A stretch of DNA of 64,000 nucleotides from Octopus bimaculoides (lineage: Eukaryota). Below the pieces are notes generated by a model that saw nothing but the letters and a program-made list of their open reading frames with translations, was not told the origin of the DNA and ran no database searches. Both the position numbers and the translations under genes were made by a program. This document shows positions 1 to 64,000 of this stretch, in pieces. Where the stretch lies: contig NC_068984.1 in assembly GCF_001194135.2 (NCBI RefSeq), positions 108,352,207 to 108,416,206 of the forward strand, read 5' to 3'. Position 1 is the stretch's first letter. Each line of letters begins with the position of its first letter.

Positions 1-351
1 AGCCCTGTCACTAAGGCATACCTGCTTTTCAAAAAAGGAATCCCTTATTTCACCTGGATTCTAAGTTGTGAAGCAAGCAGATTTGTTGACACGAGAATGG
101 ACAACATCATCACTCAAATTACAAGTTTTGTAGTAAACAACACACATGCATACATGTATATATGCACACACAGATATGATTGGCTTCTTTCATTCTCCTA
201 CCAAATCAACTCACAAGGCTTTAGCTAGCCTTTGATTTTATAGAAGACATTTGCCCAAGGTCCCACACATTGGCACTGAACCTGAAGCCATGTAGTTGGA
301 ACACGTACTTGTTAAAAATTAACCAAAAACTCAGTAACAACGAATACATAC

Positions 352-495
352 CTGCTTGCAACCCAAAACAACAGGGATCATACACTCTGGTTCAGTAGCT
401 TGAGTGCTTTCATCTATCAAAACTGAGCGGAACTGCATTTTGGCTAATCGAGGATCACCAGCACCAACGCAAGTGCAACAAATCACATCAGCATG
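352..495 (-). CDS. UPF1: UPF1 coding exon 12 ([48 protein letters not shown]; motif II)
   Basis: Found by reading; acceptor gtttcttttttag|, donor CAG|GTATGT; DESTQ motif. Confidence 0.97.
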
Positions 496-540
496 CTAAA
501 AAAGAAACAATACCAAAATACATTACATCATGTTAAGTTT

Positions 541-746
541 CTACTTCTCAACGTTTTGGCGACAAAGGGACTCTCACTCAGAGTAAAAGGCAGACTGTAT
601 GACGCATGCGTACGAACAACCATGCTACATGGCAGTGAAACATGGGCTGTAACTGCTGAGGACATACGTAAGCTCGCAAGGAATGAAGCCAGTATGCTCC
701 GTTGGATGTGTAATGTCAATGTGAATACCCGTCAGAGTGTAAGTAT
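541..746 (+). mobile_element. RTE-clade LINE fragment (C-terminal part of the RT ORF), cut off by an N-gap
   Basis: LATKGLSLRVKGRLYDACVRTTMLHGSETW...EASMLRWMC, the typical RTE-type LYGSETW-like region. Confidence 0.75.
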
Positions 747-1185
747 NNNNNNNNNNNNNNNNNNNNNNNNNNNNNNNNNNNNNNNNNNNNNNNNNNNNNN
801 NNNNNNNNNNNNNNNNNNNNNNNNNNNNNNNNNNNNNNNNNNNNNNNNNNNNNNNNNNNNNNNNNNNNNNNNNNNNNNNNNNNNNNNNNNNNNNNNNNNN
901 NNNNNNNNNNNNNNNNNNNNNNNNNNNNNNNNNNNNNNNNNNNNNNNNNNNNNNNNNNNNNNNNNNNNNNNNNNNNNNNNNNNNNNNNNNNNNNNNNNNN
1001 NNNNNNNNNNNNNNNNNNNNNNNNNNNNNNNNNNNNNNNNNNNNNNNNNNNNNNNNNNNNNNNNNNNNNNNNNNNNNNNNNNNNNNNNNNNNNNNNNNNN
1101 NNNNNNNNNNNNNNNNNNNNNNNNNNNNNNNNNNNNNNNNNNNNNNNNNNNNNNNNNNNNNNNNNNNNNNNNNNNNNNNNGTAGG

Positions 1186-1440
1186 TGTTAGGTACGTGTA
1201 CGTGTGTGTGTATTTTGTATGTGCGCGTGTGTGTATGTGTATGTTTTCTGTGCGTGTGTGTGTTTGTGTGTATGTGCGTGGCTGTGTACGTGTGTGTGCG
1301 TGCGTTTGCTATTGTATATGCGTGTGTTGTTTATGCCCATGTGTGTGTGATTGTATGCGTGTCTGTGTGAGTGTGTAGTGTTGGTGAGAAGTGTGTGTGT
1401 GTGTGTATGTGGGTGTGTGCGTGTGTGTGTGGGATTGTGA
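1186..1440. repeat. Degenerate (GT)n low-complexity tract
   Basis: Read directly; it explains the V/C-rich ORFs in the track. Confidence 0.9.
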
Positions 1441-2009
1441 GTGTTAATATATATATATAGATAGATAGATAGACAGAGAGAAGATATGTAGAACTTTCAG
1501 CCACTCAACAATTAAATGACATCCATTCCAAACTCAGCATTTATTTGTATTAAAAGTTCTCTGCCAATAGTTAATTTATTAAAATAGGGAGAAGTGCTGA
1601 ACAGTGATACTTGGGGTATATTTAAACATGTAAGAAAGTCATTCACTGTATTTTGTCATAAGAGAAAATTTCTCATTGTAAAGAAATAGGTGTAATCAGT
1701 TTGAAATGCCCTCTAATCAAACTGGTGGATGTGTGCATTTTGGAGTGATTATCTCCTCTTCAGCATCACATAGTGGAAAGGAAAAGGGGGGATGCTATGA
1801 ACGGACAAGAAACGAAGGATATCTCTTATATACTCATCGTCATACTGTTACCTGTTGCGCCAATTGGAGGTGCAAACTAACTTCAATAAAAACCCTTAAA
1901 AGGAGGTTAGAAAATTTGCTCAGTGAGATGTCAAACAGAGAAACCACTGAATTTTCCAAAAGTCTGAGTAATAAAATAATGAAAGAAAATTTCGAGAGCT
2001 CTCACTCAC

Positions 2010-2124
2010 TTGCAGTAGTTCTTTTTCACACTGTTTCTTGAGAGCTCGGTAACGTTTCTCATCAGCTGACGACAACTCTCCAGTTTCATCTTTAAGTTGT
2101 TGTAGTTTCTGAAGCTCAGGCATG
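2010..2124 (-). CDS. UPF1: UPF1 coding exon 11 ([38 protein letters not shown])
   Basis: Acceptor atctag|, donor CAA|GTGAGT. Confidence 0.97.
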
Positions 2125-2441
2125 CTAGATAAAGAATAAAATTTTTAAAAAATCAATCCTATACATATCATCATCAATTAACAGTTTTCCACTTTGGCAA
2201 ATGTGTATATAGAGATTTTGTTATGAGGTAATTTATATACAAATTACTCTATAAGTACTTTAACACAATATGAAAACTTCTTTCCCAAAAGTTAATTTTT
2301 TTTTTTCATGTAGTTAATATTTTTTTAATTTAAAAATATATTACATCAACTGCATTGACTATAAAGAAGCCTTAGCGCAAAAACTTTTTGTAGAATCAAC
2401 TGACGTGACTAATTGAACTGAGACAGAAACATGGAAGCTTA

Positions 2442-5549
<3,108 letters not shown>

Positions 5550-5904
5550 ACATATATGTCCACACAACATACAGCACAATACAAAATCACAATTCCTAAA
5601 ACAAACTAACACAGAAGCCCCCATGTAGCAAATGATCTACTAAAAATAACAGCCAGATGTCCCCCAAATCACACCCTATGGTTTTAAAGGAAGAACACAG
5701 ATAATGTAACCCTACATTCCATCATGGATAGAATGCCTTGTTTGAAGGTCTGCTTATCCATGACTGACTTCAAACTAAATAATATATCATTTCTTAAAGT
5801 TGTATAGGAGTGTGTGTGCATATAAATGATCATGTTTGATTTCAATATTCTGATACATGTGAATTAAAACTTCGCATATTTTTTGAATATGCAGAATTCT
5901 TTTG

Positions 5905-6136
5905 TTGACCCTTTTGTTATTACCATTTACCTGTTGAAATACACCATGTTTATTTCAATTGATTTTAAAAATAACGAAGAATTTAGTAAAATAACTATTA
6001 TTTTTAAGTTGGTGTTTTAGAACATAAATTAGCCTGCAATTTGGATAAATAGTTTTAATTCAGATCACTTTAAAACTGGAAATTTATATTGTAAAAGCAA
6101 AGATGGTTCCAGAAGGGTTGATACCAAAAGGGTTAA
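5905..6136. mobile_element. piggyBac-type MITE (TTGA|CCCTTTTG...CAAAAGGG|TTAA)
   Basis: CCC/GGG termini and TTAA-like target; related fragments near 12780, 13150, 23690, 36380, 58750 and 59170. Confidence 0.6.
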
Positions 6137-7044
6137 TCTATATGAGAAAAGGGGGAAAAGCAAATATGTAAACTTTTATAATTGGCACAAGTTTCCCTAT
6201 CTTCATTAATATTCAATATAGTAAATTGATCTAAGTTGAATATTATTACAATCAGAGTCTATAATAACTTTCAACAATTACAAGGATAACATCGTTTTAA
6301 CATCCACTTTTCCATGGGTCAGATGGTGTTTACCAAGGCAGATTTTAAACAGTTGGACATCCTTCACATTGCCAACTCTTGCTTGTTCCCAAACAAGGCC
6401 AGACACGTTTTTCACAGAAATTGTTAACAAGCAACATTACTTGTATGAATGTGATGTAGTGACAAGACAAGGAGACAAAAACATACATATGTACATGTGC
6501 TATATGCTTCTTTCAGTTTCTGGCTACCAAATCCACTCTCAAGGCTTTGCTATCATCATCATCATCATTTAGTGTCTGCTTTCCATGCTGGCATGAGTTA
6601 GACAGTTTGACTGGAGGCTGCACCAGGTCTCAATTTGATTTGGCAGTTTCTACAGCTGGATGCTTTTCCTAATACCAACCACTCCAAGAGTGTAATGGCT
6701 GCTTTTTACATGATACCAGTACAGGTGCCAATTATGTGACACTGGCATCAGCCACAACTACGATTTCACTTGGCTTGAGTTTTCTCAAGCATGGAATATT
6801 GCTAAAGGTGTCAGTCACTTAACTCTGCTAGGATGCTTTTTACATGACACCATCATCAGCCATGATTACAGCTTTACTTGGCTTGGTAGGTCTTCTCAAG
6901 CACAGCATATTGCCAAAGGTCTCAGTCACATTAAAAGATTTTCATTTTATATCCATCCATAACAGACTGCATTCTCCTTAGATAAATATTGAAGTGGAAG
7001 CAATAAAAATATATATATGAAATTATTCTTGAAAATGTACAAAC

Positions 7045-7191
7045 CTTTAAACCAGTTTTGTGTATCTTCTCGGTCAGTTGGTCAACAGCAATATTTGATG
7101 GTGCACACACCAGTACGGGCCCATTACCTTGCTTAACCAAGTGATATACAATAGTTGCTGAAGTCACAGTTTTACCAGTTCCTGGAGGGCC
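7045..7191 (-). CDS. UPF1: UPF1 coding exon 9 ([18 protein letters not shown]...KIHKTGLK; Walker A)
   Basis: Acceptor ttatccag|, donor AAG|GTTTGT. Confidence 0.97.
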
Positions 7192-8129
7192 CTGGATAAT
7201 GAAATTTGTAAGAACAGTTACAACAAAAGATTAGTATTATTAAAGAGAAGCTCAATCAAATAACCTAAAAGACATCATGTAATCATTGGTAGGCTTCAAA
7301 ATAATCTTGGAGAAGGAATGGTGATGTGAGCCAAGGGGCTATTGATGAGAAATGGTTCCAGCTGGGAGTAGAAGCCCATCTCTACAAAGCTAACCTATTT
7401 ACTAAATCCTCATCATAATCTTTAAACATCCATCTTTCATGCTGGCATGGGTTGGATGGTTCGACAGGATTCCACAGGTCTGAGGACTACATCATACTTC
7501 TGTCATTAAGTAGTTTGTTAGATTTAGATCCACTTCAACAAAGCGTAGGTGCTACAGTTGAGGAAGGAGGCTTTTTATGTTAGCAGATGAGGGATTAAAG
7601 TATGATAGAAGGGGCCCAAAACAGAACAGGTTACTTACTGTAGAGGAGCTACATGGCTACTCACATTGTAGAAGAAAGGGTAGAAGTAACCTGGGTGGAG
7701 CTAGGAAGAAAGATAAAACAGTGGTAAAGAAGTGTCCAGATGGATTCTCAATGTACTAGAGTAGAAATGGGTAGGGATAAGAGAAGAGTGGTGGGTAGAG
7801 GTTGCAACACTATGGGGAAAGTGAGGAATGGTTAGTTATGTGGAACAAGTGATGGAGTGAGTAATATAAATGAAGAACAAAGGTTAAAGGAAAAGGGGAT
7901 GATGCATTTATAGATTGCTAAGGTTAAAGAGATTAGTACTAGAGATGTTAGGAGATTCATCTTTGAATTTTCCCAAACTATATGGTCAACAAACTTAATT
8001 CCTGCAAATTCCTCTAATTACAATGAAATCGATTAAAAACAAAGTTTCCAACACATTAGAGAAGGAAAAAGAAATGAACAACAACAAAAGAATAAATAAA
8101 AACATTGGTTTGTGATTTTGATCACCTCA

Positions 8130-8390
<261 letters not shown>

Positions 8391-9376
8391 TTAAAAAATT
8401 AATGTTTTAGGTTTGCTTTTTTCTCTATATTTATAAATACTGAATAATAAGTTTTTTTTAAAAATTACTTCATTGGGGCTTTGACAATGAGAGGAGTATC
8501 AAACTGACAGAAAAAAAAAATGCACTACTCATAGGAAACACTGTTCAGGGTTAAGTCAGGAAACAGGATTTTGTTTTAAAAAGCCTACTCAAGACATAAA
8601 AAGAGCATCATTGTCATCATTTTAATGACCACTTTTCCATGCTTGCATGGTCCAAACAAGATTTGTTGAGGAATCGCTTCTATGACCAGATGCCCTTCCT
8701 GTCACCAACCCTTATCTGTTTCAAAGCAAGGTAATATTTCCCTATGACCAGACATGTTTATCACATGCCTGGTCATACAAGCAATGTTGTTCACTTGTAT
8801 GAAGGTCATATTTACCACCATACCATGTCAAAACAAGGCTACACACAAATGCATACATCCATATTTCATGTTCCATCTAACAAAATCCACTCAAAAGGCT
8901 TCAGTTGGACCAGGGCTATAGAAAACACTTGCCCAAGATGCTGTACAGTGGGATTCAACCTGACACCACATGGCTGGGAAACAAGCTTCTTAACCACACA
9001 GCTACACCTGCACCTACCATGGCCATATCTGTGCCTAACAGAAACCAATGACAAAAACTTTCATTGTAAAATGTCTTGTGGACATACATCGTCATTTATT
9101 AACATCTGTTTTTCCATGCTGGAATGGGCTGGATGGTTTAGCCAGAGATGGCAAGTTGCACCAGGATCCAGTCTGATTAGACTTGGCTTCTGCGGCTGGA
9201 TGCCCTTACTAACGCCAACCTGTGCTGGGTGCTTTAGACGTGATGAAAAATATTTCTGAACCAGCACCCAATGATGGGTTTAGCAACAGCATATAGTATT
9301 AGCTTACTGCATCATTTCAAATACCTAAGATATCCACCACACCTTAAGGATTACCAAAACAAACAAATAAACTAAC

Positions 9377-9757
9377 CTGTCAAAGGAAGTAGATTTCCAG
9401 ACAAAATCCACAACAAAGTTGAGTGTACACTCCACTGGCACACCAGCATTACTTTTCAGTTCAATGGCAACCTCGTCGCTATAATTATCAGGAATCTTAA
9501 TAACATGTCCAACACCAGACCAAGGCTTGTGCAATTCTCCCAGGTAACGCAGCCGCAGTTCATCACCATGCATCAGCTTCATCTCTTCATTAGCTTTTGG
9601 AAGGCGGAAGTAGGCAATTCTCTTCTTATTAAGGCCAACATCCCAACGGACAACGATATTATCCTGAGTCTGAGATTCTTTCAGTTTCTTGTCATAATCA
9701 GCTTCCAGCTTGACCAAAGGACCAAATATATTCTGATACTGATAGGCATCGTCGTAA
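9377..9757 (-). CDS. UPF1: UPF1 coding exon 7 ([22 protein letters not shown]...VWKSTSFDR; stalk and 1B domain)
   Basis: Acceptor ttttcttag|, donor AG|GTTAGT; 381 nt. Confidence 0.97.
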
Positions 9758-9905
9758 CTAAGAAAAGAGAAATTAAAACATATTAGGTTTACTTTAACTG
9801 TCACTCTCAAACCAAGTTTATACATTTCTGAAAACATCAATCTCATTCACATGTACCATAGAACACTAGATTTTTATACATGCACACACACACACACACT
9901 TAGTA

Positions 9906-10142
9906 AAAGAGAAATATTCATCAACAAAATAAATCACAATTAGTCTTAAGACACTTTCCATTAAAAATGCTTGACAAATGATCATATGTATATATATATA
10001 TATATCATCATCGTCGTTTAATGTCCGCTTTCCATGCTAGCATGGATTGGATGATTTGACTGAGGACTGGTGGACCAGGAGGNNNNNNNNNNNNNNNNNN
10101 NNNNNNNNNNNNNNNNNNNNNNNNNNNNNNNNNNNNNNNNNN

Positions 10143-10178
<36 letters not shown>

Positions 10179-11145
10179 TACACATTGCCATAATGCCAAT
10201 TACCTACATCAATGGAATGATGGGATACAGGGGTAAGAGTAGAATGGAGTAAACAGAAGACAAATGGAGTATTTACATTTGAGATTTGTGTAAAAAAAAA
10301 CTTCCATATGTCTTTCTGCTGAACTGCCTTTAGGCAGGTGATAGCACTGTCTTCCCAAGGATGTTTTAAAGTTTTTTTTTTTGTCAGGGTTTGAACCAAT
10401 ACACACTGTCTGCTGTTGAATCATCATCATCATTTAATGTCTGTTGTCCATGCTGGCATAGGTTGAACAGTTTGACCAGGGCTGGTAAGCTAAGGGGTCT
10501 GCACCAAATTCCAGTCTGATTTGGCAGGATTTCTACAGCTGGATGTAATGGATGCTTTTGCATGCCACCAACACAGGTGCCAGTTGCATGACACCAGTAT
10601 TTGCCATGACTGATACTAGTGTCACGCAACTGGCACCTGTGCTGGTGGCATGCAAAAGCACCCATTATACTCTCGGAGTGGTTGGCGCTAGGAAGGGCAC
10701 CCAGCCGTAGAAACCATGCCAAATCAAACTGAAGTCTGGTGCAGCCCCTTTAGCTTACCAGCTCTGGTCAAACTGTTCAACCCATGCCAACCTGGACAAC
10801 GGACATTAAATGAGGATGTTTCAACAGCAGACACTGTGTATTGGTCCAAACCCTGACAAAAAAAAAAAAAAAATTTTAAACATCCATGAGAAGACAGTGT
10901 TACCACCTTCCTAACTTGGCTAAAGGCAGAGTTCAGCAGAAAAACATATGGAAGTTTTTTTCTGCTAAGACACTATTTGTGTGTATGTGTATTCAGACAT
11001 ACACACTCATCTCAAATGTAATTAGACACCATTTGTCTTCTGTTTACCCCATTCTGCTCTTACCCCTATATCTCACTATTCCATTCCATTGATGTAATTG
11101 GCATTATGGTAATATGTGTATGTGTGTATGCATATAGTGCGTGTA

Positions 11146-11199
<54 letters not shown>

Positions 11200-11296
11200 T
11201 ATACACAGACATACATATATGAGCATTTGTTAAGCTCATGAAAAATATGTTAAGACTAATTGTGATTTATCTTGTTAAGGAAGAATATTTTTCTTT
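9906..11296. repeat. Long diverged inverted duplication (quasi-palindrome) centred at 10601-10612
   Basis: The arms align by eye from the 12-nt loop outward to 9906 and 11296, with indels. Confidence 0.9.
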
Positions 11297-12414
11297 CACA
11301 TGTACCATAGGACACTAGATTTTACACACACAGACCTTTGGAAATATGCCATACTTGACATATTGCCAAAAGTCTTGGTAATTTGTCATTGCCTCCATGT
11401 GGCCTGATGCTTGACAGGTGTTTTTTACATGCCACCAGTACAGGTGCTAGTTATGCAACACTGGTATCAGCCACATTGCCTCTGTAAGGCTCAACACTCA
11501 AAAGGTGCTTTTTACATGCCACACCTATGTTTATCAAGAATAGTAAATCTAGGAGGATTTTTGTTGCGACATAAAATTTACACAATATACACACACACAC
11601 TGGTGGTGGACGTGGAGCAGTTTGTGCCAATGTGTAAATAAGAGAAATAAGCACAAAACGAGAAAACAATAACAGATAGAAAAAAATGTGCAATTTTCCT
11701 TTCCTTTCATCAGCTGTCTAAACAGAATTTTCAGTTTTGAAGTTAAGGACAGGATTGCAATATCCCTAGCTGTATCAACACCTATGTATAAGGTTAAGGA
11801 TTGATCCAATGAAGACGAGACAAAGAAGACAAGAGGAAAAATATTTAAGCAGTGGGACAGAGACAAACACCAAAGATCAGACAGACACACTTGACATGCA
11901 AATATATAGATAAGTGTAAGAGACAGGGACAACTCAGAACACACAAAATACAGCTAAGTCTGAGTGACTAGGACAAAGAAAAGAAAAAATATATTAATTC
12001 CTTTCAATCCCAAAACCCCACAACAACAGGTGTTTTTGATGCAAGAAGGAAAATAACAAAATAGACATTGGTCTTAAATGAACAAAAAATAGCAAAAGAG
12101 TAAAGAAAGGCTTGCAGGTGCTAGGCAAGTCACAACAGAGGTATACAAAAACAATACATATACATACATAAAATTCCAGCAGTGTCAACATTTCTAACAC
12201 TGCTCATGAATTTTCACTGCATCAGTTAAGGGAGTTAGCTGATGTTAAGCAATAAAATTTGAATAGTATTTTGCCTGAACCTTCTTAGTTTTCACTTTAT
12301 AAACATGTAGATATGTACGACCAGCAAAATTTATAACACTCTCCTTTCCAACAAAATGGAGTTCAATGGCTTGCTACAATCCTATTGGTATTCAATAGAA
12401 ATAAACTGAATTAC

Positions 12415-12488
12415 CGTAAAAGAACTTGCTGAGGTTCTTCATCGACTCCAGGTTTTTCCAAATCTTCCAGTTTAGCCTCAGGATTTTC
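12415..12488 (-). CDS. UPF1: UPF1 coding exon 6 (ENPEAKLEDLEKPGVDEEPQQVLLR)
   Basis: Found by reading; acceptor ttatttag|, donor CG|GTAATT; conserved LEDLEKPGVDEEP. Confidence 0.96.
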
Positions 12489-13636
12489 CTAATAAGATCA
12501 TAAATTCAATATAACCATTTTCACAACAGAAACTGGTATAAATATTTTAACGAGGGAAACAACTAAATTCTTCCACAATTACAAAACTCAATCAAAAATT
12601 TTCCTCTATTACATAATGATTTTTTTTTTTTTTTACTTTTACAATGAAAGAATTACATGTTATTGCTGAAACATTCGCTGTCTCAATGCCTCCCCCCCAC
12701 ACACACAGTGTAACAGTAGCTCAGATATAAGTAACAAGCAGCTCTTAATACCCTGATTCAATGTTACAAAACTTCTCATTTTAACCCTTTTGATACCAAC
12801 CTGCCTGAAATCACCTCTGGTTCAATGGTACAAAATTCCAGTTTTAAAGTGATCTAAATTAAAACTTTCCATATTAATTTATGTTCTAAACACTAACTTA
12901 ATAATGATAAAGGTATTTCACAAATTTTCTTTTTTTTGTTATTTACACCTGTAAAGAGTGTATTCTACTAACAGTGGAAAAAAAAAAGACTCGAAGTCTT
13001 GAAAAAGTGTCACAATTTTATAATACACATACATCTACTCACAGGAAGTATACATGAATAACTTATGTATCATTTGACTTTCTCAATCAGTTAATTCTTT
13101 TCATATCTACCCACCTCACAAAACCACCCTCAATTCTATAAAACATACTTTGAAGTGAACTAGATTAAGAACTCCCATCAAAATTCCATGTTAATGTATG
13201 TTCTAAACACCAGCTTAATAATAATACAGATATTTAAATTCTTAATTTTTTATCCCTCAAAACTAATTGAAACAAAGTTTATATTTTTAACAGGAATATG
13301 TTAATAGAAGAGGTTAATGATAAAATATACTGAAAAAGATTTGAATCTAATTTCAAATAATTTATAGTGGATGTTACTTAATAAAACTGTATTCCAAACA
13401 ATAATAGTTATTCATTAAACGATACAGAATATCACTGAGCTATTACTGAAAACCAACAGAAATAAAATTTCTTGGCCATATTTTCAATATAGTTAAATTT
13501 AATCAAATATAAACTTGCATTCTCATAGTTAAAATTCGAAGACGAAAACTTTAAGAAACAGTTCTCTAAGGAAAGAAAAAACAACAATAAAAAAAAAACT
13601 GAATTGCAAAATCATATAGATAATATAAGACAATAC

Positions 13637-13775
13637 CTTCCAGAGCTCTTCCAGTTTATTAATTTGCTGGGCAGATATCTGACGAGCTCTCAATTGTTCT
13701 TGGTCCGATGGAACTTTTACAAGCCAAGAGAGAAATTGTCGATCTTGGATGAGGGGCTGCCACTGACTTGGATCC
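13637..13775 (-). CDS. UPF1: UPF1 coding exon 5 ([20 protein letters not shown]...INKLEELWK)
   Basis: Acceptor tgcag|, donor AAG|GTATTG. Confidence 0.97.
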
Positions 13776-14302
13776 CTGCACAAAAGAAATAATGTTCTTT
13801 GATAATTTCTTAAATTGGTACACCATAAAAGTAACCTAAATATATATTATGGTACATATTTTATAGATTCTGGAAAGATAAACTGTAAAGTGATTTAACT
13901 TAGAACAGAGGATGAAACTATGTAGGTATAAGGGCTATATAAGTTAAGACAGTGCTGGTTATGCCAATTCAATACCCTACCAATCATTAATATCAACTAT
14001 TTGTAGTGGCTCAAATCTACAAGTTTGCAGAGAAGTGCTGCAGTTAATTGAATAAATACCAATTCTTGACTAGCCCATATTTCATCAACACTAGAAGCAA
14101 GAAAGAAGTCAACCCCAGTAAAATCTGATAGAGAAAGCTAAATACTGAATGATGTTTATAGTCAGACTCTGGAAATTCACCGGCATTCATTCTTCACAGT
14201 AACAGCATCCAAATTATAACTCCAATTTAGAATTGGACTTGTATGTATGTGTATACATATATATGTGTATATATATATTTGTGTGTGTGTGTGTATACAT
14301 AC

Positions 14303-14353
<51 letters not shown>

Positions 14354-14884
14354 ATAAAATCTATAAAAGTCATAGTTGTTCTAACATTCACTTTTCTAAG
14401 TTTGCATGAGTCAGACTAAATTTGTTGTGGCAAAGTTTCTATGGCTGGATGCTCTTCCTGCTGCTAACGCTCACCTCTTTCTAAAACACATTTTCACAAA
14501 AGGTTGAAAACAAAGGACAGCTTGTATGACAATGATGTTCATTTACAGCTATCACACAATATCAAAGCAAAGAGACAGTAAAACACACACACACACACAC
14601 AGAGGCTTCCTTCAATTTCCATCAACCAAATCACCCACAAGGCTTTGGTTGGCCCAAGGCTATAGAAGACACTTGGTTATAGTGCCTTGCAGTGGGACTG
14701 AACCTGAAACCATCTAGTTGAGAAGCAAACTTAAAACACACAGCCATGCCTGCGCATAACTAAAGGTTTTGCATACAAAGCCTAGGTTTCTCAAGCAATC
14801 ATTCATCTAAGTGCTAACTAGACTAACTTTGATGATCAGACGAGAACTGGTTTTTTTAAAGATATATATATATATACACACATA

Positions 14885-16370
14885 CAGTGTCTCACAGAAG
14901 TATGTAGACCCCTAAAAAATTTCAGTAAAACAGTCATTAATCTGATAATATTGAAGGAAATCAAATGAAATTTATACTGAATAGAATATATTATACATGC
15001 AAACATTATACAAATTTGGAACACAAAAACATTTTCAAGGATATGAATGAATGAAATATTAATTTTCAAACGATACAAAGATATGTTAACCCTAATCTAT
15101 TATTTGCTATATTCAATATTTGGTGCAACCACCCTTGCTTTCAATGACTGCATTAAGACTTGTGGGCATAGAGTCGACTAAATTTCCGCATATAACCGAT
15201 GAAATCAACCTCCATTTATCCTGAATGATGTCTTTCAACTGTGTTATATTGTAGGATTTTTTCTTCTCAACCTTCCTTTTCAAAACACTCCACAGATATT
15301 CTACTGGGTTTAGATCAGGTGACATGGTAGGCCAAGGCAATACCCTTACCTTTTAAGGGTCATTACCATGTAATGTCTTCCTAGTTCCTTGATGCTTTTC
15401 AACATTGTTTTTTGCAATATGTCACAATAAAGCCTTGAATCCATTGTTCTCTCAATAAATGTGAGTCCTCCCATACCAGCAACACTCCTGCATCACCAAA
15501 GCATAACACTTCCGCTGCCATGTTTCACAGTAGGCACGGTGCATTTGTCACTATTATCTTCGTCTGGTCACCATACTTGTTTAATATCATCTGACCCAAA
15601 CAAATTGATTTTAATCTCGTCAGAAAAAAGAATTTCATTCCAAAACTCTTTCCCCTTACATACGTTTTTGTAAAAGATGACTTGATTTATGCCTGGTAGT
15701 GAGGAGAGGCTTCCTATGAGGAACTCATCCATGAAGACCACACTGGTTCAAACTTTGGTGAACTGTTTGGGCGGATACACTCTTCCCACTAACAGAAGAC
15801 ACTTCTTGGGCCAAAGATGAAGCAGTACAATGCTTGTCATCCATCACGCAACATTGGATGTGGCGAATATCACGCACAGTTAAAATAGGACAACTTGGAC
15901 AATGTTTATTGCTTAGCCGTCCAGTAGCTTTATACTTCTGAATTATTTTGGCAACTGTGTTTATGTTAATATGTATTCATTTGCTAATTAACATGTATCC
16001 TAAACCATTCTTGTGCAAATTAAAAATAATTTTCAAATCTTCAGACAATTCTTTTCCTTTTGATGCCATTTTAATCACAATGAAGATTTTCACCACAGTA
16101 CACAAATCAGAATTCCTGCAGATGCAGTAACTATGACCGGTGCAAAAATACCAGGAGAAATAGTTTATCAGAATTAAAATTATCAGCAACATCTGAATTT
16201 AATGAAAAAGGTGGATAAAATATTGAATATAGCAAATTTCCTTTAGGGTGTACATATTTTTGTAATGTTTGAAAATTAATATTTCGTTTATATCTTTGAA
16301 AATGTTCATTGAGTTCTAAATTTGTATAATGTTTGCATGTATAATATACTACATACTTCTGTGAGATACT
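14885..16370 (-). mobile_element. Tc1-family DNA transposon with long (about 150-230 bp) TIRs; transposase pseudogene 15113-16069
   Basis: MASKGKELSEDLK start; FSDEIKINLFG, TVKHGSGSVMLW and SPDLNPVEYLW motifs with stops. TIR end CAGT(G/A)TCTCACAGAAGTATGTA at both ends; TA on the left flank. Confidence 0.9.
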
Positions 16371-16613
16371 CTGTGTGTGTGTGTGTGTGTGTGTAAAATT
16401 AGAAAGTGAAACAATAAGGACATAATTAACAAGGCATAACTTAATCTCATTACTTCCACATAATGGTAAAAACATTAAATAGCTAGAAAAATGAAATATT
16501 TGACACCTATCAAAATTGTGACATAACATTTACTAATGCAGGACTTCCTAAAACTTAAAGAAATGGGAAATAAAATTCAACTTTGAGACTAAATGAATAT
16601 ATGTAAGTTGTTA

Positions 16614-16850
<237 letters not shown>

Positions 16851-17157
16851 TCAGACCAATAAGCATAATTTAAGAAATATTTATTTCAACATGCAATAAA
16901 ACAACCCAAATAATAATATCAAACACTGATCAGAATTAATTAAAAAAAAAATCTGACATAAGTTGGCTTGTTTTACATTTTGTTTTTAATGACATCTTTA
17001 ATGACAGCCATTATTCGACCATATAAAACTGAACAAAGACTAAATGAAGCAATTAACTTTTAAAAGAAAATCTATTTTTGACATAAAATGTTCGCAAACA
17101 GCGTTAGAAACCAAATTAAGATGGAGATTATTTTGTAACGTTATTGTAGAAATATCA

Positions 17158-17200
<43 letters not shown>

Positions 17201-17208
17201 GAACATAC

Positions 17209-17298
17209 CTTCCAGAGGTGTTGCCTCGTCCATTACAAAACCATTTCTTTGTGGTATTGCAGTACACAACACAGGCAGGATCATGAATTCCACAGTAC
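17209..17298 (-). CDS. UPF1: UPF1 coding exon 3 ([29 protein letters not shown]; CH domain)
   Basis: Acceptor ttctctag|, donor AG|GTATGT; near-identical to the UPF1 CH domain. Confidence 0.97.
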
Positions 17299-18249
17299 CT
17301 AGAGAAATATCGATTAATTATTTTAAAAACTGCTTTTCCTAACTCAACTGCATTAAATTTTCACACAATCTTTGCAAAACCAACTAGATTCTGTTTCTAT
17401 TTATCTTTTAAGCACAGAAATGTCAACTAGTGGTGCAGCTAATTTCTTGAAAGTCTATAAAAAAAATTAAAAAATCTATATTGACAATGACAGTGAACTT
17501 ACTACCATTTGAATAGGGAATCAATTTGGAATGTCAAACATTATTGTAGACATCATAACAAGAATTCAAGTATGAAAGAGGTTTAAAATAAGGTTGTGTA
17601 AGTTGATAAAACCCCTATTTAGCAAAAAAAGAATTTCCTTTCTTTAAAATAAGAACCCCCTTTGACAATGTCCAAAGTACATATAAAAGGTATTAGATAC
17701 CAAGGAAATGACTATGAACTGATGACAGCATGATTGGCCAGAAGGGCCAAGTATGTTTCCAACACCATAAGCAAGGCAAACCTGGAAAATGGGGGACCAA
17801 AATTTGGAAGTTGTGTGGGGAAAATACAAGGAAAAAAGGCAATTTAAGTCAGCATGACCTAAAAACGATGTGGTCTGGAAAATATTTCTGCCATACTGTA
17901 ACTAGAGCCATGTTATTTTCTGATCAGTTTTTCAGTTCAGTCAAATTTATGGTGGATTTAAAAGCTGTTGAAATTAAAAAATGCCATATTGAGGAGGGTG
18001 TGTGTGTGTGTGTGTGTGTGAAATAATTCAATGGCAGAAATTTGTTAGTAACTGCATACAGAAATAAGAGGCAAGTTAATTTTCTATCAACTTGTGCTCA
18101 AACCATATGTGGCTGAAAATAGCACACCATTTGCGAACCTGAATTATAACAGCTGCTTGGATAGTTATAGATCAGATAACTCAAATATTGTGCTATTATC
18201 TAGTTGGTAGACAAGAAAACAAGTTACGGCAATAACTGGTTTGGTAATG

Positions 18250-18250
<1 letters not shown>

Positions 18251-18325
<75 letters not shown>
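18251..18325. repeat. (TA)n microsatellite, representative of dozens of TA/CA/GA tracts
   Basis: Read directly. Confidence 0.95.
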
Positions 18326-18328
<3 letters not shown>

Positions 18329-18615
18329 TACTGTCAATGTGTGTTTACAATATATTAAATAAGGAGGAGCTCAAAAGCAATGTGACTATCTACAGTTCTG
18401 AGCAGAAGTAGTGGTGCAAATGAAGGTGGTGATGGTTAGGGGGAGGAAAAAAAAAAGGGCCAGGAATGCCAACATCTGAAAAGAAAGCTCTCATTGAATG
18501 GTTAACCAAAACTTCCCAATTTCGCAGTCTACAATGTTGAATTATGTAGAATGGGATGCTTTACAAGTTTCTACCACAGGAACATTAATTTGTGTGTGTG
18601 TGTGCGTAATAGGAA

Positions 18616-18973
18616 TTATTTTGGAAGAAGTTGAAAGAAACACAGTTTGAATGGATGATGCATCACAGAAATAACTGAGCGAAGAACAATTAGTTATGAA
18701 GATGGTCATATATTTAGTTGATCATGATGTTGTTACAATGATTCTAACTCGCACATGCAAAAAAACCCCCCAAAAAACATGAAACTAGAGAGTATTTTAC
18801 TGCGTAACATGTGTACACAAACAAATGATGTGACAACATTTTAATCTTATATTGTAATGACATTAAAATCAACTAAATAAATGGCTATCTTCGTAATTGT
18901 TCTTCACTCAGTTTCTCTGCATCATCATCATCATTCAAATTTCATTGTTACTTTTGATGTCTCTTCCAAATAA
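18616..18973. repeat. Degenerate inverted repeat / MITE-like element (arms about 130 bp)
   Basis: GATGATGC...AACTGAG(C/T)GAAGAACAATTA...GAAGAT..TCAT.TATTTAGTTGAT is present in inverted orientation on both sides. Confidence 0.7.
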
Positions 18974-21900
18974 AGCCATTACACACACACCATCATTTAA
19001 TGTGTTATTCATGTTGGCAATGGGTTGGACGGTTTGACCAGAGCTAGCAAGCTGCACCAGACTCCAGTCTGTTTTGGCATGGTCTCTACGGCTGGATGCC
19101 CTTCCTAATGCCAACCACTCCGAGGGTGCTTTTACGTGCCATCAGCACGGGTTTCATTTGTGTGACACTAGTATCTGCCATGACAGTGTTTTACTTGGCT
19201 TGATGGGTCTTCAAGCACAGCATAATGCCAAATGGACTTGGTCATTGCCTCTGTGAGGTCCAACGCTCGAAGCCTAGAATAATACCAAATGGTTTCAGTC
19301 CTTGCCTCCGTGAGGCCCAACACTCAAAAGGTGCTTTTATGTACCACCGGCACAGGTGCCATTTTACTTAGCTTGATGGGTCTTCTTCTCAAGCACAATA
19401 TAATGCCAAAGGTCTTGGCCATTGCCTCTGTGAGGCCCAATATTTGAAAGATCAGTCTCAGTCCTTGCCACACATATAAAATTTGATTTTATAAAACTTT
19501 TTAAAATCTAACTTGGTTTTGTTTAATGTGCGACTTATCTTAATGTACTTGTGACAAATTTTCATTTATTTATATTTGTGAATCATTGTGTGTTTGTTTG
19601 TGTGAATATTTCATTTTGTTATTGCTGTTGTATGAAACTATTTCATTTGTTTTCTTTCAACATAGATTCCAGTTTGTTTGCTTTTTTTTTTGTTCTATTT
19701 TACTTTTATGGTACATCGTTTCATACACATTCAATAACAAATAATTCTTCTATACTAAAATTCTGTTGCATATCCAGCTGAGTATTAGCATATAACTCAT
19801 TTTCTGGACTGTGGCCATGCTAGGGCACTATCTGAACAGTTTTCCAGTCAAGCAAGTCAGTTTCAGTACTTTTTATTATTTTTTTTATAAAGTCTGCAAT
19901 TTATTCTATCATTCTCTGTTGTCCAACTGCTAAGTAATAGGTACATATACAAACCAACACCAGCTGTCTGGGGAAAGGGGCACTGATACACACACATACA
20001 CACACACAGTTTCAAACTGTCAAATTCACTCACAAGGCATTGGTTAGTCTAGGGGCTGTAGAAGATGCCCAAGGTACCACAGTGGGGCAGTACCTGAAAT
20101 CATGTGGTTGCAAATCGAATTTCTTAACTACACAGCCATGCCTGTTTAAATTACTTTACATTTTGCTAAATTTAACTGTATTACAGGTAAATTGTATATA
20201 CCTGTAATTAGATTCACTTTGAGGGAAAAATTATGTAACAGATTTTTTAAGAAAACTTTTGTTACGATGTGTTCCAAAAACTATTTACATGTCAATAATT
20301 TTTTTTTTTAATTTATGAAACTTGTCAAAATTCAGGATTATTTTAGCATTTAACTGAAACATAGAATGTATTTTAGTTGGAAATATAGTAATGAAAGGGT
20401 TAAATACCATTTGAGGAATTTTTAGCAAATTTCACATTAATTTAATATTAAACTGGTTTACTTTTCTCAACACAGTAATAAATATGCAGCCAACACCTAG
20501 CCAGAGGTGAAGATTGCATTTTATAATGACTAAATACAAAACTAAAATTATTTTTAAAGATAACTGTAGCAGGCAAAAACTAAGATCATTTTTGAGCGTA
20601 GTGCTAAAAAATACATTAACAAAATATTCAAATAAAACATATGTTAGAGATAATATAAATTATCCTTTTCAGATTTTGATGCAAAGCATTATGCTATGAT
20701 TATAATGTGTAATAATACACACATAGCAGATGCAGTTTGGTAGAATGGTTTAGTCTGCTTCAACCACAAAGCCAGAGGTTTGACTCCACTGTGTTGGGGT
20801 GACCAATGCCTTGCAAGTGAAATTGAGTAGACAGAACCTGTATAGATGGCTGCCAGATGGAGTGAACTTGTAATTCAAAAGGTAGGCCTTGTCACACACT
20901 GTCATGTTGCATCTGCCTAAAAATTATGTTAAGGATACATGTGTTTGTGGAATGACAACTGGATGCCCATCCTGTCAATAAACTTCACCTGTTTCCAAGT
21001 AAGGTAATATTGCCCCATGGCCAGACATATTTTAACAAAAGATTGAAAACAAAGGATACTTGTATGAAGGTAATGGTCATTTATAACTATCTCATGTCAA
21101 GACAAGGAGACAATAAGACACACACATAAACATACAAGACTTCAGTTTCCATTTACCAAAGGGTTTGGACTGCCTGGGGTTATAGCAAAAAATGCTTGCC
21201 CATGTACCATACAATGGAACTGAACTAGAAACAGAAGTTCCAATTGCAAATATCATAAATTCCTAAAATGCTTACATAGAAGGAATAAAAAATATGCAAC
21301 AGATAACAGATTACAGCATTTACTAAATATTCTAACAAATGAAGTAACACAAATTAAAACGATGCTTTGAGAATTAGTTAAAACTACAAAAACATTCTGA
21401 AAATTTTTCAAACACAGAAGAGATAGTTTAAAAAAATTCTATATCTGTTTCTTCTTATACAATAATTGTCTCAACTCTTTAGAATCTTGTAGTGTTTTGT
21501 CTATATAAATCTCAATCCTGTTAAATACAAGGTTTTGATGAAATACAGTTAATTCAGCATAAGAAACATAAAAAGCATAAAATTGCTTGAATTTGGATGA
21601 AACTTACTGGTATGATGTAATAATTGCAAAAGTGGCCTTCACTTGTCATACCACTTTCACCTGTCCAGATAAGCTGAATACAGGTAAGTTGATCACGACA
21701 TGTAGGTGTTTTTACATACACTTGCAAGCTATAACTTTCTGGTTATTGATTTATTGTCCAAAAGCTGAATGTGTGTTTCAGTAGTTTCTGAAACTTGGAA
21801 GCTACAAAACTAGCATCAGAAAAAAGGATTCACAAATATGCCTTTATCTGCTCTGATGCCCTGCTGAAGTGTTTACCATGTAACCCCATTGTTCAATCTG

Positions 21901-23418
21901 ACAAACATTTCTTCAGGAAAAAGTTGGAGAAAATACTCAACAGGCTTTCATTCTATGTTCAAAGGCTTTGTCTGGTCTATATCACTAATGGAAACACTGA
22001 TGCAAAGATCAACTACATGATCACACCACAGCTGCCAAAAAAACCAATTAGTCCCAATATCACTAAGATCACAGGTGTATAGAGATGACATAGAAATATC
22101 ATTCATTTTCTCTAAGTTCAAGACTTCTCTCTATTTAAATCATTAATAAATGATAAATTAACAAACTGTGGTTCTAGCACAGAAATGTGCTTCACTATCA
22201 TTTTAATATCCACTTTTCCATGCTCACATGAGCTTGACAGAATTTGTTGAGGATGATTTTCCAGAGCTGGATGCCTTTCCTGTTACCAACCGTCATCTGT
22301 TTCCAAGAAAGGTAACATTTTCCCATGACCAGACATTTTCGCAAAATACTGGAAATAAAGGACACTGCTTAGATTATGATGACACTCATTACAACTACCT
22401 CATGGTGCCAAGATAAGAGACAGTAGTGCACACACATCATCATCATTCAATGACCATGTTCCAGGCTGGAATGGGCTGGAACTAACATGTTCAAAGATTG
22501 GATTATTCTCCAATGTCTGCTTTGGCATGGTTTCTATAGCTGGATGTTTTTTCTAGTACTAACCACTTTCCAGCGTGGACTGGATGCTTTTTTTCATGCC
22601 ACCTACCCCATTGAGGTTGGTATGCAGTCAGGAGGACTACAAACACTTGGGGTGGTAGTGGGAGACAAGGGGGGGTCAACTTCATGCAAGGAGATGAAGG
22701 GATTACTATGAGAAGGAAAGGAGAGAGTAAGTTCTTGAGGGATCTGCGTAGCGACTCATATCTAGTAAAGGAAACGGGGGAGGGAAAAAGATAAAATGAT
22801 TTGTAGAAGCTGCAAGAGATATATACATACACACATGAGTTTCTTTCAGTTTGTCTAGCAAATCCACTCAAAAGGGATGGTCAGTCTAGCGCTATTGTTA
22901 AAGACACTTGCCCAAAGTTTCAAGCAGTGAAAGTGAACCTGAAACCCATACAGCCACAGTTTAGTTCCTATTTTTCAAACCCGAACAACACCATTTCAAT
23001 TCAGATTACAAGTGGCTCAAAACTAAACAGTTACAGTTACTTGCAATACAAAACTTTAAAAGTTAAGCAGCAAAGGAAACAACTCTATAATCAAGAATGG
23101 AGAAGAGTTGGGTAAAATCCTGCAATACTATACACTTGCTTTTATTTAGCACTGTCAGTCCTGATTCTGCTGACTTACAGTAAAAGACATTCAAACCTGG
23201 ACCATCCAAAATACTTTTTCAGGCAATGTACTTTGCACTCCCATTATCCAGGTGTACTTTCCCTTTTTAACCCTGTTGATACTAATCCGCCTGAAACAAC
23301 CCTTTGTTCTATGATAGAAGATTTCTGCCTTAAAGTGATTTAAATAAAAGCCTTCCAGTAAAAATTTTATTAGTTTATGCTTTAACACTTTTGTTACTAT
23401 ATTTATAACAAACATACT

Positions 23419-23678
23419 ACTGGTTCTTGTGTGGGTGGCACATAAACTACACCATTTTGAGCGTGGCCGTTGCCAGTACCACCTGACTGGCCTTCGTGCC
23501 GGTGGCACGTAAAAGCACCCACTACACTCTCGGAGTGATTGGCGTTAGGAAGGGCATCCAGCTGTAGAAACTCTGCCATATCAGATTGGAGCCTGGTGTA
23601 GCCATCTGGTTTCACCAGTCCTCAGTCAAATCGTCCAACCCATGCTAGCATGGAAAGCGGACGTTAAACGATGATGAT
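23419..23678 (+). mobile_element. Retroposon family B (core AGGAAGGGCATCCAGCTGTAGAAA, tail GGACGTTAAACGATGATGAT), young copy
   Basis: Many related copies (about 6560, 10004, 10420, 19000, 22440, 45168); a simple-repeat 3' tail indicates retroposition. Confidence 0.75.
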
Positions 23679-24129
23679 ACTTGTTTTTTTTTAATTATAT
23701 TTGAAAATAATGAAGAATATATTAAAATAACTATCATTATTAAGCAATTGTTTGAAATCTGAATTTACATGAAATTTTGATGGTAGGTTTTAATTGAGAT
23801 CACCTTGAAACAGGGAATTTAAATGAACCAAGGGTGGTTTTAGGTAGGTTAGTATTGAGAGGGTTAAACGCCAGCTTGATCATAAGAGAAGTTATTTTAA
23901 TAATTATTATTTTCAAAATTAATTTTTAAAAAAGCAGTGTATTTCAATAGAAATATGGTAACCAAAAAGTTAAGATATTAGGATGTGGTGTGACTGCTAA
24001 TTTTAGCAGGAGTTGGGCAACAGATTGGAACACTCAATTTCAACTAAACAGGACCACTTAAGTATTCAAGGAAGAGGAATAAGCAACTAAGGAAATTAAA
24101 CAGTTTAAGATAAAAAGACGAATACTCAC

Positions 24130-24269
24130 GCGCAAGCATGCTTTGGTAAGTCCTTCATATAAAACTGTTCTTCCTCATCTTCTTCAAAATTGAGCTCACC
24201 AACACCTTGGTTGATTGCTCCCACGTTTTTATCCAGTCCATTCTGAAATGGTCCTTCAAGAACATCAAT
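24130..24269 (-). CDS. UPF1: UPF1 coding exon 2 (IDVLEGPFQNG...ELNFEEDEEEQFYMKDLPKHAC)
   Basis: Missing from the ORF track and found by reading. Acceptor tttttatag|, donor GC|GTGAGT; conserved LNFEEDEE...DLP.HAC motif. Confidence 0.95.
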
Positions 24270-25817
24270 CTATAAAAAAGAAGAAATTGCTTCATTAAAT
24301 TCAGGAGAAAGCCATCAAATATTTGTACCTAATAACAAAGTGCATGAGCTGAGATCAGACATATGTACAAAAGAAAAGATTTGTTTATGCATTTCCCCAA
24401 AAATATTAGCAATTGGGTCATTGTACAGTAAGAAAGAGCCAATACTCCATGGAGTTAGACATTTTTCAAAATGGTCAGTTTAGCTTCCTCTTTCTTGGTT
24501 TCATTATTTCACAATGTGTCCATGCTGACACAGAAAACATACAGTATAAATGTTCTACTATAGCTTAACATTTAACTGTGAAGAAGAAATGAATTCCAGT
24601 TTGGCATCCAAGCAAACTGAAGCAAACAGAGATAGGCATTTTACTAAGGATTCCATTATAATCATTAAAGTCAAGGATTATAGTGTAACACTCACAGTCA
24701 TTATGCCTCTATCTAGATAACTATAGTCTATGGCCAACCAATGCCATGTGAGTGAATCTGATAGATGGAAACTGTGCAGAAGGGTGGCATACATAAGTTA
24801 CAAAGGATTTTGAAATCCAGAAAATTACTTCAAGCAGCAGTCCTGAAAACAGTGGCTACCAGAATGTAATGGAAGGAAAATTTGTTCAGTAGAAAGAAAC
24901 ATTAGTTTCACACAACATTAGTGAAACAATGATAAACCATGGAATAGACATAAGACTAACTCCATTCTTCACTTGTTTTCATATAAACGAAAAGAACGTG
25001 GGTATAACTTGGTACTCCTTTATTCCAGTTGGTACATATGTCTCAGTATTCAGCATGCAACTTCTAGGGCCAGAGTGGAGCAAACACAAAGTCAGATAAT
25101 CAAGAAAGAAAGACAAGTTAAAGATAAACAGCAACCAAATTTAAAAACACTGTAGGCACATGTCAGAGGAGAAGGGCGGATCGAGGAGGTAATGTAGGTC
25201 AAATCAACTGACATAACCTGAGTGGAATGATGTCTGTAAGGGTAGGGGTTTAGGTTGCCTTTATACGACCACATGAGGGGAGAGAAATAATAGCTGGTAA
25301 GATAAAAGGGTACAATAAACCTCTAAGAGTTGACACTGTCAGAGTCTCTCCCAAAATGTCCAGTTAGTAACCAACCCACTACACCCATGTGTGCATGAAC
25401 ATATGCTTACATACACATGATTAACATTAGAGCTGAAATTTATGTGATTTAATTGTCATGCACTGAGCACATCCAATCATTATACACACACACACACACA
25501 CATATATACACACACACACACACATACATACATACATGTCTGGTTAAGAAGCTTGCGCCCAACCTTGTGGTTTTAGGTTCAGTCCTTTCAATCCCAGTAC
25601 ACAGCATCTCAAATGTCTTCTACTGTAGCTTTGTGAGAGGATCAGGTAGACAGCAATTGAAAGAGCACCATCATATACATATCTAGTTGTTGCACACAAT
25701 GATGGCAAGATTGCAGANNNNNNNNNNNNNNNNNNNNNNNNNNNNNNNNNNNNNNNNNNNNNNNNNNNNNNNNNNNNNNNNNNNNNNNNNNNNNNNNNNN
25801 NNNNNNNNNNNNNNNNN

Positions 25818-27100
25818 TGAAAACGACCAAATGAGATTTATTTTCCAACAAAGTCTTTCCTGCAGTCGACATACTTATTCCATTGGTGTTGCAATGTTTG
25901 GATACCATTGGTGAAAAAAGCTCTCATCCTGTTGGTCAAAGAAGTTTTCAACAGCAGATATGTCATCATCACTGCGATACTGGTTCCCAGCCAAGTGTTT
26001 TTTCATGTTGAGGAACAGATGACAGCCAGATGAGACTAAATCAGGAGAATAAGGAGAGTGATCAACCAGTTCAAGTCCATAATCCTGCACAGCAGCCATT
26101 GAAACCAAGAACTTGAGTGCCAGAGCATTGTCCTTAAGAAAGAAAACCTCTATCATCAGTTTTCCTGGGTGTTTGGTCTTGATAGCCTTTCGTAACCACC
26201 TCAGCAAGTTGGCATAGTACTTTCTATTGATATGTGGCCCTTTTGAAAATAGTCAACAAACAATGCCTTTTGTATCTGAAAAGGTAGAGGCCATCAACTT
26301 CCTTGCAGATGAAATGACCTTTGCTTTCTTTGGATCAGGTGAGAAGGGGCGTTTCCACTGCATGGATCTGCCTCAATGTGCAACTTTCCTGGTATGCTTT
26401 GATCAAGTGTCAGAAGATGTGGCACCCACTGAGCAGAAGTCTTCATCGTGTCACATTCATTGCACAGAATATTCTCAACTCTCTCACAGAATATGCTAAT
26501 AGCACTAGCTATTTGACTTATAGTCAGCTGCTTGCCATCCCTCAGCATGCAGTGAACACGATCAATGATATCCTTGGTGGTAGCAGTTGCTGGACACCCA
26601 GACCTTGGGTCATCTTCAAAACTCTCTCTTCCCCCCACAAAATTCAACTGCCCACTTTTGCACTTTCTTTTTTTTTTTTTACTTGTTTCAGTCATTTGAC
26701 TGTGGCCATGCTGGAGCACCGCCTTTAGTCGAGTAAATCAACCCCAGGACTTATTCTTTGTAAGCCTAGTACTTATTCTATCAGTTGTCTTTTGCCGGAC
26801 CGCTAAGTTACGGGGACGTAAACACACTAACATCGGTTGTCAAGCGATGTTGGTGGGGGGACACATATACATATATACGACGGGCTTCTGTTGATAAAGC
26901 TGAAGTATCATCCCTTAATGTAGCAACCGTATCAGCATGACTGTCCTTGGGGGCTAAGCCCTTTTCCTGCAGGTACTTGATAACACCACAATGCCAAATT
27001 TTGTTCATTTTCAAGAGCATTTTCTACTAGTTACTTTTGAAGTCTTCTTTGAACAACCAAATGTCAGTTTAGATGGAAAGAAAACGCAGCTATTAATAAG
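25818..27100 (-). mobile_element. Mariner transposase relic interrupted by a SINE (26676-26885)
   Basis: N-terminal VIKYLQEKGLAPKDSHAD; FEDDPRSG and WVPHLL; C-terminal HSPYSPDL motif; frameshifted. Confidence 0.85.
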
Positions 27101-27251
27101 ATATGTATTTAATGCATGCAATATTTCACAGCTCTAGCATCACTCCTCCATAGTCAGCCTACCCTTATGTGTCAGTCCCTCTCTCTGGAGGTATGTGTGT
27201 GTGTGTGTGTATATACACACACACACACACATATATATATACACATATACA

Positions 27252-27283
<32 letters not shown>

Positions 27284-27293
27284 NNNNNNNNNN

Positions 27294-28094
27294 ATTTGGT
27301 TTGGGGTTAAAAGTTCAAAGAGGACTAAACCTTTCATATCCCACCAAATAGATAACAACACCTTACATGGGTGAAGGCCTTCTTTAGCCTGGGGTGCCGG
27401 TGTTTCTCCTTTCCCTACCCACTGTCTTCAGTGCTTGACATTTCTATAGAGAACCCATTTCTCCTCACTAGTCACTATTCGATCCAAAAAAGGTTTATTC
27501 AGGAGACATGACAGCAAAAAAGAGCACACATTCACTCTCTACGTGTCATTAGACCCAAAAAGTTTGTGAGGAAGCCACTGATACAATTTGCTGACTTTTC
27601 CGATGGCACACAGGTGTCGATGAATGGTTGAATAACCAAATCCAAACTTCTCTGCTAGTTCCTTAACAGTTACAATGGGATTTTCTTTCACCAGGGTTTG
27701 CAGGATGTCCTCGTTGAGCTCGACAGATCTTCCAGGATGAGGCTCATCTTCAAGGCTGTAGCATCTAGCTCTGAATTTCTGGAACCACTGTTGACACTGG
27801 GTTATGCTTATTGTCCAATCCCCATATACTGCATTAATATTCCTCGCACTTTCCATTGCGCTGTTGCATTCAAACCCAAAGCAAAATATGCCAAATATGT
27901 TCCTTTGTCATTTCCATTACAGCCTTGAAAATACAACTTAAAATCGAACTCTCTTCAAAACTTGCACTAAGAATAAGTACAAGGTAAATTTAATACCTGC
28001 TTTTATAGCAATTTGATGCAGGTAGTTTATCCTGACCTTCTCCGACTTAGCTCATGCAATTGAAAAAAATCACATTATTTACAGGTTGACCTAA
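27294..28094 (-). mobile_element. Second, distinct mariner element, 3'-truncated at the gap/microsatellite
   Basis: LEDEPHPGRS, WLPHKL, RIVTSEEKWVLY and IWWDMKG motifs; terminus TTAGGTCAACCTGTAAATAATG flanked by TA at 28095-28096. Confidence 0.85.
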
Positions 28095-28166
28095 TATATA
28101 CATATATGACAGCGACACTCATTTACTATCACACAGTGTCAATACAAGAGAAGATATACACAAGCA

Positions 28167-28238
<72 letters not shown>

Positions 28239-31122
28239 GTGATGTAAGCATCTTTCAGTTTTTGCCTACAAAGTCCATTCACAAGACATTAGTCTGGGGC
28301 TACTGTAGTTTGTATGTGTGTGTGTGTAGATAGATAGATAGATGTATATAAAAATAAAGGAATAATGTCAAGACAAGGAGACACAGATACAAATGAGTAA
28401 ACAAACAAGAAAATAGCACTCACCACATTAGATGGAGTTAACATGCATTTAGTAACAGTTTGACTCAGCTCATATATAAACACACACACACACACAAACT
28501 TTTTCGTTTCCATCTACCAAATATACTCAAGGCTTTGGTTGATCTGGAGCTAAAGTAGATATTTGTACTAGGCTCCATACAACAGAATTGAGTAGAAAAT
28601 GTGGTTGGGAAAGCAAGCTTCTAAGCACAGCCATACTTGTACTTATGGAAGTAAAATAACCAAGTAGACAAGAACGTTGTCAGTCTTGAATTTTAACTGT
28701 TGCAACAATTTCATTTCATAATTGGACAATGATCCAAGACACCGACACACCAGAGTTTTATCCTTAATCTTTTAGCATTTAAACCTATCATAACCGACCC
28801 AAATATTCTACCTGTTCTCAACCATTTTTTTTATCTATGGACGCCTTTGCTTACTATTTTATTCTGGTGGATCCTCACAGCCGTTTGATATTTAAAAACT
28901 AGAAACTTCTCTCAAAATACCTATTTTGTTTTTCACACATAACTTGTGTGGGTTGAACTATATAAAATGTTAGAGAAAGAAGTCTAGCTGTTTTTTGCAA
29001 TACATATATCTGAAGCAAAAATTTTTTTCAGAGACCCTTAAAATACTATTGTGGATTCCCAATTTAATTTCTTGTTACATGGACCCTGACTGAGAACCAC
29101 TGTGTTGAAAAAAAAAAAAACTTTGGGCCTAACCTACAGTCATCAAAATATTTTTACTTAAAGCTTTATCATCCTCTTGACATGGAAAAATTTCAGTTAC
29201 CACTAATTACAGAATCTTCACTAATGTCAGAAATGCTATCTGTAGGCAGTCCCACAAAGTCCACTTGAATTTTGCATATGAGGTTGAACAACTTCATGGG
29301 TTTCAACATCAACACTTGGTTTCACATTCCACTATCTGAAGTCCCAGCTCTGAAATCTGATGTATTTAGCCCTTTAGCATTCAAACCAACCATATCAAGC
29401 CCAAATATTCTACCTGTTTTATATTCAAAACTGGCTAGATCATACCTCTCACAACTACCCTGCAATGTCATTCTAAAAGTGAACAAATACGTAAAAATCT
29501 CAAAGCCACAAGATACTATATGATTAATTCAAAACAATCTAAATAAATAAGCTATATATTTGACAGACCAATCTGAATGCTAAAGGGTCAATTCATCTTC
29601 AAGCTCTGAGTTGCTCAAAACATTACTTATCTGACAACATTTGATTTAACTTGTCTGAATTGTAGGAGTTTTGCTTCTTTCAAGCAGGCTGTTCCCACAA
29701 GGCAGTGGACAATGCCATTTTGAAAAATGATAAATGAATTAAAAAAATACATTTGAATCCAAATATAAACGCAGGCTAAAATTGTTATTGCAACTTGGTC
29801 TAAGTTGATAAAAATTGCTATTGAAATGTTTATGGCAGTAGCCATCTCCAATAGATATTTAAAAAAAAAAAAAAGTAAACAGTCTTAACTCAGACAGAAA
29901 AACAGCATATGTGTCGCCATGGCAGTAATTCAATAAATGACATATGTTGTTGAAGCAATTATTCAATAGATAGTATGTTATTTCTGCCACAGCAGCTAAA
30001 GTGTTAATATAATATGCAGGTATCAAGACTGAGAAATCCAAATTTTGATAAATCCACCTAGGGATTTGTCCCACTAACATAACTGCAGAAACATTTAATT
30101 TACACACACACACACACACTCATATACAGAATTGTTTTAGTTTCTATGAACATTTTTGTGATAGTGTTGATTTTCATACAGACTCATTACACTTGCTACA
30201 TAAACTACTTAAAGTGCAGATTTCTATTTAAAGATTTTATAAACACGATTCATTACTGCTGTAACTATACACACAGTTTTTGCAATGGCAGAAAATGTAT
30301 AATCAGGGTAAGTATTACATTCAAAACTAAAATCAATGTGAACAGCATATGTACATAAGGTAACAACTTTATACATTATTAAGCAGAGTTTCTGGCCAGT
30401 TGGCTGATCACATGTAACATTTCTAGATCTGAAACTTTCCACCTTGATACTTCAGTGTAAACTGAAAATGTAGGTAGAATTCAGTGTCACTGCAGTGAAT
30501 TAGAATCAGCTGACAAGGAGCAGGTGTAACCGTGTGATTTAGCTTGCTTCTCAACCACATTGTATCAGGTTTAGTCCCCATTGTGTGGCACCTTGAGTGT
30601 CTTCTATGGAGTGTGCGTGTATTTGCTTCCTTGTCTTGATATTGCATGATTGTTGTAAATTAATAGTTCTCAGCAGCGGACCCATGTAACCCCTGGGGGT
30701 CCACGTAAACCCCCCCCCAGTAGTATATTAAGGGGTCTATAAAAAAATTTTGGTTTAGATGTATTGCAAGAAACAGCAAGATTTCTTTAACATTTTACAT
30801 AGGTTGACCTACAAAAGTGAATGTGTGTGTGTGACAAACAAAATAAGAATTTTGAAATAACTATTTGTAAAACTTGTTTTTAAACACTGGATGGCTATGG
30901 GAATCCACCAGAGTAAAATAGTAATCAAAGGAGTCCACAAGTAAAAAAAAAAAATAGTTGAGGACCACTGTTGTAAATGAATGTCATTCATTTCCAATAT
31001 TTCGCAGAAACAGACCTGGCCATGAGAAAATACTAGCTTGCTTGGAAACAGGTAGGGGTTGGCAAAAGGAAGGGCATCCAGCTGCAGAAAATCTGCCTCG
31101 ATAAACTCCACCCAACCAATGC

Positions 31123-31505
31123 TGTTGTTGGCACTGCGTCGCTTACGACGTCGAGGGTTCCAGTTGATCCTATCAACGGAACAGCCTGCTCGTGAAATTA
31201 ATGTGAAAGTGGTTGAGCACTCCACAGACACGTGTACCCTTAACGTAGTTCTCAGGGATATTCAGCGTGACACAGTGTGACAAGGCTGGCCCTTCGAATT
31301 ACAGGCACAACAGAAACAGGAAGTAAGAGTGAGAGAAAGTTGTGGTGGAAGAGTACAGCAGGGTTAGCCACCATCCCCTGCCGGAGCCTCATGGAGCTTT
31401 AGGTGTTTTCACTCAATAAACACTCACAACGCCCGGTCTGGGAATTGAAACCACGATCCTATGACTGCGAGTCCACTGCCCTAACCACTGGGCCATTGCG
31501 CCTCC
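31123..31505 (-). mobile_element. SINE family A, full length, inserted into an older repeat
   Basis: Reverse complement of the 57670 copy; TSD ACCCAACCAATG at 31110-31121 and 31506-31517. Confidence 0.85.
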
Positions 31506-34500
31506 ACCCAACCAATGTAAAAAGTGGACATTAACAACACAAATACCCACATCCCCAACTACAATCCCTTACACTACTCCAGATGATGAAGAGTAATATG
31601 GGTAGGTTAATATTCTAGCACACCTTTCTCAAAGGAAAGAAAAAAAACTGACAAATTTGTTCCAGAGATTAAATTGATCTGTGAGCTGCTTCACAAGGGG
31701 GTCTATTTTCTAACCCAAAACATTCACACATAAATGAGGCTATTCCTAAGATTATGCAAGACTAGAGTGTTAGCCATCATGGGTCAATACCAGAAAACAT
31801 GGCACAGATACCATAATTATAGTTTAACATTTATCAAATGAACACTAATTATCAAGAAAAATCTTACTTTAAAATAGAACACAATATTAAAAAAGAAAAA
31901 AATGCAAAAATTACTGTTGGTTTTATATGAAGTTTAGGCACACATACTTCCCAATATAGATATAAAGATTTAGATAGATAATCTCTCTCTCTCTCTACAC
32001 ACACACACACTCCGATTCTTCCTGTTTCACTGTGTGTGTATGTGAATAGTAATCATTTACTCAATATCAGCCACTAAGCACTCATCCTGCACCTCTTCCC
32101 TGAAAAGCATGACTGAAGAAATCAACCAGTCAACCTATCAGTTATCAATTAAATACAGATAGCATACAATCAGGTAAATGTAAACTAAATTTTCATTTAA
32201 CGATCCAAGACTTCTTTGTGAAACCTCTAGTTCTAGGACAGTGCTAAAATCAGAGTATATTTCACAAGTTTGCAAAACAAATGTGCAGAAATTATAATTT
32301 GTATGTGAGAAAGTCCTTAATGAGAGTCCAAAGAGTTTACAAAAACTTGTGACTATAGTCAAGGAAAGGTGCAGCTTGTACAAACTTCCCAATAAAGACT
32401 TGAAACTATTAACACTGCTGAAATTACCAAAGAATTAACCCGTTAGCATTTAAACTGGCCATATCCAGCTCAAATATTTTAGTTGTTTTATATTCAAACC
32501 AACCAGATGCAGCCTCACACCAGCCTTATAATGTCATTCTAACAATAAAAAAAAATCACATCGTCTGAAATTTTAAAAACTATGAGAATGAATGATAAAT
32601 TCAAAACAATGTGAATAAATAAGCACTACATATGACAGAGTAATCTGAAAAGGGTTAATGGGTGACAGACTTAATTCCACTGCTTGATTTAACACCTATT
32701 TAGCCCTGGGTGCATGCATTGAAGATAAAATTCCAGTTCAAAGTACAACTTCCACCTATTCTGCTACCAGTCACAGATAGTGAAAGTTGCTCCTCTTCTA
32801 ATTGAAAAAGGGGAAAAAAAAAAAGAAAAAAATCCCACATATTCATTCTGCTTTAGCACACTTCAACATGACTCCAGATTTTACATTGGAAAAATAAATA
32901 TCATGCCAATTTTATTAAATGCAGATCTCTCATGTACTGCAATGTCTGTTTTGCAATTCTCTGATGATTGGAAAAGGCACACTAACAAAATGATAAACAA
33001 TGGATCAGTTCTACTACACCTTCAACTGGAGTGGCTACTTGTAGCATAAGAGGGATTTTCTTTCGTGCTTGGTAAGATAAAGTGTTTAAAAAAAATAAAG
33101 GAAGTTAGTGGAGTAGCTGAAACAGCAGACTGTTAAACCAAATGAATCTTGGCATTAAGCTATATTTCACTCATTTTAAGTCCTCTGCTGCTGACCTCTC
33201 ACCCTGGGTAATGATGTCTTTTATTCCCTTGGTTGATAAAATAGCACCAGTAATATGTTTGGGAGTGATTAAGTATGTCATAATACCTATCCACTAATTT
33301 GTGGCCTTGACTTCATAATGAAATTACTATTTAACCTCAATTTTAATCATGCTAGTAAGAAGAGGATGCTTTTTCCCAAAGCTGCACATTAGTATACTGT
33401 TACAACAATCGCTTTCTTTACTGCCAACTATACTTCTACAACTACTGCACTCTGTGAAGCAGTAATGGAACCTATTAGTCAATCAAGTAGATTAAAACAT
33501 GCAACTTAATCACTCACTATAGCCATTATGTGAACAAACAGGTTCACATAATGGATGACATAAACCTAACACCATGACCTGGTTATTGGGTGCACCAATC
33601 AGAATTCATTCTGTTCCAAGCATACCCTCAGTTCTTTTTCTTCTCACAGCCCCCATATAGTTAACTGCATCCATCTTATCAGTTTAAGGTCTGGTTCACT
33701 GTTCTCTCCGAAATGACTAACAGTCCCACTTTAATCTCACTATTAAAACACTGAAATGAGATACTACAAGGAATGTGAACAAAGTCCCTTCTTCTGCTTT
33801 GATAAATGGAACAAAAGCATAGTTTATGCCATTAATATAACTCATAGGATCTCTTAAAATTTCAGAAACTAGTCCCCCCCCTCCTGTTTCCTGCTCTGTT
33901 TAATTCGAATGCCTGCATTAGGATTCATAAGATCCTGAAATCTTGAAAGACCGTATTGAAAATGTACTATTTGTTATTAATTAAAATTATTCCAGTTGCT
34001 TAGGGAAACAAAAACAAAATTAAAGGATGGAGGAACAATTATACAGCATGAGAATAACAAATCAAATTAAGGCCAACAAAGGATAAACACCAGCAGTTTT
34101 CAAATTGTATAAACACAAACACACTTTTTTTTTAATTTTTAAGACACAAGGAAGGAACTCGAAGCAGTAAAAATAAAACTATGACATGTAAAATACTTCT
34201 TGTGCATTAAAAACCACACCATCCTCACCATCATTTAACAATCATTTTCTGTACTGGCATGTGCTGGATGATTTGACAGGATCCAACCAACTGGCAGACT
34301 GTGGTGGACTCCAATGTTGGCTTTGAAATGGTTTCTATGACTGGATGTGCAACCACTTTACAGAGTGTGTTAAATGCATTTTTTCTGACACCAACATAAA
34401 TGAGGTCACCAAGTAATTTGCAAGGCAAAGGAAAAAAGAAGACCCGTTGACTGAGTGGGGTTGTAAAAGGAGAAGTGGTTTTATGGCATGTATTGAGAGG

Positions 34501-35756
34501 CTAAAATATGATAGAGGGACAGGCACAGGTGCCTTGTTATACAAGAGATACATAACTACTTTGCATTATATAGGCACATGTAGATAGAGATGTTGGTTAC
34601 AAAGTGTCAAAGAATACTCTTAAGATACAAGGTGAGTATAATAGAGAATATGGTCTGCAGACCAGAAGGGGTGGGTATGAGAAAGGGAGTGACATGATTA
34701 GCATTGAAAATTTTGCAGTACCATCCTGATGTACAGAGATCTAATGAACCCACATCACATTAGCTTTTTGAGTTTAATGAACTCACTACTAGTACTTCAC
34801 TATAACCTTACTATAGATGGGATTTAAGCAAAGTGAAGAATTTGAACCCAGAATATAAAGAGCTGGAACAGGTACATGTCATCTCATTCAAAGTTCTAAC
34901 AATTCTGTTAATTCATTGGCCTTTTATCAACCCATGAAAGAACAAGAGGCAAAGTTGACTACAGAGTAACCTGAACTCCATACAGAGAACTGGAAAAAAT
35001 ACAAAGTACTTTATGTGACACACTAAACTCTATCAAGAGTTTTTCAATGCCACCTTCAGCTTATTTTCTCAGAAAAATTTACATACTTCCTCTTAATGAT
35101 AACACCTACTTCTGTATAAAATAACTTCCTAGTTGGTCGGCATTGCCAATTTGTGATTGTGTTAACCTCACAAATGCATGGTTTTGGGTTCAGTCCCACT
35201 ATGTGGAACCTTGAGTAAATGTCCTCTATTATCGCTCTAGGCCAACCAGTGGTTTGTGAGTGGAATTGGTAGAACTGTATAAAGCACATCATAAATCAGT
35301 GAATATGTAGCTGAATGATTAGGAAGCTAACTTTCCAACCATGTGATTTGGGGTTCAATTTCACTGCACAGCACCTTGGACAAGTGGTCCACCTTGATAA
35401 ACTAACATTTGGGGAACTAGAAACAGCAAAAACAACTTAATTTATCTCAGCAACCAAAAAATACAGGAATGATATCAAATTGAACCAACAGAGAAGCTAT
35501 TCCATAAAAATCATGAACCACTTGACAAAACTCACACACACTGAAAAAGAAGTTGATTTTTCAAACTAAGCCTAAAAACATTTTTATTTGACTTTTGATA
35601 CTAATCTGACTAACACTGCTCCTAGTTGTAAAATACACAACTTGCTCTTTTAAAGTGTATATATTTGAACAAGACTATCAATTCTTGCTTAGATTCATTG
35701 TCCAGATACTTCTGGCTGACAAAACATGTCAAAACACTATGTGTTGTGTGTGTGTG

Positions 35757-36122
35757 TGTTGGCACTCCGTCGCTTACAATGTCGAGGGTTCCAGTCGATC
35801 CGATCAACGGAACAGCCTGCTCATGAAATTAATGTGCAAGTGGCTGAGCACTCCACAGACACGTGTACCCTTAACGTAGTTCTCAGGGATATTCAGCATG
35901 ACACAGTGTGACAAGGCTGACCCTTTGAATTACAGGCACAACAGAAACAGGAAGTAAGAGTGAGAGAAAGTTGTGGTGAAAGAGTACAGCAGGGTTCGCC
36001 ACCATCCCCTGCCGGAGCCTTGTGGAGCTTTAGGTGTTTTCGCTCAATAAACACTCACAACACCCGGTCTGGGAATCGAAACCGCGAGTCCGCTGCCCTA
36101 ACCACTGGGCCATTGCACCTCC
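35757..36122 (-). mobile_element. SINE family A copy
   Basis: Near-identical to the 31123 copy, with a short deletion in the tRNA-like head. Confidence 0.85.
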
Positions 36123-36729
36123 ACCAAAAGACTATGTATTAATGAATCAAATGTGTTATGCACAGCCATTGTAAAAGAGACACTGCACTTATAACAAACA
36201 ACAGCAATAAGCATATCTATGTTTGAACCTGCTAGAACACATTATGAATAAATATACAAGCCGTTGTACATTTAAACAGTTTTACCTCAGAAACTTTAGT
36301 TGTTTCTAACAGTTTAATTCTTGATAACTACACGAGTGCACCATTACCATATTTCTTACTGAAATATACTACCTTTTGTGTATACCGATATACACAACCT
36401 TCAATTAATTTTGAAAATAATTAAGAATTTATTAAAATAACTGTCACTATTAAGCTGACAGAAGAAATTAACACGAAATTTTGATGGGAGGTTTTAATTA
36501 TTAAGATCCTTTTAAAACAGAGTTTGTGTCGTAGAACCAGAGGCAGTTTCCAATAGACCCGTATCAAAAATGTTAAAGTAGTTTTAGTAAAAACCTTCCA
36601 TTGTCATTTCATTAATCTATGATCTAAGCACCAGATTACTTAAGTTATTTTACTAAATTATCCATTATTTCCAAAATTAATAGAAATTCTTAATCATTAA
36701 TTTTAATTAACTGAAATTCAGTTTACAAA

Positions 36730-37130
36730 CCTATCCTTGCCAATGGTCATGAATGTCATGTAATGACAAAGAGCATGATTGCAAATACAAGCAGAGGAAA
36801 TGGGGATCTTCCAAAGGATCTCTGGAGTAACGTTACCCAACAGGAAATCTCTCCAGGTCAAGCTGCTACTTATCTGCATTGAGAGGTCACTGCTCTGATA
36901 CTATGGACATGTGAATAGAATGTCACAGAAAAGAAATGCAAGACAGATTCTTCAAACCAAGTCAAAGGAGACTTAAGGGTAGACCTTGAGTGAGGTGATT
37001 GGATAATATCCAAAGTCTCAGTTGGTCATGCTTGGGAATCCAACTGGAAAGTATAATGACAGTTGCTTCTGATAAGACCCTATGGGGGAGAGGCCTTCAC
37101 AACCCTTCAAGGAACAGTGAGCAGAGAAGA
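36730..37130 (+). mobile_element. Old RTE/Rex3-type LINE 3' fragment
   Basis: Degenerate translation EMGIFQRISGVTL...IERSLL*YYGHVNRM, resembling the RWFGHV.RM region of RTE-type ORFs. Confidence 0.55.
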
Positions 37131-38521
37131 TAGATGGATGAAATTAAAGCAGAAACTGTGAGGTTAATTAGAAATTGCCATGCAGTGAGATTTAATCTCA
37201 GACTGGATCGTTATAAAACAAACTTCTGAACCATTAGGCCATATTGTGCCTGAATAATGAAGACATAGTATACATACAAGTAACAATGGTTAAATAATAT
37301 ATTGGGCCTCTCACACTTTACTCCACAATATCATTCTAAAAATAAAATATCCTACCAAAATCTCAAAGGTATGAGAAAATGCATGATTAGTTCAAAACAA
37401 TGGGTACAAATAAACATTACACTTGACAGAATAATGCAAATGTTAAAGAATTAACTGAGAAATTGGTATAATCTATTGACGGCAGTTTGGTAGACGGAGA
37501 GAATTTTTTATTCCTTTTTTTTTTATTTAATGGTTTAGAGCAAAAAGGGCACTGATCATGACTCTTCTCAGGGTCTGTGTCAATGATGAGTGATTTATCC
37601 TCTCAGACTGGAAACTGGATCAAATATTTTCAGTAGAGTGGAATTCCCTAAAAGATACCAGAGGGCAAATTGTCTTATTAAAGTTTAAAACTTTCATTCA
37701 AGAATTCTAAAATAAAAAAGAAACAGCAATGTTGGAGAAGTACCGATGAACCATGTCTACCAACATGTTTGAGATAGGAGACAAACTTTAAGGGTTCACA
37801 GAGAGAAAATAAATGTCATTTTCACAAGAGATTATGTCTTCTCATCATTCAATGTCCACTTTTATGTGTTGATGCCACATAAAAGACACCTGGTACACTC
37901 TGTGGAGTGGCTGGCATTTGAAAGGGCATCCAGCCATAGAAAGCATGCCAGAACAGACAAAGAAACCTGGTGCAACTCCCAGCCTTACCAGCACTGATCA
38001 AACTGTCCAATCCATGCCAGCATGGAAAACAGACATTAAATTGTGATGATGATTTTCCACACCAGATGGCCTTCCTGTTACTAACCCTAATTTGTTTCCA
38101 AGTAAAGTAATATTACCCCAAGGCCAGGCCAGACATGTTTTTGACAGAGGATTGGAAATGAATACCAGCTTGTATGATGGTGATAGTTGCTTGCAACCAT
38201 CATGTGATGTCAAGACAAAGAAACACAGAGAAAGCTTCTATTAATTTCCATCTACCAAACCCATTTACAAGGCTTTGGTCAGCTCAGAGGTATAACAGAA
38301 AATATTTTCCTAAAGTGCTATGCAGTGGAACTGAACCTAAAACCATGTGGTTGGGAGTGAACTACTCAACCACACACACCCACACCTGTGCATACAGTTT
38401 TCAAAGTTCAAGAGACGTTACGAAGTGTCTAACTATATGCTGTTTAGGGTAGTTGTCATTTACAGTGAACACATGGGTCTTGCAAGTAATGAATGTGCAT
38501 GGACAATAAGCATCAAAAAGA

Positions 38522-38744
38522 TGTTGTTGGCACTCCATCGCTTACGACGACGAGGGTTCCAGTTGATCTGATCAACGGAACAGCCTGCTCGTGAAATTAA
38601 CGTGCAGTGGCTGAGCACTCCACAGACACGTGTACCCTTAGAGTAGTTCTCGGGGATATTCAGCGTGACAAGGCTTACCCTTTGAATTACAGGCACAACA
38701 GAAACAGGAAGTAAGAGTGAGAGAAAGTTGTGGTGAAAGAGTAC
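38522..38744 (-). mobile_element. SINE family A, 3' part (head in the gap)
   Basis: Matches the other family A copies up to the N-gap. Confidence 0.8.
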
Positions 38745-39273
38745 NNNNNNNNNNNNNNNNNNNNNNNNNNNNNNNNNNNNNNNNNNNNNNNNNNNNNNNN
38801 NNNNNNNNNNNNNNNNNNNNNNNNNNNNNNNNNNNNNNNNNNNNNNNNNNNNNNNNNNNNNNNNNNNNNNNNNNNNNNNNNNNNNNNNNNNNNNNNNNNN
38901 NNNNNNNNNNNNNNNNNNNNNNNNNNNNNNNNNNNNNNNNNNNNNNNNNNNNNNNNNNNNNNNNNNNNNNNNNNNNNNNNNNNNNNNNNNNNNNNNNNNN
39001 NNNNNNNNNNNNNNNNNNNNNNNNNNNNNNNNNNNNNNNNNNNNNNNNNNNNNNNNNNNNNNNNNNNNNNNNNNNNNNNNNNNNNNNNNNNNNNNNNNNN
39101 NNNNNNNNNNNNNNNNNNNNNNNNNNNNNNNNNNNNNNNNNNNNNNNNNNNNNNNNNNNNNNNNNNNNNNNNNNNNNNNNNNNNNNNNNNNNNNNNNNNN
39201 NNNNNNNNNNNNNNNNNNNNNNNNNNNNNNNNNNNNNNNNNNNNNNNNNNNNNNNNNNNNNNNNNNNNNNNNN

Positions 39274-39552
39274 CCTAAAGCTCCACGAGGCTCTGGCAGG
39301 GGATGGTGGCGAACCCTGCTGTACTCTTCCACCACAACTTTCTCTCACTCTTACTTCCTGTTTCTGTTGTGCCTGTAATTCAAAGGGCCAACCTTGTCAC
39401 ACTGTGTCACGCTGAATATCCCCGACAACTACGTTAAGGGTACACGTCTGTGGAGTGCTCAGCCACTTGCACGTTCATTTCATGAGCAGGCTGTTCCGTT
39501 GATTGGATCAACTGGAACCCTCAACGTTGTAAGCGACAGAGTGCCAACAACA
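39274..39552 (+). mobile_element. SINE family A, 3' part (head in the gap), inverted relative to the 38522 copy
   Basis: Matches the 57670 copy from CCTAAAGCTCCACGAGG to GCCAACAACA. Confidence 0.8.
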
Positions 39553-39727
39553 TTTTTCATTCCACAGATACATATCTGCTAATCTATTTGTTTACTGGAG
39601 AATATAAATAATGCTATTGTTTTTTGTTTAGATAGTATGAAGACTCACAAAATTGACATTTACATGTGTGTTTGTGCATGCATGCACATATATGTTTATA
39701 TGTATGTCTAAGTGTATATATCTTTTA

Positions 39728-40138
39728 TCTTTTACTTGTTTCAGCTGTTAGACTGTGGTCATGCCGGAGCACCACCTTGAAGCATTTTTAGTCAAATGAA
39801 TCGACCCCAGTACTTCTTTTTTAGATATAAACACACCAACACCGGTTGTTAAGCAATGGTGGGGGACAAACAGATATACACAGATGTGTATGTGTGTGTG
39901 TATAATGGGGTTCTTTCAGTTTCTGTCTACCAAATTCACTCACAAAGCTTTGTTGGTCTGAGGCTATTATAGAAGACACTTGCCCAAGGTAAACATGTAT
40001 ATATGCATATACATATGATATCAGTACAGTTTCTGCTAAAGCAGAAAACATTTGCCTAAGACATCACACACAGGAATTGAGCTCATAAGCACATGTCTGT
40101 GAAATGAACTTAGTAACCATAGAGACATACCTACACCT
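39728..40138 (-). mobile_element. SINE family C (tRNA-like head, CCTTGGGCAAGTG body, ...GAAACAAGTAAAAGA tail)
   Basis: The most abundant family in the window, with further copies or fragments near 19800, 26676, 14560, 20720, 30520, 47990 and 61215. Confidence 0.7.
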
Positions 40139-40439
40139 ATTATGTTGATGTATACACTCATATGGTGCATACAGGTTAGATGTTTCTGTAATTAACTGAC
40201 TTCCAACTTCAATTCAGTTTAGTTTCAATGTTGGAGCAGGATGGTACCTCAAGATTATTCTCGGAGAACTTTCAACTTCAATTTTAAGTTGAACAATTTT
40301 GTCGTAAGAGAGGATACAAGGGCGTCACAGTGTATAAATTAGTAAATTTGGTGTGCAAAACGTTTAGTCTCCTTACTGCTAAAACACAATAATTGCAATT
40401 ACTAATCTAGCAAACTCTTAATATTAGTAAATTAAAATA

Positions 40440-40646
40440 AGGCAGTGAGCTGGCAGAATCGTTAGCACACCAGGCAAAATGTTTAGCAGCATTTTGTCTG
40501 TTGTTACAGTCAAATTTCTTCAAGGTCAACTTTGCCTTTCATCCTTTCAGGGTTGATGAAATAAGTATCAGTTGAACACTCGGGTTGATCTAATCAACCT
40601 ATCTCTCCTCCAAAATTGCTGACCTTGTGCCAAAATTTGAAAGCAG
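40440..40646 (+). mobile_element. SINE family E (GGCAGTGAGCTGGCAGAATCGTTAGC head)
   Basis: TSD TATTAGTAAATTAAA at 40422-40436 and 40647-40661. Confidence 0.75.
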
Positions 40647-40895
40647 TATTAGTAAATTAAATAATGAAGCTGGCATGGCTGTGTGGTCAAGAAGTTTTCT
40701 TCCCAATCTAATGGTTTCAAGTTAAGTATCTCTATGTGGCACCTGCAGCAAGTGTTCTCAATGACAATGTTAGGCCAATCAAAACCTTTTGAGTGGACTT
40801 GGTATACAGAAACTGAAAGAAGCACATCATATATAAGTGTATATGTACATTTGTCTTGATATCTGTGATGGTTGTAAACAAGCATCATCATCATA

Positions 40896-41094
40896 ACCTT
40901 TTCTATAGGCACAAGGCCTGAAATTTGCCGGGTGGGGCAGTCGATTAGATCAACTGAAGTATGCAACTGGTACTTTATTGACCCCAAAAGGATGAAAGGC
41001 AAAGTCAACCTCGGCGGAATTTGAACTCAGAACATAAAAAACAGACAAAATACCGCTAAGCATTTTACCCAGCATGCTCATGATTCTGCCAGCT
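40896..41094 (-). mobile_element. SINE family E, inverted relative to the 40440 copy
   Basis: Its reverse complement aligns by eye along the whole 40440 copy. Confidence 0.7.
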
Positions 41095-41720
41095 AAGCAA
41101 TGCTCGTTTCCAATTTTTCATGAAAAACATCTGGCCATGGGGAAATATTACCTTGCTTGGTAAAGGTCAGTTACAGGAGGGGTATCTGGCTTTGATACAA
41201 ACAAGGATAGAAAAGTGGACATTAAATGACAATAGTTGCATTTTGCTTTTGAAACTGAAACATGCTCTTCAGATCAACAATATACATTAACAAAATATTT
41301 ATTCCCACTTAAACATGGATGTTCTGTTAGAACAAACTATATTGTGGTATATAACACCAGAGAAACTCTCATGTTGGCTTTTGGAAATATAGCGTCTTGG
41401 TCCTGGAGATGGTGGGGATTTATCTCTCCATAGGCAATATAAACAAGCATACATTTTGCACCAAAAGCCAATATGAAAGTCTCTCTCATGGTATCTGCTG
41501 CAGTATAGTTTGTTCCAACAGTACATCCACGTTTTAAGTGAGGATATATATTACCTCTTGGTATCAATACTGCCTGTTACTAATATATACAGTAATGCCT
41601 CAATATCCGAGTTAATTTGTTTCCAGAGACCACTCATAGAGCAGAGCAATAATTTCCCATAGTAGCAATATTATAAATCATAATTCATTCTCAGAAAGGT
41701 ATTTTACCTATAAAATTTAT

Positions 41721-42059
41721 AAGGAGACCCCTTTTGGTCATGAATGACTATGGGATTGCACCTGGAAAGCTACCCTCCGAGGCACAGGTCCGGACAAGGT
41801 TGTTTATGGAAGGCCAGTAGTTGCCCATGCATGCCAGACTTCCCTCTTCACACCACTGATGTTATCCAAGGGAAAGGCAAAGGCTGATACAGCTTGGCAC
41901 CAGTGATGTCGCAATTCATTTCTACAGCTGAGTTAACTGGAGCAACATGAAATAAAATGTCTTGCTCAAGAACACAATATGCAGCCCAGGCCGGGAATCA
42001 AACTCACAACCTCACAATCATAAGCTCAGTGCTCTAACCACTGAGCCATGCACCTTCAC
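41721..42059 (-). mobile_element. tRNA-derived SINE with a CORE-like central domain (OR2-like)
   Basis: Head GTGAAGGTGCATGGCTCAGTGGTTAGAGC; core TTGTGTTCTTGAGCAAGACA...CTCCAGTTAACTCAGCTGTAGAAATG; AAATTTATAA on both flanks. Confidence 0.65.
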
Positions 42060-43210
42060 TAAATTTATAATATCCATGAATAAATGGTAATAAAACAACA
42101 GTAGAATGTAAAGAATATTTTATATAAAGAGAATGTCAAGATCAGTTATAATAAAAAAAATATTATTATAATCATTTTCTGAATCACTTTCACTCACACT
42201 AGACTTGCACACACCATCACTTGTAGACTTCTTTTTAAAAAAACAAGTCTAGAGTTGCTTGCTTAGAAGCATTTTTTCTCTCTCTTTAAATTTCTTGGTA
42301 ACATGCAAAAGCATTTGTTATAGTAGTAGGAACTTATGCACTTCATTCAATATTTGCATCTTGTACTTGAAAAGTAAAACTCAAACTTGGAGTCTCATAA
42401 AGCAGGTCCTCAAAAAGTGAGGTATTACTGTAGATATTATCAGAATATCATCTGGTAGAAAATTCCTCCCAAGAAAACTTTAGATATGTTGGGACAGCTA
42501 TGAAAATAATGTCTGGATTTGGGTGACCTTGTTTAAAGATGACAACCTACAAATTACTAGGTAATCATTCATAACCCTTTTGATATTCAATCTCTAAGAC
42601 TATCACACCATCACTAGTTCTGTCATGCAAAAACCACAAGTGATCATATTTAAATTAAAACTTTCCATCATATATTGTATCTAAGGACATTTTAAGTTAT
42701 GTTCTAAACACCAGCTTAATATACCAATAAATGAACAAGTCAAGAAGGTTGCCTGTGTATCTACAAGTTCACTTCACTAGCTAGAAATAGCAACCAAATC
42801 TCCCACTTAAACTTTGTCTTGAAAAAAGAAAAAGGTACACTAGGTCATGTAGTCCTCAGATAACCCTAAAAAAGAAGGGATGGTAATGACTGGAATGTTT
42901 TTGATTGCATGCCTACTCAATCGGGTTGACCTGGGGTTAAAGGACAACAATAACCAGTGAATGGAAAAGTTGTTTGGCTAAATCCCATCACATTTCCATT
43001 ATCGATCACAAGAATTAAACTATCGAATATTTTTAATTTTAACAGAGTTGAGATGAACTTTTCGGTGCCAATGAACGAAAAGAATCAACAAAGAGTAAAG
43101 AGGACTTGTCAGTCTTGTTGGAGAGGGAAAACAATCCTACCAAGTCAGTGCCATAGTTTCAGATTGTGATGACTTGTCCAACCCATGCTAGTATGGAAAT
43201 CATTATTCGT

Positions 43211-43381
43211 TTAACCCTTTAACATTCAGATTAATCTTGTAGCTTTGAGATTTCGATGTTGTGATTTCATTTTCAGAAAAACACTGTAGTGTAGATCTGA
43301 AATGATGGATCTGGCCAGTTTGAATATAAAACAGGAAGAATATCTGGGCTGGATTTGGCCAGTTAAATGCTAAAGGGTTAA
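43211..43381. mobile_element. Second piggyBac-type MITE family (TTAA|CCCTTTA...TAAAGGG|TTAA)
   Basis: Perfect TTAA on both flanks; other copies at 32435-32658 and 29366-29591. Confidence 0.65.
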
Positions 43382-45167
43382 TGACCACTTTCCCATACTC
43401 ACATGGATCAGACAGAATTTTATCGAAATTCTTGTCACCAACCCCCACCTGTTTCCTGGAATGGTAATATTCCCCATGACAAGATAGCATGTAATGTCAA
43501 GGCAAGGAGACAATGTTACACACTTTCATCTACCAAACCCTCAAGGTATTCATTGACCCAAGGTGCCATACAGTAGGACTGAATCCCAAACAACATAGTT
43601 GGGAAGCAAGGTTCTTACCACACAACCATGCTTGTGGATGTAAAATGAAGAGGATATTCTTTTTTTCTTCTTTCATGTCTCATTGTAATTAATATTTCTC
43701 ACATAACTACAAGCCAAAAACTATTTTTATTCTCCACACTAACATCAGAAACGAATAAAACTGCATTCAAATCAAAGTTACAAGATAGCTCTTTCCTGTT
43801 GAATTGTAAACTCAATTTTATTCTCCAACTTATGTAGAGTATCAACCTACCCTATTGTAAACAAGCCTGACTTTTGAATCAACAGACATAATAGTTCAAT
43901 TAAGATACATGAAGAATACCCATTAAATCACTCCTCTTGAAATAAACGTACAACTGCTAATTATAGCCATATAGTCCACTTACTCCTTATCTTCTTTCCT
44001 TGTAGAGAGTAACAAATGGCCTCTGATATATCAACCAATCCTCACTCTACCATCACCAAAGTTTAACTCTTTCTTTAAAAAAACTTTGGCAATGGAAACT
44101 AAACATTTCTACAAGGTCCAAGTTTGGTTTTACAATTTAAAGGAAAAAAACCAAAAAACAAAACAAAATAATGAGCCTCAATTCCTTAAGAAACCTTTTA
44201 ATTGTGCCAGAAAGATGGAGTTTATTAAAGTAGATTTTCTATAGATGGATACTCTTGTTGACAATGCTTATCTTTTTTCCAAATAAGGTAATATTTCCCC
44301 CACGGTCACAGAATCTTGAAAAAGAATGACAATGTTTGTATGACAGTGACATTTATTTACAACTATCAACGCCATGTCAAGACAAGGAGAGAAACACAAA
44401 CACACATTTGCCAAAGTGCCATGCAATGTGATTGAATGCAAAACCTATGTGGTTGGGCAGACATCTTAACTCTACAGCCAAACCTGTGTCCATAATTAAT
44501 AATGAAAATTCACTTATAAATCCTAAAGGTTCATTGCATTGTTACTTAATTATGCACTGTGAAGCAAATGAGAATATCTCTATCTCAATAGTCAGCCATA
44601 GATAACTCCTCACTAAAAGAAATGCCAACACAAAGACCCACTCTACAACTAACCTTTGCAGAAATGGGCCAAAATACAGATAACATGTTTGACCTAAATC
44701 CATGTGTTGGTATGCCAATACCACAGTGATTTCAGCTGAATAAAAACTAGCCAGCCATACTGTATGCCTCTGCTCAGCATATTGAGTAGGTTTTGAAAGT
44801 CTTCAAAAAAAAAAAAAAAAAAAAAAANNNNNNNNNNAAAAAAAGGGGGGGGGGTATTTTGCAATATCATCAGTTCCATTTTCCACACTCAAATAGAATT
44901 CGTTGAGAGATTTTTTAATCACATGTCCCTCCTGTTGCCAACACCCGCTGTTTCCAAGTAAGGTAATATTTCACCATCTCATGTCAAAGCAAGGAGACTA
45001 CCACATGCAGACACGGTGGCTTCTTTCAGCCACTTTCGACAAAATCCACTCACAAAGCTTTAGTAGACCTGAAAACATTGTAGAAAACACTAGCCCACTC
45101 TTTGTGCCACACTGTAGAACTGAACCCAGAACCATGTAGTTGGGAAGTAAACTACATACCACACAAC

Positions 45168-45465
45168 CATCATCATCATCATCGTTTAACGTCCGCTTTC
45201 CATACTAGCATGGGTTGGACGATTTGACTGAGGACTGGTGAACCAGATGGCTACACCAGGCTTCAGTCCGATTTGGCAGAGATTCTACAGCTGGATGCCC
45301 TTCCTAACGCCAACCACTCCAAGAGTGTAGTGGGTGCTTTTACGTGCCACTGACATGAAGGCCAGTCAGGCGGTACTGGCAACGGTCACGCTCAAAATGG
45401 TGTATTTTACATGCCACCTGCACAGGAGCCAGTTCAGCGGCACTGGCAACGATCTCGCTCAAATG
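45168..45465 (-). mobile_element. Retroposon family B, young copy
   Basis: Reverse complement of the 23419 copy. Confidence 0.75.
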
Positions 45466-48400
45466 TCTTTGTTGATCACTATACTTTTAATGTCTACCTT
45501 TCCACACTGCGAAACCACCTAAGAGTGCATTACAAATTTAAGGTCATTTCATATACCAGAACATGTACTGTTGGAATATAGGTTCAATACTAGATTCATT
45601 TGAAGTCCACATTATCACAAGGAACATGTTACTTGGCAGTATGTACTCAACATATTTCACTGGCTTCGTTTACAGTAGTGTCTTGACAAAAGGCAAGATC
45701 CCAACTTATTCTTTGCAATTATAATTCTAACATTTATTTATACTAAATAATTTATACTAATTTTGCCTAATTTATACTAAAGAAATAATAAAAAATGAGG
45801 ATATGAGGTTTTTGGAAGTTTGTAAGGAAGTATTGTTTCAATCACTCTCTTCAAAGACTCCAAATTCCTTTAGAGAATTTCTAGAAGAAAATGCTTAGTT
45901 AGGAGCATAAACAGTATAAAAAAAAAAAATTAAAAAAAACATTAAACCCTTCAAATTTGTGTTAAATTATGAAAGACTTTTGATGTAACTCATATCACTA
46001 GATGCAGGTGTGACAGTATGGTTAAAAAGCAACTTCCCAACGATGCAATCTTGGGTTCACTTAGGCAATTCTACCAGAGTCAAGAACTGTCCAAAGCCGT
46101 GTGAGTGGATTCAATAGACAGAAACTGGAAGAAACTAATTTTGTTCCTGGTCTTTCATGAAAAACCTGTCTGGCCATGGGAAAATACAAACCATGTTTGG
46201 AAACATGGATTGGTAACAGGAAGAGCATCTGGCCATAGAAAATTTGCTTCAACAAATTTTGTCTGACCCATACAATCGTGGAAAAGTGGGTTTTCAATGA
46301 TGATATTTTAATAAAGCACACATAAAATCTTTAATTAACATACATCATTTGCTAGTGTTTTGTAGTCTCCTGTGTGTTCCGTCAACAAAAATTGCCATCT
46401 TATATTGTTTCCAGTTTTTATATATGAATGAGTTAGTCTTTTGATAATAGATATTTTGATAACTTGCAAGAAATTCTCAAACTATGGTAAGATATTAACT
46501 TTTTCAGCTGACATTCCTGTGCAAACCATAATGTTTAACTTTTACGAGAGTGGTAGATAAAACCAACTTCATAAAACGTAACAAGTTATCTCCACCATCC
46601 TTTCTTTCTTGTTGAGGTAGCCATGTATCTTGACAGCAAGACACCTATTCTTGTCCTTAATACTTTAGCCTCTCAACTCTTGGCACAAAGCCAGGTCCCT
46701 CAATACTGCACGTCCACTTTGGCAAAGAGTCTTGTATATTACTTTGTAACCTCACTAGTGCTGGTGCTATAAAAACAAAAAAAAAGCAACCTATAGCATT
46801 CAGTAGTCAGCATTAGGAAAGAAATCCAGCTGTAGGAAGCATGCCAAAACAGGTAGAATATTTGGAACTAATAAAGGCCAGTTTAAATGCTAAAGGGTTA
46901 AGAACCAGTCCGCTTGCTGGATCCTTATAATTAAACCATACCCAGCATAACCACAATCCAATAACTGAAACCAGTAAAATGATACATAAGCCCTGACATC
47001 ACATGGTCATTGTAAATGAGTGGCATTATAATGCAAGCACTGTATGTGAAAACATGTTTGGACATGGTGAAATATTTATGTTGGAAACAGGTGAGGATTG
47101 GCAACAGGAAGGGCATCCAGCCACAGAAAATTTGCTTCAATACATTCCAACCCATGCAAGTAGATGTTAAAATGATAAAATACTAGATTGAACCCACAGA
47201 CATTTATTTTGCACAAGATTCAAACAGTCAACTGCTACTCTTTTGTGGCTGAGTAAAGCCACACTGTAGACTATAGCTGATTATACTGACCCCAATGCTT
47301 ATAAACTTTGGGAGATGAAAGGCAAAGTGGAAGCTGATCTCAGAAACATAGATGCATCCATGTAACAAAAGCCATTTTCTCCTAGGCTCAACCAATTTTG
47401 CTATCAGAACTACTTTGATATAAAAAAACAAAAACAACTATCAAGCTTCTTTCATTATGTGTCTAGAGAGATTTCCAATTTGATAACAATTCAAACAATA
47501 TTTAAGTTGCCTAGATGACTAAATTCAAGTACCATTTACAGTAAATTGTAGTTCAATAAGCTGAAAGAACTCATACCAATAAAATGCACAGGCAATTTCG
47601 ACTGAAATACTGATTTACACAAACTACTCTAGCAACACCATTGTTTGTTGTTTTCACCTACACCGTATTGAACCTGTACTGCTTTCTTCAGGATACAAGC
47701 ACCTCAATGTCGGTAATGTTTGAGACAAGTTCTCTGTTGTAGATTTCAAACTGATCTGAGCAGTTAGAGTTCTGAAATGCCTTAAAGGGAAAAGTATACA
47801 TGCTTTCTTCATCAGCATGTAATGTCTAGTTTTCCAGGCTTGCATGGGTTAGACAATGCGTTGAGGCAGATTTGCTCTTCCTATTGCCAAACCCCACCTC
47901 TTTCCTTGCAAGGTCATGTTTTGCACAGAAGACTGGAAATGAAGATTGCTTGTATCATAATAATGTTCATTTCCAGCCATCACACAAGACAAGGATGCAT
48001 ACACACACATTTATATACATGAACTTCGTTTCCATCTACCAAATCCTCGGTCAGCCTGGGCTATAGTAAAAACCACTTGTCCATGGTGCCATGCAACAGG
48101 ATTGAACCTGAAACCATATGGTTGGGAAGCAAGCTTCTTAACCATGTAACCACACCTGCCTCTTAAGAAAATACATATCAAAATGTTTTACTGAAACTAA
48201 GCATTCCTTAGCATCTCCATGCAAACTTAAAACTCTTTCAGTAGACAAACTTGTCTTTTGGGAAATGGTTTTTCGCTGGACCAATGACATTGATTTAACA
48301 ACCAACTATTTACCTTGGAAAACACATACCAAGCATTATTACTGGACTGTATTGGCATTGGTATTTAATTTTAGCATCAATCATTTTTAATATATCAAAT

Positions 48401-49178
48401 AAATTGCTCTAAGAGGTATAAAAGTAAGAATACATACAAATGTGTTTCAATTAACTACGATAGTAAATAACAAGGAATGGTTGTTACGAGAATTATTCTA
48501 TAGAGCGACGTTCACTCCCTTTTTTGTTGTTTCGAGTTATTTTTAGCCAATAAGTGAAGATTGCACACTATCTAACAACCAAAACATTAAGAAACTGGAT
48601 GGAGCTGGAAGCAGTCCAAAGATCATATCATGAAAGTCAATACGTTCTCCCTATATTTACATTATTTTGATACAAGACACATGAAAAACAAGATCCACCC
48701 TAAAGCCTCAGGGGTAAAAAAAATACTACGTTTCTCAAACTCACAGGGGCAGTCGATTTAATTCGTGTTCAATACGACTTCTTGTCGGAGGAAAACATGA
48801 GGTTTAGAGAAGCAGGATCAAGTAAAATTAGAAGTGCTTAAAATATTATAAACGAATCATATCACTTGTAACAAGAAATTAAAATTCGGGGATCTTTTCA
48901 GAGAGGTATGAAAACTACTAACACCCCCAAAATCTAATGTAACCAGTTATGTTTACACTTTATTGAGTAGAGATCCTCGGAAAATGAATGCAAGCACACA
49001 CTATAGAAAGTTCGGTATATCCAATCGGTTATGTCCATATGGTAGATAATGACCTCTGACCAACGCTAAACGAAAATAATTCATTCGGTCTGATCGCCAA
49101 CACCCAGCTAACCCATCAAAGATGGATGGCACCGTTATGGCAGGCAGGTTGGCATCGCCGCCGACAACCGACACGAGG

Positions 49179-49220
<42 letters not shown>

Positions 49221-52200
49221 TGTGTGTGTGTGTGCGCATTGTCGAAATATCACTCTTTAACAACACATATCTATTGAAAGCCTACATGAGTTTCAAATAC
49301 TATCGATATATTTAAGTTCTATAATAATCCAGAGAGGATAAGTAAAATATATCATAACCACAAATGTTAAGACTTTCAACAAAACAATCACTTATATTCC
49401 AATTTTATTATTATCCTATATAGTAATTACAGTTTAATTTATATGTGCTAAGTTAAATCAACGATACATACAGACAGCAATCTTAAAACTGAAGTCCAAA
49501 CCTCCAGATCAATTTTCATTTCGAAGACAGAAAATTGAAATGTTATAGATAACAAATCAATTTATCCATCCTCTCGCTAACACTGAAAATTTATTTGCAT
49601 ATATTTTAAATTATTATTTCATTTAATGCTGTAAATTTGAAAGAAACCTTCACGACTATATTTTGAAGTTTCATTTTCTTTTTTTCGTCGTAGAAAAAAA
49701 AAATCCTAAGACACCAGTTTTGTAACGCATAATGGGTATTTCTCCTTGGCTATTAGAAATATGTGTAAAACGTCAAAAAAGGAAAAAACTAAACGAAGAA
49801 AGGTTGATTAAGAATTTCAGCTAGGGTTTTGTACCATGTGGCAAAAAGAAATGGCCGCCACCATTTGTGTAATGAAATATGTCAGTTGCAGTTACCACAT
49901 TTCATTAATAAACTGACCGTTCATTATTGATCTAATATAGATAATAACAGCACTAAGTAGGATAATGTAATAAATGTGGCGAAGGCTGTTTCCTCTAGAC
50001 AACCTTGAACCTTGCCTCCACGTGTAAGATCGAACAATATTTACAGTCAACACACTAACTACAAGAAACCAACGATATTTTATAGTTGTGAAAAAGAGAC
50101 CAGAGTTAAGAGTTCTAAAAAGATAAACACGGAGCAGTTAACCCTCATTAAAATCACGTCAGAGCAAAAAAAAAACACACAGAGAGAAGGTCACATTCGA
50201 TCAGACAGGAATAAGATACACCGAAGGACAGGATGGCTATGGCCGGAACGCTCTTTGTCAAAGCTAGGTTGTCTTATCGAACAGGATTGACATGGAGCAA
50301 TATGGATAACTTTTAGGTGGGCCAAGGTTTAAAGTGAAAATCGAGAAACGAAATTCCTGAAACTCTGTTCACTCGAGACTGAACACACGCAAAATACGAA
50401 ACAAACTATATTAGTCTCATACCCATTCACTTCTAATGTGTGTGTGTGTGTGTGTGTGTAAATATATATATATATATGAATAAGTATGAAATAGAATATG
50501 CGCTAACACTGTAGATCATAACAGTAAAAGAGGAGGGGAAAATTATTAAATTCCAAAAATATAAACCAGTGGCCGAAACGAAACGAAAAAAAGCAATGTC
50601 GAAAATAGTTAAATTGTTAAAAAATAAAACACCAAATCAATTACATAAACCCCACCACAAACCCAATTTCTCTAGAAAAAAACTGTTCATCGCAATTTAT
50701 ATATATATATATGACAAAGAATACTACTGCTGGTTACATTCTATAAATTATATAATTGATTTCTAAAGACAAGGCCTCAAATTATGAGAGGGAGGTCCTT
50801 TCGACGAATCAAGCTAGACAACTATTTTTATTTGCCAACACAGACCGCCACTACTTCCCTAATATTTAACTACTGCTCCGTTTTGTGTGTGTAAAAAATT
50901 GTTGGTGAGCTAAACTTATTTAGATCCGAGGTCACCAAGATCTATTGTGACCGAAGCAGTGCTGTTAAACAAAATAATTTAACGAGTACTTTAATCTTGT
51001 ATATGTGAAAGAAACAAACACAAGAACATTACACATACAAATATATCGCACACGCAAATTAGAGCAAGAGGAGGAGGGGTAGAACGAGATTTCAAGTGGT
51101 ACTTTATATTATCGAACCCGGAAGAACGGAAGGAAAAAAAAATCGATCCATGCGGGAATTGAACTCAAAACGTCAAGACATCTAAACGTATAGCAAACCA
51201 TTGGAGAGGGGGGGAGGTTCTACAGGTTTGCTCGCTCTGCTAGAAAAAGCAACCGATTATTCCTCAAACTACACTCCTACCGTCTAAGCAAAAGGACACA
51301 TTGTATAATGTAGTACTACAAATACTCTACGAGAAAAAAAAATGTGGACTGGTCAGGGCTAGACAGCTTTTTAAACACAGTTGTGTCAATCAGGGAACAT
51401 GATGAGGGGCTAAATAAGGAATGTATCACTAGGCTCGGCTACGCCCTTTTATATTAGTAGTCTTGGCGGGATTTGAAATCATAATGCAAATGACATGCAT
51501 AATAAAACATGGGAACTTTAAAAATAAATAATTAAAAAATGGAGGGGAAGAGGACAGAATAATTGCCAAAATTTAATATCTCTCGACTCTGTAAAGAGTT
51601 TACTGAGTTTTTTTTGTTTCGTTTGGCTTTTTTTTTTTTTTTTACAGACGTTTCGGAGGATTATTCTAGAGAAAATATATTTCGATTATACTAGTTCCTT
51701 GCTGATATATGTCTATATTAAAAAAATATTACGCATTTACTTTCCATGCGGCAACCAACCCATTTACAATTTAGTGTGTGTGTATATGAACACAAATATA
51801 AATTAGTAAAAAGATATGGCACACACATATCTCAAACTTTTCCAGCTGTTTGAAACAAAAATTACCTTGAGTAAAACTTGGAGGGAGAACAAAAGTGAAT
51901 ATATCAGAGTAATTTAGAGACGATTTGAGAAAAAAAAAAAACAGGAATAAGAAATGATTAAGAAAACAATCCGTCTCTTATAGATTGATATCTTATTTCA
52001 CAGGGCACGAAAATGTCTGTTGAAATGTACAACACTCGTTAACGAAGAAGGCCTATATGTGGTTGCTAGAAATAACAGCTAAATATCCTTCAAGTAATAT
52101 ACAGTCTTAAAAAATACTTTGAATAATGTATTCATATAAAATATATCGTAATAAAATCTGAGATGGTCACAACTGGAAAATTCTTTGATCACAGATCGGT

Positions 52201-52369
52201 CTACTTACTGGATAAGAGGGCCAAAGCAACTAAATCAGACCTTTTTCTACAAATTCAAAACCAAAGAGAAAAAAAAATCGAAGTCTCTGCAATATATTTA
52301 AAATAGTCTACCATTACATATTAATAGCTTATATACTTAATTCCTACGTAAATCCACCACACAACCCAT

Positions 52370-52403
<34 letters not shown>

Positions 52404-53135
52404 CCTTTAAAGTTTATACATAACTCTGGATTGCAATAAATTATTCCACAGGGATTGAGGTACATGTGCACCTCTAGCCGAATCTATGTGTGTGTGTGTA
52501 TATATATATGTGTTTGTGTGTTCTCATTGAGAACTAAAGATCAGTTAGATTAGGTTTATATCGGGTTCATGATTATTTTTTATATTTTATAAACTAGTAC
52601 AAAAGTTCAGAGCAAGATAAGGAAACCGCATGAGAAAAAAAAAACATACATACACGTGTGCATACGTATATTTTATATGCATATATTTATATGTATAAAT
52701 ACGCACATCTATGTACCTATATTCACGTGTATATCTATATATACATGCATGTATGTACATACGTGTGCACATCTGTTAAGATGTATATATAATAAACTAT
52801 GTATATAATGTCTTATATATATACGTGCGCGTAAATTGTGATCTCCCATAGACAAGCATGTGAGTGTATATATTACATACACACACTCAACGGATTGTGG
52901 AGGGTTGCACACCATATAATACCTAGAGCTTGATGCAAGAAGCTTTAAAAAATGATAAGATAAAAAGAAACCATGTGTTAGATGTTCGTATATTTCTTAG
53001 CCAATGTCCTGACCATGGCACTTACACATATACATACGCACACACATATATATATACACACACACATGTAATAGACCAGTGTAAAGGGCAGAGCAAGGAA
53101 ATGAGACATCATTGAGATAGTAAATTAGAAATAAC

Positions 53136-53318
53136 CTGGCTCTGGCTGTGTCCTCCATCCAATTGTGAAGCCTGCGTCTGGGATTGGGTCTGAGAGGGCA
53201 GCGTGAAGTCTGTAAAGTAAAAGTCTGATCCTTGTGTGTCGGCACCCAAATGATCGGTTTCTTCAGTATCTAAGAAGGAAAGGGTTTGAGAATTTGGGCC
53301 GTACGTGTCAACACTCAT
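53136..53318 (-). CDS. UPF1: UPF1 coding exon 1 ([20 protein letters not shown]...GGHSQSQ, 61 aa)
   Basis: Start context GTCGCCATG; matches the recalled metazoan UPF1 N-terminus ([19 protein letters not shown]); donor CAG|GTTATT, phase 0. Confidence 0.93.
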
Positions 53319-54202
53319 GGCGACTTAATTGCAGGAAGAGAAATAACAAAAAAAAAAAAATTTCTTCGCAGATTTTTTAAACTGTACTTTTCTTGCGTGT
53401 CTTTTCTTCTTATTCTCGGGTTCGAGCATAAACCCATCACACAGAAAATATAAGCGCAGAAGGAAGAGAAATTATATTGAAATATTGAAAGGTTGCTTGA
53501 AAATACATGGCGTATTTCATAAATATGCCTGTTCAAGTATCATATAAGCATGAAACTATTAGTAGCAATTTCAGTTGAGTATTAAACTGATATATATATG
53601 TATGTGTGTGTGTGTGTGTGTGTGTGTACTGAATCTGGTCAGTAAATTTCTGATTTGTCTTCTTATCTTATCTTGGAGCAGTTAGTATTTAGCTTCACAG
53701 CAATATATTTGTGTGTGTGAATGTATGTGTGTGTGTGTGTATATATCTATAGCTGGATATACACACACAGAGGCACAAATGTGTGACTATATATATATGG
53801 ATGTGTGTATTGTGGGTGTTAGGTGAATGTGGTTAGCGATTTTTCCAATTTGTTTTTCTTCTTCTTGTGTATATATATGAGAGTGTGCTGTAGCAAATTT
53901 TGGTTATCTTGGAGCAGTTAAATATATTGTTTTGTTTGTTTTTGAATTCAGTGGCGTTCCGCAGAGGCACAACCCTTTCTACAGCTGAATGTTGACGTCA
54001 TAATACTCATCAATCAGTGACGTCGTCGAAACATGTGCCCATACAGTGATGACGTAGCCACCGTCTAACATTCACCTCGAGCCACCGAGTCTCTTTAGAA
54101 GAAAGTTGTTTGTTTGCGTGTATGTATGTTTTTCCTTCTACTTCACATATCTTCCACATTCAGCTGAAGCAACGAGACAGCTAAACTCGATCATATCTGA
54201 TG
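53319..54202. promoter_or_regulatory. Putative bidirectional promoter between UPF1 and a plus-strand gene
   Basis: Head-to-head arrangement. TGACGTCA (53993-54000), TGACGTCG (54018-54025) and TGACGTAG (54050-54057). CpGs retained. Pyrimidine-rich, TCT-like candidate initiator on the minus strand near 53468. Confidence 0.6.
54070..54202 (+). other. Putative 5' non-coding exon of the divergent gene (left boundary uncertain)
   Basis: Strong donor GATG|GTAAGT at 54202/54203, just downstream of the CRE cluster. An acceptor-like pyrimidine tract plus CAG at 54161-54163 could instead make this a 39-nt internal exon. Confidence 0.5.
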
Positions 54203-55739
54203 GTAAGTTTACTTCTAATAAATATTACAACATAGCGTTTTATTAGTAAGGATTAAAACGAATATAGGTTTTAGAGTCCCTCTTTTATCGATTATAAGAG
54301 GGACATAAGTTATATGTTGGTTCAATATATTATCGTATTTATGTATTAAATTTTGGCTAAAAACAAACAAACAATGAGTGTAACTCATTAAAAGTAATTA
54401 AGAATACCCTCGAAGTATACTCTTCCCGTTTTAGTTGAAACCTTCTTCCGGAAGGTAAACCACACCTCGTCTCTGAAGTATAGTGGGGCATGGCATTTTC
54501 ACTTTTGTGTTTTCATTCCGTGATAAATATTAACCGAAACGAGAGGTTACAAACAATTTTTTTTACCCCGTTATTTTAGATATTTATCAGCTTTCTATGT
54601 GTGTGTGTGTGTGTGTGTGTGTGAAGATATATATACACGCACACATGAATTCTCCCTTTTCTGTTAAAAAACAAAATAGACGCACTCTGTGAACTTGTCC
54701 ATTTGAAACGCTAAATTCAACTGTATCTATCCCTTCTTGACCTATCTTATCTCAATTTATCTATCCATCGACTTTGAAGTTTCACCGGCAGCAGCTTCTC
54801 GGACCCTTCACTCACACTGAGTTTTTTTTTCCCCCACCAGCGAATGTTATTTACTCTTTTTAATCCAATTTTAAAAACACATTTTATATATAGGTTATCT
54901 TTCGATAAAGTGAAACTGTTTTCATCGGCAATCTCCGAGAAAAAAATTTTATAAACTTAAAGAATGCTGATTTGACCTGTATCCCATCCATATTTACATC
55001 AGCTATATATCTACATATTTCTCGGTGTTCGCCGAAAAGTAAACTGACTTCTAAAAAATTATCTTAGAATTATAAAGGAAAAAATGTTTTGAGCTTTATT
55101 CCTCAAATAGAACTTGCCTCTTGAACCTCATTGGTTTATTTGCTATATAAGGCTTAGCCTGTCGCCCTGTTTAACACCATCAGCAGGCACCTAAGAGGAG
55201 TCCCACTATTGCCAGTATACGGGACAGGTATTTAGTTTGAGGATATCTCTAATGAATTTCGAAGACCCTCTAGAAGCTCAGGGTCACTGCCAGTCTCCTG
55301 GCTAAAAAAGACAAAAGTTTAATGATATAAAAAAAAAACTGAAGCGTAATTTTCTTTCATTTTGTATGTGTGAGCTTGTGTCTGTGTAAAATTCGCTTTT
55401 CATTTAGAGGTTCGGGGTTCAATACCACTACGCGGCATCTTAAATATTCCACTGTAGCTCTTGTTGACCAAAACTTTATGAATAAAAATTATTTGCACGT
55501 GTGTGTAATTAAAAGAGCGAACTCACTGTGACAGTCTCAAAGTTGGCCCTTAAGAAGTGTAATTCTCTGTGGAATACTCAGCTACTTGCATTATATAATT
55601 CGGCGAAATGGTACTGTCATTGATGGAACCACTAAAATCCTCATTCATTGAAAATGAGAAGTCCATTCATCTATTTATGTGCTTCTAATTTGAAAGATTA
55701 CGTTTGTCACATAACTACTGTCTTGAGTAAAATGCTTAA

Positions 55740-57408
55740 TTTTTACTGTTAAACCGTACGAGAATTAAATTCCAGATCTTAGCCATTAGAGTAGTTTCAC
55801 AACACTGCCAATGTCTGAGCTTCATATCTTGCTTCAGGTATTTCTTCTAAATCATCTTCAATATCTCTGAGTGTATTTTGAATGCAGTTATATCCATCAA
55901 CAAGAGTTTCAACAGCATCAGCTCTTGCTGACCAACGAGTTTCGGACTAGGTCTTCAAAGTTAATTCTCCTATTTCCTTCCAATGGTTTCATTGAATTTG
56001 CCCATCTGTGTGTCAATGCAGCAAAAAAGTGTATACCTTTTGTATGAAGCCAATATAGCCAACAGCTTCAACAGAGTAAGATGCACTATCATGTCCAAAA
56101 AGATCCAATAAATTACCAGCACAGGAAATGAAAATTGTAACCAAGTTCTTTTCCTTAAGTCTGGCTCATATTGCTGTGTAGTGATTGGCTATATTACTGG
56201 TGCTGTCATAGGACTGTCCTGCAGTCTTCAAAATTTATACTGTATTTTTAAAGAAATTCTAAGACAGATGTGGCCAATGCTCCAGAACCAGTCTGCAGGA
56301 AAGTTACAAGCTTTTCTATTGGCCTCTCAGAAACAGCATAATGCATAATCATTTTTTTCTTCACTGTTCCCCCCACCACCAATCATTAAAGCCAATCTTG
56401 TTAGAGAACTTGTCATGGGGCTTGACATCATAGTACAGTATAAGCAATAACCTGCACTCCATTGATGGGCTGTACAGGATCCACTTTCTCAGATGCTGCC
56501 TACCATGACTACAAATAGTATAGAATATTAAATTTTTAAAATAATGACAGTGCCCATCCATTTTGCCTTTTTTTAATTTTTTTTTTTTATAATGATGTCA
56601 AGATTCTGGGTTCTGAAAGAATGTGGATGCATACTTTTTCTCTGGCAGAAAGCTACCTTCTTTGGTCTAAATCTCAAGCTGGCACTTGGCTGTCCATATC
56701 AATAGGATGCAGTGATTCTTCATCTTCAATATCTTGAGTTAATATCTTCTATTTTTTGTAGATGCACTTGGGAGTGCAGCTAGTATCTTAAAAGAAACTT
56801 CTATTACTGATTCTTTATTAGCTTCTAAGTTTCTTCTTTTTTTTTTAAGCAAAGGAAAAGTATGCAAGATGATGTCTTTTGCCAGTACTTTAGCATTTTT
56901 TCACTTCTTTCTTTGGAATTTTTTTTTTTTTTGTGATGTCTGAATATACTATGGTATGTTGGATATTCTGTGTGAAAATATAATCTAAATAAAAGTGAAA
57001 AGAAAATATTCTCAAATATAAAAGAGGAACTGACAAAAGCCATGTAAACTCACTTTGTTTAATCTAGCCACAGGCATACTAAGCTGGACTGTTATTCTTA
57101 CATTTGACACAGATAAGTAGGCCTACAGCCAAAATAAATCAAATGTTGATAGAAAAGAGTTCAAGTGATTTACAACAAATCAAAGATTATAGATTTTGTT
57201 TTTCATAGTTACTTTTTCTCCATCCAGCTGCTTGTTTTATTCCCAAAGGATTTAAAGCTGGTTTTGGACAACTAGATAGTAGATACTTTACAGTTGAGTA
57301 ATTGGTATCACTAAAGTGGAGAAAATGTATTTTTAAAGGCAAGTTCTCCCTGATATTTGAGGAGGCCCAGAGCAATTGCTCCTTTTGCCCCCTTTAAATT
57401 CAACTATG
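55740..57408 (-). mobile_element. hAT-superfamily transposon relic (ZMYM1-like/TTF zinc-finger type)
   Basis: Reverse-strand remnants RKWILYSPS...GFNDW (TTF-type finger), GQSYDSTSN and SETRWSARADAV with stops; terminus-like CATAGTTGAATTTAAAGGGGGC at 57408. Left end not located. Confidence 0.7.
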
Positions 57409-57669
57409 ATTATACTCTTATTGGTGTTAATGTGTCTAACACTGCAACACAATGCAAACACATCAAGTGTGACCAAATATCAGTATATTGGGGTTCACAT
57501 TCACTAATATTCAGACCCACAAGTGTATATATGGCACAACCACGCTTCATCAAAATTATTTGTTGAAACAACAGACAATGTATGTGAACCTATGTTTATT
57601 TGCCAACGGCTTTCGATATGTGTATAAATATGTAGGGGATGCTATTAGTATGAGCTATATACAACCTAA

Positions 57670-58031
57670 GGAGGCGCAATGGCCTAGTGGTTAGGGCAGC
57701 AGACTCGTGGTCATAGGATCGCGGTTTCGATTCCCGGACAGGGCATTGTGAGTGTTTATTGAGCGAAAACACCTAAAGCTCCACGAGGCTCCGGCAGGGG
57801 ATGGTGGCGAACCCTGCTGTACTCATTCACCACAACTTTCTCTCACTCTTTCTTCCTGTTTCTGTTGTNNNNNNNNNNGCCGTGTCACGCTGAATATCCC
57901 CGAGAACTACGTTAAGGGTACAGGTGTCTGTGGAGTGCTCAGCCACTTGCATGTTAATTTCACGAGCAGGCTGTTCCGTTGATCGGATCAACTGGAACCC
58001 TCGACGTCGTAAGTGACAGAGTGCCAACAAC
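57670..58031 (+). mobile_element. tRNA-derived SINE, family A (GGAGGCGCAATGGCCTAGTGG head, ...GCCAACAACA tail)
   Basis: A/B-box-like head; target-site duplication ATACAACCTAA on both sides. Comparable to the described octopus OK/OR SINEs, but family not assigned. Confidence 0.85.
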
Positions 58032-59970
58032 ATACAACCTAAATATTCTTCCTTGGCAGAAGAAAAAGAAGAGCTTGTTTTATTTATTTATTTTTTTTTT
58101 TTTCTTCACCTTGGTCTCAGGGTTTTTCATCAATGAAAGCTCTACTAAAACAGTTTAAGCTTGTACATTCATGATTATATTCGTCATAAATAGACTGTGG
58201 AAGTGGATACTATCATGTGTGATACTCTCAGCCACTCCTACCTTGCAGTTGAATGGTTAGTAGTAGGATGCATATATTGTTTTTTTTTGTAAGGGTGTGG
58301 TCAATTTATAAATGCTAAATACCCTACTATGCTGACAACAAATGAATGATAAATTATCTTGTGAAAAACCAGAATTAGTGATACAATGTTTGGCATAGAA
58401 AATCTATTTCAAATTTTTAGCTTATGTTATGATTTAAGCAATTGAGGGTATTTTCAGCTTGTTCATTAATATTTGATTTGTTAAAAGCACTCAGCACACA
58501 CTGTAAAGTGGTTGTCATCAAGAAGGGTGTCTTCCTGTAGAAGCCAAGCTAAATCACATTGGAACCTGGTGCAGCTCCCTGGCTTGTCAGCTCTGGTCAA
58601 AACATCCAATGCGTACTTGCATGGGAGATATACGTTAAAAGATGACAATGTTGATGAAGGTCCTAAAATTTAAAATTTTGTTTGTTTTTAATTTGTAGTT
58701 AAATCTCTGTTCAGCATACTTAAATATCATACAAAACTGCTCTTAACTTTTTCGATATTAACCTGCCTGAGAACACCCCTAGTTCTGAAATAAAAGTCAT
58801 TTTTTAAAGTAGTTACAATAAAAACCTTCCATTAACATTTCATGTTAAATTTTTACAAACTCTCTGCTTAATTTTTACAGTTATTTCACTAAATTCTTCC
58901 TTCTTTTCAAAATTAAATGAAACAAAAGCATTAAATATCACATCTGTGAAATGCTCCTATCACAAGTTCCAAGCATCAGTTTGAGCATCATCACCATTTT
59001 TACATTGCTTTTTCCATATTTGGCAGGAATTATGTAGCCTTGTACCGGTGTGATAAGGAGAAACAAAATCAGTATGCCTATTTTACTGCAAACTCCAAAA
59101 CAGGATATAATTTGCAAATTGACATATAAATTAAAGAAAATGTGTTGGCATTTACCTGTACTTCCTATTGTTAACCCATTTGATACCAATGCATCTGAGA
59201 CTGCTCTTGGTTCTATGGTACAAGCTTTTTGTCTTAAAGTAATCTAAGTTAAAATGTTCCATCAAAATTTCCTGTTAATTTATAGACCAAACACCAGCTT
59301 AATCACCATTTTAATGTCTGCTTTTGCATTCTTGTATGGATCAAATGGAATTTTTCGGGTTGGGGCAGATTTTCAATGGCCACATGCCCTTCTTGTCACT
59401 AACCCTAACCTGTTACCAAGCAAAGTAATATTTCCTATGGCCAGACATATTTATCACAGAACACTGGAAACAAACGACATGCTCATTTACAACCACATGT
59501 GATGTGAAGGCAAGGGTACAGACAGACACATGTATTTACGTACATACATATATACAAACAAGAAAATGAGATTACAAGGGAATGAATGATTATCTTATGA
59601 ACTTCATTAGCTTACAGCTGTTTCTGCTATATGATGCAGTCGACTCTTATTTGAGTGCTTGAGTAACCTTATAGCTTCATCAGACCCTCTCAAATATGAA
59701 ATGCAATTTATTTTGGAAAAGAATTACATTCATGCATATATATATATATATATATACTATACATTCTATACTATATATAAAACAGAGATGTGTGTGTAAT
59801 CGCTTTTCACGTGAAATCGACTTCACCAAATGCTTCCATACTTGTAATGCATGAATTATTTGACCTCGGATAAATCTTAGGCTCTTCATTTGATTTTTTA
59901 AATTAAAAATAAATAATATTGCTTTATATTTAAGATTCACTTCTTTAAAAAGGTTCCTCAATGTCAACTT

Positions 59971-60320
59971 CCGGTATTGACGAAACAACCGCAAAAAGCT
60001 TCACTCTCTATTTTGTGTTCGTGTGTATGAGAGAGAGAGTAACTACTACATACACACCGCTCTCTCACTCTGTCTCATACACACGCACACACACACCCCT
60101 TGACTCACTCACACTGTCTCTTACAAACACACACATACATAAATGTATACAAACATATTTACAAAGACGCGTGTGTATGCGCGCGCGCGTGCTCCGGTAT
60201 TGACGTAACAACCGCAAAAACCTTCACTCTATTTTGTGTGTTCGTGTTTATGAGAGAGAGAGAGAGTAAATACTACATACACCCCGCTCTCTCACTCTGT
60301 CTCATACACACGCACACACA
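59971..60320 (+). repeat. 223-bp tandem repeat (1.6 units visible, then an 870-N gap)
   Basis: CCGGTATTGACG.AACAACCGCAAAAA at 59971 and 60194. Confidence 0.85.
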
Positions 60321-62581
60321 NNNNNNNNNNNNNNNNNNNNNNNNNNNNNNNNNNNNNNNNNNNNNNNNNNNNNNNNNNNNNNNNNNNNNNNNNNNNNNNN
60401 NNNNNNNNNNNNNNNNNNNNNNNNNNNNNNNNNNNNNNNNNNNNNNNNNNNNNNNNNNNNNNNNNNNNNNNNNNNNNNNNNNNNNNNNNNNNNNNNNNNN
60501 NNNNNNNNNNNNNNNNNNNNNNNNNNNNNNNNNNNNNNNNNNNNNNNNNNNNNNNNNNNNNNNNNNNNNNNNNNNNNNNNNNNNNNNNNNNNNNNNNNNN
60601 NNNNNNNNNNNNNNNNNNNNNNNNNNNNNNNNNNNNNNNNNNNNNNNNNNNNNNNNNNNNNNNNNNNNNNNNNNNNNNNNNNNNNNNNNNNNNNNNNNNN
60701 NNNNNNNNNNNNNNNNNNNNNNNNNNNNNNNNNNNNNNNNNNNNNNNNNNNNNNNNNNNNNNNNNNNNNNNNNNNNNNNNNNNNNNNNNNNNNNNNNNNN
60801 NNNNNNNNNNNNNNNNNNNNNNNNNNNNNNNNNNNNNNNNNNNNNNNNNNNNNNNNNNNNNNNNNNNNNNNNNNNNNNNNNNNNNNNNNNNNNNNNNNNN
60901 NNNNNNNNNNNNNNNNNNNNNNNNNNNNNNNNNNNNNNNNNNNNNNNNNNNNNNNNNNNNNNNNNNNNNNNNNNNNNNNNNNNNNNNNNNNNNNNNNNNN
61001 NNNNNNNNNNNNNNNNNNNNNNNNNNNNNNNNNNNNNNNNNNNNNNNNNNNNNNNNNNNNNNNNNNNNNNNNNNNNNNNNNNNNNNNNNNNNNNNNNNNN
61101 NNNNNNNNNNNNNNNNNNNNNNNNNNNNNNNNNNNNNNNNNNNNNNNNNNNNNNNNNNNNNNNNNNNNNNNNNNNNNNNNNNNNNNNNNNNATATATATA
61201 TATATATATATATAGCAAGTTTCTTTCAGTTTCCATTTGCCATATCTACTCACAAGGTTTTGATCACCCTGGGGCTATAGTAGAAAGCTGTTGCTAAGGT
61301 GCCATGCAGTGGGACTGAACCCACAACCACATAGTTCGCAAGCAAGCCTCGCCATGCCTGTTCCTTAATAATGCTCTTCCAACAGAAAGGAATTACTGAG
61401 GCTTTGTTTTACAACTGGATACCTTTGCCTATTTTTTCAATTAAGAAATTTACTATTTCATATCTTAGAAGGTGATTTCGATAATTTAACAGAAGTGTTA
61501 ACAGCATCACAACCATTATTTTCAAAATTGAAACAGAAGTAGTGTACTTTGTTTAAGAAAGGAGAGCAAAATAATGTCCTTTTTGGCACAAGATGGCAAA
61601 GAAACTTCCATGTAGTTTACTCAGCGTCTTACAATTAATTTGTCAATTAGCAGAATCATTAGTGTGTTGGATTGCTTTGTGGTAATTACTCTGGCTGTCT
61701 ATGCACTGAGTTCAAATCCTACTGATGTTGACTTCAATTTTCATTCTCTTGAGAACTGATAAAGTCCCAGTCAGATTCTAGGGACCAATTTTCTTTCTGG
61801 CTTGCTCTCACTTGGAAGAAATTGGCTGTAATCAAACATGGAGAGCAATATGTTGTCATGTCCAAAAAATTGCTCAAGCAATACTGTATGTCAGGAACCC
61901 CGCCTACAATTCCATCAAGGAGTTGAGGACCCAAGACAAAGCCAAGCTTTAGAATTAGCAGACAAATCTTGTCATTATCTCCATGTCATCACTAAGATAT
62001 TAGATAATGGAGAATGATGATTGCAATTGAAATACCTTTCATCATATCTGCTTTATCAGGGCTAAATGACTTTTGGCTGCTATTCAGTAAGTATTGCTTT
62101 GTTTTACATTTATTTTTCCATGGGTTAGATTATATTTGGGCTCAGACAGGTGAGGGAACAACAAACGAGGTGTATTAGACACTCAGGGAAAATGTAAAGT
62201 CTTTGACATTTCAAGCCTATGCTCTTTCAACAGAAAGGAATTATTGAGGCTTTGTTTTACAACTTTTCTGTCATTAACCTTTACCTGTTTTTCAATTAAG
62301 GAATTTATTTCATGTCTTAGAAGGTGGTATGGACAATTTAACAGAAGTGTTGACAGCACTACAACCATTTATAAGCAAGTGACTTTCTTAGAACCAAGAT
62401 GTAAGCAAACATTAAATTATGCAAATTTTACATGTTCTTCAGTTTGTTTTTTCTCTTTTTGAATGCTTTCAGATGAAGCTGGGTTAATTTTCAAGGATAT
62501 TCTGTGGAAGCTGGCAGATGCTTGAATTTGAATGTGGCACCGTTTTTCATTATGCTGTGAACTTAGTAGTGGATTATTGCA

Positions 62582-62892
62582 ATGTCTAATTCTATAAATG
62601 GTAGTTACTGGCTGAATGTGCAATCACCAAGAGGAAGTCCTCACCCTACTAGTCAACTGGTGCCCTACACATCTTACCCTCGACAACACATACCAAATCA
62701 TATCACACCTGCCATGCCTTGGCAGGTGACCAGTCCTCTGATGCCGTATGGTGGTCATCCCACCAGTATGTACGGCATGCCTTCTTCCATTGGTCGACGT
62801 GATGGGTCTGTTGGCAGAAGCACTGGAGGCAACATGGTTCCCTATATGAAAAGGAATTTAAATACACCTTCCCCTGGCAATAAGAGCATCAA
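62582..62892 (+). CDS. First coding exon of an unidentified Pro/Ser/Gly-rich protein (MSNSINGSYWLNVQSPRGSP...NTPSPGNKSIK); the exon probably starts at 62473
   Basis: Non-repeat 104-codon ORF; acceptor ttttctctttttgaatgctttcag| at 62472; donor AA|GTAAGT at 62893; in-frame TGA upstream at 62558-62560. Confidence 0.75.
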
Positions 62893-63140
62893 GTAAGTCT
62901 ACCTTTATGCCGTTTTAATGCCTTACTTTACCTTTTTATAAATGTTTTGTTTATGTGATGCTCAAGTTTTTGTATACTTACACTGAATGCATAGGTGAAA
63001 GCAGGGTATTGTAATCACTTGTCTTTGTGTGTTTGCAAAATTACTGGAAAATGGCTGAACAGATTTTCACCACATTTGGCTAAAATACTCATTGGGTGAG
63101 TGGCTCAAAATGATGAACATTTGGTTTGATATTTAAAAAA

Positions 63141-63640
63141 AATCAAACTTACAAATTTAAATGATAAGTAGGAGAGCATATTATTTTATTCACTTTTTCA
63201 TATGAATCAACCCTCATCTGCATGTGTATAGATGCTGGTGTACTTATGCAAGTAGACATGTGTGAGTACATACAGACATGTGACTGTGTACACTGATGGA
63301 TTCGAGGGCTTCGTTTATTTATGACTTGGTTTCTTAATTTTACTGGAGTATAAATACATATAATGGTGATACTTAGGAAAAAAAATGTCTTTTTGTAATC
63401 GAACTTACAAATTTACCAATGGGCATGTGGTCATATTATTTTGTTCACTTTTTCAAATGAATTGACCCTCATTTGCGTGCCTATGCATGTAGACATGTAT
63501 TTACATACATAAATACATAGGTGTGCTACTGTGTGTGTGTGTGTGTACACTGGATTCAAGGATTTCATTTTTTTACGACTTGATTTCTTAATTTCACTGG
63601 AGTATAAATGCCTAAAATGGTGATGCTTAAGAAAGAAAAA
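63141..63640 (+). repeat. Diverged tandem duplication, period about 256 bp
   Basis: AATC(A/G)AACTTACAAATTT at 63141 and 63397, followed by collinear blocks such as TCTTAATTT.ACTGGAGTATAAAT. Confidence 0.8.
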
Positions 63641-63835
63641 AAAATTCAGTTCAATTAAAAAGCATGGGTAAGCAACACATTGTAAGCCACACTATAATTT
63701 GCGAACAAATTTATCTCCATGCAGGGTATGCATCACCCCCTCCGATGCCTTTTGTTTTTTCATACTTACAGTTTGTGATACACTGGTCCCAAAATTGCAA
63801 AAAAAATTTTTCTGTTTTACTCTAATTATTTAAAG

Positions 63836-63953
63836 GAGGCAACTTGAGGATGAACAGCTAAGTGATCAAAAGCGCCAAAGGCTTGGTGTTGATAACGAGT
63901 TGAAAGGAGTTTATTTTGGTTCTCCACGTCAAATGGAAATAAATGGAGATAAG
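63836..63953 (+). CDS. Next coding exon of the same gene (K|RQLEDEQLSDQKRQRLGVDNELKGVYFGSPRQMEINGDK)
   Basis: Found by reading; acceptor ttatttaaag|, donor AAG|GTAAAA; open only in the phase the previous exon requires (phase 2). Confidence 0.75.
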
Positions 63954-64000
63954 GTAAAAAGATTTTTGTTTTTTAACATCTTCTCATATTATAGTTGTGG

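Follow-up and report, generated by a model that had tools for sequence, protein, structure and literature searches.

Replication by template switching produces reverse-complement repeats and hairpins (PMC5453318, PMC8794818), and the junctions of fold-back rearrangements show inverted microhomology of 2-8 bp (PMC3907307). Edited double-stranded RNA (dsRNA) in metazoans conventionally arises where inverted repeats that lie close together pair (PMC9989829). In Octopus, editing occurs mostly in introns and 3'UTRs, at hairpins, and intronic hairpins are generic ADAR substrates (PMC9699675).

Here, we describe a foldback palindrome of ~1.4 kb in the gene for the nonsense-mediated decay (NMD) helicase UPF1, found in a stretch of octopus DNA of 64 kb (the window, i.e. 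the whole stretch that was analysed). Long inverted repeats that are transcribed as a single hairpin are also known from the Drosophila hpRNA loci, which are stand-alone units with arms derived from their target gene and with Dicer-2-dependent 21-nt RNAs. The UPF1 foldback shares features with each of these systems, and most likely, if not securely, it is a relic of serial template switching.

The host intron and the inverted arms

UPF1 is a minus-strand gene in the window. Using a UPF1 probe (tblastn), we found 12 colinear exons with 57-97% identity, and the matches include GPPGTGKT and DESTQ. The exons run in the order CH zinc-knuckle domain, 1B domain, and helicase motifs I and II, which identifies the gene as UPF1 / RENT1. 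Corroborating this, the database entries matched by the translated exons bear the name regulator of nonsense transcripts 1 and contain PF09416, PF18141, PF13086 and PF13087, and PF18141 is also listed for the orthologous exon 7 ORF (P0240) in the protein search with the exon 7 ORF. The matches listed in two protein searches with the translated exons included no full-length cephalopod UPF1; the second of these queries was padded with a human C-terminus and served as a probe only. Exact look-ups of three ORFs of the window, including one that spans the palindrome centre, gave no match.

The exon 6 donor GT is at 12414-12413, and exon 7 begins at 9757 after an AG acceptor. The foldback makes up 53% of the intron between them (Table 1), and 146 nt separate the exon 7 acceptor from the outer end of the left arm upstream of it. 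Exon mapping and splice sites thus agree with an earlier note, made by reading the sequence, which had placed the palindrome in UPF1 intron 6 at ~150 nt from exon 7.

Table 1. Features of the UPF1 intron 6 foldback and its surroundings (window coordinates)
Feature	Position	Strand	Basis
UPF1 exon 7 (ends ...STSFDR)	9373-9757	-	tblastn, 76% to human probe
UPF1 intron 6, 2657 nt	9758-12414	-	Splice sites read; split codon CG/T = Arg restores ...LLRYDDAYQ
DR1, putative original sequence just upstream of left arm	9843-9918		Local alignment; same place in contig L001
Left arm, read as the original copy; 3' arm of the predicted transcript hairpin	9903-10600		Repeat search, blastn, gapped arm alignment
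Younger SINE-like insertion, left arm only, holds gap 10083-10142	10004-10142	-	92-94% identity to 45172-45246, 23613-23678
Older SINE-like element, 3' two-thirds (tail, body, first head unit)	10420-10612	-	Multiple alignment with 6 other window copies
Loop and symmetry axis TTGCCATGACTG, junction 1	10601-10612		From the 12-nt quasi-palindrome of the SINE-like element itself
Right arm, read as the inverted copy of 9903-10600; 5' arm of the predicted transcript hairpin	10613-11299		Repeat search, blastn, gapped arm alignment; SINE-like copy cut exactly at axis
Whole putative templated insertion, 734 nt (right arm and DR2)	10613-11346		Excision restores the SINE-like element
DR2, direct copy of 9843-~9918	11292-11346		Local alignment; overlaps right-arm end by 8 nt
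Older SINE-like element, 5' remainder, split off by the insertion	11347-11530	-	Alignment to intact copy
UPF1 exon 6, encodes ENPEAKLEDLEKPGVDEEPQQVLL and CG of an Arg codon	12415-12488	-	tblastn; AG acceptor and GT donor read

The inverted repeat is far beyond chance. All strings that had been quoted as its arms were located (left, 10552-10600; right, 10613-10661), separated by the 12-nt loop, and the arms also match at GGGTTTGAACCAATACAC (10388-10405 vs 10837-10854), CTTCCATATG (10301-10310 vs 10946-10955) and ATAAATCACAATTAGTCTTAA (9929-9949 vs 11250-11270). A repeat search resolved the arms into colinear inverted blocks of 55-121 nt with 87-97% complementarity. Similarly, blastn aligned 10163-11136 inverted to itself (691 bits, E = 0) and 9903-10005 to 11299-11199. 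With the gapped arm alignment in agreement as well, the palindrome of ~1.4 kb is real, and 10613-11299 is the reverse complement of the nearby segment 9903-10600.

In the gapped alignment, the arms are 89.0% identical (K2P 0.121, 517 reliable columns) and differ by 38 transitions, 19 transversions and 18 indels of 2-68 nt. The arm-specific differences include a 30-nt deletion, by which the SINE-like copy of the left arm is short relative to that of the right arm and to the family. With ~11-12% divergence and this number of indels, the arms fit the description of the foldback as an old duplication. The same description had the arms run through unique sequence, which holds for most of their length but not for the inner third: the non-SINE arm sequence gave no further blastn match within the 64-kb window, whereas the inner ~190-206 nt of each arm belong to a dispersed SINE-like family, of which the window has at least 6 other copies.

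A second, younger SINE-like element landed in a (TA)n run of the left arm, which resumes at 10143; the gapped alignment shows the right arm without it. This insertion holds an assembly gap, which lies in non-coding intron, where the reading frame is no issue. For a full-length insertion, the true gap would probably exceed 60 nt.

A protein search with the ORF of exon 7 and the intron-encoded ends of that ORF yielded a contig of another octopod (Logan contig L001, 902 nt) that has the same order as here: exon 7, 85 nt of intron, DR1 and then ~100 nt from the outer left arm. The contig breaks in a different repeat inside the left arm, short of the inner arm, and so covers the outer left arm only. 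As to the presence of the palindrome in other octopods, which had been proposed as a check, this species has the outer left-arm end at the same place, and the contig ends before the inner arm. The left side appears to be the ancestral single-copy sequence. Divergence between the arms is 11%, compared with 13-16% in the orthologous intron sequence of the two octopods, and the counts in a three-way alignment (left-only ~8, right-only ~8, outgroup-only ~5) are compatible with a duplication either before or after the split. The duplication may be roughly as old as the split from that octopod.

Junctions and a proposed origin by serial template switching

The palindrome interrupts an older SINE-like element, whose 3' part has its (GAT)n tail at 10420. 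When the insert is taken out, 10418-10612 and 11347-11530 are colinear with an intact copy of the element at 18985-19350 (84% identity, no gap at the joint). Hence, the two halves abut and no flanking sequence was lost. The SINE-like copy of the left arm continues through the loop and resumes precisely at 11347. In comparison, the copy of the right arm stops at the axis without an upstream continuation, for which reason we rejected the right arm as the original. The left arm, then, reads as the original copy and the right arm as the inverted copy. The axis itself falls in the middle of CATG, and its counterpart in the intact SINE-like copy is the quasi-palindrome CTGCCATGACAG (19175-19186).

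The second junction is at the outer end of the right arm, where DR2 begins. Local alignment of DR1 with DR2 scored 61, against a shuffle maximum of 29. The first 8 nt of DR1, TCATTCAC (9843-9850), are the inverted complement of the start of the left arm, GTAAAAGA (9903-9910), and the two make up a short inverted repeat that is interrupted by a spacer of 52 nt. The overlap of DR2 with the right arm, TCTTTCAC, is the microhomology of junction 2 and is identical to TCATTCAC at seven of its eight nt. The putative switch points thus lie at a quasi-palindrome (junction 1) and at short inverted homology (junction 2). In the three-way alignment with L001, DR2 has the outgroup state at both sites of the 32-nt core at which DR1 has diverged.

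We consider it probable that one local replication error left the foldback behind, as a neutral by-product of serial template switching and not as a purpose-built element. Before the event, UPF1 intron 6 would have held a single SINE-like retroposon, antisense on the plus strand. The nascent strand would have reached the 12-nt quasi-palindrome CTGCCATGACAG of this element and switched to the complementary template, from which ~700 nt would have been copied backwards to give the right arm. A second switch, at the 8-nt inverted microhomology TCTTTCAC / GTGAAAGA, would have been followed by the copying of ~55-75 nt forwards from 9843, giving DR2, before synthesis returned to the exact base of its departure. 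The net product would have been the 734-nt insertion at 10613-11346 and a near-perfect palindrome with ~700-nt arms. By the arm comparison, the arms later diverged by ~11-12% and gained indels of 2-39 nt and the 30-nt deletion, and the left arm took the younger SINE-like insertion. We infer the origin from the junction anatomy, whereas the later history is read directly from the comparison of the arms; the hairpin described below is computed, and its consequences are expectations. The proposed detour is reconstructed from one genome after ~12% divergence, so that its switch points and microhomologies are uncertain by a few bases.

A history in two steps fits equally well. A full inverted triplication would have come first, and most of its third copy would then have been deleted. 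Counting against the proposed detour, the third junction, at the return to the SINE-like element, has at most 1-2 nt of microhomology.

Repair of a break is an unlikely source of the same structure. A double-strand break in the SINE-like element would have been resected, its 3' end would have snapped back on the quasi-palindrome and primed its own extension, and the product would have been sealed after templated synthesis. Short inverted homology together with a templated inverted insert is indeed also reported for fold-back repair (PMC3907307, PMC11724301); in yeast, however, the templated inverted insertions documented at breaks mostly have a length of ~5-34 bp (PMC11724301), and large fold-back events lead to dicentric chromosomes and terminal deletions (PMC3907307). 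The UPF1 intron gained 734 nt, lost nothing from its flanks and has an exact return point, which is better fitted by a replicative detour, although break repair and fork switching are inseparable by sequence alone.

The predicted RNA hairpin and the remaining explanations

UPF1 is transcribed from the minus strand, and each of its pre-mRNAs thus contains both arms. We folded the transcript strand with the N run removed (ViennaRNA) and used 25 dinucleotide shuffles as the control. The predicted fold has -796.6 kcal/mol, compared with -348.6 ± 8.8 kcal/mol for the shuffles (z = -51), and 491 base pairs cross the axis, so homologous segments of opposite orientation, both within intron 6, are predicted to pair in one transcript. 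This prediction agrees with the very long imperfect hairpin that the earlier note had proposed for the UPF1 pre-mRNA. The longest predicted helices of the transcript strand are unbroken over 55, 34, 34, 28, 27 and 27 bp, whereas those of the plus strand are shorter (37, 21, 21, 19, 19 and 18 bp). In the pre-mRNA, the imperfect hairpin would have ~490 bp and would end ~125-145 nt before the exon 7 acceptor, leaving the usual region of the branch point and polypyrimidine tract unpaired.

An Rfam scan of 9000-12600 gave sub-threshold matches only. We rejected the strongest of them, mir-297 and mir-466, as genes since they occur on both strands over a (TG)n(TA)n(CA)n microsatellite at 11129-11217. 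ARAGORN found no tRNA.

The stability of the fold and its closeness to the exon 7 acceptor raise the question of a regulatory hairpin, i.e. dsRNA that is maintained, with ADAR editing, dsRNA-binding proteins or Dicer tuning exon 7 splicing or UPF1 abundance, a link of dsRNA processing to UPF1 that the earlier note had suggested. We regard this as quite unlikely. In its favor, apart from the stability and position of the hairpin, the helices are longer on the transcript strand than on the plus strand, and 27 of the 38 arm transitions still allow pairing as G·U in the transcript, compared with 11 on the other strand (p = 0.014). Control repeat copies of the same gene are symmetric at 41:41, and the arms differ from them at Fisher p = 0.047, a comparison for which these controls are imperfect, part of their differences predating the insertion of these copies. 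This bias is marginal and post hoc, and it comes from 38 sites. The sense strand of the window has a G+T excess (51.7%), and in view of transcription-associated mutation asymmetry, such an excess favors exactly the changes that are compatible with G·U pairs, which counts against selection as the source of the bias. An explanation by mutational strand asymmetry was nevertheless not borne out by the controls from the same gene, which are symmetric. The excess of G·U-compatible transitions is the sole hint of constraint, a marginal one that the controls leave unexplained.

The remaining evidence points away from regulation. We find no sign of strong constraint on the hairpin because arm divergence is near the level of the orthologous intron, i.e. 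near the neutral intron rate, and because the arms have 18 indels and large bulges (25-39 nt) and a repeat of at least 139 nt was later inserted. Moreover, the predicted hairpin ends outside the usual branch point and polypyrimidine tract region, and several other pairs of inverted repeats (130-280 nt) are in the same transcription unit. Octopus editing very rarely changes splice sites (PMC9699675), and the literature searched held no link between UPF1 and cephalopod editing. The predicted hairpin is a textbook ADAR substrate, as are the other inverted repeat pairs in UPF1. By analogy with the inverted repeat pairs of other animals and the intronic hairpins of Octopus, ADAR would probably hyper-edit the duplex, which would then be lost with the intron, and the hairpin most likely has little or no effect on UPF1 output. 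We read the foldback as an ordinary neutral relic.

Weak RNA-level selection on the hairpin is, in our judgment, very unlikely. Under this reading, the excess of G·U-compatible changes would exist because long intronic dsRNA is maintained, and the dsRNA, through ADAR hyper-editing, nuclear retention or Dicer, would couple dsRNA handling to UPF1 output. If true, a regulatory loop born of a single replication error would act on the core NMD helicase.

It is highly improbable that 9900-11291 is a mobile element, either a foldback transposon or one with long terminal inverted repeats. A direct repeat around a block of inverted repeats superficially resembles the layout of a DNA transposon, but such transposons make target-site duplications far shorter than 55-75 nt. 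We rejected the flanking direct repeat as a target-site duplication, whether of a transposon or of retroposition: in place of a fixed short duplication there is a repeat of 55-75 nt that overlaps the arm end by 8 nt, there is no tail at either end, and removal of the insertion restores the host SINE-like element. The non-SINE part of the arms is without a second copy in the 64 kb, the arms hold an ordinary SINE-like insertion and microsatellites and not terminal sub-repeats, and a transposase remnant is absent. Transposition would also need the 3'-truncated retroposon fragment after DR2 to continue the left-arm fragment base for base, which is very unlikely.

An assembly artefact, with arms that are mis-joined haplotypes or a chimeric mirror join, is scarcely credible despite the eight runs of N in the window, one of them inside the left arm. 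On either side of this gap, the sequence follows the gap-free right arm in order and orientation; the part to its left matches the outer end of the right arm and adjoins exon 7 in the other octopod too. The palindrome centre is within one contig, with the axis, 458 nt of the inner left arm and all of the right arm in the gap-free stretch 10143-25717. Mirror artefacts have identical arms, whereas these differ by 11% and by 18 indels, among them a 30-nt deletion and a repeat insertion; the earlier note, too, had argued from the divergence of the arms.

Comparison with described systems

By our reading, the foldback provides a clean, base-resolved natural case in which one replication detour gave a very long predicted RNA hairpin in an essential gene, and such a hairpin can last for roughly the time since two octopod species split. 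For work on cephalopod RNA editing, the foldback is a predicted hot spot of hyper-editing in UPF1 pre-mRNA. Annotators need not treat the palindrome and the scaffold gap at this locus as assembly errors. Alone, the foldback reveals no new kind of regulation.

Of the pairings of dsRNA in pre-mRNA, inverted SINE pairs that serve as ADAR substrates (human Alu pairs, PMC526178; PMC9989829; PMC9699675) also have repeat copies of opposite orientation in one pre-mRNA. Unlike those pairs, which are independent insertions, the foldback has one insertion that was apparently duplicated together with ~500 nt of flanking intron. Its duplex is ~3 times longer than that of a repeat pair and is known here from sequence and the predicted fold. 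Like the Drosophila hpRNA loci, the foldback puts both arms of a long inverted repeat into one hairpin transcript; however, within the 64-kb window the arms match only the local host intron and the dispersed repeat.

ODIRA-type inverted triplications (PMC10766183) have a direct copy, an inverted copy and the start of a direct copy in the same order as the foldback, which also has the short interrupted inverted repeat described for them (8-nt arms 9843-9850/9903-9910 with a 52-nt spacer, and the 12-nt quasi-palindrome at the axis). In contrast to ODIRA, the third copy in the foldback is only 55-75 nt (9843-~9918 to 11292-11346) and was truncated or never completed, and the unit is 0.7 kb of intron and not kilobases with an origin and a selected gene. 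The human DUP-TRP/INV-DUP structure has a comparable direct-inverted-direct order.

Template-switch mutations (the four-point model of Löytynoja and Goldman, PMC5453318; PMC8794818; FoSTeS/MMBIR-type) insert an adjacent reverse-complement copy, as here. They have in common with the foldback junctions at a quasi-palindrome or microhomology, a return to the departure point and a ready-made hairpin. Published short-range switches span tens of bases, whereas the foldback would have required ~700 nt copied backwards and a direct detour of 55-75 nt, and its template switching is read from an old, diverged product and not observed.

The foldback in UPF1 intron 6

A human UPF1 sequence, used as a probe solely to locate exons, matched 12 colinear exons on the minus strand of the window, including GPPGTGKT at ~7190 and DESTQ at ~430. 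In a database search, the proteins that matched the translated exons were named regulator of nonsense transcripts 1 and contain PF09416, PF18141, PF13086 and PF13087. The codon CGT, split as CG and T across the exon 6/exon 7 junction, restores ...LLRYDDAYQ. Hence, the end of exon 6 and the start of exon 7 define intron 6 (table), and the foldback (9903-11299) makes up 53% of it. Its end lies 146 nt upstream of the acceptor, so the earlier note placed it correctly, ~150 nt before exon 7; each string quoted there was also present at its coordinates within 9700-11600.

An inverted-repeat search resolved the region into a colinear set of inverted blocks. In a blastn search of the window with this region as query, 10163-11136 self-aligns in reverse (691 bits) and 9903-10005 aligns with 11299-11199. 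The left arm (9903-10600) and the reverse-complemented right arm (10613-11299), aligned globally with gaps, are 89.0% identical over 517 reliably aligned columns, with 38 transitions, 19 transversions and 18 indels (K2P distance 0.121). With the N run taken out, the transcript strand has a predicted folding energy of -796.6 kcal/mol, compared with -348.6±8.8 across 25 dinucleotide shuffles (z = -51); 491 pairs cross the axis, in helices that reach 55, 34, 34, 28, 27 and 27 bp for the six longest. Hence, the palindrome pairs far above chance level.

The assembly gap at 10083-10142 falls within the intron, so reading frame is irrelevant to it. On its left side the sequence is complementary to the outermost right arm and on its right side to the remainder, both in correct order and orientation, and this pairing supports the scaffold join. 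The axis, the inner left arm and the complete right arm share one N-free stretch. A mirror artefact or haplotype duplication is ruled out by the 11% arm divergence and the many indels; the earlier note had argued against a mirrored artefact from transitions and arm-specific indels, and had called the duplication old.

Features of the foldback and of UPF1 in the window (strand - is minus)
Feature	Position	Strand	Identity	Remark
UPF1 exon 6	12488-12415	-		GT directly after
UPF1 exon 7	start 9757	-		preceded by ...ttttcttag
UPF1 intron 6	9758-12414	-		2657 nt
Inverted block	10546-10600 / 10613-10667		93%	55 nt
Inverted block	10425-10545 / 10698-10818		87%	121 nt
Inverted block	10372-10430 / 10810-10868		93%	
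Inverted block	10294-10325 / 10930-10961		97%	
Inverted block	10211-10270 / 11026-11085		88%	
Inverted block	9917-9961 / 11238-11282		84%	
5' part of SINE-like element	11347-11530			orientation as left-arm copy; directly after the second direct-repeat copy
Inverted pair	35757-36034 / 39274-39549		94%	first large UPF1 intron
Inverted pair	38517-38744 / 39321-39557		87%	first large UPF1 intron
Inverted pair	28814-29054 / 30715-30965			first large UPF1 intron
Inverted pair	40448-40631 / 40908-41094			first large UPF1 intron
Inverted pair, 136 nt	14987-15121 / 16218-16348		85%	UPF1 intron
DDE_3 match	15116-15352	-		ORF remnant between the 136-nt pair
HTH_Tnp_Tc3_2 match	15728-15976	-		ORF remnant between the 136-nt pair
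RVT_1 reverse transcriptase remnant	4893-5342	-		E = 2.6e-13, UPF1 intron
Integrase zinc-finger match, weak	3849-4055	-		UPF1 intron
Mos1-type HTH	27542-27907	-		E = 4.7e-9, UPF1 intron
Mariner DDE fragment, weak	25878-26252	-		UPF1 intron

Anatomy and origin of the insertion

A dispersed repeat with a (GAT)n tail makes up the innermost 190-206 nt of each arm and recurs at 6555, 9087, 18987, 23496, 37865 and 45172. We call it SINE-like solely for its dispersed copies and tail; a tRNA-like head was searched for in the repeat and not found. Its 5' region (11387-11522) holds tandem sub-repeats ~87 nt apart (…AGGTG(C/T)TTTTTACATGCCAC…), which vary in number among copies: the one at 18985-19350 is a unit shorter than the copy here.

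Both arm copies have their tail-to-flank junction in common; hence, a single insertion was duplicated along with ~500 nt of intron flank. No further copy of this flank was found in the window by blastn, so the earlier description of the arms as unique sequence holds for the flank and fails for the inner, dispersed part. The symmetry axis lies within a quasi-palindrome of the repeat (TTGCCATGACTG in the foldback, CTGCCATGACAG at 19175-19186 in an intact copy); the left-arm copy runs through the loop (10601-10612), and the right-arm copy ends at it. Outside the arms is a direct repeat (9843-~9918 vs 11292-~11346, score 61, shuffle maximum 29), whose first 8 nt (TCATTCAC / TCTTTCAC) overlap the final 8 nt of the right arm and are the inverted complement of the left-arm start (GTAAAAGA).

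When 10418-10612 and 11347-11530 are joined, they are colinear with the intact copy at 18985-19350 (84% identity), with no gap at the joint (...CATGACTG followed by TGCCATACTTG vs ...CATGACAG followed by TGTTTTACTTGG in the intact copy). Hence, 10613-11346 is a clean 734-nt insertion splitting a once-continuous element; by alignment, it comprises 9903-10600 in inverted orientation and, after that, 9843-~9918 in direct orientation.

As the simplest reading of this insertion, we infer a replicative detour with three switches. Synthesis would have moved at the quasi-palindrome to the complementary template, then at an 8-nt inverted microhomology onto the forward template again, at a site 60 nt upstream from the inverted copy's end, and finally to precisely the base where it had left; the second junction has 8-nt arms and spans 68 nt. 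Template-switch mutations produce reverse-complement repeats and hairpins (PMC5453318, PMC8794818), and the foldback origin fits their published logic. Alternatively, a full inverted triplication may have lost most of its third copy in a second step, or a break may have undergone fold-back repair (PMC3907307, PMC11724301). A transposon with a target-site duplication was rejected on the grounds that the direct repeat overlaps an arm and is too long, that the window holds no further copies, and that the host repeat is regained base for base without the insert. The foldback is a real, old duplication with a well-resolved origin.

Age and later history

After the duplication, the left arm lost 30 nt of the repeat body, with right-arm 10668-10697 unpartnered. 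More indels then built up in the arms, among them right-arm segments of 39, 25 and 9 nt that lack left-arm partners, and a younger SINE-like element inserted in the left arm. Its tail end, the 79 nt before the gap (10004-10082), is 92-94% identical to copies at 45172 and 23613; the element sits within a (TA)n run, which continues directly after the gap, and is absent from the right arm.

Using the exon 7 ORF together with its intron-encoded ends as query, we found a match (P0240, 93% identity) on a Logan contig of 902 nt (sample SRR11869391), which evidently comes from another octopod. The contig carries exon 7 (4.4% divergent from the window), an 85-nt intron stub, the first direct-repeat copy (9843-~9918), a (CA)n run and ~100 nt of outer left arm, ordered as in the window, then enters a different repeat and ends. 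Of the palindrome, which the earlier note wished to see in other species, the outer left arm is thus in place there, and the contig stops inside that arm.

In a three-way comparison over ~140 nt, private changes numbered ~8 in the left copy, ~8 in the right copy and ~5 in the other species, and orthologous intron divergence is 13-16% vs 11% between the arms. Together, these values would make the duplication roughly as old as the split from that species. At 1-40 the contig has a different dispersed repeat (…GGCTTCTTTCAGTTTCC…) where the window has the (TA)n run and the younger insertion, so the left-arm microsatellite looks like a recurrent insertion site.

Pairing in the UPF1 pre-mRNA

From the modelled fold, the UPF1 pre-mRNA should form an imperfect hairpin of ~490 bp. 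Its predicted base lies ~125-145 nt before the exon 7 acceptor, leaving the usual branch point and polypyrimidine tract region unpaired.

Of the 38 arm transitions, 27 are compatible with G·U pairing on the transcript strand and 11 on its complement (p = 0.014); as a control, private transitions split 41:41 in six repeat copies in the same gene (Fisher p = 0.047). Polarised by the repeat consensus, 8/12 transitions are sense-strand C-to-T. This bias, found post hoc and marginal, is the sole hint of RNA-level constraint on the foldback, and nothing further is concluded from it. It could stem from chance, from strand-asymmetric mutation or from weak selection on pairing; the UPF1 sense strand has a G+T excess of 51.7% across the window (GC skew ~+0.033, TA skew ~+0.035). 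Skews of such size are known in mammalian genes and are ascribed to transcription-associated mutation asymmetry.

Four inverted pairs in the first large UPF1 intron (190-280 nt, 71-94% identity, 0.3-3.2 kb apart) are predicted additional dsRNA-forming sites in the pre-mRNA. One partner among them adjoins the assembly gap at 38745-39273. With its terminal repeats and ORF remnants, 14987-16348 reads as a decayed Tc1/mariner DNA transposon of ~1.36 kb. At 11129-11217 and 10141-10195, sub-threshold Rfam matches (mir-297, mir-466 and similar families) occur on both strands; a microRNA gene was rejected, since these matches are compositional and overlap a palindromic (TG)n(TA)n(CA)n microsatellite.

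In Octopus, ADAR acts mainly on such hairpins in introns, and splice sites are rarely changed by editing (PMC9699675); across metazoans, dsRNA conventionally arises from inverted repeats that lie near each other (PMC9989829). The UPF1 foldback would be expected to serve as an ADAR substrate, and its hairpin is the largest among the UPF1 inverted pairs and the same in kind. It belongs to known kinds, as a template-switch inverted duplication and as intronic inverted-repeat dsRNA.
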